Shown: positions 1 through 64,000, counted from the stretch's first letter. The stretch is DNA of 64,000 nucleotides from an uncultured Spirochaetales bacterium (GCA_949289575.1 CASEOG010000002.1:92590-156589), one strand, 5' to 3'. Program-made: numbers and translations. Notes: generated by a model not told the origin, from the sequence alone.

Positions 1-2
1 GA

Positions 3-189
3 CTGATTGTCGAAGACCTGGTCGTTCTTCTGGAGAGAGGAGAGCAGGGACGACGCGATATGGAAGCCGCCGGCGTGAGACTCCACTCGTTCTTCCCCGT
101 CGAAGATCTCTTCGATATGTGCCGCGAGCTGGGGATCATCGACGAAAACGGCTACAAAGAGCTGTTGGCCTTCGTTCACGGCAATTAAA
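3..189 (+). CDS. C-terminal fragment of an unidentified protein (gene starts before the window)
   Basis: Frame 3 is open from the window edge to TAA at 187-189 (…LIVEDLVVLLERGEQGRRDMEAAGVRLHSFFPVEDLFDMCRELGIIDENGYKELLAFVHGN). No family recognised. Confidence 0.35.
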
Positions 190-205
190 CAAAAAAAGAA
201 AAAAC

Positions 206-233
206 TTGCATTTTCCGCGTGATACCGTATACT
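206..233 (+). promoter_or_regulatory. Putative sigma70-type promoter (TTGCAT-16 nt-TATACT) upstream of the DRTGG/CBS operon
   Basis: -35-like TTGCAT at 206-211 and -10-like TATACT at 228-233 with 16-nt spacing, directly upstream of the first gene of the operon. Confidence 0.35.
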
Positions 234-249
234 GTTAGAGAGGGTGACT

Positions 250-576
250 ATGACATTTAAAGATTTAATCGAAAAAAACAAATGCAGAGTCTTTCATCTG
301 GAATCGGAGCTGGAGAATCAGAAGGTGGTCAATGTGATTGCCGGCGATCTGATGAGCGAAGTTCTGGTCGAGGACGAAGAAAATCTTCTGCTGATAACCT
401 CTCTCAACAGCGAACAGGTTCTCAATACCGCCAATATTGTCGATGCGGCCTGCGTGCTTCTGGTCAACGGAAAAACGCCTCAGGCACCGATGATTAAAAT
501 GGCGGAAAATTTCGGCATCTCTCTTTTGTCGACCGACCTGCCGATGTTCGAGGCGTGTAAGTCCATCGAAAACTGA
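250..576 (+). CDS. DRTGG domain-containing protein
   Basis: ORF 244..576. ATG at 250 is preceded by GAGAGGG. The ~110 aa sequence pattern is typical of standalone DRTGG proteins that accompany CBS-domain proteins. Confidence 0.6.
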   Translation: MTFKDLIEKNKCRVFHLESELENQKVVNVIAGDLMSEVLVEDEENLLLITSLNSEQVLNTANIVDAACVLLVNGKTPQAPMIKMAENFGISLLSTDLPMFEACKSIEN

Positions 577-1565
577 TGAGAACCATTCCGTTCTCGGAAG
601 GCGAATCGCCGCTTGTCCTTGTCGACCTGATTCATAGCACCCGCGTCAGGGATGTGGTGCAAAGCGGCTACTGCACCGCATTAAAATCCGATACGCTTTA
701 CGATATTCAGGTGATGATGAAGGAACGCCACGTCGGCGGTGTGCTGATTACCGACAAAACCGGCCGCCGCCTTTTGGGCATTCTGACTGTTGCCAATATT
801 ATGAAAGCGTTTGAAGACGGAACCATTCAGGAAACGGCCGAACACCACATGACCAAAACGGTGGTGACGCTCGACGGCGAGATGCCGCTGTCGTTTGCCG
901 TCGAAATGTTCGATAAATATTCGTTTAACATGCTGCCGGTTCTCAATGACGAGAAACTGATTGCCGGTGTGATTACACCGCGCGATATCATCATGTATCT
1001 GCTTTCGAGCATGAACGAGGAGGTGGCAAAGTTGGAAGAGAGTGTCAAACAGGCGCAGTCGTTAATCGATAAAACCGCCGGGGCCGACCTCGACGGCTTT
1101 GCTCAGAACAAAAGCCGTGTTTTACGTTATGTCACCATCCGCAACGATTTTAACACTGCCGGGAAAATTTCCAACGAAATCAAAACGGTGCTGAAGGAGA
1201 TGGGCATCGACAAAAAAATCATCCGCCGCATTTCCGTGGCGGCCTACGAACTGGAAATCAATCAGGTGGTGCACTCTTACGGCGGCGAAATGATTTTTAT
1301 CATTACCCCCGAAAAGGTGGAGATTCTGGCGCACGACAAAGGCCCCGGCATCGAGGATGTCGATAAGGCGATGCAGGAAGGCTTTTCCACGGCGACCGAT
1401 TGGGTCCGTTCGCTCGGCTTCGGAGCGGGGATGGGGCTGCCGAACTCCAAACGGGTTTCCGATCTGTTTATCATCAATTCGGCGAAAGGGCAGCCGACCG
1501 ATGTGCGGGCGGTCATTTTTCTCGACGAAAAGAAGAAGGAGGAAGAGAATCGTGAAAGTCTCTGA
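576..1565 (+). CDS. CBS-pair domain protein fused to a GHKL/HATPase_c-type anti-sigma-regulatory-factor-like serine kinase domain
   Basis: N-terminal CBS pair (GILTVANIMKAF… and GVITPRDIIMYLL). C-terminal region with GHKL-like G-boxes (DKGPGI, GFGAGMGL) resembling RsbW/SpoIIAB-type kinases. ATG overlaps the upstream stop (TGATG). Confidence 0.65.
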   Translation: MRTIPFSEGESPLVLVDLIHSTRVRDVVQSGYCTALKSDTLYDIQVMMKERHVGGVLITDKTGRRLLGILTVANIMKAFEDGTIQETAEHHMTKTVVTLDGEMPLSFAVEMFDKYSFNMLPVLNDEKLIAGVITPRDIIMYLLSSMNEEVAKLEESVKQAQSLIDKTAGADLDGFAQNKSRVLRYVTIRNDFNTAGKISNEIKTVLKEMGIDKKIIRRISVAAYELEINQVVHSYGGEMIFIITPEKVEILAHDKGPGIEDVDKAMQEGFSTATDWVRSLGFGAGMGLPNSKRVSDLFIINSAKGQPTDVRAVIFLDEKKKEEENRESL

Positions 1566-1881
1566 TCTGAAAACCAAACTGGCTTACGAAGAGGTGTGTG
1601 CGGGCAATCCCGATGCCGAGATTCGTGCCGGCTACACATCCGATTTGTTGAGCGATGTGATGGGGAACGCTCTCGACGATTCTGTGCTGGTGACGATTCA
1701 GGCACATAAAAACACGGTGGCGGTTGCCACGCTGGCCGGGATTGCGGCGGTGGTGATCTGCAATAACCGCGAAGTGCCGGCCGATATGGCCGAAGCGGCT
1801 GCCGACGAAGAGGTGGCGGTTTACCGGACAACCAAAAATCAGTTCACCGTTTCGTGCGAAATCGGAGCGCTGCTGGACTAG
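1552..1881 (+). CDS. DRTGG domain-containing protein (second copy)
   Basis: GTG at 1552 is in frame within ORF 1357..1881 and preceded by AGGAGGAAG. Product VKVSDLKTKLAYEEV…VTIQAHKNTVAVATLAGIAAVVI is paralogous in pattern to the 250-576 gene. It overlaps the upstream gene end. Confidence 0.55.
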   Translation: MKVSDLKTKLAYEEVCAGNPDAEIRAGYTSDLLSDVMGNALDDSVLVTIQAHKNTVAVATLAGIAAVVICNNREVPADMAEAAADEEVAVYRTTKNQFTVSCEIGALLD

Positions 1882-1904
1882 TTGAGTCAAAACGGAATCG
1901 TTTC

Positions 1905-2621
1905 GTGAAAGCCGATCTTCATATCCATTCCTGTTTGAGTCCTTGCGGAGACTGGGAGATGTCGCCTCTCGCCATTGCGGCGCGCGGCATAGAGGAAGGG
2001 TTGGATATGATGGCGCTTTCCGATCATAATGCGGTCGGCAATTTGCCGGCTTTTTTTTGTGCCTGCGAAGCGGCCGGCATTGTCCCTGTCGGCGGTATCG
2101 AGGTGACCTCCGAAGAAGAGGCGCATGTGCTCTGCCTCTTTCCCGACTTGGAAAAAGCGACGGAGTTCGGAGCCTGGATTCACGATCATCTGCCCGATAT
2201 TCCCAACGACCCCGAACAGTTCGGCGATCAGGTGGCGGTCGACGAAAACGAAGAGGTGCTTTACGAAGAGCCGAAGCTGCTCATTTCGGCAGTTTCGCTC
2301 AATCTGGATGAGATTCTGACAAAAACACACGCGATGGGCGGTCTTTACATACCGGCCCATGTCGACAAACCCCGTTTCAGCCTGACGTCTCAGCTCGGTT
2401 TTATTCCGAAAATGGATTACGATGCGCTGGAGGTGGTCGATTTCAATGCACGGCTGCTGGTCAAAAAGGCGGTGAGAATCGGCAATTCCGATGCCCATTA
2501 TCTGTCGGATGTCGGCAAACGGTTTACCGTTTACGAGACGGAAGAGGCATCGTTCGAGGCGTTGCGTGACTGCCTTCACCGCGGTGCGCTGCTGCCGGGC
2601 AGCCGTCCCTACCGCTTTTAA
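1905..2621 (+). CDS. PHP-domain phosphoesterase
   Basis: N-terminal VKADLHIHSCLSPCGD and SDHNAVG metal-binding motifs of PHP (polymerase/histidinol phosphatase) domains. GTG at 1905 is in frame in ORF 1854..2621 and overlaps the upstream gene. Confidence 0.75.
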   Translation: MKADLHIHSCLSPCGDWEMSPLAIAARGIEEGLDMMALSDHNAVGNLPAFFCACEAAGIVPVGGIEVTSEEEAHVLCLFPDLEKATEFGAWIHDHLPDIPNDPEQFGDQVAVDENEEVLYEEPKLLISAVSLNLDEILTKTHAMGGLYIPAHVDKPRFSLTSQLGFIPKMDYDALEVVDFNARLLVKKAVRIGNSDAHYLSDVGKRFTVYETEEASFEALRDCLHRGALLPGSRPYRF

Positions 2622-2693
2622 CCGCGGTTCGTTTCGCGGTGCGCTGCCTTCTTTTCCGAAACGGCGGCCGTTTCACCGTGAGGCGGCCGCGGC

Positions 2694-3203
2694 TTACCGC
2701 CCGCCGCCGGAATCTGCTTTTCCGGAAGAAGCCGCGTCGGAATCGTTATCGGCCGCCGCCGGTTCGCTAAAGCAGCCCTGAGCGCAGCCGGCGCATTCCG
2801 GCGGCACAAAACCGTCGACGACGGCGGTGACAGTCGGCCGAAAGCGGCCGCTTTTTTTGAGAAGCCACAGAACGGCGGTCATCGCGGCCGCGGCCGCAGC
2901 CAGCCCCGCCAAGACGGCGGCGGCAACGGCGTTCGGAAAAAGGGCTTCGATACCGAGATAGACCGCCAAAAAAATCAGCAGCGGCAGAATGAAAATCAGA
3001 AACGAAGAGAAAATCGAGCGGCCGGTCGGCAGCAGAAGCCGGACCGCGTCACCCGGTTTCGGCATTACCCCTTCGGCAATCTCGGCCTCAAACTCGTGCG
3101 GTTTCGGCGCAAAAATCCGGCTGCCGCCGCAACCGCCCGGCTTCGGCATGCGCAGAAACGCGCGTCGGCCGTCGACGGAAACGACAAAAGCGGTGGTCAG
3201 CAT
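2694..3203 (-). CDS. RseC/MucC-like (SoxR-reducing system) membrane protein
   Basis: N-terminal xFVVSVDGRRAFLRMPKPGGCGGS motif typical of RseC-family proteins, followed by two TM helices. It overlaps the upstream YmdB-like gene by 7 nt. Confidence 0.5.
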   Translation of the reverse strand: MLTTAFVVSVDGRRAFLRMPKPGGCGGSRIFAPKPHEFEAEIAEGVMPKPGDAVRLLLPTGRSIFSSFLIFILPLLIFLAVYLGIEALFPNAVAAAVLAGLAAAAAAMTAVLWLLKKSGRFRPTVTAVVDGFVPPECAGCAQGCFSEPAAADNDSDAASSGKADSGGGR

Positions 3204-4021
3204 TCGTCGGCCTCGCGGTCGCTGCTCTCGGCTTCGGCAACCGTGACCGGTTTGCGGATGATTTCGGCCGAAAGACAGCGGTTGCCTTCGATTTCGAAAA
3301 GAGCCCCCTGAATCTCGGTGCCGGCGGCGGTTTCGCGGGAGCGGGAGGGAATCCCGGTTAAAAACTTGTCGATTTCGGTTTTCGGCAGGAAGCCGCCGAC
3401 CGACTGAAGACTGCCGCAGCGGCCGGTGTCGGTAATACGGCCGGTGCCTCCGGCCAAAACTTCGGCATCGGCGGTCAGCGCTTTCGAGTGGGTGCCGGCG
3501 ACGACGGCCGCTTTCCCGTCGAGGAAGCAGGCCATCGCCTGTTTTTCGGCCGTTGTGGCGGCATGAAATTCGACCAGAATCGTATCGTTATCTTTCAGTT
3601 TCTCGAGAAGATAATTCATCGTATGAAACGGATTGTTGAGATGCATGCGGGTAAAACCGTTTTGCCCCAGCAGTGAAATCACGGCGATCTTCTGTCCGTT
3701 GATTTCCGTCAGCCGGTAACCGCGTCCCGGAACCTCGGGCGGAAAATTGGCGGGGCGCAGCAGAAAGGCCGACTTGCCCATCAGCTCCGTCAGATCTTTC
3801 TTGAAAAATCCTTTTTCGCCGACCGTCACGACATCGACTCCCAATTTGCGCAGATAGAGGGCGTGGTTTTTCCCCAAACCGAAACCGCCGGTGGTTCCCT
3901 CCGCATTGGCGACCACCAGATCGATCTTCTCTTCCTGCCGGAACGAGGGCAGAAACTTTTTGACCGCCGTCAGACCGGCGCGGCCGACGATCTCTCCCAA
4001 AAACAACACTTTCAAGGACAA
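3197..4021 (-). CDS. ymdB: YmdB-family metallophosphoesterase (TIGR00282-like, 2',3'-cyclic-nucleotide phosphodiesterase family)
   Basis: LKVLFLGEIVGRAGL and DLVVANAEGTTGGFG motifs. The probable start is TTG at 4021 with an AAGGAG RBS 6 nt upstream. The ORF-track start at 4087 is likely an over-extension. Confidence 0.7.
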   Translation of the reverse strand: MSLKVLFLGEIVGRAGLTAVKKFLPSFRQEEKIDLVVANAEGTTGGFGLGKNHALYLRKLGVDVVTVGEKGFFKKDLTELMGKSAFLLRPANFPPEVPGRGYRLTEINGQKIAVISLLGQNGFTRMHLNNPFHTMNYLLEKLKDNDTILVEFHAATTAEKQAMACFLDGKAAVVAGTHSKALTADAEVLAGGTGRITDTGRCGSLQSVGGFLPKTEIDKFLTGIPSRSRETAAGTEIQGALFEIEGNRCLSAEIIRKPVTVAEAESSDREADEC

Positions 4022-4036
4022 AACGGACTCCTTCTC

Positions 4037-4066
4037 TTGATAGGAATTTCTTATCTGTAGTATAAT
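4037..4066 (+). promoter_or_regulatory. Putative sigma70 promoter (TTGATA-18 nt-TATAAT) for the NusG-domain-II/Gx operon
   Basis: Hexamers read directly at 4037-4042 and 4061-4066. The ATG at 4077 lies 10 nt downstream. Confidence 0.4.
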
Positions 4067-4076
4067 ACAAACGCTC

Positions 4077-4439
4077 ATGAAAATCAATTTACCGGACGCG
4101 GGAATCGCCTCCGTTGTTCTGATCCTGATTCTGACCGCCGCTTTTTTTCTCTACCGCCCGGACGGCTCTCCCCGTTATCTGCTGATTACGACGGCCGACG
4201 GAACGGAAGTGTATCCGCTCGATCAAAACCGGGTTTGGGAACGGACGGACGAAAAGGGAACGGTTCGGGTGGAGATTCGCGACGGAACGGCTGCTTTTAC
4301 GGATTCGTACTGTTCGGGACGCGACTGTATCCGTACCGGAAATATCGTGGGGCGAAGCGGGTTTGCCGCCTGTCTGCCGGCACGGGTGCGGATCGAGACC
4401 GCGGGAGGAGAGAGCCATGCCGATGCGACCGCTTACTGA
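4077..4439 (+). CDS. NusG domain II-containing (DUF1312) protein
   Basis: N-terminal TM helix. The C-terminal block VRVEIRDGTAAFTDSYCSGRDCIRTGNIVGRSGFAACLPARVRIE matches the NusG-domain-II family signature (CPdkiCvkxGxI…CLP). Confidence 0.7.
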   Translation: MKINLPDAGIASVVLILILTAAFFLYRPDGSPRYLLITTADGTEVYPLDQNRVWERTDEKGTVRVEIRDGTAAFTDSYCSGRDCIRTGNIVGRSGFAACLPARVRIETAGGESHADATAY

Positions 4440-5550
4440 CCGTGCGGCGCGGCGGCGCGCCGCGATTTTTACCGCCGCTTTTTCCGTTTATCTGGGAGCG
4501 GTCGAGACGGTTCTGCCTCATCCGATTCCGTTTCTGCATTACGGGTTGGGCAATATTCCGTTGCTGATTGCCGTACCGCAGCTGCCTTTCGGCTGGTTTC
4601 TGGCGGCGGTTGCCGTCAAACTGCTCGGGCAGGGGCTGCTCGGCGGACTGCTGCTTTCGCCGCTGATGGCGGTTTCCGCAGCCGGGTCGCTGACGGCCGC
4701 TTTGGCGATGAAGGGGTTTTACCGCCTTTTCGGCCGCTTCTGTACGCTGACCGGGGTCAGTGTGCTGGCGGCCTTTGTGTCCGATGCGGTGCGGCTGGCG
4801 GCGGCGGCTCTGTTTCTCGGTTCGGCCGGGGCCGCGGCGGTGGCGCTGCCTTTTTTTCTCTGCGGCTGGGGCTGTTCTCTGCTGACGGGGGCGGCCGCCC
4901 GCCGCATGCTGCCGCACTGTCCGTTGGCGGATGTGCCGGCGGCCGCGGGCGGTGCGTTGCGGCGGCCGGCGGAAGCACGGGTTTCCGTTCCGCGGAATTC
5001 CGTTCGCAGCCGTTTGGGTTCCGTTTTGCGGTCGGTGCCGTTTGCGGCGGCCGTTGCGGGAACGCTGTCCGGCAGCGCGGCGCTTTGTCTGCTGCTGTTT
5101 GCGGCGACGGCGGTGACGGCGGCGGTCTGCCGGCTGCGCAACCGGTGGGGGATGACGGCGAGTGCATTCGTTTGCATTGTTCTGTTTGCATTGATGGCGC
5201 CGGACGGGAAGCTGCTGGCGGAATGGGGACCGTTGCGGATAACGGCCGGTGCGCTCGAGGCCGGTTTGTACCGGGCCGCTTCGTTTTGTGCGCTGGTTTT
5301 GGCGTCGCGGTTGGCGCTGATGCGCGGTGTGCCCGCGTTTGTGAGGCGGTTTCGGGCGGCGGGTGAGTTTTTTGTCTATTTCGAGGCGTTTTGGGCGCTT
5401 TCGGTTGATGCCGGGCGGATTTTGTCCCGTCCCTACCTGAAAGAGGTGAGCGGTGTATTGGCGGCCGGTTCGCCGGCCGGTGCCGGTGCGGCTGCCGGTA
5501 ACGGTGCGGTTACCGGTTCGAAGGCGGAAGCGGAAGCGTCGAGACGGTAA
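4417..5550 (+). CDS. Gx transporter family membrane protein with a long Ala/Gly-rich C-terminal extension
   Basis: Polytopic membrane protein immediately following and overlapping the NusG-domain-II gene, which is the canonical pairing. ATG at 4417 lies inside ORF 4363..5550. The C-terminal half is low complexity (Ala/Gly/Arg-rich). Confidence 0.5.
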   Translation: MPMRPLTDRAARRRAAIFTAAFSVYLGAVETVLPHPIPFLHYGLGNIPLLIAVPQLPFGWFLAAVAVKLLGQGLLGGLLLSPLMAVSAAGSLTAALAMKGFYRLFGRFCTLTGVSVLAAFVSDAVRLAAAALFLGSAGAAAVALPFFLCGWGCSLLTGAAARRMLPHCPLADVPAAAGGALRRPAEARVSVPRNSVRSRLGSVLRSVPFAAAVAGTLSGSAALCLLLFAATAVTAAVCRLRNRWGMTASAFVCIVLFALMAPDGKLLAEWGPLRITAGALEAGLYRAASFCALVLASRLALMRGVPAFVRRFRAAGEFFVYFEAFWALSVDAGRILSRPYLKEVSGVLAAGSPAGAGAAAGNGAVTGSKAEAEASRR

Positions 5551-6535
5551 ACGGGCTGTCGGCGGTCGGGGAGAAGGCGCCGGCCAGGTTGCCGGTGACG
5601 ATCAGCCGGTTGTCCCGTGTTATCCATATCACGCCGACGTCGGGGTTGCGCCGCTGCCATTCGATTCCTTTTGTTTCTCCCATCACGAAGAGGGCGGTCG
5701 AAAGGGCGTCGGTTTCGGCGCCGCTGCGTTGCGAGACGACGGTCACCGAACGCAGGCCGCTGTCGGCCGGTTTCCCGGTCGCCGGGTCGAGAATATGGTG
5801 GTATTTGACGCCGTTTTCGTAAAAGAATTTCTGATAATCGCCCGAGGTGGAAAGGCTCCAGTCTCCCGAAAGGGTGAGGGTGGCGGCTTCGGCGGGGCCG
5901 ACGGTTAGCGGAGAGCGGATCGAGATGATCCACGGCGTTCCGTCCGGTTTGGTGCCGACGGTTTGAATATTGCCGCCCAGGTCGATGAGAGCCGTTGCGC
6001 CCGCCTCTTCACAGATTTTTTTCACCGCATCCGAAGCGTATCCTTTGCCGACGGCGCCGAAATCGAAGGCGCACTGCCGGCTTTTCAGGGTGACGGTGTG
6101 CCGCTCGGAGTCGTAGACGGCGGCCGAAAGCCGCGCCGCCGGTAACAGCCGGGCAATCTCCTCGTCTGCCGGCAGCCGCGGTGCTTCGCCGGAAAAGCCC
6201 CACAACGCAGTCAGCCGCCCCAAAACGGGGGAAAAGGCGCCGTCGGTTTCGGCGGCGGTTTTCAGCGAAACCGCAATCAGGTCGCCCGTAAGCGGAGAAA
6301 CCGTCTGCTGCCGGCCGGCATTGACGGCCGATACTTCGCTTTGCGGATCGACGGCACTGATTTTCCGTTCGATTTCCCGAATGGCCTCAAAGCAGTTACC
6401 GGCAACGGCTGTTTCGGACTTCCCGTAAAATCTGACCGTGCAGACGGTTCCCATCAGCCATTCGGTGTATGCCGGACTGCCGAACGGGCAGCCTGTCAGC
6501 ACGGCGGCGCAAAGGGTCAGCAGAATTTTTTTCAT
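5510..6535 (-). CDS. apbE: FAD:protein FMN transferase (ApbE family) lipoprotein
   Basis: Lipoprotein signal (LTGC), FDFGAVGKGYASD and SGDYQKFF…HHILDPATGKP motifs of ApbE. Confidence 0.85.
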   Translation of the reverse strand: MKKILLTLCAAVLTGCPFGSPAYTEWLMGTVCTVRFYGKSETAVAGNCFEAIREIERKISAVDPQSEVSAVNAGRQQTVSPLTGDLIAVSLKTAAETDGAFSPVLGRLTALWGFSGEAPRLPADEEIARLLPAARLSAAVYDSERHTVTLKSRQCAFDFGAVGKGYASDAVKKICEEAGATALIDLGGNIQTVGTKPDGTPWIISIRSPLTVGPAEAATLTLSGDWSLSTSGDYQKFFYENGVKYHHILDPATGKPADSGLRSVTVVSQRSGAETDALSTALFVMGETKGIEWQRRNPDVGVIWITRDNRLIVTGNLAGAFSPTADSPFTVSTLPLPPSNR

Positions 6536-6541
6536 GTGCGG

Positions 6542-8440
6542 TTACAGTGCGTACCGTTCGGACGCTTCTCCGATTTCGTTCAGCGTCTGCCGGGAGTTGT
6601 TCAGATCCCGAATCATCGATTCGACCGATTTGTTCAGGCGCTCCGTCATCTCCTTTTCGGTGGCGAAGAGCTGCTGCATCCGGTCGGAAAGATCGAGAAT
6701 CAGGGTGATAGTCTCTTCGACATTGATAGCCGCTTCTTTCTGTGTCTGGAACTGTTCTTTGATATTCCGGACCGAAGAGACAACCGATTCGATGGCGGTC
6801 ATTGTGTCGCGGGCCGCCTCTTCTTCTTCGTTCATGGCGTCGGAGATTGTGGCAATCAGGTCGCTGTTTTCACCGATTCCTTTTCGGATGCCTTCAAAGG
6901 TTTTGGTAATCGAAGTGATTGTCTGATTTCCGATCTGTATCCATTCCGTCATTTCGCCGATGTGGTTTTCGATTTTTTTGGCACTTTTTGTCGAGGCATC
7001 GGCAAGAGCGCGCACGCTTTGGGCAACCAGCGCAAATCCCGATCCGGACGCACCGGCATGGGCCGCTTCGATAGAGGCGTTCATGGAAAGCAGGTTTGTC
7101 TGTCCCGCAATCCGCTGAATAACAGCCAGAATTTCGGAAACCGATTGAGCCGCATCCTGAATCTCTTCGATCGCTTTGCGCGCTTCTTCAATGGCTTTGT
7201 TTCCGGTCGCACTGTAATTCTTCAGCTTGTCGGACAATTGGGCCGCCGTTCGGATGGTCTGGATAATTCCGGCAATGGAGGAGGACATCTGACCGATAGA
7301 GACAGAGGTCTGTTCGACCATTTCTTCCTGAGCCGCAATCTGTTCTTCCATCATTTTGGCCGTGGTGTTCAGATTGTGGACGTTTTTGTCGGAACGGGAG
7401 AGAAAGGTGATCTGACTGTTCGATTCCGCCGATTCGCAGGAGGCTGCGGTGATTTCCGCAAGCGGTGTTTTGATATTTTCGTAAATCACTCCGGTTTTGT
7501 CGAGAGACTCATGCAGGGCGGCTGTTTCGCTCCGGAACTCTTCGGCTACTGTCTGCGTATTTTCCGTCAAAAGATTGATGGCTTCGCATAAATCGCCGAA
7601 CTCATCGAGTGTAATGATGTTCATTCGGGAGAGGCCGTGGCCGGGAGTTTCGATTTCGTTGAGCAGTGCGACGGTCCGTCCGACTTTCTGGTACTGTAAA
7701 TTGCGGAAAACGCGGAGAAACAGAAAAAGCAGAGTCAGAATGAGGATTCCGGAAGCCGCTCCCGTCAGGGCAAAAAGGGCCGGGTCGGCTTCGGCGGGAT
7801 TGATGATGGCTCTTTCGGCAAAAAAGGAGCTTCCCGACAAAGTAAATGTGGCCGTAATCAGAAAGGCCTGAAGCAGACCGAACATCAGGACAAATCCGAT
7901 ACTGAAATTTTTTCTGACATGAAGATGGGAATATTTCTTCACCGTCGAAATATCGGATATCTTTCCGATACCGGCTTTGAAAAAGAACAGGATAAGAAAA
8001 ACGCTGATTCCCCATAAAATCAGGGAGATGACCATATCCATTACAAACCGCGAGACAAAAATGAAAAGGGTTTCCGGTTCGGGTGTAAAAAAGAATCCGG
8101 TTATTCGCGGCAGAACAATCATGATAAAAGAGGTCAGCCAGATGCAGAGCGTCAGTCCCTTCATCGATTTCAGGAAAGTCATCAGTTTCAGATCTTCCGG
8201 CATCGGATTGGTGTCGGTACAGGTTTCCCCGATGCGCCGCGAAAAGTAAACGGAGGGAATCAGAAAAATCAGATACCCCGACACGGCAATCAGCGTGCTT
8301 TGTATCAGGTGCGGCCACGGAAGGATGTGTGTATTTCGAAATGTCATGAGAAAAAAACTGAGTTCGTTAAATATAAAAATAAAGAACAGAAGAGGGGAAA
8401 CAGAGCGTAAATAAAGTGCGGTCATTTTGCTGCGACTCAT
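6542..8440 (-). CDS. Methyl-accepting chemotaxis protein with a polytopic (multi-TM) N-terminal sensor region
   Basis: Highly conserved MCP signalling-domain hairpin ([31 protein letters not shown]). N-terminus has about 6-8 predicted TM helices. Confidence 0.85.
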
Positions 8441-10323
8441 TGATTTTCCTCCTGAAGGGAATTGTGTTGGAAGATTTGGACAGACTGAAGCAGGTCTCCG
8501 GCGGTTGCTCTGTCCGATTCGATATTGACAATCGCGCTGCGGGCCAGTTCCGATGCTTTTTCGAGTTCTTTTTGCTGTCTCCCGATTGTGGTGCCGATGA
8601 GATCCGCATGGGCCACGATTTCATTCATAATTTTTTTGGCGTTTTGTGTATACTGGTTCTGTTTCTCGGCAAACGAAGAAATCTGTTCGACCGATTTGAC
8701 GATGGCGAAAGTCGATTCCAGAGTCGATTGTGTCGATTTTTGCTGGGAGTTCATGCTGTCCGCAATCCGGTTCATCAGTTCGAAGTTCTCTCCGATACCG
8801 TTGACAATATCGTTGAAAGCGTTTCCGGCGGCCGTAATCGCTTCGACGCCGTGGTTGACCTTTTCGATCATCATTTCGATGTGGGTTTCGATTTCTTTTG
8901 CGTTGCGGTTGGAAAGGCTCGAAAGGGATCGAACCTCGTCGGCCACAATGGCAAATCCTCGTCCGGTATCACCCGCATGGGCCGCTTCGATCGAAGCGTT
9001 CATCGAGAGGAGGTTTGTCTGTTTGGCAATTTTCTGAATCGACCGGAGAATCTGCTGTATGTCGAGAGAGGATGTCTGAATCGATTTAATCGTGTCGGTT
9101 GTCCGGCTCAGGATGCGGTGTCCCGATTCGCTGCTCTCTTTCAGCATTGTGGAAACGATGTTGGCCTGGCGGGCCATTTCGGCAATCGAAGCCACGGCGG
9201 AACTGATTTCGGAAACCGAAGCCGAACTCTGCTGTATCGACTGGTTTTGGAAAGAAACCTGCTGAATCATATCCATGGCACCGGAAACCAGCGAGTTGAC
9301 TTCGGTATCGGTCAGGTCGATAACTTCTTTCTGACTCAGGGAGGATTCGCGAATCTGATCTAACGATTCGGAGATGGTGTTGATGGTCTCGACGGCGCTT
9401 TCTCCTTTGCGGACCAGTTCCTCTTTTTCTTCGATAAGCTGCGTCGATTCTTTTTCCAGACGGAAAAGGGAATTCTGAAGACGGTTCATAAATCCGTTGA
9501 TTTTGTCTTCGAGTTCGATCATATCGGCGGTAAAGCAGTATGCGAGACGCGGAGAGAAATCCCGTGTTTTTTTCCGGTCGAGAACCCAGCCCGACAGTTT
9601 TCCCGTTTGGCGGCGTAAATCGAGGCAGAGGGTAAAAACAGGAATACAGGTCAGAATGAGGGCCGCCAGTGTGCCGGTGACAGCCTGATTCAGAAAAAAT
9701 CCGAATCCGTACAGAGGATCGATGATTTCCTGCATCGGGATGAAGAAGGTTACGGCAGCCAGCGGCGTAAACCAGATCAGGGCCGTTCCCGACAGGAAAA
9801 ACCTGTAGAGCCATTTGAGGGAGGATTCGAATCCTTTGGTTTTCTTATGAGGGGTCGTTTCGTTTTCGTCCGTTGTGCGGTATTTGCAGATTTTGGGAAT
9901 ATTGTAAAGATTCGAGTAATACATTAAAAGACCGCTCATACAGGCCAGGATCGGCATTGACGGGAACGGTACGGGCCCGTCGCCGGAGACGGTCATCGCT
10001 GTTTCGGCAATCACGGCAAACAGAGGGTAAAGAATCAGGTGAACGGAGAGATTGACGCGGTAGAGAACCTTTCTGAAGGCAGTGTGTCTTTGGGCGTCGT
10101 TTCGGGAGCCTTTGCCTCCGGATGTAAAGGCCGTGACGGCGGGGAGCATCAGGAGCAGAGCCGCGCTGCAGACAATTACGGCAAAAATAACCGTTGTTGA
10201 CAGGAAGGAGGCCGATTCGCCGACCGAAGCTGTTTCGTAGAGTCTGCCGAAAAAAGAATAGAAAGATGTGCCGAGAATGGCGGTCAGTACAAAATGGACG
10301 GTAAACTTAAAGTATGTACTCAT
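8437..10323 (-). CDS. Methyl-accepting chemotaxis protein (second, tandem) with a multi-TM N-terminal region
   Basis: MCP signature [31 protein letters not shown]. Overlaps the downstream MCP by 4 nt. Confidence 0.85.
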
Positions 10324-10388
10324 GAAAATACTCCCTCTCTCTTCTATCGGAAAGAAAAAGTATATAATTTACAGAAAAGAAAAAGAAA

Positions 10389-10460
10389 AGCCACTCATGG
10401 GATTTGAACCCACGACCTACGCATTACGAGTGCGTTGCTCTACCCCTGAGCTAAAGTGGC
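10389..10460 (-). tRNA. tRNA-Thr (anticodon CGT)
   Basis: Reverse complement GCCACTTTAGCTCAGGGGTAGAGCAACGCACTCGTAATGCGTAGGTCGTGGGTTCAAATCCCATGAGTGGCT folds as a cloverleaf: 7-bp acceptor, D-arm GCTC/GAGC, anticodon stem ACGCA/TGCGT with loop CTCGTAA, T-arm GTGGG-TTCAAAT-CCCAT. CCA is not encoded. Confidence 0.85.
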
Positions 10461-10514
10461 GTACGGTCTTATTATTTCCTATATCGCGGGAAATGTCAAG
10501 GGGGTGTTATCCGA

Positions 10515-10543
10515 TTGAAACGGATGTGTTTGTATGATATAAT
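10515..10543 (+). promoter_or_regulatory. Near-consensus sigma70 promoter (TTGAAA-17 nt-TATAAT) immediately upstream of the permease gene
   Basis: Hexamers at 10515-10520 and 10538-10543. The annotated ATG at 10552 is only 9 nt past the -10, implying a leaderless or very short-leader transcript. Confidence 0.45.
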
Positions 10544-10551
10544 ATGAAAAT

Positions 10552-11871
10552 ATGAATAAAATAACCGGTAAAATCGATCTGTTTTTTCACATCGGAGAAA
10601 GAGGCTCCTCGTTTTCGAAAGAAATCATCGGCGGAATCACGACTTTCCTGACAATGTCTTATATTCTGGCCGTCAATCCGATGATTTTGGGCGGGGCGGA
10701 GGGACCCGGTCCCGGCGCCGTATTTACGGCAACGGTTTTATCGGCGGCGGTGGCGACCGTTTTTATGGCGCTGGCGGCCAACCTTCCGATTGCGCTGGCT
10801 TCCGGCATGGGGATTAATGCCTTTTTTGCGCAGACGGTTGTCGTTTCAATGGGTTACAGTTGGGAAACGGCTCTGACGGCGGTTTTTCTGGAGGGTATCG
10901 TTTTTATTCTGATTTCCTTTTTCCGGATACGGGAAATGATTGCCTCTTCTCTTCCTGCCGGTTTGAAGCGGGCAATTGCTGTCGGTATCGGACTTTTTAT
11001 CACTCTGGTCGGGCTGTCGAATGCGGGTGTCGTGGTGGGCGGCAACGGCTCTGTTTTGGGGCTGGGGGAATTCAACGGAACGTTTCTGGCGACGATTATC
11101 GGACTGACGATAACGCTGCTGCTTTATTCGCTGCGGGTGCCCGGCAGTCTTTTAATCGGTATATTTGCGACAGCGGTTATCGGTATTCCGCTGAAAACAA
11201 CCGTTATCCCCGAATCGTTTTCTCCGGTATCCGTGCCGCAGGCGCCGCTCTGGTTTGCCTTCGATTTTTCAGGCGTGCTGTCGTTCGAGTTCTTTATTGT
11301 GTTTGTTACCTTTCTGTTTGTCGATATGTTCGATACGGTCGGCACATTTGTCGGCGTGGCACAGGAAGCGGGTCTCGCCGGCAAAGACGGAACCGTCCCG
11401 AAAATCAGACAGGCTTTTCTGGCGGATGCGGTCGGAACCGTTTGCGGTGCGGTGCTCGGAACGTCGACGGTAACCAGTTATATGGAGAGTACGGCCGGTA
11501 TTGCGGCGGGGGCACGGACAGGACTGGCGTCGCTGGTAACCGCATTGCTGTTTCTCGTGGCACTTTTTTTCGGTCCGCTGTTTCTTCTGGTACCGTCGGC
11601 TGCGGTGGCGCCCGCCTTGGTGCTGGTCGGCTTCCTGATGATGAAAAATGTCCGGTTTATTGATTTTGATGATCCGACGGAAGGAATCCCTTCGTTTTTG
11701 TGTCTGGCGGCGATTCCGTTTACATACAGTATTTCTCAGGGAATTGTGTGGGGTGTTCTTTCGTATGTTCTTTTGAAAGCAGTAACGGGACGGAGAAAAG
11801 AGGTGTCGCCGCTTTCATGGGGGTTGGCGCTCTTTTTTCTGACCTATGTTCTTGTGAAGAGTTTTGTATGA
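10552..11871 (+). CDS. NCS2/AzgA-family nucleobase (adenine/guanine/hypoxanthine-type) permease
   Basis: TTFLTMSYILAVNPMILGG and the overall 12-13 TM pattern characteristic of AzgA/PbuG-type purine permeases. Confidence 0.8.
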   Translation: MNKITGKIDLFFHIGERGSSFSKEIIGGITTFLTMSYILAVNPMILGGAEGPGPGAVFTATVLSAAVATVFMALAANLPIALASGMGINAFFAQTVVVSMGYSWETALTAVFLEGIVFILISFFRIREMIASSLPAGLKRAIAVGIGLFITLVGLSNAGVVVGGNGSVLGLGEFNGTFLATIIGLTITLLLYSLRVPGSLLIGIFATAVIGIPLKTTVIPESFSPVSVPQAPLWFAFDFSGVLSFEFFIVFVTFLFVDMFDTVGTFVGVAQEAGLAGKDGTVPKIRQAFLADAVGTVCGAVLGTSTVTSYMESTAGIAAGARTGLASLVTALLFLVALFFGPLFLLVPSAAVAPALVLVGFLMMKNVRFIDFDDPTEGIPSFLCLAAIPFTYSISQGIVWGVLSYVLLKAVTGRRKEVSPLSWGLALFFLTYVLVKSFV

Positions 11872-13070
11872 TGACGGCAAAAGCCTTTACGGCATACGTC
11901 GAAGAACGGTATCCGCTGACATTTCAGGAAAAGAAACGGCTGATGATGATGGCCGGCGATCTGGAGCAGTGGGGCGAGGATCCGGCCCGTTTCTGGCATC
12001 CCGAGGCGGCGGGTCAGACGACCGGTAAGGCGGCTGTCAAAAAAATTATTGCCGGTTATACGGCCGGTTACGAGGCTCTCCGCGGTGCCGAGAAAGAGTA
12101 CGGCGATCCGCCGCCTTATACGGCGGTGCCGCCCGAATGTGTTACGGAGCGGAGAGTTTCCCGCATTGCCGGGCGCTGCCCCGTTTTTTCGCCCAAAACG
12201 CGTTGCTGCGGACTGCTGACGCTGGATGCTGTTATGCAGTGCGGTTTCGACTGCAGCTACTGTTCGATACAGTCGTTTTATCACGGGAATCGGGTTGTTT
12301 TTCGTTCCGATTTAAAAGAGCGGCTGGCGGAATGGGAACAGGAGCTCGATCCGCACGAATGGTACCATGTCGGGACGGGACAGTCTTCCGATTCGCTGAT
12401 GTGGGGCAATCGGGAAGGCGTTCTGGAAACCGTTTTGGAGTTTGCCGGGCGTCATCCGAACGTTCTGTTGGAACTGAAAACAAAAAGCAGTCGGGTTGCC
12501 GAACTGTGCCGGATGAAAGTTCCGCCGAATGTTTTTGCGACATGGAGTCTGAATACGCCGACCGTTATCTCCCACGAGGAGCATCTGACGGCCGGACTGG
12601 AAGCCCGGCTGGAAGCGGCCCGGCGGGCAGCCGATGCCGGTATCCGTGTCGGATTTCATTTTCATCCGATTGTTTACTACCGCGGGTGGCAGGGTGAATA
12701 CGAGTCGGCGGTGCGGCAGCTGACACGGCTGTTTTCGCCGGAAGAAGCGGTGACCGTGTCGATGGGAACACTGACATTTATCAAACCGGTTATGCGCAGA
12801 ATACGTGAGCGGGGATTGCGTACAAAAATTCTGCAAATGGAGACGGAAGAAATAGCCGGTAAATTTTCGTATCCCTATGAGCGGAAAAAAGAGCTGTTTC
12901 GGACCGTGTACGACTGTTTTCCGCGCGGGTGGAAAGAGGCGGTCTTTTTCTATCTTTGCATGGAAGACGGACGGCTGTGGAATGATGTGTTCGGTTTCGA
13001 ATATCAAAATAACGACGATTTCGAGCGGGCTATGAAAGAGTCGTACAGAAAAAAACTTTGGAGAGGATAA
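11868..13070 (+). CDS. Radical SAM protein, spore-photoproduct-lyase (SPL/COG1533 DNA-repair-photolyase-like) family
   Basis: CGFDCSYC (CxxxCxxC) cluster motif plus LELKTKS and TVSMGTLTF blocks resembling SplB. ATG at 11868 forms an ATGATGA overlap with the permease stop, indicating translational coupling. Confidence 0.65.
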   Translation: MMTAKAFTAYVEERYPLTFQEKKRLMMMAGDLEQWGEDPARFWHPEAAGQTTGKAAVKKIIAGYTAGYEALRGAEKEYGDPPPYTAVPPECVTERRVSRIAGRCPVFSPKTRCCGLLTLDAVMQCGFDCSYCSIQSFYHGNRVVFRSDLKERLAEWEQELDPHEWYHVGTGQSSDSLMWGNREGVLETVLEFAGRHPNVLLELKTKSSRVAELCRMKVPPNVFATWSLNTPTVISHEEHLTAGLEARLEAARRAADAGIRVGFHFHPIVYYRGWQGEYESAVRQLTRLFSPEEAVTVSMGTLTFIKPVMRRIRERGLRTKILQMETEEIAGKFSYPYERKKELFRTVYDCFPRGWKEAVFFYLCMEDGRLWNDVFGFEYQNNDDFERAMKESYRKKLWRG

Positions 13071-13071
13071 A

Positions 13072-14580
13072 ATGGGCGACGTCAAAGTAAGAATTTCCAA
13101 AAGAGGACCGTTTCAGCTGGAACTGAAGCTGACTTATCCGATTGCGCGGAAGAAAAAAGTCGAAACCAATATGTATGATTTCACCGGCTATTTTTTTATT
13201 CCGTCCCAGTTGGGAATCAATCCTTCCACATATTCTTCCGAAGACTTTTTTGATGATTATTTTTCTTACACGCGTTTCGGTATTCTCGATTTTTCGCTGG
13301 ACGATTTGCTTAACCATCATATTAAAACCAACCCTCTCTGGAGAATCGATTCTTTTGTTTCCGAAGATCACTTCGAGAAAGGGCAGAATCGCGAAGCGAT
13401 CATTTACGAGCTGAAAACATTTTACAATATTTTTCATGACAGAATGGATGTTCTCAAATCGGAATTCCGTAAACTGAAGCACAAGGTGGACGAAGATGAT
13501 TATCATCCTATTGAGATTTTTACCAACTACCGCGATAAGATTACAAAAGTGTTTGGGGTATTCCGCAAATACAGGGATTTTTTCTACGACGAACGTCAGG
13601 ATGAAGAACTGAAATGGAGCTACCGCTGGGTTGATGAAGGAATCAGTCTCGATTACGAAAAACTGCTCTGGTACGTTTACGATACGGCGCAAATCGGAAG
13701 GGAAGAAGAGCTGGTGTCGATTTGCGCGCACGAGATCGAAGAAAATATCGATTACAGAAAATCGCAGGAATATCTTCATTATACATATAAATACAACAAC
13801 AAAAAAAACGAGTCGTTTATCTTCCGTGAACACAGTATCCGCAAATGGGCGGAGTTGAATCTGCACATGTCGCGAACCGATTCCCATAATCCGAAACAGG
13901 TCAGTCTGCTTCTGATTTCCGTTTCAACCGGAATAGCGATGTTTATTTTTCTGTTGCTGACGTTGCTGATTGTCAACAAGTTTATGAATCAGCCGGCATT
14001 GTGGATTCTCAGCGGTGTTCTTGCCTATGTGCTGAGGGACCAGATTAAAGACAACTTAAAAGAATATTCCAAAAAGATGTCGCCGATGTTCGCGGCCGAC
14101 CGGGAACAGCATCTGATTGACCCGAAGAGCCGCAGACGCAGCGGATTCAGCCGTGAATGGATGTCGTTTACCCGAATGGACCGTCTGCCGGCTCCGATTA
14201 GGGAATTGCGGGAACGCGATAAAAACAAACTGGATAAGTATCTGCTGTCCGAGAACATTATCCGCTTCGAAAAACGGACCAAATTCCGGAGCCGCCGTCT
14301 GACGCAGAACCATCCGCGCCTTCCGAGTGTCACCGATATACTCCGGTTTGATTTGCGGCGCTGTTTTTATAAAATGGATACGGCTGTCGAGGATTTGTTT
14401 GTGCTGAATGACGACAACCGCCTGGAAACGGTTCAGGCAAAGCGTGTTTATCACATCGGCCTGATTTTTTCGATTACCGAAAAAGAAAGCGGGATGAAAC
14501 AGTCGGTTTACAATGATTACCGGTTCAGAATTGTCGCTTCCGGAGAAGAAATCCTGAGAATCGAAAGAGTCAAAGGGTAA
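13072..14580 (+). CDS. Hypothetical membrane protein (502 aa, two central TM helices), AT-rich orphan
   Basis: Long ORF with a GGAGAGGA RBS inside the end of the upstream gene and 2-nt spacing. No recognisable domain. Two hydrophobic helices (LLLISVSTGIAMFIFLLLTLLIV, ALWILSGVLAYVL). Composition is visibly more AT-rich than flanking genes. Confidence 0.55.
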   Translation: MGDVKVRISKRGPFQLELKLTYPIARKKKVETNMYDFTGYFFIPSQLGINPSTYSSEDFFDDYFSYTRFGILDFSLDDLLNHHIKTNPLWRIDSFVSEDHFEKGQNREAIIYELKTFYNIFHDRMDVLKSEFRKLKHKVDEDDYHPIEIFTNYRDKITKVFGVFRKYRDFFYDERQDEELKWSYRWVDEGISLDYEKLLWYVYDTAQIGREEELVSICAHEIEENIDYRKSQEYLHYTYKYNNKKNESFIFREHSIRKWAELNLHMSRTDSHNPKQVSLLLISVSTGIAMFIFLLLTLLIVNKFMNQPALWILSGVLAYVLRDQIKDNLKEYSKKMSPMFAADREQHLIDPKSRRRSGFSREWMSFTRMDRLPAPIRELRERDKNKLDKYLLSENIIRFEKRTKFRSRRLTQNHPRLPSVTDILRFDLRRCFYKMDTAVEDLFVLNDDNRLETVQAKRVYHIGLIFSITEKESGMKQSVYNDYRFRIVASGEEILRIERVKG

Positions 14581-14646
14581 CAAGTTGACACGGAAGGTCC
14601 CTTGTGGTAATGTGACAACAGGTTCTCTCAGAGACAGGAGAAGTAT

Positions 14647-15399
14647 GTGAACGAAACAAAAATTCCTTTATTGTTTGCCCACAGAGGCGGAAAAACAGAT
14701 GCTCCCGAGAATACGTTGGCGGCATTCCGGTGGGTGCTGGAAAATAAGATTCCGGCAATCGAACTGGATGTTCACCGTTGCGCAACCGGAGAGCTGGTTG
14801 TGATTCATGATTTTCATACGAAACGAATTTGCGGAACGGATTACAGTGTCGAAGAGACTCCTTTTATCGTTTTGCGTTCGCTCGACGCCGGGTCTTCGTT
14901 TGATGCCCGCTTTGCCGGAGAAAGAATACCGCTGCTTGAAGAGGTTATCGATCTGCTCGGCGACCGTGTTTTTTACGATATCGAAATCAAAACGCCCCAT
15001 TTTTTCGGCGACAGCAAATTGACGGATGATGTTCTGAAAATGGTCGGGGAAAAGGGGATTGCCCATTGCAGTATGATTTCCTCTTTTAATCCCTTTGTCG
15101 TACGGCGTGTCCGAAAGAAGGGATTTCCGTTGACGGCGGTCATTTTTGCGGAAGACGATGATGTTCCGTTTGTGTTTAAACGGGGACAGGGGTGGTATAT
15201 TGCCCGTTCCACACATCTCAAACCGGGGCGGCAGCTGATTGAGTCGGGACGGATGTGCAAAGGACTTAAAAAAAGAAATTTGCCCTTAATGACATGGACG
15301 GTTAACGATGCCAGAGAGGCTTTGCGGCTGAAAAACGCAGGTGTTGTCGGAATCTGTACCAACTGTCCGCTCACATTAAGGGATGCCGGGATTTGCTGA
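14647..15399 (+). CDS. Glycerophosphodiester phosphodiesterase (GDPD family)
   Basis: LLFAHRGG…ENT, ELDVH and IEIK motifs. GTG start preceded by AGGAG. Confidence 0.8.
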   Translation: MNETKIPLLFAHRGGKTDAPENTLAAFRWVLENKIPAIELDVHRCATGELVVIHDFHTKRICGTDYSVEETPFIVLRSLDAGSSFDARFAGERIPLLEEVIDLLGDRVFYDIEIKTPHFFGDSKLTDDVLKMVGEKGIAHCSMISSFNPFVVRRVRKKGFPLTAVIFAEDDDVPFVFKRGQGWYIARSTHLKPGRQLIESGRMCKGLKKRNLPLMTWTVNDAREALRLKNAGVVGICTNCPLTLRDAGIC

Positions 15400-16205
15400 T
15401 GAAAAGAAGCGGGTTCGGTCTTTTGCTTATGCTGCTGACGGCAGCTGTTTCGTTCGCCTATGACGATGACGGCGATGTTGTCGAGTTTATCGTAGATGAG
15501 GACGGTAATTTTGTCCGCGAATATCCGTTTTTGGAAGAAGAAAACGACCGTGATTCGGACGCGGATGCCGGCAGAGATGTATCCGTCGAATCCGTGCAGA
15601 TGAGTCCCGCAAAGCGTCCTGCTGCCAGAACATCGTTAACGGTCAGTCTCTTTTACCCCTTTTATATGGGAACGGGAGTCGATTTTGTCGAAGATTATGC
15701 TTTCGACCCGAATTACGGAGGAACACCCGTTGCCGTCAAACTGAACGGCGGCGTTGACATCGAACTGCGTTGGGTTATTCTGAAGTATCTTCTTGTCGGC
15801 GGCGGTTTTTCATGGAGCGGAACTTTTCTGTTCGATGATACCAACAATTTTCTCGATACCAGTAATTCCTCGATGAAAGTGCTGACGCTTCGGGCTCTGG
15901 TCGGCGGAATTTTTCCGTTGGCTTCATGGGTTTCCGTTTTCGGCGGTATTCAGGGCGGTTTTCTCCAACTGCTGGAATCGGGGTATCTGAAAGCCATTAA
16001 TGCCAAGTACGATGAAATCGCGCTGCCGTGCGGAATGGTGGCCCCCTTCTTCGGTTTTGACTTTATTTTGCAGGAAGGTTTTTCGCTTTCCCTGAAGGCC
16101 GATTTTACGGCAGGATTTTCTTCGCCGAATAATCTGCTGAACCGGAATCGGGTCGAAACCGTTATGTATCCGGGAATTTACCTCGGATTCGGAATGGTTT
16201 TTTAA
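15393..16205 (+). CDS. Hypothetical secreted protein (signal peptide, acidic N-terminal segment, probable beta-rich C-terminus)
   Basis: N-terminal signal peptide (LLLMLLTAAVSFA). Gly/aromatic-rich alternating pattern, ends in an aromatic residue. No family recognised. Confidence 0.5.
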   Translation: MLMKRSGFGLLLMLLTAAVSFAYDDDGDVVEFIVDEDGNFVREYPFLEEENDRDSDADAGRDVSVESVQMSPAKRPAARTSLTVSLFYPFYMGTGVDFVEDYAFDPNYGGTPVAVKLNGGVDIELRWVILKYLLVGGGFSWSGTFLFDDTNNFLDTSNSSMKVLTLRALVGGIFPLASWVSVFGGIQGGFLQLLESGYLKAINAKYDEIALPCGMVAPFFGFDFILQEGFSLSLKADFTAGFSSPNNLLNRNRVETVMYPGIYLGFGMVF

Positions 16206-16215
16206 GTCTGACGGT

Positions 16216-16683
16216 ATGACGGTCGGTGAGTCTGCGGTTTCCGCCAATCGGGTCATTATGAATTTGCGGGCCGGAACCCGCGAAGAGGCGGTTTGCGAGC
16301 TGGTTTCTCTTTTCTGCCGGACAGAAGAAAGAAGCGATGCGGACAATATTGCCGAGGCGGTGATGCGGCGGGAGAGAAAGGCTTCGACCGGGATACAGTG
16401 GGGGATAGCGATACCGCATGCCCGAATTCCCGCTATCCGGAACATAAAGGTCTGTATCGGGTATTCGCCGCAGGGAATCGATTTTCTGTCTCAGGACGGA
16501 CTGCTTTCGCATATTATCATTTTAATCCTGTCACCCGAAGATGATTTTTCGGGGCACATTCGTTTTCTGGCGGAGCTGAGCGGACTTCTCAGTCTCTCCG
16601 GCCGGCGGCGTCGTTTGGAAAAAGCCGCAACACCGGAAGAAGTGGTCTCCGTTTTTGCGGGAGGGCGTTATGGAAATAACTGA
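16216..16683 (+). CDS. PTS EIIA (fructose/nitrogen type, PtsN-like) regulatory protein
   Basis: GIAIPHARIP active-site histidine motif and EIIA-2 fold pattern. The true start may be the internal ATG at 16258. Confidence 0.7.
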   Translation: MTVGESAVSANRVIMNLRAGTREEAVCELVSLFCRTEERSDADNIAEAVMRRERKASTGIQWGIAIPHARIPAIRNIKVCIGYSPQGIDFLSQDGLLSHIIILILSPEDDFSGHIRFLAELSGLLSLSGRRRRLEKAATPEEVVSVFAGGRYGNN

Positions 16684-17908
16684 ATCGGATCGACGTTTTC
16701 TGTTAAATATGTTTGTCTCTTTGGCAAAATCACCGAGTACATCTTCCGCCGACTCTTTGGCAAAACCGACGAGCGAGGGACAGATTCGGCTTTTGGAGCG
16801 GCTGGCGTCACTGCTTTTCTCCTGGGGTTTGACCCCGGTTCTCCATGAAAACGGGTATCTGACACTTTATCTGCCGCCCTGCGAGGGGAAAGAGAAAACG
16901 GTTGCAATCGGGTTTTTGGCTCACGTCGACACGGCGCCCGATTGCAGCGGAGAGGGCGTTGTTCCCCGAATTGTCAGAAATTACCGCGGAGGGACAGTCA
17001 GACTGGAAAACGGAGCGATACTTTCTCCCGTCGATTTTCCCGATCTTCTCCGGTTTAAAGGAGGCGATTTGATTACATCGTCGGGGGATACGCTTTTGGG
17101 GGCCGATGACAAGGCCGGTGTTGCCATTCTTCTGGGGTTGATCCGCAAAACGGTTTTCGAAAAGACGGAACACGGGCCGCTCTATTTTATGTTTACCACC
17201 GATGAGGAGGTCGGTCGGGGTATGGAAAATCCGCCGCTGGACTCTTTTTCGCCGAAATATGCTTTTACGTTTGACGGCGGGACATTGGGGGAGGCGGAAT
17301 ACGAATGTTTCCATGCCGTATCCGTCACATTCCGGATTACCGGTAAAGTGATTCATCTGGGGCAGGCCAAAGGAAAGCTGACGAATGCGGTAGATGTCGC
17401 TGCCTCTCTGATTGCGGCTCTTCCTCCTGCCGAAAAACCGGAAACAACGGAGGACCGGGAAGGGTATTACTGCCCGATTTCGGCTTCGGGAGAGGTCGGA
17501 CATGCCGTTTTAACGGTTCTTCTGCGCGATTTCGACGAGAAAAAAATAGAAGAAAGAATTGCTTTTTTGCATGATTTGGCTGCCTCGACGGAAAAAAAAT
17601 ATCCCGGGTCCCGGATAGAAATGAGGACGGAGTATCAGTACCGGAACATGAAGTCGATGATTCCTTCTTTTCTGATCGATTTTCTTGTAAAGACAATGGA
17701 AGAAACCGGTATCGAGCCGAGAATCGAATCGGTCAGGGGCGGAACGGACGGTGCCCGTCTGAGTGAAATGGGGATTCCGTGTCCGAATCTGTTTACCGGC
17801 GGTCATAATTTTCACAGCGGACTCGAGTGGCTTGCTTTGCCGGCCTTTTACAAGGCCTTCGAATTGGGCGCGGCGCTGGTCCGAAAAGCGGATTCTTTGC
17901 AAAATTAA
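16670..17908 (+). CDS. pepT: Peptidase T (tripeptide aminopeptidase, M20 family)
   Basis: HVDT, GADDKAGVA and M20 dimerisation-domain pattern. ATG at 16670 is within ORF 16655..17908 and overlaps the upstream stop. Confidence 0.8.
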   Translation: MEITESDRRFLLNMFVSLAKSPSTSSADSLAKPTSEGQIRLLERLASLLFSWGLTPVLHENGYLTLYLPPCEGKEKTVAIGFLAHVDTAPDCSGEGVVPRIVRNYRGGTVRLENGAILSPVDFPDLLRFKGGDLITSSGDTLLGADDKAGVAILLGLIRKTVFEKTEHGPLYFMFTTDEEVGRGMENPPLDSFSPKYAFTFDGGTLGEAEYECFHAVSVTFRITGKVIHLGQAKGKLTNAVDVAASLIAALPPAEKPETTEDREGYYCPISASGEVGHAVLTVLLRDFDEKKIEERIAFLHDLAASTEKKYPGSRIEMRTEYQYRNMKSMIPSFLIDFLVKTMEETGIEPRIESVRGGTDGARLSEMGIPCPNLFTGGHNFHSGLEWLALPAFYKAFELGAALVRKADSLQN

Positions 17909-17964
17909 GACTCTTTCGTAAAATTTATATTGATTTTTTTCTTTTTTGTGATATATTTTAAGTT

Positions 17965-20025
17965 GTGAGAAAAGCTGTTATTTTATTTTTAATTATCTCC
18001 GGTCTCTTTATGGCGTGCGGTGAATTTACGGTTATCGAGGAAACGACGGCACGGAATGCCGGTTTCGTCACCCTTTCCGCTTTTGAAGAGGGGCGCATCC
18101 TGAAACCGGGAGAAAAAATAAAATACGGATTTTCGTTTACGGATGAGGCTGCGAATATTGTTTCGTACCGGATTTCGGTTGTCGATTTGACGGCGGATGA
18201 AACGGTCTTTTCGGGCGAACCGATCCGGCTGCGGGATGCGGCGGAAGAAACCGGAGCCGATACGGAAACATCTTCCGACGGAGACGGAAATCTTTCCGGT
18301 GTGCCGGCTGAGGATCTTTCTTCGGCGGAATCTTTGCCGAACGGAACGGCCGGAGAAGATTACAACGGTGTTGTTCCGGTTCCGGAGACATTGACGGACG
18401 GTTATTACGCTTTTTTCTTTTCTTTTTCGGATTCGCAGGGGAAGGAGGCCGGTTCCGTCAGCGCATCTTTCTTTGTCTCGTCGGCACAGCTGAAAGTTAA
18501 TTCGCTGGGTTCGTACCCCGCGGTGATTTATCCCGGCGGCGAGAGCCTTCTGTACACGGATATAACGGCTCCCGAAGGCTTCGATTCGGATGTGGTGTGG
18601 ACCTGCAACGGCGTCGAGATTTACCGGACCCGTCTGAAAAATATGGCACCTGCGGTCAAATGGCGTGCGCCTGCGGATAAGACGGCAGTCGAAATGACGG
18701 TCGGGGTTTATCCGTGCGATCCTCCCGCGGGACAGACTTTTTCGTTTCCGCCTCCCGTATCGCTTTCTTCGACAATTTTTATATCGGTCAGCCAGCCGGT
18801 TGAAAGCGGTGATTTCCGTCCCGATTCCGAATACGATCTGCTGTTCCATTTCCGCGGAGAGATGAATGATTACTCTCCGTATGCGAAGGGTCGGAAAATT
18901 TCGGTTAAGGGGAATCCTCAGCTGGCTTTCGATTCGAATGTATTCGGATATTCGTTCGGCGACGGTGCCGCTGTTGAGGTAGCTGTCGATGACGAATCGG
19001 TTTTGGGTTACGAAGGGTCGGCTTTTGTTCCGGCGACGGTTGATTTCCGTCTGAATCTGAAATCGCAGGCGTCCGGCAGAATCTTTTCGGTCAGGGATTC
19101 GGCGGACAAAACCGTTTTTTCGCTCTCGAAGAACGCCGGCAGACTGCAGCTGACAGCGGAACTTTCATCCGTTCCTCTGACACAGTCTTTGAATCTTACC
19201 GACTATGTGCTGACCGATTTAACCAGATTGAGTTTTTCCGTTTTTCAGGATACGGTCGGAAAACAGTTTTCTTTCGTCTGGGGACTTGACGGATATTCCG
19301 TATCACGCACGGTCTTCGGTTACGATGCGTTGCGGCGTACTGCGGGAAAAACGTTAACGATCGGCGGCGATAACGGTTATACGGGCGTGATAGACGAACT
19401 CGGTATTTTCCGGATAGGTGACAGGGTTTCCGATTCTCTCTTTGCGGAAGCGGTCCGGAAAAGATTCGGCGGTGACTGTCTGCTGGCGGACGACTTTGTC
19501 GGAGTCTCCTGTATTTCTTCTTACAGAAAATTCCCGTCGGTTCAGCCTTCCGGTATTATAACCGTTGCCGGTGATGATGTTCTCGAAACGGTTGCGTTCG
19601 AAGTTCCGAACGACAGCTTCTCGGTTCAGATTGTCGTGGCGGAGGACCGCTTCTCCGGCGGGTCCGTCGATATGAAGGCGGTGACACTGGATGACAGTCG
19701 GGAGTGGGCTGCGGAAGCGCTGTTTGCCTCTCTTGATCTGAAAAACAGCCGGTTTACTTCGGAGGCCGGGGAATATGAGTATTCGGCAAACGGTTCGATT
19801 TTCGGATTGTACCGTTTGGATTTTCGTAAGACACCCGCAGGCTGGGTTTGTGAATTCGGCGGGAAGGAATTCCCTGTCAATATCCCGAACGGTGCCGCTG
19901 TAGCTGTCTCGGCTTTTGCCGCAACGGGTGAATCGTTTTCTATCGACAGTCTTGTCCTGTTGGGCTCGCTTTCGGGACAGGCAGATCTTTATAAAACACC
20001 TGTTTCACTGAGCTGGCAGCCGTAA
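17965..20025 (+). CDS. Large hypothetical lipoprotein (686 aa)
   Basis: Lipobox LFMAC at the N-terminus. No recognisable catalytic motifs. Ser/Thr/Gly/Asp-rich. Confidence 0.55.
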   Translation: MRKAVILFLIISGLFMACGEFTVIEETTARNAGFVTLSAFEEGRILKPGEKIKYGFSFTDEAANIVSYRISVVDLTADETVFSGEPIRLRDAAEETGADTETSSDGDGNLSGVPAEDLSSAESLPNGTAGEDYNGVVPVPETLTDGYYAFFFSFSDSQGKEAGSVSASFFVSSAQLKVNSLGSYPAVIYPGGESLLYTDITAPEGFDSDVVWTCNGVEIYRTRLKNMAPAVKWRAPADKTAVEMTVGVYPCDPPAGQTFSFPPPVSLSSTIFISVSQPVESGDFRPDSEYDLLFHFRGEMNDYSPYAKGRKISVKGNPQLAFDSNVFGYSFGDGAAVEVAVDDESVLGYEGSAFVPATVDFRLNLKSQASGRIFSVRDSADKTVFSLSKNAGRLQLTAELSSVPLTQSLNLTDYVLTDLTRLSFSVFQDTVGKQFSFVWGLDGYSVSRTVFGYDALRRTAGKTLTIGGDNGYTGVIDELGIFRIGDRVSDSLFAEAVRKRFGGDCLLADDFVGVSCISSYRKFPSVQPSGIITVAGDDVLETVAFEVPNDSFSVQIVVAEDRFSGGSVDMKAVTLDDSREWAAEALFASLDLKNSRFTSEAGEYEYSANGSIFGLYRLDFRKTPAGWVCEFGGKEFPVNIPNGAAVAVSAFAATGESFSIDSLVLLGSLSGQADLYKTPVSLSWQP

Positions 20026-20039
20026 TCGGAGGGAAATTC

Positions 20040-21560
20040 GTGCCGGGTTTCCTTCGGAAGGGGTCGCCTGTTCTTCTGTTCTGTACTCTTTTCTTTTTTT
20101 TCGCTTCCGTTCACGCTTTTTCGCAGACTCTTTATTTTGTATACAGCGATCCGGCAGAAACGGAAGAAGGAAGCACTCTTTCTTACGATAAGAGGAAGGA
20201 GGAAATCAGAGAACTGATTCTTCTCGATTTACCGTTTCTTTTGGGAACGAACCGGTTTCGGGAAGTTTCCGCAGATGCCCCGAAAAGGGAAGCTCTCGAG
20301 AAAGCGATGCTTTCCCGTGTAAAGAGAGCCGACAGCGACGGAGATAACGGAACCGGTACGGAAAACGACGGTCGCGGAGAAACCGGTACCGGAACGGCTG
20401 AAGCAGCCGAATTGCCGTCAGAAGCGGAAGGAGAGAACACCGAAGAACTTTCCGACGGGGGCAGCCTGACGGAACCCGATCGGAATACAACACCGTGTGA
20501 TCCTCTTTTTGCTCTTATCGGTATCGGGGATGCTTCCGCGAAAGATGCTTTTGTTTATATACGCATCAAAAAGGCGGAAATCGGAACGCTGCCCGACGAA
20601 AGATATTTCGGTGAAACGGTATTTGATTTCTTTATGGCCTTCGATAACAGAACGGAGATTTTCCACTCGGAAATTCATGCTGTCGGATTGGCGGCCGCGG
20701 AAGAAGAGGCGATGCGGGAAATTGCTCTCTCGCTGCGGATTTCGCTTAAATCGGTACTGAATGCGCTTTTCGGTAAGGCCGGTTCACCCTATATCGTCAA
20801 TTTTATCAATAATAAAAAGGTTGTTATTGCTCACGGACGGCGTCAGGGAGCTTTTCCCGGAGCTTTTTACCGTATACTGCGGCATGAAATAGGGGAAGAC
20901 GGGGAAGTCGGTGAGCGGATTATCGGTCGGCTTTACGTGGAAAAATGTGAGGAAGACTACAGCTTCTGCCGGATTCTTTATGCCCGCGAACAGCCGGTGC
21001 CGGGAGACGGAATTTCCAAAATTCCCGGATCGGGGGTTCATCAGTCACTCGGATACGATTTGCTGATTTCTTCGCTCCCGGTTACAGAAACAGAGTCCGA
21101 TATTTATGTCAATCATCTGCTCGGATCCCGCTGGGTGGTTAACAGGGAGATGCCTGTTGCCAAGCCTGCTTTCGGGTTTGAAATCCTGACGGGAACCTCT
21201 GCCCGGCTTGATACCGTCGGCATGATGAAGAGCCCCGTCATCGGGAATATCTTTGCGGGAATGCAGGTTGACCGCTTTTTTCACCGCTTCTCTTTCTCGC
21301 CGTTTGTCGATTTGGGATTTGCGTTTACTTCCAACGCAGCGGAAAACAAAAAACCGCTTATGTGGTTTACCTGTAAGGCCGGAGCCCGGTTTCTTTGGAT
21401 GGTTCACGAGCAGGTCGGGGTTTATCTGGAGGGAGGCTATATCTCCTGGCTGGGGATTCCGGGAAAAGAGGCGGTATACGAAGATTCGCAATACATTTAC
21501 TATGCTCCGAACGATTATACCGGAGGATTCGGCGGTGTCGGCGTAACGGTTATGTACTGA
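20040..21560 (+). CDS. Hypothetical secreted protein, possible outer-membrane beta-barrel C-terminus
   Basis: Signal peptide (LLFCTLFFFFASVHAFSQ), acidic low-complexity segment, C-terminal alternating aromatic/Gly pattern ending …GVGVTVMY. Confidence 0.5.
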   Translation: MPGFLRKGSPVLLFCTLFFFFASVHAFSQTLYFVYSDPAETEEGSTLSYDKRKEEIRELILLDLPFLLGTNRFREVSADAPKREALEKAMLSRVKRADSDGDNGTGTENDGRGETGTGTAEAAELPSEAEGENTEELSDGGSLTEPDRNTTPCDPLFALIGIGDASAKDAFVYIRIKKAEIGTLPDERYFGETVFDFFMAFDNRTEIFHSEIHAVGLAAAEEEAMREIALSLRISLKSVLNALFGKAGSPYIVNFINNKKVVIAHGRRQGAFPGAFYRILRHEIGEDGEVGERIIGRLYVEKCEEDYSFCRILYAREQPVPGDGISKIPGSGVHQSLGYDLLISSLPVTETESDIYVNHLLGSRWVVNREMPVAKPAFGFEILTGTSARLDTVGMMKSPVIGNIFAGMQVDRFFHRFSFSPFVDLGFAFTSNAAENKKPLMWFTCKAGARFLWMVHEQVGVYLEGGYISWLGIPGKEAVYEDSQYIYYAPNDYTGGFGGVGVTVMY

Positions 21561-21567
21561 GAGGCGG

Positions 21568-23271
21568 ATGATGAAAAAGAATCGTATAAAAAGAAAACTG
21601 GCGGATAGCGGAATCATTTTTATCGAGAACGAATTCTCGGCTCTCCTTTTCGGAGAAACGGAAAATTGGGAAGAAAAAATCAACGCCGGTTGTCTGGCGG
21701 CGAAAATAACCGCCAAACCTGTAGCCAATTACATTCTCTGCCGTAACGGGGAGAATCCGGAGGCACCGGTAATTCCTTCCTGTTCGGATGACGAAACGGA
21801 CGGAATCGAATACGATGTGGCCGTGATCGGCGGCGGTGTTGTCGGGGCGGCTGTTCTGCGGGAACTCTCGAAATGGAACCTGAAAGCGGTTCTGTTGGAA
21901 AAAGAGTGCGATTTGGCCTTTCACGCGTCCGGCCGGAACGACGGAATGATTCATCCCGGATTTGCGGCAAAACCGGGTTCCAAAAAGGCGTACTACAATG
22001 TCCGCGGGAATGAGATGTACACGCAGCTGACAAAGGATTTAAAAGTTCCTTTTGTCCGAAAAGGTTCGATGATTCTGCTGGCAAATCCGCTGTACCGGCT
22101 GGCGGTGCCTTATATGTTGCGGCGGGCCCAAAAAAACGGCGTTCCCGGATGCCGTTATTTGTCGAAAAAAGAGCTGTACCGCGAAGAGCCGAATTTGGCC
22201 TGCCGGGCGGCCGGGGCTTTTCTGATGCCGACGTCGGGGCAGCTGTCCCCGCAAAAGCTGGTTTGCGCATTGGCCGAAAACGCGGTGCAAAACGGCGCCG
22301 CCGTGCGGTTGCAGACGGCCGCGGTGGATTTCCGTTTCGAGAAAAACCGGATTACGCAGATTGTCACCAACAGAGGCGTGATAAAAGTGCGTGCCGTAGT
22401 CAATGCGGCAGGCGGTTGGGCGGATTGGGTGGCGGCCCGTGCCGGCGACCCGCTGTTTACGCTGCATTTCCGCAAAGGCGAAGATCTCATCCTCGATAAA
22501 AAAAGTTCCGCTTTCATTCGACGGATTTATGCGATGCCGCGGCTTTCGCAGGTGAAAAGCAAATCGAAAGGAGGCGGACTGGTGCCGACGGTCGAAGGGA
22601 ACACCCTTGTCGGTCCCACTGCGCACGAAGTCTGCTCCCGGGACGATTATTCGACGGCCCGCGGTGATGTTCTCGAATTGGAAAAACATATCCGGTTAAA
22701 CGAAAAACTTTCCGACCGTCAAATCATTACCTATTTTGCCGGGATTCGGGCCTGCAGTTACGACGAAGATTTTATTGTCGAACCGTCGAAACGGGTGGAC
22801 AATCTTTTTCATTTGGCGGCCATCCAGTCTCCGGGACTGGCAAGCGCGCCGGCTTTGGCGGAAGAGGCGGTCGATTGGGTCGTCAAATTGCTCTCCCGGG
22901 AAGAACCGGTTTCTCCCAACCCCTCGTTCAACCCCGTTCGCGAAGACAAACGCTACGACTACGATCTTATGAGCGAAGAAGAAAAAGATGCTTTTCTGAA
23001 AGAAAATCCGCTCTACGGCAAAATTGTCTGCCGGTGCGAGCAGGTTTCGGAGGGAGAGATTCGGGATGTTCTCCGTTCGCCGGTTCCGCCGACAACGCTT
23101 GACGGAATACGCCATCGGGCGCGGGCAATGACGGGACGCTGTCACGGAGGCTTTTGTACACCGAAAATCGTCCGCATCATGATTGACGAACGGAAACTGA
23201 AGAGTGCCGATATCGTCAAAAAGAACCGTTTCTCGCCGCTCTTTTTCGGCGAAACGAAGGAGGAGCAATGA
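21568..23271 (+). CDS. GlpA-like FAD-dependent oxidoreductase with C-terminal BFD-like [2Fe-2S] domain (anaerobic glycerol-3-phosphate dehydrogenase-like)
   Basis: Rossmann dinucleotide fold DVAVIGGGVVGAAV, SGRNDGMIHPG motif, C-terminal CRCEQVSEGEI…GRCHGGFC BFD-type cysteines. Carries an N-terminal extension of about 75 aa. Confidence 0.7.
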   Translation: MMKKNRIKRKLADSGIIFIENEFSALLFGETENWEEKINAGCLAAKITAKPVANYILCRNGENPEAPVIPSCSDDETDGIEYDVAVIGGGVVGAAVLRELSKWNLKAVLLEKECDLAFHASGRNDGMIHPGFAAKPGSKKAYYNVRGNEMYTQLTKDLKVPFVRKGSMILLANPLYRLAVPYMLRRAQKNGVPGCRYLSKKELYREEPNLACRAAGAFLMPTSGQLSPQKLVCALAENAVQNGAAVRLQTAAVDFRFEKNRITQIVTNRGVIKVRAVVNAAGGWADWVAARAGDPLFTLHFRKGEDLILDKKSSAFIRRIYAMPRLSQVKSKSKGGGLVPTVEGNTLVGPTAHEVCSRDDYSTARGDVLELEKHIRLNEKLSDRQIITYFAGIRACSYDEDFIVEPSKRVDNLFHLAAIQSPGLASAPALAEEAVDWVVKLLSREEPVSPNPSFNPVREDKRYDYDLMSEEEKDAFLKENPLYGKIVCRCEQVSEGEIRDVLRSPVPPTTLDGIRHRARAMTGRCHGGFCTPKIVRIMIDERKLKSADIVKKNRFSPLFFGETKEEQ

Positions 23272-24929
23272 GATACGGCGAATGCGATGTGGCGGTGATC
23301 GGCGGAGGACCGGCCGGACTGGCGGCCGCAACGGCTGCGGCAACGGAAGGGGCATCGGTTTGTCTCTTCGAGCGCGAGGAAAAGACCGGCGGAATTCTGA
23401 AACAGTGTATTCATGACGGATTCGGTCTGATTCGGTACGGGGAAAAACTCTCCGGTCCCGAATATGCGTATCGGGAATGGTTGCGCTTTCGGGAAAGCGG
23501 GGCGGAGCTGCGGCTCGAAACATTCATGACGGCAGTCGAAAAAGAAGGGAACGGCTTTCTGCTGACATTGACCGACTCGCAGGGGATTTTGAAATATCGG
23601 GCAAAGACACTTGTGGTTGCCTGCGGCTGCCGCGAACGGACCGACCGCCAGGTCGGCATCCACGGCTTTCGGCCGGCCGGAATTTTTACGGCGGGTCAGG
23701 CGCAGGCTTATATCAACCTGGACGGGCGCATGCCGGCGCGCCGTTGTCTCATTTTGGGCAGCGGCGATATCGGGTTGATTATGGCGCGGCGGTTGACGCT
23801 GGAAGGAGCGGAAGTGGTCGGCGTGTACGAAATCAAGCACGAACCGGCGGGACTCAGTCGGAATATCGCCCAGTGTCTGACCGATTTTTCGATTCCGCTT
23901 CATTTGGGATGTACGGTGACGGAAGTGGCCGGTCGGGATCGGGTTGAAGGAGTTTATACGGTCAGGGTCGACAAAAATCTGGTTCCGATTGAGGGAACGG
24001 AAGAATTTGTTCCGTGCGACACGCTGATTCTCTCGGTCGGACTGATTCCGGAAAACGATGCTTTTGAGGCTCTCGGTTGGGAAATCGATCCGGTGACGTC
24101 GGGACCCCGTGTCGATTCGTGCGGAATGACCTCGGTGCCGGGTGTTTTTTCCTGCGGCAATTCGCTTCATGTCAACGATCTGGTCGATTATGTTTCCGAA
24201 AGCGGCGAAACGGCCGGAAAGGCGGCCGCCGCCCGGTGCCGCGCATCGGAGAGCCTTCCGGGACGGCCGATTCCCGTTCGGGCCGGATCCGGAGTCGGAG
24301 CGCTGGTTCCGCAGTCGGCGGCGGCCGAAGGGAGCGCCAACCCGGTCGACTTCTTTTTCCGCAGCCGGCAAACGCTTGCATCCTGCCGTTTATCGGTAAC
24401 GGCCGACGGAAAAGAGATTTTCAGCCGCCGCTACGAAACGGTGCGGCCGCCCGAAATGGAAAAGGTGACGCTCGATTTGTCGCTGCTGCCGCCCGGAACC
24501 GGGGGGCTGCTCTTTTCGCTTTTGCCCGATGAGTGCGGCAGTGTCGAATCCGAAACCGCCGGGTACGAAATCATTGACGAGACGGTCTGTATCGAATGTC
24601 CGCGCGGCTGCCGTTTGCGAATCGGGCGGCGGCCGGACGGATCAATCGCCGTTTTCGGCAACAGCTGCCCGAAAGGGAAACTGTACGGGGAGCGGGAAAC
24701 GGAGAATCCGCACCGCGTTTTGACAACCACCGTGAAAACCGTTTTCGGCGACTGTCCGCGGTTGGCGGTTCGCACCGACGGCCCCATTCCGCGGTCGGCG
24801 TTAAAAGATGCGCAGCGGCTGACGGACGCGGTGACGGTTCGGGAAGCGGTTCTTCCCGGGACGGTTTTGATACAGAATTTCGGCGGATGGGGCGTCAATC
24901 TGATTGCCGCATCCGAATGTCATCCGTAA
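23268..24929 (+). CDS. NAD(P)/FAD-dependent (pyridine nucleotide-disulfide type) oxidoreductase fused to a C-terminal DUF1667-like Cys-rich domain
   Basis: Two Rossmann motifs (VAVIGGGPAGLAAA and LILGSGDIGL). C-terminal CIECPRGCRLRI…GNSCPKG resembles DUF1667. ATGA overlap with the upstream gene. Confidence 0.65.
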   Translation: MRYGECDVAVIGGGPAGLAAATAAATEGASVCLFEREEKTGGILKQCIHDGFGLIRYGEKLSGPEYAYREWLRFRESGAELRLETFMTAVEKEGNGFLLTLTDSQGILKYRAKTLVVACGCRERTDRQVGIHGFRPAGIFTAGQAQAYINLDGRMPARRCLILGSGDIGLIMARRLTLEGAEVVGVYEIKHEPAGLSRNIAQCLTDFSIPLHLGCTVTEVAGRDRVEGVYTVRVDKNLVPIEGTEEFVPCDTLILSVGLIPENDAFEALGWEIDPVTSGPRVDSCGMTSVPGVFSCGNSLHVNDLVDYVSESGETAGKAAAARCRASESLPGRPIPVRAGSGVGALVPQSAAAEGSANPVDFFFRSRQTLASCRLSVTADGKEIFSRRYETVRPPEMEKVTLDLSLLPPGTGGLLFSLLPDECGSVESETAGYEIIDETVCIECPRGCRLRIGRRPDGSIAVFGNSCPKGKLYGERETENPHRVLTTTVKTVFGDCPRLAVRTDGPIPRSALKDAQRLTDAVTVREAVLPGTVLIQNFGGWGVNLIAASECHP

Positions 24930-24939
24930 GGAGGTTAAG

Positions 24940-26682
24940 ATGAGTCGCAAAGAAGAGTTCATGCCGCCGTGGTCCGATGAGGCCCCCGAAGCCGGCAGTT
25001 ACCGTTCCGTTTTTAAGTGGGGCGATCCGTCCGGATTCAAACATCCCAACCGGAAACTTTACCGCTACATGAAAGAACAGTTTCGGCTGACCGATGACGA
25101 TTTCCGCGTGCGCGTCAGGGAAGGACGGGAGAAAGTCTCTCTTGCCGGGATGCCCTCCCGGCTCGAGACGAAACACCGTACCGCTTTGGCGGCGATTGTC
25201 GGCGACGAAAATGCGGCCGATGACGATTACAGTCGGGTTTTTTACTCGGTGGGAAAAACGCAGGAAGAGGCGTTTGAATTGAGAGAAGGCGTCGTGAAGC
25301 ATGCGGCCGATCTGATTCTGCATCCGCGCAATACGGATGATGTGGTTGCTGTCGTCCGCTACTGCGACGACCACCGGATTCCTCTTTATGTTTACGGAGG
25401 CGGCTCTTCCGTCAACTTCGGATTTCGGCCGATGGCGGGCGGAGTCATGGTCGTGATGAATACCCACATGAACCGGCTGCTGGAAGTGAACGAACTGAAC
25501 AAAACGGCGACCGTCGAAGCCGGGATGCTCGGCCCCGCCTACGAATCGGCTTTGAACCGGGCAAAAGAGCTTTTCGGAACAAAACGAAACTATACAAACG
25601 GTCACTTTCCCCAGTCGTTCGAATACTCGAGTGTCGGCGGCTGGGTGGCAACACTCGGGTCGGGGCAGGAATCTTCTTATTACGGTGATGCTTACGATTT
25701 GGTGATGGGCGTGGAGATGGTGACGCCGCGCGGAGTGATCAATACGCATGTTTATCCGGCAACCGCAACGGGGCCGAAAATCCTCGATATGATTAAAGGC
25801 AGCGAAGGAACGTACGGTATCATCACACGGCTGACAATGAAGATTTTTTATCTGAGTGACGAAACGAAATACGGCGGTGCCTACGTCTTTAAAGACTGGG
25901 AGACGGCGGTGACGGTCTGTCGGGAAATTTCCCAAGGGGAATTCGGTTTTCCGGGAGTTTTGCGAATCTCCGATGAAGAAGAGACCGATATGGGGCTGCG
26001 GCTTTACGGTGTTGCGGGAACGCCGCTCGATACAATTATGAAACTGTTCGGTTTCAGAGAAATGAAGCGGTGTCTGATGCTTTTCCGCACCTGCGGTGAA
26101 AAACATTTTTCAAAAAATGTTTACAGGCAGGTTAAAAAAATCTGCCGCCGTCACGGCGGACTGCCGCTGACATCGTATCCGGTTAAAAAATGGGATCACG
26201 GCCGTTACCTCGATCCTTATTTGAGAGAGGACTTAAACGATTTCGGAATGGTGCTCGATACAACCGAGTGCGGTGTTACATGGGAGAATCTTCACCGGGT
26301 TCATGCCGAAGTGCGCCGTTTTGTCAAAAGCCGTCCTCTGACCGGTTGTCTGACGCATGCGTCTCACTTCTATCCCGAAGGGACCAATCTTTATTTTATT
26401 TTTTTCTGCAAAGTCAAAGATATGGAAGATTATATTTCCCTTCAAAACGGAATTTTCGAAGCCATTCAGAGAGCGGGCGGATCGCTTTCCCATCATCACG
26501 GTGTCGGCAGAATGATTGCTCCGTGGATGGAAGAGCATCTCGGCAAAAACGAAACCGATGTGCTGAAACTGCTGAAAAATCATTTCGATCCCAACGGAAT
26601 TTTCAATCCGGGGGGACAGATGGGGCTGGATTACCGTCCGGGTGATTTGAACGGGCGTGACTGGCGGGGAATCCGACGCTGA
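24940..26682 (+). CDS. FAD-linked oxidase resembling alkyldihydroxyacetonephosphate synthase (AGPS)
   Basis: AGGAGG RBS then ATG at 24940. N-terminal extension with FKWGDPSGF and LAGMPS blocks, FAD-binding PCMH domain (PLYVYGGGSSVNFG) and HHHGVG near the C-terminus as in the eukaryotic AGPS HHH loop. Judged by eye against remembered AGPS sequence. Confidence 0.6.
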   Translation: MSRKEEFMPPWSDEAPEAGSYRSVFKWGDPSGFKHPNRKLYRYMKEQFRLTDDDFRVRVREGREKVSLAGMPSRLETKHRTALAAIVGDENAADDDYSRVFYSVGKTQEEAFELREGVVKHAADLILHPRNTDDVVAVVRYCDDHRIPLYVYGGGSSVNFGFRPMAGGVMVVMNTHMNRLLEVNELNKTATVEAGMLGPAYESALNRAKELFGTKRNYTNGHFPQSFEYSSVGGWVATLGSGQESSYYGDAYDLVMGVEMVTPRGVINTHVYPATATGPKILDMIKGSEGTYGIITRLTMKIFYLSDETKYGGAYVFKDWETAVTVCREISQGEFGFPGVLRISDEEETDMGLRLYGVAGTPLDTIMKLFGFREMKRCLMLFRTCGEKHFSKNVYRQVKKICRRHGGLPLTSYPVKKWDHGRYLDPYLREDLNDFGMVLDTTECGVTWENLHRVHAEVRRFVKSRPLTGCLTHASHFYPEGTNLYFIFFCKVKDMEDYISLQNGIFEAIQRAGGSLSHHHGVGRMIAPWMEEHLGKNETDVLKLLKNHFDPNGIFNPGGQMGLDYRPGDLNGRDWRGIRR

Positions 26683-26692
26683 GTTTCTCTGC

Positions 26693-26721
26693 TTGACAAA
26701 ACAATGATTAATTTGTATAAT
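26693..26721 (+). promoter_or_regulatory. Perfect consensus sigma70 promoter (TTGACA-17 nt-TATAAT)
   Basis: TTGACA at 26693-26698 and TATAAT at 26716-26721 with exactly 17-nt spacing, followed by an AAAGGAG RBS (26731-26737). Confidence 0.6.
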
Positions 26722-26743
26722 CGGAAAAATAAAGGAGATAAGT

Positions 26744-26938
26744 ATGTCTAAAGCCAATCGTGGAAAAGGAACTTTTGAAAGATATAACCGCGGAAAAGGA
26801 GTTTGTCCGGTTTGTGCCCGTACAAATATTAAGGCAACTTACGAAGTGGAAGTCGGCGAAAAGAAAGTGACCGTTTGCAAGCAGTGCAAAGCGGGGCTGG
26901 CTCACGGCAAGCTTCAGGATAAAGTTGCGGCTCTGTAA
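26744..26938 (+). CDS. Small (64 aa) basic zinc-ribbon protein, function unknown
   Basis: CPVC…(21 aa)…CKQC four-cysteine zinc-ribbon arrangement. Flanked by a consensus promoter, strong RBS and intrinsic terminator. Confidence 0.6.
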   Translation: MSKANRGKGTFERYNRGKGVCPVCARTNIKATYEVEVGEKKVTVCKQCKAGLAHGKLQDKVAAL

Positions 26939-26958
26939 CGGGTTGCCCGTACACAGAA

Positions 26959-26988
26959 ACCCCGGTCCGACGGCCGGGGTTTTTATTT
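26959..26988 (+). terminator. Rho-independent terminator (CCCCGG…CCGGGG stem plus T-tract)
   Basis: aaCCCCGGtccgacggCCGGGGtttttatttt directly after the small gene stop. Confidence 0.7.
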
Positions 26989-27081
26989 TCCGTCCGGTTA
27001 CAAATTTAATTTTAAATTAAATTCTTTACACCCCCCGAATTCCGTTGTAATATAAACACAATCATAATAACAGGAGAAGTT

Positions 27082-29157
27082 ATGAAACGGTTTGGGATTT
27101 TTGTGTTTGCATTATTGTTCTTATCGGGATACCTGTTTGCCCAGGAAAATGAGACGGCAGACGGGGCCGATGCGCCGACGGTTGAAGTAGCCGATCCTGC
27201 CGATGAACCGGCGGCCGACGATGTTGTCCGCGTGTTTGAAGGCGGGAAAAAACTGAAAGGGGTGAAGGTTTACGAGAACCGGATATACAGAGACAGTCTG
27301 AGAGGAATTTTCGGCAATTATATTGCCTCCTGGGTTATCGCCGGAGATATCAAAGACGGGCTTGACAAAACGGTAACCAATGAGGATGTGGTCGCTCTTA
27401 TGGACCGGCTCAGAGAAAAAGATGAAATCGAGTCGCTTGATTTCTATTACACATTTGATGCCAAAGATCGGGTGACTGTTCATGTTGTTCTGATTGATAA
27501 TCCCGGTTTCCGTGATTTCGAGGGAACCGTTACTCTCGACCGGATTGACTTCTACTGCCGCAACAATTTCTTTGTCAACCGCCGGGCGCTCGGTGATGCC
27601 GTTAATCTGGATAAGAAAGGAACCTACACCTCGGAGGAAATCAAGGAAGCCGTTGCGCGTATCGATGATTTATATGTTTTTAACGATATTTCCTGGGGTC
27701 TCAGAGAAGAGAAAAAGGATAAGGACGGGAATCCCGTTTATGCGCTTCAGATTATTGTTTCCGAGTACGGCGGAAGCAAGGAAGTCCGTACAAAAGAAAT
27801 TACCGTTTCCAAAATTCAGTTCCTCGGAAACTGGTATACCCAAAACTGGGTTTATTTGAGAGAGCTTGATTTCAAGGCCGGTGATACCGTTACGGTCGAA
27901 CAGCTTGATGCCGCTGCCCAGAAACTTATGAATTTGGGTGTTTGTACATCGGTAGACTGGGGTATTATTTATGATGCGGACGGTAATGTTATTCTTGTTT
28001 TTGTCACAAAAGATAAACTGACTCTGCTGCCCCAGTTTGACCTGGCGTTCGGTTCCGATCAGTTGAGACTCGGTCTCGGTTTCTGGGATAAAAACTTTTT
28101 GGGAACAAAAAGCACCATTAATTTCAAATTTACATTAAAGGACCTGATGCCGACTTTCAGTCTGGCTTTCTCGGTTCCGAAGATTGCCAATACTTACTTC
28201 AACTATGAGATGTCCGTCAGCTATGACTCGACCAATAAGTATACGGAAACAAGAGGTACGGCAGGAGAGGCTGTCGAAAAGCGGACGAAAGGTTACCGGG
28301 AAAACACGGTGAATACTTATGCAAAAGTCAGCTACTCGCTGGAATTGGCCGATTCCAAGCAGATTATGTGGTATCAGTCTTTTGCTTTTACGGTCGGATA
28401 TGACTTTATTCAGTCTCAGAAGTCCGACAGCTCCCGCTACTTGGGAATGCCCGAAAAATTTGCTACCGGTTGGCTGAATCTTGCCGAAGATTTCGAGTAT
28501 GACGAAGATTTCATCGGTTTCGGTCATTATATGAACTTCGATTTCAATTACAGTTTTAACAACTACCGTCGTGACGGCGGATACCGCGATAAAGGTATCA
28601 GTTTCAGCATTACGGATTCGATCGGTCTGCCGATTGCCCTTGACGGTTATATGACAAAAAACAGGGATGACGGATCGGCGATTACCGAAAAGATTTACAA
28701 TAAAATCGATACGAATTTCACATTCCATTATATCCCTGTTCAGTGGTTCGAATTCAAAGGTTATGTCGCAACGGGATATACCACGACCAATATCGTGGCC
28801 AAGCAGTTCTATTTCGGAAACCGTTCGCTTGCCAGAAATATTCCGACCAATATGCAGGGAAGCGGTAAAGGTTACTATAGAGGTAATTTCGACGTCTGTT
28901 TTACCCCGCCGATTCCTTATGTCAACAAAATCGTGATTATCGAATTGGACCTGTTTGCCGATGTCGGTAATTACGGAAACGACTACAAAAAGATGTGGTC
29001 GGAGATTCCTATCTGGTCGACGGGTATCGGATTTAACATTTACGTGCCTTTCTTTGAAGGTTTGTATTTGGGACTGGACCTTTCCTGGGGACCGAACAAC
29101 ATCAAGGAAAAGGACGGAAAACCGTTGTTTAACTTCGGTGTCAGCAAATTTTACTGA
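27082..29157 (+). CDS. Omp85/BamA-family-like outer-membrane protein
   Basis: Signal peptide, POTRA-like N-terminal region, long beta-strand-rich region with alternating aromatic residues, C-terminal …FNFGVSKFY with terminal aromatic typical of OM beta-barrels. Confidence 0.5.
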   Translation: MKRFGIFVFALLFLSGYLFAQENETADGADAPTVEVADPADEPAADDVVRVFEGGKKLKGVKVYENRIYRDSLRGIFGNYIASWVIAGDIKDGLDKTVTNEDVVALMDRLREKDEIESLDFYYTFDAKDRVTVHVVLIDNPGFRDFEGTVTLDRIDFYCRNNFFVNRRALGDAVNLDKKGTYTSEEIKEAVARIDDLYVFNDISWGLREEKKDKDGNPVYALQIIVSEYGGSKEVRTKEITVSKIQFLGNWYTQNWVYLRELDFKAGDTVTVEQLDAAAQKLMNLGVCTSVDWGIIYDADGNVILVFVTKDKLTLLPQFDLAFGSDQLRLGLGFWDKNFLGTKSTINFKFTLKDLMPTFSLAFSVPKIANTYFNYEMSVSYDSTNKYTETRGTAGEAVEKRTKGYRENTVNTYAKVSYSLELADSKQIMWYQSFAFTVGYDFIQSQKSDSSRYLGMPEKFATGWLNLAEDFEYDEDFIGFGHYMNFDFNYSFNNYRRDGGYRDKGISFSITDSIGLPIALDGYMTKNRDDGSAITEKIYNKIDTNFTFHYIPVQWFEFKGYVATGYTTTNIVAKQFYFGNRSLARNIPTNMQGSGKGYYRGNFDVCFTPPIPYVNKIVIIELDLFADVGNYGNDYKKMWSEIPIWSTGIGFNIYVPFFEGLYLGLDLSWGPNNIKEKDGKPLFNFGVSKFY

Positions 29158-29164
29158 TGATTTT

Positions 29165-29190
29165 GCGGCAGCCTTACGGCTGCCGTTTTT
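29165..29190 (+). terminator. Rho-independent terminator (GCGGCAGCC-ttac-GGCTGCCG plus TTTTT)
   Basis: Perfect 8-9-bp GC-rich hairpin followed by a T-run, 8 nt after the Omp85-like stop. Confidence 0.75.
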
Positions 29191-29204
29191 ATATGGGTAG
29201 GGTT

Positions 29205-29867
29205 ATGGAGGAATCGACGCTGTTTTTCAAGTCGACATTCGAGCGTCTGTCCGGAGAAAAGCAGGAAAAGATACGGAGTGCTGCCATTAAAATTTTTGCG
29301 GAGAACGGTTATACGAACGCAAAGATGAAGATGATTGCCGATGAAGCCGGAATTTGTGTCGGATCATTGTATCAGTATTTCGAAACAAAGGAAGAAGTCT
29401 TTCTGGATGCGGTTCAGACAATGAAAAAAGAGCTGGAATCGGTACTGCTGCCTTTGGCTGCCGGTGACGGACCTTTCTTCGAAAAAGTGGAAACTGTTTT
29501 GAGAACCCTTCAGCGGTTTTCGCTCCGTCATCCTTATGTGAATAAGATTTACAACGAAATGACATCGGAGGGGAATTTTCAGCTTTCCATGCGGATAGCC
29601 GAAGAGATTGAAAGCGTTTCGGCGTCCTGTTACCGGACCATTATCGAAACTGCCAAAAAACAGGAATCATTTCCGCAGGCAATCGATGAAAGAATGTTTG
29701 CTTTTTGTCTGGATAACCTCTTTATGATGATGCAGTTTTCTTATTCGTGCGAGTATTACAAGGAAAGAAAGAAGATTTATCTGGGGGAAGAAAAAAGCGG
29801 TGATGACGAATTTGTTATCGCTCAAATGATGAGGTTTATCAGGGGTGCGTTCTGTTTTTCCGGATAA
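29205..29867 (+). CDS. TetR/AcrR-family transcriptional regulator
   Basis: N-terminal HTH block IRSAAIKIFAENGYTNAKMKMIADEAGICVGSLYQYFETKEEVF typical of TetR. Start chosen after the terminator hairpin. The ORF-track start at 29157 overlaps the terminator. Confidence 0.75.
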   Translation: MEESTLFFKSTFERLSGEKQEKIRSAAIKIFAENGYTNAKMKMIADEAGICVGSLYQYFETKEEVFLDAVQTMKKELESVLLPLAAGDGPFFEKVETVLRTLQRFSLRHPYVNKIYNEMTSEGNFQLSMRIAEEIESVSASCYRTIIETAKKQESFPQAIDERMFAFCLDNLFMMMQFSYSCEYYKERKKIYLGEEKSGDDEFVIAQMMRFIRGAFCFSG

Positions 29868-29967
29868 ATTTTAAAAAAAAACTTGCATTATCGGAGAAAC
29901 GGGGGTACAATATAATAAATGAACCGCAATTCATTTATTACAATTTTTTAACAGTAGGAGAATGATT

Positions 29968-31461
29968 ATGTCAAATCGACCCGGTTATGCGATACAGGAG
30001 TATCACGACACTCAAAAAGTAATGGATCAGCTGAATGCACTGATTCGTCAGCCGATTCGCGGTATTAAAAAAGAAGCGATGGATAAATATTTGGAATATT
30101 ACGAAACCAAATGTCAGAAGTCGAAGGCGATGATTCGGGAAGCGATGAATTACATCCCCGGCGGGGTTCAGCACAATCTCGCTTTTAACTATCCGTTCCC
30201 GCTTGTTTTTACAAAGGCGGAGGGTGCCTATCTGTATGATATCGACGGTAACCGGTATATCGACTTTTTGCAGGCCGGCGGTCCGACGGTGCTCGGATCG
30301 AATCCTCCGAAAATCCGGGAGAAAGTTAAAGAACTGCTGGATACCTGCGGTCCCGTGACCGGACTCTTTCACGAATATGAGCTGAAATTGGCAAAACTGG
30401 TTTGCGAAACTTATCCCGGTGTCGAATTTTTCCGCGCTTTGAACTCGGGAACGGAAGCCTGTATGGCCGCCGCCCGTATCGCACGCTGCGCAACGGGTCA
30501 CAAAAACATTGTGAAAATGGGAGGAGCCTACCACGGTTGGTCGGATCAGCTTTCTTACGGTTTGCGTGTTCCCGGACGCCGCAGCTTCGGATCGCACGGA
30601 ATTCCGAAAAATATCTTTAAATATACGCAGGAGTTCTTTCCGAACGATATCAAGTCCCTGAAACGTGTGTTGCGGAGAAATGTTCTGCGCGGCGGAACGG
30701 CAGCCGTTTATATGGAGCCGGTCGGACCCGAAAGCGGAACACGTCCGTTGGATTACGATTTCCCCAAAAAGGTTCAGGCTTTGTGTAAAAAATACGGAGC
30801 ATTACTGATTTTCGATGAAGTTGTGACGGGATTCCGCCTGGGGCCGGACGGCGCACAGGGCTATTTCGGAATTGTCCCCGACCTGACAATTTTCGGAAAA
30901 GTGATTGCCGGCGGGTATCCTTCCGCGGGTGCCATTGCCGGTCTTAATAAGTGGAGACCCTATCTTGCCGGCGGTTTGGATACCAAAAAAGAGGGCGAAA
31001 AGAAAGTCCATAAGGCTCATGTCGGCGGTACGTTGGCGGCCAATCCGCTTTCCTCTCTGGCCGGTTACTACACTGTCAAAGAGATTATCGATACCAATGC
31101 GTGCGAACGGGCCGGGGCTATGGGAGACCGTCTGACAAAAGGTCTTCAGGAGCTGATTAAAAAATACAATCTGCCGTTTGTGGCTTATAACCAGGGTTCA
31201 ATCTGCCACCTGGAGACGGTCGGTACAATGCTCTTCTCGATCAGCCTTCTGAAGTTCTGGAAGATTCCTCATGTTTTAAAAGAAACGACACGGCGTCAGA
31301 AAATGATGCAGAAGATGGGAGCCGCTTACATGGCGGAAGGAATCGTGACTCTTGCCGGAAGCCGGATGTATACCTCCGCTGCCGATACGGAAGAGATTAT
31401 TGACGATGCTCTGGCCCGTTTCGAAAGAGTCTTCAAAAATATCGCCGAAGGTGAAGAATAA
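29968..31461 (+). CDS. Class III PLP aminotransferase, glutamate-1-semialdehyde-2,1-aminomutase (HemL)-like paralog
   Basis: Fold-type I class III pattern with PLP lysine in FGKVIAGGYP (HemL-like GK[VI]IGGG[LY]P) and DEVVTGFR. ATG at 29968 has better RBS spacing than 29962. Confidence 0.7.
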   Translation: MSNRPGYAIQEYHDTQKVMDQLNALIRQPIRGIKKEAMDKYLEYYETKCQKSKAMIREAMNYIPGGVQHNLAFNYPFPLVFTKAEGAYLYDIDGNRYIDFLQAGGPTVLGSNPPKIREKVKELLDTCGPVTGLFHEYELKLAKLVCETYPGVEFFRALNSGTEACMAAARIARCATGHKNIVKMGGAYHGWSDQLSYGLRVPGRRSFGSHGIPKNIFKYTQEFFPNDIKSLKRVLRRNVLRGGTAAVYMEPVGPESGTRPLDYDFPKKVQALCKKYGALLIFDEVVTGFRLGPDGAQGYFGIVPDLTIFGKVIAGGYPSAGAIAGLNKWRPYLAGGLDTKKEGEKKVHKAHVGGTLAANPLSSLAGYYTVKEIIDTNACERAGAMGDRLTKGLQELIKKYNLPFVAYNQGSICHLETVGTMLFSISLLKFWKIPHVLKETTRRQKMMQKMGAAYMAEGIVTLAGSRMYTSAADTEEIIDDALARFERVFKNIAEGEE

Positions 31462-31476
31462 GAGAGAGGTAGCGAG

Positions 31477-32112
31477 ATGACACCGGAAGAAGCCCGAAAG
31501 ATCGTTGTCGATGCCGGAAAGCGTCTGTTGAGAGAAGGCCTCGTTGCCCGAACATGGGGAAATATCAGTCAGCGAATCGACGGAAAACATATTGCCATCA
31601 CACCGAGCGGACGTCCGTATGAAACTCTGAAGCCGGAGGATATTCCGATACTGAATATCGAAGATATGACGTGGGAAGGTCCGTACAAGCCGTCCGGAGA
31701 AAAGAAACTTCATGCGGCTGTTTATGCCGGAGATGAGAATATCCGGGCTGTGATTCATACGCATCAGATGAATGCATCAACCTGTGCCGCCGCCCGGAAG
31801 GCCGTTCCGGTTGCGGAAGAGTTTCGACCGATTCTCGGTGACGAGATTCTGTGTGCGCCGTACGGGCTTCCCGGTTCCAAGAAACTGACCAAAGGGACTG
31901 CCGCTGCCGTTTTGGGGCGGCCGGCAGCCTTTATGGCCAATCACGGAGCCGTTTGCGCCGCTGCCGATATGGAATGTGCTTTCGGGATTGCGGCTGCTCT
32001 CGAAAAGGCGTGCGGGAAATATATTCGCGATTCGTTTTCCCGTGTTTCGGGCGGAGAAGAGTGGAGTTCCGATGCGGTACGCAGTCATTATGTAAAGGAT
32101 CAGAGTGTATGA
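31477..32112 (+). CDS. Class II aldolase/adducin-family protein (FucA/AraD-like), metal ligands intact
   Basis: PSGE (Glu ligand), HTH (two His ligands) and NHGAV (third His) motifs in canonical spacing. Confidence 0.75.
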   Translation: MTPEEARKIVVDAGKRLLREGLVARTWGNISQRIDGKHIAITPSGRPYETLKPEDIPILNIEDMTWEGPYKPSGEKKLHAAVYAGDENIRAVIHTHQMNASTCAAARKAVPVAEEFRPILGDEILCAPYGLPGSKKLTKGTAAAVLGRPAAFMANHGAVCAAADMECAFGIAAALEKACGKYIRDSFSRVSGGEEWSSDAVRSHYVKDQSV

Positions 32113-32732
32113 CGGATGCAGTAAAAGAAATAAGAGCGCTGGCTGAAAAAGGATTGGCGGCACCGGACGGGGCTGTTGCGGTCCGGAAAGACGGAATCTG
32201 TTACATTTCGGTCGCGGGAGCCGATCTGAAGAATCTGAATGAGACCGACTTAATCGTCGTTCAGGACGACTCGGATGTTTCCCCCGATGTTATGCCGAAA
32301 GAATATTTTCTCTATCTGGCACTTTTCGAGCGGTTCCCCCACATTAACGTTCTCTTCAGAACGGCGACCGAATCCGTGCTGACCGCATCGATTGTCGGAC
32401 GGAAGATCAGACCGATGCTGGACGATATGGCGCAGATTGTCGGAGTTTCGGTACGCTGTGCGGATGAAGATGTTTTCGGAGATGCAAGAAAGATAGTCAA
32501 TGCGACTTCCGCGATGAAAGACAGAACCGCTTTAATGATCCGCAATCAGGGAGCGGTTTGCGCCGGTCCGACATTCGACGATGCGGAAGTTTCCGCCGTC
32601 GTCTTTGAGAAAGCGTGCAAGACGGTTATCGAAACCTCTTTCCTCGGCGGAGGTCATTACATTAATCCGATCGAGTGCTGGCTGATGCACAAAGTTTATC
32701 AGTTGAAATATTCGAAACAGGCAAAAAAATAA
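32109..32732 (+). CDS. Class II aldolase/adducin-family paralog lacking the canonical zinc-binding histidines
   Basis: Same fold pattern as the upstream gene, but the HxH and NHG positions read INVLFRT and NQGAV. ATGA overlap with the upstream gene. ATG at 32109 is in frame in ORF 31851..32732. Confidence 0.6.
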   Translation: MTDAVKEIRALAEKGLAAPDGAVAVRKDGICYISVAGADLKNLNETDLIVVQDDSDVSPDVMPKEYFLYLALFERFPHINVLFRTATESVLTASIVGRKIRPMLDDMAQIVGVSVRCADEDVFGDARKIVNATSAMKDRTALMIRNQGAVCAGPTFDDAEVSAVVFEKACKTVIETSFLGGGHYINPIECWLMHKVYQLKYSKQAKK

Positions 32733-32785
32733 GTCCGATAATCCGCGGGAGACAGTTCCTGCGGATTTTTATAAAAGGAAAGTCT

Positions 32786-34858
32786 ATGAAATATCCGAGA
32801 TTATTCGAACCGGGAAAAATCGGTTCTCTGGAAATTCGCAACCGTACGGTTATGACGGCAATGGAAATCGATTTCGGACGGTTTGACGGAAAAGTCAGCC
32901 GTTTGCAGTCCGATTACTATTATGAACGGGCACGGGGAGGAGTCGGATTGATTATCACCGGTATTACCCGTGTCGACTCTTTCACGGGGGTCGGGTCGCC
33001 GATGCAGCTTTCTGTTGCCGACAGCGGTAAAGTGCGTTCATTGCGAAAACTGACAGACCGGATTCACACCACCGGTGCGAAAATTTTCTGTCAGATACAT
33101 CATCCGGGACGGCAGTCTTATACCGCATTAATTTATGTCTGGCCGATGATGGCCTTTTTTTCCAAAATTCCGGGATTTCTCAAAATATTCGGTCCGTTGG
33201 TTTCCTTTTATAAAAAATGGATGAAAGTGACGTTTGAACCGTCTGTCGTCAGTGCTTCGGATGTCATGTGTCATCACGTCGGACAGAAAGTCAGGGCTCT
33301 GAAAACAAAAGAAGTGAAAAAACTGGTTCGCCGGTTTGTCAAAGGCGCCTGTCGTGTTAAAGCAGCCGGATTCGACGGTGTCGAAATTCACGGTGCACAC
33401 GGTTATCTGATTCAGCAATTTTTGTCGCCGAGAACCAATAAACGGACCGACGAATACGGAGGATCTTTTGAGAACCGTTTTCGCTTTTTAAAAGAAATTG
33501 TTACCGGGGTCAGAAAAGCGTGCGGACCCGATTTTCCGATTTCCGTTCGTCTTTCCGTCGATGAATTTTACAAAAACGAAACCGGTGACGGGCAGGGAAT
33601 TACGCTGCCGCTCGGGATTGAAATCGCCAAGGCAACGGCGGCATTGGGCGTCGATGCGTTAAATATTTCTTCGGCAACTTACGAGACCATTAACTACTGG
33701 CTGGAACCGGTCACATTTACACCCGGATGGCGGGCCTATCTGGCGGAGGCGGTAAAAAAAGAGGTTTCCGTTCCGGTTATTGCCGCCAATCTGATCCGAT
33801 CACCGGAGCAGGCCGAAATGCAGCTGGAGAAAGGAATTCAGGACTTTATCGGAATGGGGCGGCCTTTTCTGTGCGATCCCTATTGGGTCGAAAAGGTCAG
33901 AGAGGGGCGAGAAGAGGAGATTGTTTCCTGTATCGGGTGTCTCCACTGTTTCGAATCGTTGCTGGACGGAGCCTGGAAAGGGCAACCGATGCAGTGCGCC
34001 CGTAATCCGATTCTGGGGCGGGAAAAGCTGCTACGGACCACGGAACGGGACGGAGAAGGAAAATCGGCTGTGATTGTCGGGGCCGGGATGGCCGGCTTGA
34101 CGGCGGCCCGCTATCTGTCGCTGCGCGGCTATTCGGTCGATGTTTACGAAAAAGAGGCGGCCGCCGGCGGGCAGGTTCTGCTGGCCGAAAAACCGGACGG
34201 AAAAAAGCCGCTCGGAAATTGTGTTCGCGAAGAGTTCCGTTATTGTACGGCTGCGGGGGTTCGTTTTCATTTCTCTCATGAAATCAGTGCCGGGGAAATC
34301 GTCAATTTAAAACCGGACCGGGTCATTGTGGCGACCGGTTCGCGGCCGTTTATGCCTCCCGTAAAAGGGAAGGAACGGGAGAATTGTTACAGTGTCAACG
34401 ATATTCTCAATGAAAAGGTCTCTTTTTCCGGAAAGACGATTGCCGTGGCCGGCTCCGGGTTAACCGGATTGGAAACGGCCGCTTTCCTGGCGGAACGGGG
34501 CAATCACGTTATCGTCATCGAAATGCAGGATCGTATCGGTCCTTCCGCATACGTTCAGAATCTGGAGGATGTGACGGAACGGTTGAATAAAGCCGGTGCG
34601 GAAATGATGGTTTCCTGCCGGGTGGAAGAAATCAAAGCGGATTGTGTCAAACTGAATTTTCTCAAAGAAGGAGTCTGCCGGGAGATTGCCTGCGACGGTG
34701 TTGTTCTGGCTGTCGGTAACCGCAGCTGCCGTGATTTGTATGAAGAATTAAAAAAGATTCCTGGATTGAATGTATCGGCTGTCGGAGATACGGTTCGTCC
34801 CGGGAAAATTGCCGATGCGGTTCGCAGTGCCTGCCGGGCCGCTCTGTCCGATCGGTAA
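32786..34858 (+). CDS. FadH/NADH-oxidase-like oxidoreductase: N-terminal Old-Yellow-Enzyme (FMN TIM-barrel) domain, 4Fe-4S linker and C-terminal FAD/NAD(P)-binding domain
   Basis: QIHHPGRQ OYE motif, CIGCLHCFES…C (CxxCxxC-x11-C) cluster, GAGMAGLTAARYL and VAGSGLTGLE Rossmann motifs. ATG at 32786 is preceded by AAAGGAAAG. Confidence 0.7.
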   Translation: MKYPRLFEPGKIGSLEIRNRTVMTAMEIDFGRFDGKVSRLQSDYYYERARGGVGLIITGITRVDSFTGVGSPMQLSVADSGKVRSLRKLTDRIHTTGAKIFCQIHHPGRQSYTALIYVWPMMAFFSKIPGFLKIFGPLVSFYKKWMKVTFEPSVVSASDVMCHHVGQKVRALKTKEVKKLVRRFVKGACRVKAAGFDGVEIHGAHGYLIQQFLSPRTNKRTDEYGGSFENRFRFLKEIVTGVRKACGPDFPISVRLSVDEFYKNETGDGQGITLPLGIEIAKATAALGVDALNISSATYETINYWLEPVTFTPGWRAYLAEAVKKEVSVPVIAANLIRSPEQAEMQLEKGIQDFIGMGRPFLCDPYWVEKVREGREEEIVSCIGCLHCFESLLDGAWKGQPMQCARNPILGREKLLRTTERDGEGKSAVIVGAGMAGLTAARYLSLRGYSVDVYEKEAAAGGQVLLAEKPDGKKPLGNCVREEFRYCTAAGVRFHFSHEISAGEIVNLKPDRVIVATGSRPFMPPVKGKERENCYSVNDILNEKVSFSGKTIAVAGSGLTGLETAAFLAERGNHVIVIEMQDRIGPSAYVQNLEDVTERLNKAGAEMMVSCRVEEIKADCVKLNFLKEGVCREIACDGVVLAVGNRSCRDLYEELKKIPGLNVSAVGDTVRPGKIADAVRSACRAALSDR

Positions 34859-34895
34859 CTGTCGCCGTTACCCGCAATATGTCGGCGACCGCCCG

Positions 34896-35915
34896 TCATC
34901 GGGCGGCCGCTTTCCCGGCCAGCTGACCGCAGGCCCCTTCGATATCACGCCCGCGGCTGCGTCTTAATGTCATATTGATGCCTTTGGCCGCGGCCGCATC
35001 CATAAAACGGCGGACCCTGTTTCCGGACGGGCTTTTGAATTCCAGTGCCGGCGTCGGGTTCCACGGAATGAGGTTGACCAGAGGCAGGTGAAAACCGTGC
35101 AGAAAGCGGCAGAGGTTTTCCAGATCTTTTTCCGAGTCGTTGAAGCGGTCGATTAAAACATATTCGAAAGTGATACGCCGCCCGACCGAATCCTGATAAA
35201 GCAGCAGTGCGCGTTTCAGCTCTTCCAGAGGATATTTCCGGTTGACAGGCATCAGTTGCGACCGTTTTTCGTTATCGGGAGCGTTCAGCGAGACGGCCAG
35301 TTTCATCGGCATTTTTTCTTCCGCCATGCGGATGATGCCGGGAACAACACCGCATGTCGAAACCGTAATTTTCCGTTTGCCGAGATTGCAGCAGTCTTTG
35401 TCGCAGAGAATACCTACCGCTTTACAGACTTCATCGAGATTGCAGAGAGGCTCTCCCATACCCATGAAGACAATATGACTGATCGGACCGTTTTTTTGGC
35501 GGATGCGGATGAATTCTTCGACGATTTCGGCCGCCGTCAAATTCCGCTTGAGTCCGCCGAGTGCCGTATGGCAAAAGCGGCAACCCATGGCACATCCGAC
35601 CTGTGTCGAAAGGCATGCTGTTCGTCGTCCTTTGTCTGTCGTCAGTGCGACCGTTTCGATAACGGCATCATCGGGAAAGCGAAGAACGATTTTGACTGTC
35701 CCGTCGCACGATATCCGTTCTTTCAGAATTTCCGAGGTCAGGAGAGTTCCTTTCTCTTTTAATTCATTTCGCAGCGATTTCGGTAAATCGCTCATATCAT
35801 CGACGGAATCGGTTCCCGAATAAATATCCTTAAACAGCTGACGGGCCCGGAAAGGAGGTGACAGATTCCATTCCGTCATCAGTTCTTCGACTGTCTTTCC
35901 TGTCAGGCCGATCAT
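34896..35915 (-). CDS. rlmN: 23S rRNA (adenine2503-C2)-methyltransferase RlmN (radical SAM)
   Basis: CAMGCRFCHT radical-SAM motif and GMGEPL block. Confidence 0.85.
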   Translation of the reverse strand: MIGLTGKTVEELMTEWNLSPPFRARQLFKDIYSGTDSVDDMSDLPKSLRNELKEKGTLLTSEILKERISCDGTVKIVLRFPDDAVIETVALTTDKGRRTACLSTQVGCAMGCRFCHTALGGLKRNLTAAEIVEEFIRIRQKNGPISHIVFMGMGEPLCNLDEVCKAVGILCDKDCCNLGKRKITVSTCGVVPGIIRMAEEKMPMKLAVSLNAPDNEKRSQLMPVNRKYPLEELKRALLLYQDSVGRRITFEYVLIDRFNDSEKDLENLCRFLHGFHLPLVNLIPWNPTPALEFKSPSGNRVRRFMDAAAAKGINMTLRRSRGRDIEGACGQLAGKAAAR

Positions 35916-37135
35916 GAATTACGCACAGTCCTCAGCTTGCTTTCAACCAGCGGATTGGACATACCCATTGAGAGGTAGGAGAGAAGAATGGCCTCGGCAT
36001 TGGCTTTTTCTCCCATGCACATATAGCAGTCGGCCATTTCGACGTAGGCCCGGAAATGACGCGGTTTCTGCATTCTAAGCTGGTTCAGCTTGTTGATAGC
36101 CTCGTTGTAAAGATGCATTTCTTTGTAGACAAGAGCGATTCCCAAAACAGCATACATATCGTAGTCGATATTGAGAGCCTTTTTGTAATAAGGCATTGCT
36201 TTTTCGTACTGTTTGCAGATTCGGTAGGCATCTCCCAACCGGGTCAGGATAATTTTGTTGTTCGGGTCATTTTTTAAAATGGCGTTCCAATAGTAAATCG
36301 ATTCTTCGTTTTTGCCCAGTCCCCGGCAGCAGTCGGCCATACCGTAAAGGGCGTAAAAATTTTCGGGTTCGATCTTCAGTGCCTTTTTAAAGTAATCGAC
36401 GGCAAGATTGAATGTTTTCATTTTACGGTAGCAGTTTCCCATGGATGTCAGAACGCGGATTTTTGTCTTTGTGTCGGTAGTGATACTTAAGATTGTGTTC
36501 AGATAATAAATCGAAGTATCGTAATCCTTTTCCGTAAAATAGAGTCTGGCAAGACCGATCAGAGCATAAGAATTGGAGGAGTCGAGGGCCAGCACCTTCT
36601 CGTAATATTTCTTTGACTGACTGAAGTCGTTGATTTTCCGGTATGAGTCGGCAAGACTGGTCAATACGGTGATATTATTCGGCTCCGTTGCGTAAAATCT
36701 TTCCCACAGTGCGATGGCCTTCGAATACTGAGTCATCGCTTTGTAACAGTCGGCCATTCCGAAAAGGGCAAAATTATTGCAGCTGTTGTCGTCCAAAACC
36801 GTTTCATAGTACTTCATGGCCAGAGAAAGGTTTTTTAATTTGCGCTGGGCATCTCCGATGCCGACCAGAGCATAAGCATTCTTCGGCTGGATAGCCAGTA
36901 TTTTCTCGAAACAGACAATGGAGTCGTCGTAGAGACCGTCATGAAGGAGCTTGTATCCGCGTTTGGAAAGACTGGCGACCTCCTCTTCTTCGGGACTCTT
37001 GGTATCTTTTTCTTCCGGTGAGTGAAGCAGAATCTGATCTCCGATGTTTTCTTCTTCTGTCAGAAGGTCGTTGTCCTCAAGATTTTTCGACGGTTTAATA
37101 GTTTTACTCAGAAGTGTTTTAATGTAGTTTTCCAT
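35912..37135 (-). CDS. Tetratricopeptide-repeat protein
   Basis: Nine or more TPR-like repeats (…AYALxGxGDAxRKLKN…). The probable start is ATG at 37135 with a GAGGT RBS. Confidence 0.7.
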   Translation of the reverse strand: MENYIKTLLSKTIKPSKNLEDNDLLTEEENIGDQILLHSPEEKDTKSPEEEEVASLSKRGYKLLHDGLYDDSIVCFEKILAIQPKNAYALVGIGDAQRKLKNLSLAMKYYETVLDDNSCNNFALFGMADCYKAMTQYSKAIALWERFYATEPNNITVLTSLADSYRKINDFSQSKKYYEKVLALDSSNSYALIGLARLYFTEKDYDTSIYYLNTILSITTDTKTKIRVLTSMGNCYRKMKTFNLAVDYFKKALKIEPENFYALYGMADCCRGLGKNEESIYYWNAILKNDPNNKIILTRLGDAYRICKQYEKAMPYYKKALNIDYDMYAVLGIALVYKEMHLYNEAINKLNQLRMQKPRHFRAYVEMADCYMCMGEKANAEAILLSYLSMGMSNPLVESKLRTVRNS

Positions 37136-37142
37136 AAAGACC

Positions 37143-37490
37143 TCACTTGTTCTCTTTTTCCGCAGGATTGGATTCATCCTCTTTCAAAACAGTTCGGATA
37201 ACCTGCAGCGCCGCCTGAATAAATGGCTCGGATTTATCTTTTCTTCCCGAAAGAATATAAAATTTCAATGCTGTTGCCGGATCGGCTTTTTCCTTATAAT
37301 AATCTCCTATCCGGCATAAACCGTCGCTGTAGCGGGTGGTCAGGAAGATTTTTTTTGCCTGATCGACGGCCCCTTCGTTCAGTAATCTGTTCCCTTTTAA
37401 ATTCAGTCGTGCTTTGTCTTCCGGCGACAGAACCACTTCGGGAGGACCTGTTTTTATCAGACGATTTATCGGCGGGACCGGTCTGTTCAT
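37143..37490 (-). CDS. Small hypothetical protein (115 aa)
   Basis: ORF in tight operon context between hisB and the TPR gene. Overlaps the hisB stop. No family recognised. Confidence 0.4.
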   Translation of the reverse strand: MNRPVPPINRLIKTGPPEVVLSPEDKARLNLKGNRLLNEGAVDQAKKIFLTTRYSDGLCRIGDYYKEKADPATALKFYILSGRKDKSEPFIQAALQVIRTVLKEDESNPAEKENK

Positions 37491-38074
37491 GCTTCCAGCA
37501 TTCCTTTTGTGGAGGGAAGAATTCCGTCCGTTTTCGGTGTCAAAGCCTGTCCCGATGCTTTTCCGAGGGCCTTAAAAGCCGCTTCGGCGAGATGGTGGCT
37601 GTTTTCGCCGTAGAGTCCGTTGATATGCAAATTGATGCGGGCATGGGACGATAGGGCCTGAAAGAATTCTTTCAGAAGGCAGATCTCAAACGATCCGCAG
37701 TAAACCTGCGGATACCGGATGTTGTACACAAGATAGGGGCGTCCGCAAAAATCAATCAGTACCGATGCCGCAGAGTCGTCCATCGGAATAACGGCATTTC
37801 CGTAGCGGGTAACCGGTTGGCTTTTTTGGGCAATTTCGGCAAGGCATTGCCCGATAACAATTCCCGTATCCTCGACCAAATGATGGTTGTCGATATCCGT
37901 ATCGCCTTCCGCACGAATTTCGGCATCAAATCCTCCGTGAAAGAAAAACGCTGTCAGCATGTGATCCAAAAAGGGAACAGTTGTTTTCACGGAAACTTTT
38001 CCCGTTCCCGGAAAAGAGATTTCGGCGTGCACGGAAGTTTCTTTGGTGTTGCGCTCGATTTTTATACAGTTCAT
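37487..38074 (-). CDS. hisB: Imidazoleglycerol-phosphate dehydratase
   Basis: RNTKETSV…FLDHML…GDTDIDNHHLVEDTGI motifs of IGPD. Confidence 0.9.
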   Translation of the reverse strand: MNCIKIERNTKETSVHAEISFPGTGKVSVKTTVPFLDHMLTAFFFHGGFDAEIRAEGDTDIDNHHLVEDTGIVIGQCLAEIAQKSQPVTRYGNAVIPMDDSAASVLIDFCGRPYLVYNIRYPQVYCGSFEICLLKEFFQALSSHARINLHINGLYGENSHHLAEAAFKALGKASGQALTPKTDGILPSTKGMLEA

Positions 38075-38700
38075 CTGCGGTCTCCTCTCAGAAGCGAAAC
38101 AAGTTCATCGATTTCCTTATAACGCATTTTGTAATACGAAGGATTGACAATCATGTAAACACTGATCTCTTTCAATACGTCGATAATTTCCAAATTATTG
38201 GCTGTCAGTGTCGAGCCGGTTTCGACAAGATCGACAATATAATCGGTCAGGCCCAAAACGGGTGCCAGTTCGACAGATCCGTTCAGCTTTACAATTTCAA
38301 TGGGAGTACCGATGCTGTTATAGTAATCGGCCGCGAATCGGGTAAATTTGGAAGCGACTTTCAGTTTTTGTCCCGGTTTGGGCTTCGGTGTTCCGACCTT
38401 TCCCGCCAGACACATGCGGGTATTTCCGCAATCGAGTTTCATGACTTTTGTAAAAGTCGTTCCCGATTCGTAAATCACATCATCTCCGCAAATACCGATG
38501 CCGGCAATACCGTGACGGACGTAAGTGGGTAAATCCGAATTCTTCACGAGAAAGAAGCGAAATTTTTTGTCGGCCGTACAGGCGGTCAGTTTCCTGTCCT
38601 CAAATTCGAAGCGGATTCCGTGTTCGGCAAACATTTTCTGAACCAGTTTTTCCAAGCGTCCCTTGGGGAGAGCAACCGTTATTTCGTTTGTTTCTAACAT
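38071..38700 (-). CDS. hisG: ATP phosphoribosyltransferase, short form
   Basis: About 209 aa with ALPKGRL…, GICGDD and LKVASKF blocks. Immediately downstream of hisZ, as expected for short-form HisG. Confidence 0.85.
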   Translation of the reverse strand: MLETNEITVALPKGRLEKLVQKMFAEHGIRFEFEDRKLTACTADKKFRFFLVKNSDLPTYVRHGIAGIGICGDDVIYESGTTFTKVMKLDCGNTRMCLAGKVGTPKPKPGQKLKVASKFTRFAADYYNSIGTPIEIVKLNGSVELAPVLGLTDYIVDLVETGSTLTANNLEIIDVLKEISVYMIVNPSYYKMRYKEIDELVSLLRGDRR

Positions 38701-39773
38701 AATCTGATAATTTCTCCTTTTGCCCTCATTGCTTTGGCTTTTTCGTAGAGTTCGACAATGTCGCTGCCCGACAGGGCTGTTGCCTGCCGGCTTACGGCCT
38801 CTTTTCTCAGGCCGGGAAGTGATTCGATTTTTCTCTGCATGAGGGAAAATCCGACCGACGGACAGGTCTTTCCGAAATGTTCCATCAGAGTATCGTAGCG
38901 GCCGCCTCCGGCAATCTCGGTCGCCGCATACTCGGCATAGACACGAAAGACCATTCCTGTGTAGTAATTCCGTTCGCCGATTTCGGAAGTGTCCAGGCGG
39001 ACGGCAGCCTCCGGAAAAAGGGCGGCAGTTTTTCGGCCGAGTCCGGCAATATAAAGAGCCTCGTCGCGGACCGGTTGCGGGTTCAGCCCTTCCGCAAAGT
39101 TTTGAAATTCATCCGGTGTCCCGATAAAAGAAAAAAGCTGCCGGAAGCGGTCTCTGCACTCATCTGTATAGTAAGGTTGCAAAATCCGGTCAAATCCTTC
39201 GAAATCACGGTTTCTGACTGCCGTCGATAAGAGGTTTCTCAGATCGGCCTGCAAGTCGGAAAAACAGAGATTGAACAGTTTTCTCGATCCCAGATGAAGA
39301 AAGGTCTTTATCGGTAAAACCGATAAGAGTTCCTCAAGGAGAAGAAGAATTTCCAAATCGCCCTTTTCTCCTTCGACTCCGAAAATTTCGGCACCTGTCT
39401 GAAAAAATTCGTTTTGGGAAATATCCGATTTGTTTTCGTGGCGGAGAATCGTGTCCGAATAAAAGACTCGCAGAGGAAGATTCTTTTCTTCCAGCAGTAC
39501 TGCGATCTGTTTTGCCAAAAAGAGTGTCATATCGTTTCTCAGCAGAAGCAGATCACCCTCTCTGTCGGTCAGTCTGTATACATCTTCGCTTTTAACATAA
39601 TCGGAGTAAATATCGTAAAAATCAAATATGGGGGTCTGAACGGGCAAATATCCCCACAGCATCAGAATATCGGAAAGACGGTTGACAACCCGACGGTGAA
39701 GAGCGGCCTCTTCCATACAAAAACTTTCCGTTCCTCTGGGGTTCTGAAGTAGTGCTTTATTGTTCTTTTTCAT
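38694..39773 (-). CDS. hisZ: ATP phosphoribosyltransferase regulatory subunit HisZ (HisRS paralog)
   Basis: Class II aaRS-like core with GGRYD. Start chosen at ATG 39773 (GAGGA RBS 5 nt upstream), overlapping the last 5 codons of rsmD. Confidence 0.75.
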   Translation of the reverse strand: MKKNNKALLQNPRGTESFCMEEAALHRRVVNRLSDILMLWGYLPVQTPIFDFYDIYSDYVKSEDVYRLTDREGDLLLLRNDMTLFLAKQIAVLLEEKNLPLRVFYSDTILRHENKSDISQNEFFQTGAEIFGVEGEKGDLEILLLLEELLSVLPIKTFLHLGSRKLFNLCFSDLQADLRNLLSTAVRNRDFEGFDRILQPYYTDECRDRFRQLFSFIGTPDEFQNFAEGLNPQPVRDEALYIAGLGRKTAALFPEAAVRLDTSEIGERNYYTGMVFRVYAEYAATEIAGGGRYDTLMEHFGKTCPSVGFSLMQRKIESLPGLRKEAVSRQATALSGSDIVELYEKAKAMRAKGEIIRLC

Positions 39774-40308
39774 CTTTGTCCTCATACCGGTAAAAAAAGA
39801 GCCGGCTTCGTCCGTATTTGCGTTCATCATATAAATGCAGCCGGCCGATCCGTTCCGGAAGCCGGTCTTCCTGCGGGAAGTGAATAATGACGCGACCGTT
39901 TTTATTAATCAGTCCGCTTTCGGAGAGCTTCAGAAGAGTGTTCGCTTTCCCGGTGAGCGGAAACGGCGGGTCCAGGTAAACAACATCATAACAGCCGGTG
40001 TCGGTAGCCAGAAAGCGGTCTACCGACATCAGTCTCATTTTCCAGTTTTCCTCAATGATGCTCAGATTTTGCCAAAGTACTTTCTTTTTAATCGGGTCTT
40101 TTTCGACCGCCACGACAGGGTCGGCGCCCCGCCCGGCCGCTTCGACGGCCATAATTCCGGACCCCGAAAATAAATCCAGAAACGCACATCCGCTTAAATC
40201 TCCGAGAATGGAAAAGAGAGATTCTCTCATTCTGTCCATGGCCGGACGAATCACCCCTTTCGGACAGAGAATCTGTCGGCGGACGTATTTACCTCCGGTA
40301 ATTCTCAT
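39757..40308 (-). CDS. rsmD: 16S rRNA (guanine966-N2)-methyltransferase RsmD
   Basis: LDLFSGSGIMAVEAAGRGA SAM-binding motif and DPPF motif. Confidence 0.8.
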   Translation of the reverse strand: MRITGGKYVRRQILCPKGVIRPAMDRMRESLFSILGDLSGCAFLDLFSGSGIMAVEAAGRGADPVVAVEKDPIKKKVLWQNLSIIEENWKMRLMSVDRFLATDTGCYDVVYLDPPFPLTGKANTLLKLSESGLINKNGRVIIHFPQEDRLPERIGRLHLYDERKYGRSRLFFYRYEDKDEKEQ

Positions 40309-41330
40309 TCAACCTTGAAAATCCATCCTTCCGGGGGATCGATTTCTCCGAACTGAATTCCGACAAGTGTGTCGTAGAGTTTTCTTGTAACCGGTCCGAC
40401 TTCTTTTTCACTGTAGAAAACATGGAGTTTTCCTTTGTAGCTGATACCGCCGATCGGAGTAATAACGGCAGCCGTACCGCAGGCACCGGCCTCGGCAAAT
40501 TCATCGATCTGATCGATAAAGACATCGCGTTCGCTGACTTTCATGCCGAAATGTTTTTCGGCAATGTCCATCAGAGAGTATTTTGTGATACTCGGTAAAA
40601 TCGAAGGCGACTTCGGTGTAACAAATTCACCCGATTTGGTAATGCCGAAAAAGTTGGCGGCGCCGACTTCTTCGATTTTGGTATGAGTTGCCGGATCGAG
40701 ATAAATACAGTCGGCAAATCCCTGTTCGGCGGACAGTTTGTGCGGTTGCAGCGACGCGGCGTAATTGCCGCCGACTTTCTGGGAGCCGGTTCCCAGAGGC
40801 GCTGCCCGGTCGTAGTCGGCAATATTAAAATTGCAGGGAGTCAGACCGTCTTTGAAATAGGCACCGACCGGAACACAGAAGAGTCCGAAAATAAATTCGG
40901 GCGCCGGTTTGACACCGAGATTATGTCCGACACCGATCATATAGGGTCTGAGGTAAAGAGTCCCTCCCGTTCCGTAGGGCGGAATAAAGTGTTCGTTGGC
41001 TTTGACCACTTTCTTACAGGCATCGATAAAACGATCTGTCGGGAATTCCGGCATCAGCAGTTTGCGGCAGCTTTCCTGCATTCGTTTTGCATTTCTGTCG
41101 GGACGAAACAGATTAATCGAACCGTCTTTGGCCCGGTATGCTTTCAGTCCTTCGAAACATTCCTGTCCGTAGTGGAGGGCTGTCGAAGCTTCGCTGATGC
41201 GAAGGTAGTTGTCTTCCGTTAAAACTCCGTCGTCCCACGAACCGTCTTTCCAGACGGAAATGTAGCGGTAATCGGTTTTGATATAAGCAAAGCCGAGATG
41301 ATTCCAATCCAGATTCACTTCTTTTCCCAT
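40305..41330 (-). CDS. ilvE: Branched-chain amino acid aminotransferase
   Basis: LHYGQECFEGLKAYR and downstream class IV aminotransferase blocks. ATG at 41330 has a GAGGA RBS. The ORF-track start at 41390 is likely an over-extension. Confidence 0.85.
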   Translation of the reverse strand: MGKEVNLDWNHLGFAYIKTDYRYISVWKDGSWDDGVLTEDNYLRISEASTALHYGQECFEGLKAYRAKDGSINLFRPDRNAKRMQESCRKLLMPEFPTDRFIDACKKVVKANEHFIPPYGTGGTLYLRPYMIGVGHNLGVKPAPEFIFGLFCVPVGAYFKDGLTPCNFNIADYDRAAPLGTGSQKVGGNYAASLQPHKLSAEQGFADCIYLDPATHTKIEEVGAANFFGITKSGEFVTPKSPSILPSITKYSLMDIAEKHFGMKVSERDVFIDQIDEFAEAGACGTAAVITPIGGISYKGKLHVFYSEKEVGPVTRKLYDTLVGIQFGEIDPPEGWIFKVE

Positions 41331-41404
41331 AATAATCCTCTTATTTCTATTATATAACATTTTATTAAAAGTTTCCATGTCAAAAAACAAAATAAACCAT
41401 TAAT

Positions 41405-43417
41405 TCAAAAAAATTTATCGGGGAAAAGAGAATTCAGAGAGTCATTGATTCGGTCGAGAGTCTCTTTTTCGGCAATCGGATCGGCGATTTTGAATCTCAG
41501 AAGACCGCTTTGGCGCTCTCCGAAAATATCTCCCGGTCCTCTCAGTTTCAGATCCTCGGCGGCAATATCGAATCCGTTGTTCGATTCCGTCAGAATCCTG
41601 AGCCGGCTTTTGCTCTCTTCGTTCAATGCGGTTTCGTCATAGATCAGAAAACAGTAGGAAGGCAGTTTCGAACGGCCGATACGGCCTCGCAGCTGATGGA
41701 GCGTTGCCAGACCGAAGCGCTGCGCGTTTTCGATGACCATCACGGTGGCATTCGGATTATCGATTCCGACTTCGACGACTGTTGTTGCAACGAGAATATC
41801 GATTTCGCGGGCGGCGAAGCGGTCCATAATCCGCAGTTTTTGGTCTTCACTCAGGCGGGAGTGAATCAGAGCCACACGGAATTCGGGGAAAACCTGTGTC
41901 TGCAGCGCCTCCGCCATGCGCAGACTGTCTTTTAACCCGGAGCGGCCGTTCTCTTCGATGAGAGGATAGACGAAATAGGCCTGGTGCCCGGCGGTCAGTT
42001 CCCGATGGACAAAATTGTAGACTTTCTGCTCGTTCCCCGTTCGGGCCAGATGAGTTCTGACGGGGAGACGTCCTTGGGGAAGATCTCCGATGGTCGAAAC
42101 CTCGAGAGACGAATAAACGATGCGGGCCAGGGTTCCCGGAATCGGGGTCGCACTCATCATCAGTATATCGGGGTTGTCGCCCTTGGCAAAGAGAGAAGAC
42201 CGCTGGATGACGCCGAATTTATGCTGTTCGTCGATGATGACCAGTCCCAGGTCGGCGAAGGAAACATCCTGCGAAAACAGGGCGTGAGTACCGATAATCA
42301 GGTCGATTTTTCCTTTTTTTAAAGGGAGAAGGACGTTCCGTCGCGCCTCCGGCTTCAGGCTTCCGGTGTAAAAAGCCACTGTTTTTCCCAGAGGCGCAAA
42401 CAGTTCGAATGCTTTTTCGGCATGCTGACGGGCCAGCAGCTCGGTCGGAACCATCAACGCGCACTGCTGCCCCCGTTCCGTAACGGCAGCGGCGGCCAGG
42501 AATGCGACAAGCGTCTTTCCGCATCCGACGTCGCCCTGCAGCAGTCTTTCCATGACGGTCGGCCGGTTGAGGTCGCGGTTGATCTCTTCCAATGCCGTCC
42601 GCTGTCCGGCAGTCAGGGAAAACGGCAGTGCATCGATGATTTTTTGCTGGAGAGGGGTGACCGATTCCCGAATCCGGCTTTTGCGTGCGACGACGGCGCG
42701 CCGCAGCCGGTGTTCTTTGGCCGCAGCGGCGAACCGGTAGAGTTCGATGTATCCGAGGGTGCGGCGGGCTTCGGTGATATCCGTTTCCGATTGCGGAAAA
42801 TGAATGCGTTGCAGAGCGTCGGCATACGGGAGGAGGGGAAAAGGCGTCTGCCACCGGTCGGGAAACCGAAAGGCGGTGAGGCCGGCGCCGCGTTTGAGGG
42901 CTTCACGGACGGCTTTGATCATAAAACCGTGAGAGAGTCCTGCCGTCAGCGGATAAACGGGGAGCCACCGGCGAAAAAAGGCCGGATTCTCGCTGTATGT
43001 TTCGAAGTCGTTCAGCTGTCCCCGGAACCGTCCCTCGGTTACCGTTATTCCCGAATAATAGTAGAATTTTTTCCCGACCGGAAAGGCCGAAATCAGAAAA
43101 CCGCGGTTAAACAGCGGAAATTCGCAAAGAGTGCCGGTTTCATCCATGGCGATAATTTTGTTCAGGACACCGTTTCGGGTCGCCGTTCTTTCGTGCGAGC
43201 AGACTTCCGCCACACCGGCCGCGGGACGGCCGAAACGGGCAATCTCGGCGAATGTAAAGAAATGTACGGTATCTTTATATGCACGGGGATAAAACAGAAG
43301 GAGATCCCGGACGGAAAAGATTCCGAGCCGCGACAGCAGCGCGGCTTTCCCCGGGCCGATTCCCGGCAGGTCGGTTACCGGGTTCTCCGGAATCGATTCC
43401 CGAATCAGACTTTCCAT
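41405..43417 (-). CDS. recG: ATP-dependent DNA helicase RecG
   Basis: Wedge domain followed by SF2 helicase motifs (GDVGCGKT, DEQHKFGV). Confidence 0.9.
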   Translation of the reverse strand: MESLIRESIPENPVTDLPGIGPGKAALLSRLGIFSVRDLLLFYPRAYKDTVHFFTFAEIARFGRPAAGVAEVCSHERTATRNGVLNKIIAMDETGTLCEFPLFNRGFLISAFPVGKKFYYYSGITVTEGRFRGQLNDFETYSENPAFFRRWLPVYPLTAGLSHGFMIKAVREALKRGAGLTAFRFPDRWQTPFPLLPYADALQRIHFPQSETDITEARRTLGYIELYRFAAAAKEHRLRRAVVARKSRIRESVTPLQQKIIDALPFSLTAGQRTALEEINRDLNRPTVMERLLQGDVGCGKTLVAFLAAAAVTERGQQCALMVPTELLARQHAEKAFELFAPLGKTVAFYTGSLKPEARRNVLLPLKKGKIDLIIGTHALFSQDVSFADLGLVIIDEQHKFGVIQRSSLFAKGDNPDILMMSATPIPGTLARIVYSSLEVSTIGDLPQGRLPVRTHLARTGNEQKVYNFVHRELTAGHQAYFVYPLIEENGRSGLKDSLRMAEALQTQVFPEFRVALIHSRLSEDQKLRIMDRFAAREIDILVATTVVEVGIDNPNATVMVIENAQRFGLATLHQLRGRIGRSKLPSYCFLIYDETALNEESKSRLRILTESNNGFDIAAEDLKLRGPGDIFGERQSGLLRFKIADPIAEKETLDRINDSLNSLFPDKFF

Positions 43418-46400
43418 ACAGAGTGAACGTAATCGCGGTTCCCGATTTCTTCGAGAAAATCACGACTGTCCGAAACTCCCATCGATGCGGGGACCTTCAG
43501 GATATATTCGCCGTCCGATGCGGGGACGTGAAGGTAAATCCGATTCCCTCCGGCCCGGTTCATCATCATTCTTCTGAGATCCATCAGATTATCCTGTGTA
43601 TAGCGGGGATGAAAGCGGATATGAACTTCGGATGCGGGAGCTTTATCGGGAATCTTATTCAGATCGATTTCGAGAAAGCGGTCGAAAATCAGTTGGGCGC
43701 CTCTTTCCTGTCGGTCGAATTTGGCGGTAAACATGATAATATCGTCATTTTCGACCGCATCCCACTGCTCCGCGGAGGCCTTATAGGTTCGCGGAAAGAC
43801 AACCGCGTTAATCGAACCGTCGAAATCTTCGATCGTGAATGTAATCATATCGTCGCCTTTCTGTGTTCTTCTTTTCTGCTTTTGTCCGACCATACCGAGG
43901 ACGGTACAGTTGCGACCCTGTATATATCCGTCGATGTTTACCGTTCGAAAATCGGTGCCCCGTTCCCACAATGCTCTGTATTTTTCAAGCGGATGATGCG
44001 AGGCATAAAAGCCGAGATACTCTTTTTCATATTCGAGAAGCTGTTTTTCGGACCATTCGGCTGTCGGTGTGTATTCCGGTTTCGGCAGAGGCATTTCTTT
44101 TTCGAGTTCTTCGAAAAGGCTGGCCTGTCCGCCCGCAAAAGCCTCTTTTTGGCGGGCCGCATAGAGCGACATTTTTTCGAGATTGGCAATCAGTTCGGCC
44201 CGCGGTCTCGATTCGATGCTGTCGAAAGCTCCCGAATAAATCAGTGCGGCGATGACCCGGCTGTTGCAGATGTGTAAGTCGACTTTTTCCAGAAAATCGA
44301 TAAAATCGGTAAATTTCCCTTTATCGGATCTGATTTTCTGAATATGATCCGTTACGGCATCGCCGACGCCGCCGATACCGGAAATTCCGTAAACAATTTT
44401 GCCGTTATTGACCGTAAAATATTTTTCGGAAATATTGATGTCCGGCGGCAGAATATCGATTCCCATCGAACGTGTTTCCGTCAGATACTCCTGCATCTTT
44501 TCTTTGCTGCCGCCGATTTCGTTGGTCAGGTTGGCCGCCATAAATTCGGCGGGAAAGTGGCACTTCAGGTAGGCGGTTTTGTAGGCGACGACCGAGTAGG
44601 CGGCCGCATGGGATTTGTTGAATCCGTATCCGCTGAACGGTTTGATAATATCCTCAAACAGGAATTCGGCGTCGGCTGCCGTAATTCCTGCCGTGGCGAC
44701 GGCACCGTTGATAAAATCCTGCTTCATCTGTAAAAGAACATCGATTTTTTTCTTTCCCATTGCACGGCGCATCAGGTCGGCTTTTCCGAGTGAAAACCCG
44801 GCGACAGCCTGTCCGATTTTCATAATCTGTTCCTGATAGATCGGAATCATGTTTGTCGGTTTCAGAATATCGTTGAGATCCTTACACCGACGGCATAATT
44901 CTTCGAGACGGCGGAAGCTTTCCGCTTTTTGGGGTTTGTCGAAAACAGGCTGTTCTTTATTTTTATAAGCAATGTAGACAGGTATCCAGTCGAGCGGTCC
45001 CGGGCGGTAAAGAGCGTTTAATGCAATCATGTCTTCTATCGACGCCGGTTTGGCTTCGCGGAGAATTTTCTGCATGCCCGCACTTTCAAACTGGAATACG
45101 CAGGAGCTTTTTCCGTCACTCAGCATTCGGAATGTGTCACTGTCGTCGTCCGGTATATCGGATTCTTTAAAATCGGGGGCTGTTTTACGGATAAGCCGGA
45201 TACAGTTTTTGATAATCGTCAGCGTTTTCAGCCCGAGGAAGTCCATTTTGACAAGGCCGCAGTCCTCGATAAGATCCATAGTGTACTGGGTGGCAATGAC
45301 ATCGTTCGTTTTCGAATTGCCTTTGTACAGGGGAACATATTCGACCAGCGGTTCCTGCCCGATAACCATTCCGCAGGCGTGCGTCGAGACGTTACGGGCC
45401 ATGTTTTCCAATACAAGCGATTCTTTGAACACCACATCCCATTCCCGGCTCCACGGCTCCCCGTCGCCTTTATCTTCGTGGTTAAGAATGGCCTTGATTT
45501 CTGCGATCTCGTCAATGGCCGTCGAAAGAGTCAGTTTGTTTTTTTTCGAGAAAACATCTTCTCCTTTTTCCGAAAGCGCACGGAATGCGGATTGAGAAAT
45601 TTCGGTACCGTCTTTGCTGTAGTAGTGAGTCGGCAGCAGATCTTCCGAAATCATTTGCGTCGCTTTGTTGGACTCGTTAAAGGGAATATTGTGTACGCGG
45701 GCGACATCTTTCAGAACCGCTTTTGTTTTCAATGTTCCGAATGTACAGATTGAGGCGACCCGGTCGGCTCCGTATTTTTGTCTGACATATTCGATAACCG
45801 CTTCCCGGCCTTCGTTGCAGAAGTCGATATCAAAGTCGGGCATGCTGACACGCTCGGGATTGAGAAACCGTTCGAACAGCAAATCGTATTTCAGCGGATC
45901 GATATCGGTAATTTTCATTGCATAGGCCACAATCGAGCCGGCGCCGGATCCCCGTCCGGGACCTACGGGAATCGCGTTCTGCCGGGCATAATTAATAAAG
46001 TCCCAGACAATCAGAAAGTATCCGGCAAAACTTTTTCCTCCGATATCGAAAATAATGCTCAGTTCGTAATCGGCCCGTTTTCGAATCTCTTCGGTCATTT
46101 CCGGATAACGTTCTTTCAGACCTTTTTCGGTGAGGTAACGGACATAATCTTCGGCAGTCTGAAAGCCTTCCGGCAGGGGGTAGTTCGGCAGAATTCCGCC
46201 GGGAAATTCGATTTCCAGATTACATTTTTCGGCCAGTTTAACCGTGTTTTCGATTACCTCGGGGTGGTCGGGGAAAAGAGCCGCCATTTGATCCGGTGTT
46301 TTGAAATAAAATTCATGCTGTTTGAATTCGAAACGGGTCGATTCGGTCTCTTTCCCTTTTTTACCCGGTTCGTCCGTGTTTCCGTTTCCGGAACCGCGTT

Positions 46401-47085
46401 TCAGCTGTCCGGTTCCGATACAAATCAGAGTATCCTGGGCATTATAATCGTCCTGCTCGACGTAATGGATGTCATTGGTGGCAATCACCGGAATATCCAG
46501 TTCTTCGGCCAGGCGGAAGATGCCTTCATTGGCCCGGTGTTCTTCTTCGATTCCGTGATTCATAACCTCGAGATAAAAATGACCGTCACCGAAGAGGTTT
46601 TTGTAGAAAAGGGCTCTCTGTTTGGCTTTATCATACTCGTTTCGGAGAATCAGACGCGGGATTTCTCCGGCAATACAGGCCGAACTGCAGATCAGGCCTT
46701 CATGATATTTTTTCAGAAGTTCGTCATCGATACGGGGGCGGTAATAAAACCCCTCAAGATATCCTGCCGAAACCAGTTTAATCAGGTTTTTGTATCCCGT
46801 ATTGTTTTTTGCCAAAAGAATCATGTGATAATATTTTTCATCAGCCTTGTGTTCGAATCGGGAAGGAGGGTAGATGTAGACTTCGCATCCGATAATCGGA
46901 ATAATTCCCGCTTTTTGGGCGGCTCTGTAAAAATTAATGGCCCCGAACATGTTTCCGTGATCGGTCAGCGCCAGATGGGACATCCCCATTTGAGCCGCTT
47001 TGGCGACCAGATTTTTGACGGAAGCGGCCCCGTCGAGCAGTGAGTAGTCCGAATGATTATGCAGATGAACAAATTTCCGATCCAT
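43405..47085 (-). CDS. dnaE: DNA polymerase III alpha subunit
   Basis: N-terminal PHP domain HLHNHSDYSLLDG. 1226 aa. Conserved polymerase core blocks. Confidence 0.95.
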   Translation of the reverse strand: MDRKFVHLHNHSDYSLLDGAASVKNLVAKAAQMGMSHLALTDHGNMFGAINFYRAAQKAGIIPIIGCEVYIYPPSRFEHKADEKYYHMILLAKNNTGYKNLIKLVSAGYLEGFYYRPRIDDELLKKYHEGLICSSACIAGEIPRLILRNEYDKAKQRALFYKNLFGDGHFYLEVMNHGIEEEHRANEGIFRLAEELDIPVIATNDIHYVEQDDYNAQDTLICIGTGQLKRGSGNGNTDEPGKKGKETESTRFEFKQHEFYFKTPDQMAALFPDHPEVIENTVKLAEKCNLEIEFPGGILPNYPLPEGFQTAEDYVRYLTEKGLKERYPEMTEEIRKRADYELSIIFDIGGKSFAGYFLIVWDFINYARQNAIPVGPGRGSGAGSIVAYAMKITDIDPLKYDLLFERFLNPERVSMPDFDIDFCNEGREAVIEYVRQKYGADRVASICTFGTLKTKAVLKDVARVHNIPFNESNKATQMISEDLLPTHYYSKDGTEISQSAFRALSEKGEDVFSKKNKLTLSTAIDEIAEIKAILNHEDKGDGEPWSREWDVVFKESLVLENMARNVSTHACGMVIGQEPLVEYVPLYKGNSKTNDVIATQYTMDLIEDCGLVKMDFLGLKTLTIIKNCIRLIRKTAPDFKESDIPDDDSDTFRMLSDGKSSCVFQFESAGMQKILREAKPASIEDMIALNALYRPGPLDWIPVYIAYKNKEQPVFDKPQKAESFRRLEELCRRCKDLNDILKPTNMIPIYQEQIMKIGQAVAGFSLGKADLMRRAMGKKKIDVLLQMKQDFINGAVATAGITAADAEFLFEDIIKPFSGYGFNKSHAAAYSVVAYKTAYLKCHFPAEFMAANLTNEIGGSKEKMQEYLTETRSMGIDILPPDINISEKYFTVNNGKIVYGISGIGGVGDAVTDHIQKIRSDKGKFTDFIDFLEKVDLHICNSRVIAALIYSGAFDSIESRPRAELIANLEKMSLYAARQKEAFAGGQASLFEELEKEMPLPKPEYTPTAEWSEKQLLEYEKEYLGFYASHHPLEKYRALWERGTDFRTVNIDGYIQGRNCTVLGMVGQKQKRRTQKGDDMITFTIEDFDGSINAVVFPRTYKASAEQWDAVENDDIIMFTAKFDRQERGAQLIFDRFLEIDLNKIPDKAPASEVHIRFHPRYTQDNLMDLRRMMMNRAGGNRIYLHVPASDGEYILKVPASMGVSDSRDFLEEIGNRDYVHSVWKV

Positions 47086-47165
47086 GTTTCTGCCCTCCCC
47101 GTTGAAACATTTCTTTTCGATTCCGCGAAATCTATGATACCGTAATTTTGTTATTTGTCAATATT

Positions 47166-48053
47166 CTATTCGATGAAAGCGGCCCTGTTCATTTCCTGTG
47201 TCAGCATAAGCCGAAAGTAGTTAAAAATCCGTTCCTTTTTGTAGACGGGAAGAAAGGGAAGCAAACCTTCCGTTTTTGTCTGAAAGAATTTCAGTTCTTC
47301 CTGTATTTCCGACGGCAATAAAGGTGTTTTTTTCCCGATCAGTCTGTCTTCCGTCTGCTTAATCCGGATAATGTGCCGGCCGTCTATATTGAAAGCGAAA
47401 TTGATTTTCTCCAAAACAGATCTGTTTTTTCGTACGGCATAACACATCATGAAATAATCCTGTGTTCGGATAACGCACCCGGGCAAAGTCGAGAATCCGT
47501 ATAAATTGAAGCGTCCGGTCGGAACTCTTATTTTTGTTATGATTTCTCCCGGTTTCAGCCTGATTGTGTTGTTTTCGTCGAGGAACCGTTTAATTTCGAG
47601 AAAACGGGTTGAATGCTGCGATCTGACTTCGAGAAACGAGTCGAGAATCAGAAGAACCGGTAACAGCAGCAGTTTTCTGTCGGAAACAGCCAGGTTTCCG
47701 CCGACTGTTGCTGTATTTCTCAGCGCGGGCGTTCCGATGGCCTGTACGGCATATTTGAGAACCGGGGGAAGAAAACGGGATTCTTTCCGCCTCAGGATTT
47801 CTCCGAGAGTAACGGCGGAACCGATTTCCACGAAATTTTCGTATCGGCGCATGATTTTCAGTTCCTCGACTCGTCTTAATGAAATGATTTGCCGGTTGAA
47901 TACCGGCATACGTGTCGTCTGATGCGAGAGAATGTCTGTTCCTCCCGCATAAATCAGAGCATCCGGATTCTTGGTCAGGAGTTCGAGAGCTTCGCTTAAA
48001 TGTGTCGGCATGTAAACCAGTGAAAGACGGTTATTTTCGGCTGATATGTTCAT
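47166..48053 (-). CDS. FAD-binding subunit of a xanthine dehydrogenase/CO dehydrogenase-family molybdoenzyme (CoxM/XdhB-like)
   Basis: LIYAGGTDIL FAD-binding motif and CoxM-like length. Overlaps the 2Fe-2S subunit gene. Confidence 0.7.
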   Translation of the reverse strand: MNISAENNRLSLVYMPTHLSEALELLTKNPDALIYAGGTDILSHQTTRMPVFNRQIISLRRVEELKIMRRYENFVEIGSAVTLGEILRRKESRFLPPVLKYAVQAIGTPALRNTATVGGNLAVSDRKLLLLPVLLILDSFLEVRSQHSTRFLEIKRFLDENNTIRLKPGEIITKIRVPTGRFNLYGFSTLPGCVIRTQDYFMMCYAVRKNRSVLEKINFAFNIDGRHIIRIKQTEDRLIGKKTPLLPSEIQEELKFFQTKTEGLLPFLPVYKKERIFNYFRLMLTQEMNRAAFIE

Positions 48054-48534
48054 ATTCCGGCCTCGGGTTTGTTCCCCGTTCGTTCTTGATGATTTGCTCC
48101 GCTATCGACAGCAGGAGCGACGGACTCGTACAGTTGCACTGATTCCCTTTCAGCGCTTGGGTGAGAGATTCGGTACTTGAATTTTCCTCCGAGTTGATAA
48201 ATTCGTGAATGGCAAAAATTTTCCCCCATCGGCAGAAATCACACGGATAGTAGGAGTTTTCGTTAAAAGCCCGGTCGATTCTCCGGTATTCCTCCGTTTT
48301 CATGTATCCTTCCGCTGTCAGGACCGTTCTGTCTTTGAGTTCGAATGCCGGAAGCGTACAGCTGGAAACAATGTGTCCGTCCAGAAGAATAGAGCAGTTT
48401 CCGCAGGCCCCCTGATAACAGGATGCTTTTGTTTTCTGTAATCCGAAATTTTCCCGCAGAACATCAATAACCCGTTTCGTGCCGGGAATATCGATAACGG
48501 TTTTTTCTCCGTTCAGGGTAAAGGGAATAATCAT
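48031..48534 (-). CDS. [2Fe-2S]-binding small subunit of a xanthine dehydrogenase-family molybdoenzyme (CoxS-like)
   Basis: CYQGACGNCSILLDGHIVSSCTLP ferredoxin-type motif plus second Cys cluster CDFC. Confidence 0.8.
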   Translation of the reverse strand: MIIPFTLNGEKTVIDIPGTKRVIDVLRENFGLQKTKASCYQGACGNCSILLDGHIVSSCTLPAFELKDRTVLTAEGYMKTEEYRRIDRAFNENSYYPCDFCRWGKIFAIHEFINSEENSSTESLTQALKGNQCNCTSPSLLLSIAEQIIKNERGTNPRPEYEHISRK

Positions 48535-50588
48535 TTCTCGGCCTCTCCGATATTAAAAATTCGTTCATTGCTGATCGGCATATCTTTTAAATCTTTATTG
48601 ATAGCCTGTCCGATGGCCGAAAGGAGCGCGGCGGGGATCAGGCTGTAGGCGATTTCACCGATTCCTTTTTCAAATCCGGTTTCCGAGCTGCAGAATATGA
48701 TCTCGATTTCGGGGATGCGGTCGATACCCGGATAGTAAAAGAGCGATTCGTTGATCAGGTTCTGATAACTTTCATCGCGGGTTGCCCATAGAATACTCTG
48801 AATAACCGCGTTTTCGATTTTTTGTCTGGCAACGGCCCGGTTGTTTACATATCCGCAGTCGATGATGAGGGTCACCTTTTCGATAATCAGTTCCATTGTC
48901 AGGAATTTGACGGAAACCTCGACGACTGCGGCTCCGCATGTTGCCGAGGTGTAAAGGTATTTTTTCCGGTTACGGGCCTGCAGATCCGAGGACGTTTTTT
49001 CGACCGTGATTTCGCAGTTTCTTCCGTGTGTGTTCCGTTTTTCTTTCATTTCGGCCGCGCACAGTTTAATCAATCTGTTGATTGTCGAAATATTACCGCT
49101 CAAAAGGGCCGGTCCGTTGGCCGCCGCATCGTCGGAAAAGGAATAGGAAAGGGCGACATTTTTGGCAGAAATTCCCAAAACGGAGGCGGCCGATTCCTTC
49201 CAGACCGAGCGTGTTTCACGGCTCCCCGGAATCGAGGCCACCGTTATTTTTACCGTTTTTTCGTCCGTACTGCTCATGCGGACCACCTGATTAAAGCGAC
49301 CTTTATTCATGTTGAGTCCGTTTGCCTGAAACGCGGTGCTCAGCCCGATACCGTGAATCACCGAAACGGGAAAGGCGGAAGATTTCTTTTTACGCATGTG
49401 TTCGTAGGCCGCATATTTCCTGGTAAAATCGGTTTTGTTGTTCAGATCGGCCAGCAGAATCGGAAAAATATCTTTTTTTTCGTGGTTGATATTGCGAAAA
49501 AAGGCGTGATTTAAATTGGCCAGCCGCAGTTCGATCGGGGATACTTCCTTGGCTTTTGCCAGTCTGTTCATAAACATTTCCGTCGCAAAAAAGAATTGAG
49601 GCAGACTGATTCCCGAAAAGAAATCGGTCGGAGGCGCTTTCGAGGAGCAGGCCTCTCCTCTGATTTTCAGAGAGGGAGATTTGTAAAAATAGCGTGCGCC
49701 GAAAGCCGCTGTCTCGATCATTTCTTTTGTAAACGGAAAATATGCTCCGCAGAAGTAAGTAAAAGAAAAGTTGAGGGAACGGAATTTCAGGCTTTCTTCG
49801 ATACCGGCATCAATAAAGAAGAGTCCGGGAGCTCTCTTCCCCGAATAAAGAATATCTTCCTGTTTCGATAAGACCAGCTTGATGCTTTTTTTTAATCTGA
49901 CCGCAGCGAAAGAAGCAAGAGCGGCCAGAATGGAAGGCTGCCAGATTTTGCCGTCGAATGTCGGGCTCGATTTGGCAGGCATTACCATGACTTTTTCCCC
50001 GGGAAGCCCTGTTATATATTTTACCGTCTCTTTGACATGCTTGGGCCATTCGGAGGAGATAATCACTTTCAGCCGGGCCGGAGTATACTCGATAAAAACG
50101 CCTTGGGAATCGGGATAAAAATGTTCCTGAATGGGTGTATTGAACGAACTCATCAGCGTCGGTTCTGTCGCCTCCGGCTGTTCTCCGTCGTTTTCGGTAT
50201 AAAGGGTCTGGTAAAGAACCGTTTGCCCGTTCAGGTCGGAGAAGACCGATTCCAGCATCTCTTTTTCTTTGTATTCGATTTCAATTGATTCCCGAACCAG
50301 TTTCAGGTCTTCTTTTGTCGGGGCCGTAATGAGAAGAACCGGTTCTCCTCTGTAGCGGACTTCTTTGGCTGCCAGCAGAGGAATTCTGAGCTTGTTGACT
50401 GTGATAAAATTTTTGGTGTCCAGGTCTCCTGCCTGAAAAACGGAGACGCCTTTCGGCAGATTTTCGGGAATTTTAATGCGACGGATGCGTCCTTCCGTTA
50501 TTTTCGACCGCAGAAAGCCCGCATAAAGCATTCCTTCCTTTCGGATGTCGCTGACGTAATCTGGATAATCACCGGAATCTATGTTCAT
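48531..50588 (-). CDS. Molybdopterin-binding large subunit of a xanthine dehydrogenase/aldehyde oxidase-family enzyme (CoxL/XdhA-like), somewhat short (685 aa)
   Basis: N-terminal a/b-hammerhead block (MLYAGFLRSKITEGRIRRIKIP…GVSVFQAGDL) and C-terminal GIGEIAYSLIPAALLSAIGQAI catalytic-Glu block. Confidence 0.7.
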   Translation of the reverse strand: MNIDSGDYPDYVSDIRKEGMLYAGFLRSKITEGRIRRIKIPENLPKGVSVFQAGDLDTKNFITVNKLRIPLLAAKEVRYRGEPVLLITAPTKEDLKLVRESIEIEYKEKEMLESVFSDLNGQTVLYQTLYTENDGEQPEATEPTLMSSFNTPIQEHFYPDSQGVFIEYTPARLKVIISSEWPKHVKETVKYITGLPGEKVMVMPAKSSPTFDGKIWQPSILAALASFAAVRLKKSIKLVLSKQEDILYSGKRAPGLFFIDAGIEESLKFRSLNFSFTYFCGAYFPFTKEMIETAAFGARYFYKSPSLKIRGEACSSKAPPTDFFSGISLPQFFFATEMFMNRLAKAKEVSPIELRLANLNHAFFRNINHEKKDIFPILLADLNNKTDFTRKYAAYEHMRKKKSSAFPVSVIHGIGLSTAFQANGLNMNKGRFNQVVRMSSTDEKTVKITVASIPGSRETRSVWKESAASVLGISAKNVALSYSFSDDAAANGPALLSGNISTINRLIKLCAAEMKEKRNTHGRNCEITVEKTSSDLQARNRKKYLYTSATCGAAVVEVSVKFLTMELIIEKVTLIIDCGYVNNRAVARQKIENAVIQSILWATRDESYQNLINESLFYYPGIDRIPEIEIIFCSSETGFEKGIGEIAYSLIPAALLSAIGQAINKDLKDMPISNERIFNIGEAEK

Positions 50589-51745
50589 TTGAATATATTA
50601 TACACGGTTCTTTTAAAAACCGCTATTACATATTTTATTTCTTTTCTGCTCATGGCCGAAAAAAGCGGGAGAGAGAGGATTTCTCCGTAGGCCGATGTTG
50701 CTTCCGGAAGTTCTTTCTCGGTTTCGGCCGTGACAGTGCGGAAAAAGCTCATCAGGTGAAGAGGACGGTAATGTACGGAGCAACAGATGCCGGCAGCTTT
50801 CAGGGCGGCGTAGACTTCATCCCGTTTTTTCCTGCCGACTCGGACAATGTAAAGATGGAACGAGGATTCGCTGTCGAAAGGCAGGAGGGAGATTCCCGGT
50901 AAATCCGAGAATTCTTTGGTATAGAGAAGAGCAATCTTCTTTCTGGATTCTTTCATGGAAAGAACCCGCTTCATTTGCGACAGTCCCAGTGCGGCTGCCG
51001 TGTCGGTCAGATTGTACTTGTATCCGCGGCAGACAACATCGTAAGTCGGCGGGGCGTCGGGAGACGAATAGCGGTTCCAGACATCCCGGTCGATTCCGTG
51101 AAGACGGGCTTTTCGAATGAAATCCGCCGCTTTCGGATCGGATGTGACAACCATTCCGCCTTCTCCCGTTGTCATTGTTTTTGTGGCATAAAACGAATAG
51201 ACACCGATATCGCCCAGAGTCCCCTGATAACGGTTCCGGCAGGTCCCCGGAAAGCTGTGGGCAGCATCTTCTATCACTTTTATGTTTTTCGGGCGGCATA
51301 TTTCGAGAATTTCGTCCATTTTGCAGGACCGTCCGCTGTGGTGCACGGGAATAACAGCTTTGACACGCGGTCCGTATTTTTCGATTGTCCGGGCAAGTGC
51401 TGCCGGGGCAATGTTCAGTGTGTCCGGCTCGATATCGGCCAGAGCCGGCGTGGCCCCGCAGTACAGAACAGCTTCCGCGGTTGCGGCAAAAGTCATGGCC
51501 GGAACAATAACGATATCGCCTTCTCCGATATCCTGTGACAGAAGGGCCAGATGAAGGCCCGCCGTTGCGGAACTGACGGCGAATGCATAAGGAACATTTA
51601 AGAAATTTTTAAATGAATCCTCAAAACGGGCGCAGACACCGGCAGTCGTAATCCAGCCGCTTTTTAAGACGCGGTCGACGGCGTGACGGTCCCGGCGGGT
51701 AATATCGGGTTTGGCAAAGGGAACGGTTTTAAATTTCCGGCTCAT
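50585..51745 (-). CDS. DegT/DnrJ/EryC1/StrS-family PLP aminotransferase (sugar aminotransferase)
   Basis: VIPVHHSG…, FSFYATKTMTTGEGG (PLP lysine) motifs. ATG at 51745 chosen. Confidence 0.8.
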   Translation of the reverse strand: MSRKFKTVPFAKPDITRRDRHAVDRVLKSGWITTAGVCARFEDSFKNFLNVPYAFAVSSATAGLHLALLSQDIGEGDIVIVPAMTFAATAEAVLYCGATPALADIEPDTLNIAPAALARTIEKYGPRVKAVIPVHHSGRSCKMDEILEICRPKNIKVIEDAAHSFPGTCRNRYQGTLGDIGVYSFYATKTMTTGEGGMVVTSDPKAADFIRKARLHGIDRDVWNRYSSPDAPPTYDVVCRGYKYNLTDTAAALGLSQMKRVLSMKESRKKIALLYTKEFSDLPGISLLPFDSESSFHLYIVRVGRKKRDEVYAALKAAGICCSVHYRPLHLMSFFRTVTAETEKELPEATSAYGEILSLPLFSAMSRKEIKYVIAVFKRTVYNIFK

Positions 51746-53207
51746 CGGGTCGATCCTGCAGTGTCGGGGCATAAGATTGTAAGAGTTTTCTTAACAGGCG
51801 GCGATTCCGGTAAATTTCCCGTCTGTCCCTGTCGAGAAAACAGAGAGGTCTCAGTTTTTCCAGAAAAGAGGAAAGTTCCGGTTTCGGGTGCGCGGCCCGG
51901 TTTAATCTGCCGATTTTCGGATAACCTGTCGGTGTGACGGTTTCTTCTTCGGTGAAAAGATGTTCCGTCAGTTTTTCGCCTTCCCTCAAACCGGTAATCA
52001 TAATCGGAATATCTTTATACGGTTCGAATCCGTTGTAAAGAATCATCTGTTCGGCCAATTCCCGAATGAGAATCGGACTGCCCATATCCAGAATATAGGT
52101 CTCTCCGCCTTTTCCCATGCCGCCGGCACGGAGAACCAGACTGCTGGCTTCCGGTATTGTCATAAAATAACGGCTGACCTCGGGGTGCGTCAGAGTAACG
52201 GGACCGCCGGCTTCAATCTGATGTTTGAAGAGAGGAACAATACTGCCGCTCGATGCCAGAACATTTCCGAAGCGGACCACCATAAAGTCCGATCGGCTGT
52301 CGCCGGCACTGAGAACAAGATCTTCGCACAGCTCTTTGGAAACGCCGTAGGTACATGATGGTTCGACCGCTTTATCCGTGGAAATCAGTACAAACTTTTT
52401 AACGGGAATTTTTTTGGCGGCAAGAAGCAGGTTCTCCGTCCCGAAAACATTGTTCTTGATGCATTCGATCGGATTTTCTTCCATAATGGGAACATGTTTG
52501 TATGCCGCGCAATGGAAGATGATATCGCAGCGAAGCCGTTGCAGAAGTGATTCCAGATGGTCCTTATCCTGCAGATTACAGACAACGGAAATGACTTTTG
52601 CATCGGTTCCGATTCCGTCCGCCTGAAGCAGCCGGAGTTCGTTTCCGATTCTGTAGAGATGTTCTTCGCAGTTATCCAGAAGGTAGAGACGTTGGGCCCC
52701 TCCGTAGAGCAGCTGTCGTGTCAGTTCGCTTCCGATGCTGCCGCCGGCGCCGGTAATCAAAACCCGCTTGCCGTGTAAATATTGGAGACTTTCCTGCAGG
52801 GGAATTGTAACAGGTGTTCGGCCGAGAAGATCTTCGACATTAATATTGCGGGTCAGAATCAGACGGGCATCTCCGCTGATAATTTGGGAAACCGTCGGCA
52901 GAAATTTCAATTCGGCCGTACCGCAACGCCGAATCAGTGCATAAATTTCTTTGAAACGGTGTTTCGGCAGAGACGGAATTGCCAGAATGACTTCATCGGG
53001 GTTTAATCCGGCGATAATTTCTTTCGCATCGGCAATCGGACCGAAAACCGGGATTCCGTTCTCTTCCGATCCGATTTTGGCGGGATCGTCGTCGATAAAG
53101 CCGACCGGCTGTCCCAGAACCGGTTTTCGCTCCATTTCCGAAGCTATTTCTTTTCCCGCGCTGCCGGCTCCGATGATAACAATCCGTTTCCGTTCCGGGG
53201 TATTCAT
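51729..53207 (-). CDS. Polysaccharide biosynthesis protein, CapD/PglF/WbpM-like NAD-dependent sugar 4,6-dehydratase
   Basis: Two Rossmann folds (IVIIGAGSAG, VLITGAGGSIGSEL) and SDR-type catalytic region. Confidence 0.8.
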   Translation of the reverse strand: MNTPERKRIVIIGAGSAGKEIASEMERKPVLGQPVGFIDDDPAKIGSEENGIPVFGPIADAKEIIAGLNPDEVILAIPSLPKHRFKEIYALIRRCGTAELKFLPTVSQIISGDARLILTRNINVEDLLGRTPVTIPLQESLQYLHGKRVLITGAGGSIGSELTRQLLYGGAQRLYLLDNCEEHLYRIGNELRLLQADGIGTDAKVISVVCNLQDKDHLESLLQRLRCDIIFHCAAYKHVPIMEENPIECIKNNVFGTENLLLAAKKIPVKKFVLISTDKAVEPSCTYGVSKELCEDLVLSAGDSRSDFMVVRFGNVLASSGSIVPLFKHQIEAGGPVTLTHPEVSRYFMTIPEASSLVLRAGGMGKGGETYILDMGSPILIRELAEQMILYNGFEPYKDIPIMITGLREGEKLTEHLFTEEETVTPTGYPKIGRLNRAAHPKPELSSFLEKLRPLCFLDRDRREIYRNRRLLRKLLQSYAPTLQDRPDEPEI

Positions 53208-54451
53208 TAAAAACCTCTTTTTCGTCTGCCGAATCCTTTAATTTTCAGGGCCTCTTTAACGGCTTCGATTTTTTCTTTGTCTTCCCGATTCTGCATGGTT
53301 ATTCCGACAAACGTTTTGAAAAAAACAAAGAAAACGGAAAGGAACATGACTGCCGCTGTGAAAAAAATACAAAATTTACCTCTGGAGGGCCCCGATTTAA
53401 TTTCGGGAATCTGCGGATACTCCAGAATCTGCAATGCCGAAATTTCACCGGACTGCTCCATCCGTGCCGCTTCCTGCTGCTGCCGCAAAAGAAGATAAAT
53501 CTGCTGTCTTAATTCCACTTCTCTTTTTAAAGCCGCGTACTGGGCAGACAAATCCTGAAGATTATTCATCGGGATGACATTCATCGAGTAACGTCCCGAA
53601 CCGGTTTCGAATTCTTTCAGCAGTTCTTTGGACTTTTGAATTTCTTTCACTTTCTGAATGACCGTCGGATCGGTTTTCGGACGGTATTCCGTCAGAAATT
53701 CCAGCTCCAGTTCTTTATTCAGAATTTCTTTGCTTGTGGCTGTATAAATCGAAAACTGATTCTGAACCTGGGATTCGAAATTATAAATCCCGTTGGTCTT
53801 TTGAAAGGCAAAAAGCTGCTGGTTGGCTTTCGTCAGATTCGCCTCGGCTTCTTTAATCTGTTCATTAAAAAAGAAAAATTTTTCATCCAACTGATTTCTG
53901 TAAAGTGTTTTATACCGTGTCTCGAGCAGCGGAACGGCTTTCGACAGTACTTTCCAGGCCAGTTGCGGATCGACATCCGTATAACTGATTGTCATGATGG
54001 ATGATTTTTCGTCTATCTCGAACTGAAACGATTCTTTCAACCGGTTAATCAGGTTGGTTTTCTGCGGATGCCGAATATCGTAGATTTCGTAAAAATTGAA
54101 TTCGGGAGATGCCGCCAGTTCGAGAAGAAAAGTTTCGCCGAAAAGAAGTTTTTCCAATAACATTGTATTGGTATTTTGTCCGCTTGTCAGATTGAGAAGG
54201 GCGGCCATCGGATTGGAGCCGGTGCCTTGCGCAAACGGATTGGCCGAATTCCCCGTCTGCATAAAGACCATTTCACAGGAAGAGGTGAAGCGGTCGGGCA
54301 TGAGTGATTTTCGCGGATCGTTTATTTTGGTAATCAGTGCAAAAGAAAACGAAAAAATCATGGCGCAGATTGTCGGAATAATAATCAGCCATTTTCCTTT
54401 TGCCAAAATCAAAAGAACATCATACATTGATATTTTTGTATCTTGTTCCAT
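53207..54451 (-). CDS. Wzz/GumC-like polysaccharide chain-length determinant protein
   Basis: N-terminal TM helix, long coiled-coil periplasmic region, C-terminal TM helix (FCIFFTAAVMFLSVFFVFF). AT-rich. Confidence 0.65.
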   Translation of the reverse strand: MEQDTKISMYDVLLILAKGKWLIIIPTICAMIFSFSFALITKINDPRKSLMPDRFTSSCEMVFMQTGNSANPFAQGTGSNPMAALLNLTSGQNTNTMLLEKLLFGETFLLELAASPEFNFYEIYDIRHPQKTNLINRLKESFQFEIDEKSSIMTISYTDVDPQLAWKVLSKAVPLLETRYKTLYRNQLDEKFFFFNEQIKEAEANLTKANQQLFAFQKTNGIYNFESQVQNQFSIYTATSKEILNKELELEFLTEYRPKTDPTVIQKVKEIQKSKELLKEFETGSGRYSMNVIPMNNLQDLSAQYAALKREVELRQQIYLLLRQQQEAARMEQSGEISALQILEYPQIPEIKSGPSRGKFCIFFTAAVMFLSVFFVFFKTFVGITMQNREDKEKIEAVKEALKIKGFGRRKRGF

Positions 54452-54579
54452 TTATATACTCCGGGAAAAATAATGATTTCATTATATAGGGAATTGGCGA
54501 TTTTCACAAGAGAAAAGGATATTTTTTGCTTGAACATTTTTCGCTTCCTGCCGAAAAAAAAGAAGAGGGGTCCGAATTT

Positions 54580-56187
54580 ATGAAAAGACAAATTCTTCTG
54601 TGTCTGTTTCTTTATGCCTCGTTTGCGGTGTCGGCACAAAATTCAGAAGTGAAAATGAATTGCCGTGTCCTGACGCCCGAAGAATACGGCGGAAACGGAT
54701 ATATTGTTTCCCATAAGGATTTAATCGACGGAGCTTTTGTCGAAGTCACTAATTTGAGCAATCTGAAAAAGTCAACAGCTGTCGTTCGTCGAAATACGGC
54801 AGTTGATCGGCAGGGTTTGGTTTCGGGTGTTCTGGCCGTCAATTTGGGTATTCCGTTTAACGGCAGTGCCGATGTTTCGATTCGCTATATCTCTTTTCTG
54901 AACAGCCGGGATGATGTTTATGCTCCCTTTTATACAGGCGATGAAACCGATCGGAGCCGTCTGGAGACTGTCATAGCCGAGAAAAAACAACAGCAGGAGC
55001 AAGAAGAGGAAGTCCGATCGGCCGGAGCGCCGGCGGCGACCGGTCTTCCGACTGTTGCCGATGAAGCGGTTCTCCCCGGCTCTTCCGTAAACGAAAAAAC
55101 GGAAAGATTACCGATTCCCGAATGGAAAGAAGCAGAAGAAGCGCGGCTTGTACTGAATGAGAGGAAAGAAAATCCCTCCGATCACTCCCGTGACGGGGAG
55201 TGGAACCGTTCGGCATTGCCCGATCCCGCACTTTTTGAAATGAGTTATATCGACGAGCGGCTGCTTCGCGACGGAACGGAACAGAACCGGGAAGCGCCTC
55301 TTCCCGAGTTGGAGATTGAGAGTCCCGGTTACGTTTGGGACAGAACTGATGTCTCCCGCGGTGATTCGGGATATACCCGGACTGTCGATGAAATCCCGGT
55401 TTGGAAACAGGAGATGACGACAGAATCCTATATGCCCCGTCCCCGAAACGTAACAGTCAGCGTGAACGGGAAGGAGATCGGACTGACACACTATCCCGAA
55501 ATTGAGAGCGACTGTTATCGGATTGTCGATGATAAAACGCAGGTGAAAAAAATAAACGAGTTATTTCGTCTGGATCGGATTTCTCTTCCGGAAACGGTTG
55601 TCGGTACGGGGGTGGAAGATCCGATTGGCAGTGAAGAATCCTATACCCCGGGTGAAGTGGCGGAACCCCGCATTGTTCAGGTCCCGATAGGTGAACCGCA
55701 GACTGTGACCGAAGAACCGCAGACTGTCACCGAAGAACCGCAGACTGTCACCGAGGAACCGCAGACTGTCACCGAGGAACCGCAGACTGTGACCGAAGAA
55801 CCGCAGACTGTGACCGAGGAACCGCAGACTGTCACCGAGGAACCGCAGACTGTCACCGAGGAACCGCAGACTGTCACCGAGGAACCGCAGACTGTCACCG
55901 AAGAACCTCAGAAAATTATCATTGAGGAACCGAAACGGCCCGAATCTCCGTTAATCAGCGGAGCCCTTTATCTGCAGACCGGAGCCTTTCTGACCGAAGC
56001 GGCTGCGGAAAACCGTGCCGCCAAACTGCGGGAAATCTTTCCGACGGTTGTTTTTCGTACGGAAACGGACGGTCGGGTCATGTATAAAGTGGCTGTCGGA
56101 CCCGTAACGCCCGATGAAATCGGTGTTATCCGCCTTTATTTAAAATCATTGCGTATATCGGACGCCTTTCCGATTATAGGTCGCTGA
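54580..56187 (+). CDS. RlpA-like (degenerate DPBB) / SPOR-domain protein containing 10 tandem EPQTVTE heptads
   Basis: Signal peptide from ATG 54580. N-terminal block VEVTNLSNLKKSTAVVRRN…DRQGLVSG resembles the RlpA double-psi beta-barrel. C-terminal SPOR domain (ALYLQTGAFLTEAAAENRAAKLREIFPTVVFRTETDGRVMYKVAVGPV). Confidence 0.6.
   Translation: MKRQILLCLFLYASFAVSAQNSEVKMNCRVLTPEEYGGNGYIVSHKDLIDGAFVEVTNLSNLKKSTAVVRRNTAVDRQGLVSGVLAVNLGIPFNGSADVSIRYISFLNSRDDVYAPFYTGDETDRSRLETVIAEKKQQQEQEEEVRSAGAPAATGLPTVADEAVLPGSSVNEKTERLPIPEWKEAEEARLVLNERKENPSDHSRDGEWNRSALPDPALFEMSYIDERLLRDGTEQNREAPLPELEIESPGYVWDRTDVSRGDSGYTRTVDEIPVWKQEMTTESYMPRPRNVTVSVNGKEIGLTHYPEIESDCYRIVDDKTQVKKINELFRLDRISLPETVVGTGVEDPIGSEESYTPGEVAEPRIVQVPIGEPQTVTEEPQTVTEEPQTVTEEPQTVTEEPQTVTEEPQTVTEEPQTVTEEPQTVTEEPQTVTEEPQTVTEEPQKIIIEEPKRPESPLISGALYLQTGAFLTEAAAENRAAKLREIFPTVVFRTETDGRVMYKVAVGPVTPDEIGVIRLYLKSLRISDAFPIIGR
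55693..55902 (+). repeat. 10 perfect-to-near-perfect tandem copies of a 21-bp unit (GAACCGCAGACTGTCACCGAR) encoding EPQTVTE
   Basis: Read directly in sequence. Copies differ only at wobble positions (GTC/GTG, GAA/GAG). An 11th degenerate copy follows (GAACCTCAGAAAATT). Confidence 0.9.
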
Positions 56188-56188
56188 G

Positions 56189-58171
56189 ATGGCAGCGGAT
56201 CGAAGCCGGAGCGAAGAGGCCGGACACCTTGCGGAGCTTCTCAGACAGTATCAGTACGAGTACTACGTGCTCGGCCATCCGTCGGTCGGCGATTTGGAGT
56301 ACGACCGGCTGCTTGCGCGGCTGAGTGCACTCGAAAATGAGTTTCCCGAACTGAAGAAACCGGATTCTCCGACACAGCGGGTCGGATCCGATTTGGAATC
56401 CGGTTTTCCGGAAATTGCCCACACCGTACCTGTGCTCAGTCTGGATAAAGCATACTCACCCGAAGAGGTGATTACCTGGATGAAAAAGCTTCCCGAAGGG
56501 ACCGAGTTTTCCGCCGAGCAAAAGATTGACGGAATATCGATTGTTTTATATTACGAGGAAGGTGTCCTGCAACATGCCGTAACAAGAGGAAACGGATTTG
56601 TCGGAAATGACGTCACGGACAATGTCCGGACCATCGGTTCGGTGCCGCTGCGCATTCCTTACAACGGCTCACTGGCTGTCCGCGGCGAAATCTATCTTCC
56701 GAAACAGGCGTTTGCGGCAATCAACCAAACATTGGAAGTTCCTTTTGCCAATCCGAGAAACCTTGCCGCCGGAATTATCAGGCGGAAACAGAGCCGCGAG
56801 GTAGCCTCCGTTCCGCTGGAAATTTTTGTTTACGAAGGTTTTTTCGAAGTTCCGCCGCCCGACCATAAAACGGTGCTGGAGCAGTTAAAGGAATTCGGAT
56901 TCCGGCTGAATCCCCATACCGAGTTTATGCCGGCGGGAGAAGAAGCGTTGCGCCGGTTTATAGAAAGAGAGACACAGAACCGTTTGCGGCTGCCGTATGA
57001 AATCGACGGCCTTGTCTTCAAAGTTTCGTCTCTCCGTGACCGGGATGCGCTCGGATATACGGAACATCACCCGAAATGGGCTATCGCCTATAAATTCGAA
57101 TCTCCGTCGGGGGAGACGGTTGTCGAGCGGATTGATGTACAGATCGGGCGTACGGGACGAATGACTCCGGTTGCCCGCGTCGTTCCTGTGGAAATCGGCG
57201 GATCGGTTATTTCGAATGTCACGCTCCATAATCAGGATTATATCGATATGCTGGAATTGTCGGTCGGCGACAGGGTGCAGGTTTCAAAACGCGGCGATGT
57301 GATTCCGGCTGTCGAACAGGTTGTCGAAAAAAATGAGGGAGCACCGATTTACAGAATGCCGGACAGGTGTCCCGAGTGCGGGGCAGATATCCGGATTTCG
57401 GGAGCTCACCGCTATTGTCCCGATTACAATTGCCCCGCGCAGAAACGGGGGCGGCTGAAATTTTTTATCGGACGGGATCAGATGAACATCGAAAATCTCG
57501 GCGGAGAAACGATGGACTTTCTGATAGAAAAAGGGTTTATATCTTCCGTCGAAGACATTTACCTGTTTGATTACAATCGGCTGGCGGAATACGACGGATT
57601 CGGCGAAAAGAAAATCGCCCTGATTCGCAACGGAGTCGAAAAAAGCAGAAAACAGCCGTTTGCCAAGGTGCTGGTTTCTCTCGGAATCCCCGAGCTGGGA
57701 CCGAAAACCGTTTCTCTCCTGATTGATTCCGGTCTGAATAACATCGATTTATGGCTTGATGCGGCAAAAAACCGGAAAAAGGAGCTTTTCGACACCGTAA
57801 AAGGAATCGGATCGTCGATTGCCGACTCGGTAACAGAGGCTCTGAACAGTCCGGAGATGATGCGTGTTATCGAAGCGTTGAGAAAAGCGGGTCTGTCATT
57901 CGAGGCCGAAAAGAAGGAAACGGCCGTCAATGTTCACTTTACGGGACGGTCATGGTGTGTTACGGGGAGCTTCGATGCTTTTAAACCGAGAGATTTGGCA
58001 AAGATCGAAATCGAAAAACGGGGAGGGCGTGTTGTTTCTTCGGTTTCGGCCAAGACTGACTATCTGCTGGCCGGTCACGATGCGGGAAGTAAACTGGATA
58101 AAGCGGTTGCGGTCGGTGTTTCCGTCATCGACGAAAAGCGTTTTTTGGAAATGCTGAAGGAGGATCAATGA
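56189..58171 (+). CDS. ligA: NAD-dependent DNA ligase
   Basis: KIDGISI (KxDG adenylation motif), zinc-finger cysteines CPECGA…C…C, HhH and C-terminal BRCT pattern. Confidence 0.9.
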   Translation: MAADRSRSEEAGHLAELLRQYQYEYYVLGHPSVGDLEYDRLLARLSALENEFPELKKPDSPTQRVGSDLESGFPEIAHTVPVLSLDKAYSPEEVITWMKKLPEGTEFSAEQKIDGISIVLYYEEGVLQHAVTRGNGFVGNDVTDNVRTIGSVPLRIPYNGSLAVRGEIYLPKQAFAAINQTLEVPFANPRNLAAGIIRRKQSREVASVPLEIFVYEGFFEVPPPDHKTVLEQLKEFGFRLNPHTEFMPAGEEALRRFIERETQNRLRLPYEIDGLVFKVSSLRDRDALGYTEHHPKWAIAYKFESPSGETVVERIDVQIGRTGRMTPVARVVPVEIGGSVISNVTLHNQDYIDMLELSVGDRVQVSKRGDVIPAVEQVVEKNEGAPIYRMPDRCPECGADIRISGAHRYCPDYNCPAQKRGRLKFFIGRDQMNIENLGGETMDFLIEKGFISSVEDIYLFDYNRLAEYDGFGEKKIALIRNGVEKSRKQPFAKVLVSLGIPELGPKTVSLLIDSGLNNIDLWLDAAKNRKKELFDTVKGIGSSIADSVTEALNSPEMMRVIEALRKAGLSFEAEKKETAVNVHFTGRSWCVTGSFDAFKPRDLAKIEIEKRGGRVVSSVSAKTDYLLAGHDAGSKLDKAVAVGVSVIDEKRFLEMLKEDQ

Positions 58172-58953
58172 GGCGTTTCGTTTTGGCGTTGGTGATTGCG
58201 GCTTTGCCGTTTTGCGGATTTTCTCAGGATGCGGATGATTGGGGCTTTTGGCAGTCCGAGCCCGAAATCGGAGAGTACGTCGGATCGGATGATGAAGAGG
58301 TTCTTTCCGGAGAATCCGATTCGGTTGTGATGTCGAAATCCGAAGACCAGTCTGATGAATCCGACGGTGAACCGGTAACCGTCTCCGATTCTCCTTGGGG
58401 ATTCGGCAATTTGCGATTGGGAATGGCGATGGAGGATGTCAAAACAGTCTTGTCGGAGAGCAAGGATTTTTCGTATCGTCATTTTACCGAATCGATGCTT
58501 CCCTATACTGAACTACCGGTGTTTGAATGCAAGGGAACCCATTTTATAGAAAGAGCTGTTTTCCAGTTTTACGAAGACAGACTTTATTCGATGACTGTTT
58601 TTTTTGACAGGCGGAAAATCGATTTTTATACGCTGTTTACGACGCTGACTTCCGAATACGGTCCCCATTCCGAATTGGATCCGCGCCGTATTGTGTGGGA
58701 TAACGGAGCTTCGCGGATGACACTGACAAAACCGCTGACGCTCTCTTTTCTGGATGCGGCAGTGCATCGGGAGCTTCTGGATAAATCGGAGATTCGAAAA
58801 GACAGCGAATATATGCGAAAACAGGAATTTTTACGGCAGTTCGGTTTCGGGAATCATTCGGTAACGCCGGAAAACGAAGACGGAAAAACAGCGGGAATAT
58901 CGGAAACCGGAGAAATTCGGTCCGAAACGGAGTCTGCCGATGAAAGGCGCTAA
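58168..58953 (+). CDS. Hypothetical secreted protein
   Basis: Signal peptide (LALVIAALPFCGFSQ). ATGA overlap with ligA. No family recognised. Confidence 0.5.
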   Translation: MRRFVLALVIAALPFCGFSQDADDWGFWQSEPEIGEYVGSDDEEVLSGESDSVVMSKSEDQSDESDGEPVTVSDSPWGFGNLRLGMAMEDVKTVLSESKDFSYRHFTESMLPYTELPVFECKGTHFIERAVFQFYEDRLYSMTVFFDRRKIDFYTLFTTLTSEYGPHSELDPRRIVWDNGASRMTLTKPLTLSFLDAAVHRELLDKSEIRKDSEYMRKQEFLRQFGFGNHSVTPENEDGKTAGISETGEIRSETESADERR

Positions 58954-59386
58954 ATTGTCGCTGCTGTTTGCGGCGTTCTGTCTTTTTTGTTCCTGCCGTC
59001 AGCTCCCGGAAGTCGTGATTAACGGGCACCGGTTCTCGGTTGAGCTGGCGGTGACGCCCTCCGAGCGGGCCCGCGGCCTGATGTTTCGCGAATCGCTGCC
59101 CCGGCATCACGGTATGTTGTTTGTTTTTGAAGTCGAACAGCCGCTTTCGTTTTGGATGCAAAATACGTCGATTCCGTTGTCCGTTGCTTACATCGATGAA
59201 AACGGTATTATTACCGATATTCTCGATATGGAGCCTTACGACTTATCATCTGTTTCCTCTTCCCGCCCGGCACGTTATGCGCTGGAAGTGAACCGGGGGG
59301 AATTTCGGGAAAAGGGCATTCGCCCCGGGAATCGGGTCATTTTTCCGGCGGAAGTGATAAAAATGAAGGAAAGTAACGGGCAATAG
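58940..59386 (+). CDS. DUF192-domain lipoprotein
   Basis: Lipobox LFCSC. GLMFRESLP…GMLFVF…FWMQNTSIPLSVAYID pattern characteristic of DUF192. Confidence 0.65.
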   Translation: MKGAKLSLLFAAFCLFCSCRQLPEVVINGHRFSVELAVTPSERARGLMFRESLPRHHGMLFVFEVEQPLSFWMQNTSIPLSVAYIDENGIITDILDMEPYDLSSVSSSRPARYALEVNRGEFREKGIRPGNRVIFPAEVIKMKESNGQ

Positions 59387-59933
59387 CCAGTCGAAGTTGA
59401 GCCATCGGCAAGCCGACAACATTGGAATAGGATCCGCTTATTTTCGAAAAAAGCCATTCGCCCGCATTTTGGATTCGATAACCGCCTGCTGCATTTTTCC
59501 ATTCATCCGTATTCAGATAACGTTCTTTCCATTCGGCCGTGAGTGGTGTCATGTAAATCTTTGTTGAAACCGTTTGTGTTATCTCCTTATTTCCGCATCG
59601 GAGAGTAAAGCCTGTTACGACCCGGTGGGGCCGTCCGGACAGAAGATCCAGCATTTCCGAAGCTTCTTCCCGGGAAGCCGGTTTTCCGAGAAGCCGGCCG
59701 CGGGCAGAGACCAGCGTGTCGGCGGCAATAATCAACGTTTGAGGATGATTTCCGGTCTGACGGCCTGCTGCTTCCGCTTTCAGTTGCGATAGCCGGGCCG
59801 TTTCTTTTTTCGGATTGCGGCTTCGAAGCGTTTCGTCGGTTTCCGTCGGAAGAATCTCAAAGCGGGGAAAGAGCAGGGAAAGCAGACGGTGCCGCTGGGG
59901 AGACGCGGATGCCAGAATAATTTTTTCTTCCAT
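59337..59933 (-). CDS. maf: Maf-family nucleoside-triphosphate pyrophosphatase (septum formation protein Maf)
   Basis: ILASASPQR motif and Maf fold pattern. C-terminal 50 nt overlap the convergent DUF192 gene. Confidence 0.8.
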   Translation of the reverse strand: MEEKIILASASPQRHRLLSLLFPRFEILPTETDETLRSRNPKKETARLSQLKAEAAGRQTGNHPQTLIIAADTLVSARGRLLGKPASREEASEMLDLLSGRPHRVVTGFTLRCGNKEITQTVSTKIYMTPLTAEWKERYLNTDEWKNAAGGYRIQNAGEWLFSKISGSYSNVVGLPMAQLRLAIARYFPSFLSLPPEK

Positions 59934-59945
59934 AAAAATATTGTC

Positions 59946-60674
59946 CTAATCTCTCCGATTCAGGATGCCCGATCTCAAAATCCAGTAGACGAGTTGAAGA
60001 AGCGAACCGATTGCGGCCGCTACATAGGTGAGAGCGGCAGCCGAAAGCACTTTCTTAACCGATTCCTGTTCTTCACCCGATCGGATAATTCCCGCATTTT
60101 CCAGTTCGACCAGTGCCCGGCGCGAGGCGTCGGTTTCCACGGGAACCGTTACAAGCGTGAATACGAAAACCGTTGCATACAGAATGATACCGATTAGTGC
60201 CAGGTAATATCCCAAAGACAAATTCCCCGATGCTGCCTGATAGGCACTTCCGAGAATCATACCTAAAATGACCATCCACAACCCGACAGAAGAGCCGATA
60301 TTGGCCAGCGGCACAATTGTCGAACGGAAACGCAACAGCTTATAGCCCGTGGCATGCTGAATCGCATGTCCCGTTTCGTGGGCCGCCACGCCTACGGAAG
60401 AGGCCGAAGTCCCTTCGAAGACTTCCGGGCTTAATACCAGTTTTTTGGAAACCGGATTGTAGTGGTCGGTCAGATAACCGCGGCCTTTAACGATGTCGAC
60501 GTCCGTGATGCCGTTTTTCCGGAGAATGCGGGCCGCTGTTTCGGCACCGGTCAGACCCGAAGAAACGTACACTCTTTTTCCGGCGGCAAAAGCCGTTTTG
60601 ACTTTGAACGATGCTGCCGCGGAGAGAATCAGACAGACAATCATAATCAGCATATAGAGCGGATCGAAAAACAT
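59946..60674 (-). CDS. YugP-like membrane zinc metallopeptidase
   Basis: HETGHAIQH (HExxH) motif between TM segments. Confidence 0.7.
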   Translation of the reverse strand: MFFDPLYMLIMIVCLILSAAASFKVKTAFAAGKRVYVSSGLTGAETAARILRKNGITDVDIVKGRGYLTDHYNPVSKKLVLSPEVFEGTSASSVGVAAHETGHAIQHATGYKLLRFRSTIVPLANIGSSVGLWMVILGMILGSAYQAASGNLSLGYYLALIGIILYATVFVFTLVTVPVETDASRRALVELENAGIIRSGEEQESVKKVLSAAALTYVAAAIGSLLQLVYWILRSGILNRRD

Positions 60675-60795
60675 CTTTTATCCTCCGAATTGACTTTTTC
60701 CTTAATTTACATAGAAAAAGCGGGAAAGTCAAACGGGATTTTGAATTTTAGGATTTGTGCTTGACATTCCGTTCGGGGCGTCCGATAATAAAAAT

Positions 60796-62139
60796 ATGAG
60801 TTTTGTCGATATACTGATTATTTTTATCCCCATCATTATAGTTCTGGTTATTGTCGTTCTTTCTTTTTCCGTTTTCTTTCGGATGGAGAAGATTCCGACA
60901 GGGGGCGCGCGCAGTTCGTCCGGAAAAGTGAAAGGGGTTCGCGAGGGAGCTCCGCTTCCCAAAAATGCCAAGTCACAGCAGGATTTGGCGAATTATTATT
61001 ACGAAATGGGCAATTACGCAAAAGCGGCACAGATTTATGCGGTTTTGGTCAACGGCGCGATGGTGAACCGCCGCCTGGACGGATTTAATATTTCTCTGCG
61101 TTACGGAATCAGTCTGATGAAAACAGGTCATCTCGACCAGGCATACAAATACGTTGCGGATGCTTTTTTAATGAACCGATCCGATTTTACGGCGGCCTCG
61201 ACTTTGGGAATGATTGAATATATGCGGGGAAATTACGATACGGCTATTATCCGTTTTAAAATAGCGGATCAGCTTCAGCCGAGGGACCGTCAGGTTCGAA
61301 AATATATCGGATTGTGCCTTTTCAGGCTGAGTAAATATAACGAGGCCTATCCGCTTCTGTCGGCCTGTCTCGATTTCGATCCCGATAATCACGAACTGAT
61401 GTACAGTGTCGCCAAATGCTGCTGTCAGATGGGGAAAAACGAAGAAGCGTTAAAGACCTTTAATTATTTGAAAAACGATGAGGAGTACGGCTCGCTGGCC
61501 TGCCTGGAAGCCGGAGGAATTTATCTTTCCAAAGGGATGAACGACGAGGCGCTCTCTCTTTTTCAGCAGGCAGCTTCCGCCCATAATCTCGGATATGAAG
61601 AATCGATGGAGCTTCAGTACCGTACCGGAATTGCCCATTTGCGGAAAAACGAGCTGACGACGGCTATGAATATTTTTACCGAGTTGAGTAAGATTAAAGC
61701 GGATTATAAAGATGTCCGTCTGCTGTTGGATAAATACGGAGCGATATCTTCGAATAAGGGTCTGTCGGGATATATGTTTGCGGAAGAAGGCGAGTTCAGT
61801 GATATCTGCCGTCGGCTGATCGATCTGCTTTTCCCGAAAGCGGGAATCAAAATTCTCGAATCATCGTTTTCGGCCAACAGATATATGGAAATCTTTGCCA
61901 ATATCGAAACATCAAAATGGGAAGACAATGTTCTGTTCCGGTTTTACAGAAGCAATTTCACCATTGACGAAGTGCCGATTCGCGAGTTTTATGCCAAGAT
62001 GAGAGATCGGAAAATCAACAGAGGATTTTGCCTGACCGCCGGTTCCTTTTCCGATTCGGCGAAATCGTTTACGGAAGCCCGCTATATCGATTTGGTCGAG
62101 GGACCCCAGCTGGAAGATTTGCTGAAGAAATTGAGTTAA
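60796..62139 (+). CDS. Membrane-anchored TPR-repeat protein with C-terminal restriction-endonuclease-fold (Mrr_cat-like) domain lacking catalytic residues
   Basis: N-terminal TM helix, about 6 TPR-like repeats. C-terminal FSDICRRLIDLLFPKAGIKI … GFCLTAGSFSDSAKSFTEARYIDLVEGPQLEDLL matches the Mrr_cat fold pattern, but the D/QxK catalytic positions are substituted. ATG at 60796 follows the putative promoter. Confidence 0.5.
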   Translation: MSFVDILIIFIPIIIVLVIVVLSFSVFFRMEKIPTGGARSSSGKVKGVREGAPLPKNAKSQQDLANYYYEMGNYAKAAQIYAVLVNGAMVNRRLDGFNISLRYGISLMKTGHLDQAYKYVADAFLMNRSDFTAASTLGMIEYMRGNYDTAIIRFKIADQLQPRDRQVRKYIGLCLFRLSKYNEAYPLLSACLDFDPDNHELMYSVAKCCCQMGKNEEALKTFNYLKNDEEYGSLACLEAGGIYLSKGMNDEALSLFQQAASAHNLGYEESMELQYRTGIAHLRKNELTTAMNIFTELSKIKADYKDVRLLLDKYGAISSNKGLSGYMFAEEGEFSDICRRLIDLLFPKAGIKILESSFSANRYMEIFANIETSKWEDNVLFRFYRSNFTIDEVPIREFYAKMRDRKINRGFCLTAGSFSDSAKSFTEARYIDLVEGPQLEDLLKKLS

Positions 62140-62765
62140 ATTTTTCGAATCAAAAGCAGATGCCGTTCGGCCTGATAAAAAGGGTTATCGAGAATTGTGA
62201 TTTCCGTTTTTGAGAGATTCGGCCGGGCGGCGTCCAGATCATGCCGTAAGGCCGCTTCCGTTCCTTTATACGCGGCAATCATGCCTCCCGCTTTTGTAAT
62301 CGTCAGCAGCGGTGCGATGAATTCATCGAACTGACGGAAAGCGCGGAAGGTGACGCAGTCAAACTGCCTGTCCGAATCCTTCAAATCGCGGTTTTCGACG
62401 CAAACGCGGTCGCTTAAACCGCAGACGGCCGCGGCATAACGCAAAAACGAGGCCCGCTTTGCCGACCGTTCGATCAGTGTCATTCGGGTCGATGTCCAAA
62501 AAACGGCCAGCGGGATTCCGGGGATGCCGCAGCCCGAGCCGACATCGGCGGCTGTCTCCGGCCCGGCGGTTCCCAGAACGGGTAACCCGGCGAGAGCATC
62601 AAAAAGATGGCGGCGCAAAAGCGTTTCTTCGTCATCCGCCTTTACCAGATTCAGTTTTTGATTGACGGCAAGCAGTTCCGATGTGTAGCGTTCCAGCTGA
62701 TGCCGCTGCGTTTCGGTCGGATTCAGCCCGAATGCGGCGAACGCTTCGTCCCAAAGCCGGTTCAT
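62136..62765 (-). CDS. rsmG: 16S rRNA (guanine527-N7)-methyltransferase RsmG (GidB)
   Basis: [15 protein letters not shown]-binding motif. Immediately downstream of mnmG. Confidence 0.85.
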
Positions 62766-64000
62766 TTCTGTCTCCGGCGGGAAAGGGCGACCATCATGAC
62801 CGCAATATCGGAGGTGCGGACGCCCGATATGCGTCCCGCCTGACCGATGGAAAGCGGACGGACGGTTTTGAACTTTTGCCGCGATTCGGAAGAGAGTCCG
62901 TCGACCGCATCATAGTCGAAATCGTCCGGAATTTTCATCTCTTCCATCCGTTTCATTTTATCGACCTGATCGTTCTGCCGCGAAACATAGCCCTCGTATT
63001 TGACATCGAGTTCGGTCTGATCGAGAATGGCGGACGGGTAGCGGGTCAGAGCCGGTTCCAGCGCCGTCAAATCCTGCATCGTGATTTCGGGAGATTTCAG
63101 TGTCTGAAAAAAGGATCGTCCGGCATGGCGGATGCCGTCGAGTGATTCGGTTTCGGTCTCCCTGACTTTTCTCTGCCGTAAAAGTTCTTTGACTTCGTCG
63201 ATCTGTTCCGTTTTGCGGCGCAGGCGCTCCATTGCCGCTTCGGATTGGAGTCCGATGGCATAGCCTTTCGGCGTCAGCCTCTGGTCGGCGGTGTCGTGAC
63301 GGAGATTGAGCCGGTATTCGGCGCGCGAAGTGAACATCCGGTACGGCTCTTTGGTGCCGAGCGTGACCAGGTCGTCGATGAGGACGCCGATATAGGCCTC
63401 GAACCGCGTTAAAATCAGCGGCTCTTTGCCGTCCAGCTTCAGCGCCGCGTTGATGCCGGCCATCAGCCCCTGTCCGGCCGCCTCTTCGTATCCGGAGGTG
63501 CCGTTGGTCTGCCCCGCGGAAAACAGTCCGCTCAGACGGCGTGATTCGAGCGACGGTTTCAGCTGCATCGGGTCGATATAGTCGTATTCGACCGCATAAG
63601 CGGGGCGGCAGATGCGGATATTTTTCAGTCCCGGGAGTGTGCGCAAAAACCGGATTTGCACATCTTCCGGAAGCGATGTGGAAATGCCGTTGAGATACAT
63701 TTCATCGGAATCAAGCCCTTCCGGTTCGATAAAAATCTGATGCCGTTCCCGATCGGGGAATCGGTGCACCTTGTCCTCAATCGAAGGACAGTAACGGGGA
63801 CCGGTCCCGACAATTTTACCGCCGTAGAGCGGCGACCGGTGCATATTTTCCGTAATGATGCGGTGGGTTTCGTTGTTGGTGTAAGTGATAAAGCAGTCGA
63901 CGGAGGGGCGGGAAACGGTATCGTAGGCAAACGAAAACGGCTGCATCACCGCATCCGGCTCCTGCCGTTCCGTTTCGGAAAAATCGATGGAGCGGCGCGA
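62762..64000 (-). CDS. mnmG: tRNA uridine 5-carboxymethylaminomethyl modification enzyme MnmG (GidA), C-terminal about 410 codons; N-terminus beyond window end
   Basis: Conserved MnmG blocks ([56 protein letters not shown]). The ORF runs open to the window edge. Confidence 0.9.

Follow-up and report, generated by a model that had tools for sequence, protein, structure and literature searches.

Five genes on the plus strand of an uncultured Spirochaetales genome (GCA_949289575.1 CASEOG010000002.1:92590-156589) lie together at positions 29205-34858 of the 64,000-nucleotide stretch that we analysed, hereafter the window. They encode a TetR-family repressor, a HemL-like aminotransferase (AT), two class II aldolase-fold proteins (Ald1 and Ald2) and a three-cofactor reductase, and the question they raise is what such a set of enzymes does. 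The first-pass annotation described a compact, same-strand block that begins with TetR, and all five genes are there, with domain matches far beyond chance (E-values 1e-13 to 1e-77). It also held that the enzyme set fits no described pathway, and our literature and full-text searches agree, returning precedents and context only and no paper on this gene combination. We conclude that TetR, AT and the aldolase pair are a real functional unit that co-occurs across phyla. With a probability of roughly one half, the block is a module for catabolism or detoxification under TetR repression which would convert an amine to a ketose 1-phosphate and then to dihydroxyacetone phosphate (DHAP) and an aldehyde.

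The 5' boundary of the block is a terminator-like hairpin (29165-29186, plus strand; 9 bp, 7 GC, followed by a T-run), found by an inverted-repeat terminator scan, which ends the upstream BamA-like gene. The TetR-family gene follows (29205-29867, plus strand, 220 aa), and both hallmarks of a repressor of this family are present, an N-terminal HTH domain in the product (Pfam TetR_N, 50 bits) and a palindrome at a promoter. By sequence reading, the putative promoter is sigma-70-like (TTGCAT, 17-nt spacer, TACAAT; 29883-29911, plus strand). Directly after its -10 box, an inverted-repeat search found the perfect palindrome TAATAAATGAA-N6-TTCATTTATTA (29913-29940; 11-nt arms, 100% complementary), which is kept in the relative locus L001 and is a candidate TetR operator. 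A related operator, GTGAGTGA-N4-TCACTCAC, has 29 matches in 21 loci against 3.8 expected, mostly no more than 350 bp upstream of the AT gene and in several phyla. TetR orthologues (35-47% identity, full length) adjoin the AT gene in Leptospira, Bacillota and Sphaerochaeta. The suggested link between TetR and the module is thus strengthened by a conserved predicted operator in front of the AT gene. TetR would bind the palindrome, which overlaps the presumed transcription start of the operon, and the substrate or a pathway intermediate would presumably release it. In a search of the block against Rfam, no RNA element matched.

Co-occurrence across genomes shows which genes belong together. The AT family is present in at least 593 species, with 62-71% identity across phyla (Spirochaetota, Bacillota, Desulfobacterota, Bacteroidota, Actinomycetota and Pseudomonadota), and we counted its partners over 87 independent loci carrying the AT. 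An Ald1-type gene lies beside it in 77 of these and an Ald2-type gene is found in 72; AT and the aldolase are the module's conserved core, and AT is its most conserved component. Less constant partners are an FGGY kinase (39/87) that is XylB-like rather than FucK- or RhaB-like, an orthologous TetR (24/87), an MFS transporter (14/87), a GtrA-like membrane protein (8/87) and an ALDH3-family aldehyde dehydrogenase (6/87). The kinase, the ALDH3-type dehydrogenase and the transporters were outside the view of the first-pass annotation and are pathway-defining elsewhere.

Gene order varies between lineages. For example, cultured Burkholderia ambifaria has TetR divergent from a compact operon (FGGY-Ald-AT-hyp-SDR-ALDH), cultured Butyrivibrio fibrisolvens has the compact operon FGGY-Ald-GtrA-AT, and TetR-FGGY-ALDH runs divergently from AT-Ald in a Bacillota MAG. 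The operon is on plasmids in two cultured strains, and the plasmid copies sit between IS elements. In approximately 20 Acutalibacteraceae loci the place of the kinase is taken by a split transketolase together with a second aminotransferase of HemL-like type and SCP2-like proteins, the SCP2 assignment being weak (21.5 bits, hhalign probability 55%).

The reductase (32786-34858, plus strand, 690 aa) stands apart from this core. The FadH-like FMN/FeS/FAD architecture attributed to it holds up, with an OYE-type FMN domain (Oxidored_FMN, 258 bits), an FAD/NAD(P)H domain (Pyr_redox_2, 109 bits) and a [4Fe-4S] motif of four cysteines (C382, C385, C388 and C404) that is invariant among 10 homologues. 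Its best PDB match is 1ps9, and its domains and motif place it in the FadH/naphthoyl-CoA reductase/amine dehydrogenase superfamily. It shares the three-cofactor architecture and four-cysteine motif with FadH, 2-naphthoyl-CoA reductase, BaiCD and bilirubin reductase but reaches only about half of the curated cutoffs (425 bits against 825 for BaiCD, 395 against 750 for bilirubin reductase and 412 against 793 for mycofactocin OYE-2). It also differs from them by a mostly hydrophobic insertion of ~35-40 residues after HHPGRQ, which is common to an uncharacterised family of ~690-aa proteins.

The first-pass annotation counted the reductase as part of the set. It would then be the integral last step of a five-enzyme pathway, reducing an activated bond, C=C or C=N, that AT and the aldolase had created; an enal or enone product and a cyclic imine are example substrates. 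Such a role would suit its same-strand position just 53 bp behind Ald2, the conserved gene order of all five in relatives with reductases down to 72% identity, a family-wide hydrophobic insertion beside the OYE active-site motif, and nearest solved relatives that reduce enoyl- or aryl-CoA or oxidise amines. We nevertheless consider it unlikely, because none of the 87 independent loci carries the reductase and homologues that are 57% identical to it have unrelated gene neighbourhoods. Loci that link the reductase to the core are confined to close relatives and are syntenic over the whole region, so that simple inheritance may account for the linkage. Judged by the condition that the first-pass annotation itself had set, co-occurrence in other genomes, the reductase's tie to the set fails. 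In addition, a promoter-like site and a stable 12-bp hairpin followed by UUUUUAU lie between Ald2 and the reductase gene. The hairpin (32740-32774, plus strand; dG -19.2 kcal/mol, z = -3.65, with no shuffle folding equally well) is kept in L001 and is likely a partial terminator or attenuator. The reductase is therefore a lineage-specific neighbour outside the conserved set.

The two aldolase-fold genes (Ald1, 31477-32112, Aldolase_II 139 bits; Ald2, 32109-32732; both plus strand) do overlap as reported: the Ald2 start lies on the Ald1 stop codon as ATGA, and the genes are translationally coupled. They had been called an active and a degenerate copy, which is right for the metal site. Ald1 has Glu73, His92, His94 and His155 (FucA numbering, used throughout), and Ald2 has none of the four. 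The zinc ligands H92, H94 and H155 and the catalytic E73 are present in the window's Ald1 and in 78/78 orthologues, and T26, G28, N29 and G44 are likewise kept in all 78 sequences; in FucA, zinc and the DHAP phosphate are bound by these eight residues. The phosphate pocket of FucA consists of N29, T43, G44, S71 and S72. Ald1 has the same pocket, with N29, S/T at 43 and G44 in 78/78, S71 in 77/78 and S72 in 71/78 (position 72 is Gly in the window's Ald1). Ald2 matches PF00596 at the level of fold (66 bits, threshold 22), and among 71 sequences its position 73 is mostly Ala, 94 mostly Lys or Thr and 155 mostly Asn, with no conserved pocket.

That Ald2 is a dead copy does not follow from these losses, since it has invariant features of its own. 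An LDD motif occupies the position of FucA Tyr113 in 71/71 Ald2 sequences, a position that is variable in Ald1, and the Tyr-rich C-terminal tail (...MHKVYQLKYSKQ) is conserved. In AraD, acid/base catalysis is done by a loop Asp and by a Tyr that the adjacent subunit contributes from its C-terminal tail. Some module loci have single-gene aldolases that unite the Ald1 zinc and phosphate site with the Ald2 loop and tail in one chain, and a 299-aa Butyrivibrio aldolase keeps only the loop and tail from Ald2. The observed series is complete, from an aldolase encoded by one gene through the split pair with overlapping genes and the full fusion to a minimal fusion in which only the trans-acting loop and tail are kept. 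To judge from these patterns, Ald2 is a complementing subunit, a functional half-enzyme. The aldolase would be an obligate heteromer in which Ald1 gives the zinc and phosphate site and Ald2, as neighbouring subunit, lends the Asp-Asp loop and the Tyr-containing tail.

Among solved structures, the one nearest to Ald1 is 6btd, a 'fuculose phosphate aldolase' from Bacillus thuringiensis (105 bits), with FucA next. The zinc and phosphate residues of Ald1 and FucA are identical, but the module aldolase has the Asp-Asp loop in place of Tyr113 and is split into complementary subunits, and Ald1 scores far below the FucA equivalog (TIGR01086, 81 bits, cutoff 400). With AraD the module aldolase shares the class II fold, the loop Asp (here an invariant Asp-Asp) and a Tyr-containing tail; it differs in falling far below the AraD cutoffs, in having no pentose genes nearby and in carrying its acid/base elements on a separate, metal-free subunit. 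C-C cleavage, as the first-pass annotation suggested, is the most plausible reaction. The fold is also compatible with epimerase, dehydratase or decarboxylase chemistry, and the best NCBIfam match of the fused aldolases is an epimerase subfamily model. The Asp-Asp loop could bind an ammonium group rather than act as acid/base, in which case the aldolase substrate would still bear its amine.

The reading that we prefer, the catabolic or detoxification module, would run as follows. The PLP transaminase would turn the C2 amine of a 2-amino-1,3,4-triol (a 2-amino-2-deoxy-alditol or a phytosphingosine-type long-chain base) into a ketone, giving a ketose-like 1,3,4-trihydroxy-2-one. The FGGY kinase would phosphorylate C1, either before or after transamination, and the aldolase would split C3-C4 to release DHAP and an aldehyde. 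In some lineages the ALDH3-type dehydrogenase would then oxidise the aldehyde, and in the spirochaete lineage, we guess, the adjacent reductase may handle it. The presence of ALDH3-type genes in six operons is indirect support for aldehyde release.

By analogy, the logic would be that of L-fucose and L-rhamnose catabolism, with a transaminase replacing the aldose-ketose isomerase. Those routes (FucI-FucK-FucA-AldA; RhaA-RhaB-RhaD) and 5-deoxyribose salvage (DrdK-DrdI-DrdA) combine a kinase, FGGY-type or analogous, with a class II zinc aldolase, as the module does in 39 of the 87 loci, and give DHAP and an aldehyde followed by an aldehyde dehydrogenase, as proposed here. The module differs from the fucose/rhamnose type in that it has no aldose-ketose isomerase, its constant partner is a class-III aminotransferase, its kinase is XylB-like and all curated cutoffs are missed. 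Salvage of SAM by-products, considered because of an MtnN-like neighbour and similarity to DrdA and MtnB, was rejected: no more than 5 loci, all related, carry the nucleosidase, and both an isomerase and MtnK are lacking.

Some observations fit the proposed pathway less well. No cluster-type FGGY kinase, MFS transporter or transketolase was found by tblastn within the 64-kb window. No kinase lies within 10 kb of the AT in the window or in the Leptospira loci L002/L003, so in these it is either encoded elsewhere or the substrate is already phosphorylated. A 506-aa ORF at 20040-21560, suspected to be a glycerol kinase, had no Pfam match at E <= 1e-5. The module's MFS transporters resemble organic-anion carriers, which speaks against the pathway model, and the transketolase-type Acutalibacteraceae variant is explained only loosely.

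The same enzymes might instead run in the biosynthetic direction, which we judge quite unlikely. The aldolase would then join DHAP and an aldehyde, and the transaminase would aminate the ketose phosphate to give an amino-polyol, an iminosugar-like compound or a lipid-base-like signal, with TetR and MFS for regulation and export and with the reductase acting on a cyclic imine. Azasugar biosynthesis is a precedent, as its first step is the conversion of a ketose phosphate by a PF00202 aminotransferase, and a PF12710 phosphatase takes part in Chitinophaga (PMC8382821). A PF12710 HAD gene adjoins the kinase in Desulfobacterota loci, and the transketolase and second aminotransferase of Acutalibacteraceae resemble a ketol-forming, aminating sequence. 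Azasugar biosynthesis proper was rejected: by eye, the published signature segment (AFRREPFP...) is not matched in the window's AT, and the triad with phosphatase and dehydrogenase is absent. Against synthesis in general, kinase and aldehyde dehydrogenase genes in the same operons point to breakdown, plasmid carriage between IS elements is common for accessory catabolic traits, and so wide and patchy a spread with high sequence conservation would be unusual for a specialised metabolite.

The catabolic reading makes AT an ordinary transaminase, while the first-pass annotation likened it to HemL, the glutamate-1-semialdehyde aminomutase. Its ORF spans 29962-31461; a start at 29962 would give 499 aa, but the start is probably at 29968 (29968-31461, plus strand, 497 aa) because a TAGGAG ribosome-binding site lies 7 nt upstream. 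The class-III PLP fold assigned to it is confirmed (PF00202, Aminotran_3, 175.5 bits against a gathering score of 30.5), as is the PLP lysine, with FGKVIAGG in AT aligning to LGKIIGGG and K313 invariant in the family. The aminomutase identity is not. A true HemL-type aminomutase would act on an alpha-amino aldehyde, which might be an amino-sugar (taken from 2-amino-aldose to 1-amino-ketose) or an amino-aldehyde that the aldolase sets free, and the Asp-Asp loop of Ald2 would bind the ammonium group of that aldehyde. The best NCBIfam matches of AT are indeed HemL models, it is 37% identical over 370 residues to E. coli HemL, and two acidic residues in the aldehyde-side pocket are invariant. In HemL, Arg32 of the GGVNSPVRAF motif binds the substrate carboxylate. 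This residue has no counterpart in AT, where the HMMER alignment has a gap and the segment GGVQHNLAFNYPFPLVF has no basic residue. Arg468 is invariant in the AT family, in a motif that appears to resemble the carboxylate-binding Arg of ordinary class-III transaminases, and the C-terminal alignment is ambiguous at HemL Glu406 versus this Arg. The nearest relatives of AT are aminoglycoside C-6' transaminases for the C-terminal domain and D-phenylglycine aminotransferase for the full-length protein. Furthermore, phosphorylation at C1 is impossible for a 1-amino-ketose, which therefore could not yield DHAP. We regard aminomutase activity as very unlikely; AT resembles HemL by fold and is more likely an ordinary transaminase.

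The idea that AT serves the organism as its genuine HemL in tetrapyrrole synthesis, with unrelated neighbours, can be dismissed. Only family-level resemblance speaks for it; the TIGR00713 score of 261 bits is about half of the equivalog cutoff (527 bits), the PRK00062 score is 274 against 398, and the constant partner of AT is the aldolase, while the gene maps examined show no heme genes. Identity is bimodal, at least 55% inside the AT family (55-59% for family members) and at most 34% to hemL, with annotated hemL genes on plasmids and chromids at 31-34%. Compared with HemL, AT is also extended by 50 residues at the N-terminus, and its C-terminal domain is different. Members of the family are routinely mis-annotated as HemL or as "aspartate aminotransferase family".

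Precedents exist for the transamination that we propose. FumI of Sphingopyxis, a class-III aminotransferase, deaminates C2 of a sphinganine-like aminopentol (PMC3136697), and both FumI, on a sphinganine-like polyol, and the azasugar GabT1-type enzymes, on a ketose phosphate, exchange amine and ketone at C2 (PMC3136697, PMC8382821), as AT would. AT is only distantly related to these enzymes (PDB 6hbs, E = 4e-23), and it is partnered by a kinase and an aldolase, whereas the FumI and GabT1-type enzymes are partnered by an esterase or by a phosphatase and a dehydrogenase.

Our leading guess for the substrate of the catabolic module is phytosphingosine-type bases, possibly those of plant or fungal sphingolipids. 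The module would then be a bacterial route that degrades or detoxifies these bases via transaminase, FGGY kinase and split aldolase to DHAP and a fatty aldehyde, a reading that we hold tentatively and consider doubtful. C18 phytosphingosine, for example, would give pentadecanal, on which the ALDH3-type fatty aldehyde dehydrogenase or the spirochaete reductase would act. Release of DHAP by retro-aldol cleavage needs hydroxyls at C3 and C4, so only 1,3,4-triols fit the aldolase, and plain 1,3-diols fit only the transketolase. The transketolase variant would accordingly take plain 2-amino-1,3-diols such as sphinganine. Cleavage of sphingosine or sphinganine derivatives to DHAP and hexadecanal or 2-hexadecenal was rejected on chemistry, though it would explain an enal reductase. 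The module's ALDHs group with the class-3 dehydrogenases of fatty, aromatic and steroid aldehydes (284-348 bits, against at most 171 for other classes). Weak pointers to lipids are FadL/Toluene_X, found in one locus only, the SCP2-like proteins and the GtrA-like proteins of 8 loci. A point against a long-chain substrate is that FGGY kinases, to our knowledge, act on small hydrophilic sugars and not on lipids.

The aldolase offers a clean natural example of a gene that was duplicated and whose copies then lost complementary parts, and a useful model for how "pseudo-enzymes" stay essential. The conserved candidate TetR operator is an immediate handle for ligand discovery. Bacterial metabolism of antimicrobial sphingoid bases is still unresolved in Pseudomonas (PMC11398299); if the phytosphingosine reading is true, the module bears on it and is an alternative, independent of a PLP lyase, to the eukaryotic sphingosine-1-phosphate lyase route. 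More broadly, the module occurs without assigned function in at least 593 species of at least six phyla, including abundant gut Clostridia, rumen Butyrivibrio, Leptospira and Burkholderia. Solving it would correct thousands of annotations, might explain how bacteria use or detoxify sphingoid bases or other amino-polyols, and would add an entry route to glycolysis, from an amine through a ketose phosphate to DHAP.

The five genes that the first-pass annotation placed on the + strand at 29205-34858 are all borne out, each with an ORF and domain matches: a TetR regulator gene (29205-29867; TetR_N, 50 bits), a HemL-like class-III PLP aminotransferase (AT; ORF 29962-31461; Aminotran_3, 175 bits), the paired class II aldolase-fold genes Ald1 (31477-32112; Aldolase_II, 139 bits) and Ald2 (32109-32732; Aldolase_II, 66 bits), and a reductase (32786-34858; Oxidored_FMN, 258 bits; Pyr_redox_2, 109 bits). 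A TAGGAG ribosome-binding site 7 nt 5′ of the ATG at 29968 makes this the probable start of the AT (497 aa), and 497 aa is also the length of its gene call in a near-identical public contig. The Ald1 stop and Ald2 start overlap as ATGA, an arrangement that fits two translationally coupled subunits. The block is bounded 5′ by a terminator-like hairpin (29165-29186) that closes a BamA-like gene, and 3′ by convergent rlmN.

Some neighbouring features also deserve mention. The BamA-like outer-membrane protein gene (POTRA-containing, ~690 aa; 27082-29157), directly 5′ of tetR, is single-copy in the window, and there is a tandem pair in the contig of the Spirochaetia MAG GCA_034120015.1, whose AT is 99% identical (L001, 4850-9186), and in more distant relatives (L092, 14-4408). 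Farther 5′ on the same strand (14647-15399; 21568-26682) are genes for a glycerophosphodiester phosphodiesterase, a DAO + BFD-[2Fe-2S] dehydrogenase, a Pyr_redox_2 + DUF1667 protein, and an FAD-linked oxidase, the last three with overlapping or abutting starts. The set looks like the anaerobic glycerol-3-phosphate dehydrogenase type, which would supply DHAP, as would the aldol cleavage proposed for the block. A radical-SAM ORF resembling spore photoproduct lyase (PF20903, 63 bits; 11700-13070) occurs here in a spirochaete, and at E ≤ 1e-5 Pfam gives no match for the long ORFs at 17965-20025 and 20040-21560.

The AT had been called a HemL-like aminomutase; the family resemblance holds and the PLP lysine is conserved, but the sequence speaks against HemL itself. 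It scores approximately half of the HemL equivalog cutoffs, and there is a clear gap between its identity to annotated hemL genes (31-34%) and to its own family (≥55%). In HemL, the Arg of the GGVNSPVRAF motif contacts the substrate carboxylate; in HMMER alignments to solved HemL structures, this Arg falls in a gap and the opposing AT segment contains no basic residue. The AT also has a 50-residue N-terminal extension and a C-terminal domain that aligns weakly with aminoglycoside C-6′ aminotransferases and not with HemL, while the full-length protein aligns with D-phenylglycine aminotransferase. Arg468, in AGSRMYTSA, is invariant in the family and, going by its motif (the alignment is ambiguous), resembles the Arg with which ordinary class-III transaminases bind the carboxylate. 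Judged by its sequence, the AT is not HemL, and because of the missed cutoffs, the low identity, the unmatched HemL Arg, the C-terminal domain and the Arg468 motif, we take it for a true transaminase. Elsewhere in its subfamily, enzymes (GntE, PigE and GenB-type matches) act on aldehydes or ketones of sugars and polyols.

To compare the aldolases, 78 Ald1-type and 71 Ald2-type sequences were aligned to E. coli FucA for reference numbering, with a FucA sequence that agrees with PDB alignments. Essentially all Ald1 sequences retain the zinc ligands (H92, H94, H155), catalytic E73 and the phosphate-pocket residues, and their loop at the FucA Tyr113 position is variable. None of these residues is left in Ald2, but it has Leu-Asp-Asp at the Tyr113 loop in 71/71 sequences and a conserved C-terminal tail (…LM+xxYxx(K/S)Y(S/A)K). 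Bacteroidota and Desulfobacula loci include single-gene aldolases whose 217-aa chain combines the metal site, a PPILDDMAQIIGP loop and the tail. Acutalibacteraceae have a ~400-aa Ald1-Ald2 fusion, and the Butyrivibrio aldolase (299 aa) consists of Ald1 joined to no more of Ald2 than its loop and tail. The counterparts of this loop and tail in FucA and AraD extend into the active site of the adjacent subunit, so the simplest reading is that Ald1 and Ald2 form an alternating heteromer in which Ald2 would complete the Ald1 active site, the pair having presumably arisen by duplication and complementary loss. The earlier description of one active and one degenerate aldolase thus holds for the metal site, but Ald2 probably still contributes to catalysis.

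The AT family is tight, with 62-71% identity among Leptospira, Oceanispirochaeta, Sphaerochaeta, Acutalibacteraceae and other Bacillota, Desulfobacterota, Bacteroidota and Actinomycetota (55-59% in Butyrivibrio and Burkholderia), and occurs in at least 593 species genomes. To count its neighbours, we called ORFs in fetched loci, clustered them and re-scanned with tblastn, using 87 loci from beyond the lineage of the window. As the first reading implied, the AT and aldolases co-occur elsewhere: Ald1-type genes in 77/87 loci and Ald2-type in 72/87. Other neighbours were a XylB-like FGGY kinase (39/87), orthologous TetR (24/87), split transketolase (21/87), a second HemL-like aminotransferase (20/87), an MFS transporter (14/87), a GtrA-like small membrane protein (8/87) and an ALDH3-family aldehyde dehydrogenase (6/87). 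Especially clear examples are plasmid plas1 of Burkholderia ambifaria CF3 (FGGY-aldolase-AT-hypothetical-SDR-ALDH, TetR divergent), plasmid pNP243 of Butyrivibrio fibrisolvens D1 (operon FGGY-aldolase-GtrA-AT) and a Bacillota MAG (L044) with an AT-aldolase fusion divergent from TetR-FGGY-ALDH. Across phyla (window vs L002-L087), AT identity of 62-71% compares with 38-54% for Ald1, 28-39% for Ald2 and 35-47% for TetR, a difference for which complex formation, demanding chemistry and recent horizontal spread are possible causes.

Approximately 20 Acutalibacteraceae/Clostridia loci lack the kinase and instead have, about 2-6 kb 5′ of the AT gene, a divergent operon encoding a protein of 255 aa, a second HemL/GntE-like aminotransferase (420 aa), the split transketolase and a protein of 272 aa whose match to SCP2 is borderline. 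This variant (L005-L007, L021, L022, L026, L029, L032, L033, L035, L039-L041, L047, L049, L051, L054, L056, L065, L066, L073, L084) is limited to one clade with shared synteny, and kinase and transketolase are almost mutually exclusive, occurring together only in L057. Five related Clostridia loci (L020, L024, L027, L031, L037) have an MtnN-like (PNP_UDP_1) nucleosidase gene divergent to AT, ~350 bp 5′; salvage of SAM by-products, hinted at by this neighbour and by the likeness of Ald1 to the 6btd aldolase, was rejected as the link is not general. In Desulfobacterota loci, an HAD-IB hydrolase gene (PF12710; L004 15379-16056, L090 16006-16674, L091 14471-15139) is divergent to the kinase gene, and its nearest named relatives are histidinol-phosphatases, whose substrates are amino-alcohol phosphates. 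In Cytophagales/Roseivirgaceae MAGs (L063 14213-21053; L083 6190-7716), genes for an ECF sigma factor, a FecR-like anti-sigma factor and a SusC/SusD pair come directly after an AT-FGGY-aldolase operon; through this PUL-like uptake system the substrate may enter the cell.

The reductase does not share this distribution, being near AT in 0/87 loci outside the window's lineage. It is a genuine FMN/[4Fe-4S]/FAD enzyme, with FadH 1ps9 (252 bits), naphthoyl-CoA reductase and histamine dehydrogenase as nearest solved structures, and meets no specific equivalog cutoff. Its uncharacterised ~690-aa family is common in Spirochaetota and Smithellaceae, with homologues also in Actinomycetota, and shares a mostly hydrophobic insertion of ~35-40 residues (…ALIYVWPMMAFFSKIPGFLKIFGPLVSFYKKWMKV…; residues ~113-150 in the window protein) directly after HHPGRQ, the position of the active-site cap in OYE enzymes. 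The five-gene order is found only in close relatives (reductase identity down to 72%) in which the whole surrounding region, BamA-like genes through rlmN and the his genes, is syntenic, and a homologue at 57% identity instead neighbours MMPL, sulfatase and polysaccharide-lyase genes. Between Ald2 and the reductase lies a stable hairpin followed by a U-run (32740-32774; dG -19.2 kcal/mol, z -3.65). The association is lineage-specific: the reductase may act on an unsaturated or aldehyde product, standing in for the ALDH or SDR genes of other loci, or may be a mere neighbour.

Between tetR and AT, a promoter-like TTGCAT-17-TACAAT (29883-29911) is directly followed by a perfect palindrome, TAATAAATGAA-N6-TTCATTTATTA (29913-29940). 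In other phyla, loci with orthologous TetR (35-47% identity) have a conserved operator of different sequence, (A/G)TGAGTGA-N4-TCACTCA(C/T). It is present in Leptospira, many Bacillota and Sphaerochaeta as one or two copies per locus, mostly ≤350 bp 5′ of the AT gene, with 29 matches in 21 loci (3.8 expected from shuffles). This conserved operator argues that the AT operon is under ancient, conserved control by TetR, which is predicted to bind it. An Rfam scan of the block found no riboswitch or other Rfam family.

What does the module degrade? We argue for a phosphorylated, ketose-like aldolase substrate, because Ald1 keeps the phosphate pocket and zinc-enediolate machinery and the kinase is XylB-like (291 bits vs a cutoff of 380). 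The module contains no isomerase and the transaminase is the invariable partner, so the AT would most plausibly turn a C2 amine into a C2 ketone. Retro-aldol release of DHAP needs hydroxyls at C1 (phosphorylated), C3 and C4, so the parent compound should be a 2-amino-1,3,4-triol.

Such a triol could be a hydrophilic amino-alditol or a long-chain base such as phytosphingosine. The co-operonic ALDHs are class 3 (284-348 bits to benzaldehyde, ALDH3A1, fatty-aldehyde and steroid-aldehyde dehydrogenases; other classes ≤171 bits), which suggests a hydrophobic aldehyde product and hence the long-chain base. However, small sugars are, to our knowledge, the only known substrates of FGGY kinases, and the module's MFS carriers resemble organic-anion transporters, both of which point the other way. 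The transketolase variant fits kinase-free cleavage of HOCH2-CO-CHOH-R ketols. Weak agreement with a long-chain base comes from the GtrA-like membrane proteins of some loci, the SCP2-like proteins of the transketolase variant, plasmid location between IS elements, and earlier examples of class-III aminotransferases that work on C2, in one case of a sphinganine analogue (PMC3136697) and in another of fructose 6-phosphate (PMC8382821).

The first-pass annotation was thus right about a TetR/AT/aldolase module that matches no known pathway, now seen to be conserved across phyla, and probably wrong to count the reductase as a member; it is best seen as an accessory in the window's lineage. The module is best described as an orphan, widespread, TetR-regulated transaminase/split-aldolase(/kinase) catabolic set, a novel form of the kinase-aldolase sugar pathways. 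We give a role in degrading sphingoid bases of the phytosphingosine type a minority probability, but it would be of real interest because sphingoid-base metabolism in bacteria is still unresolved (PMC11398299).
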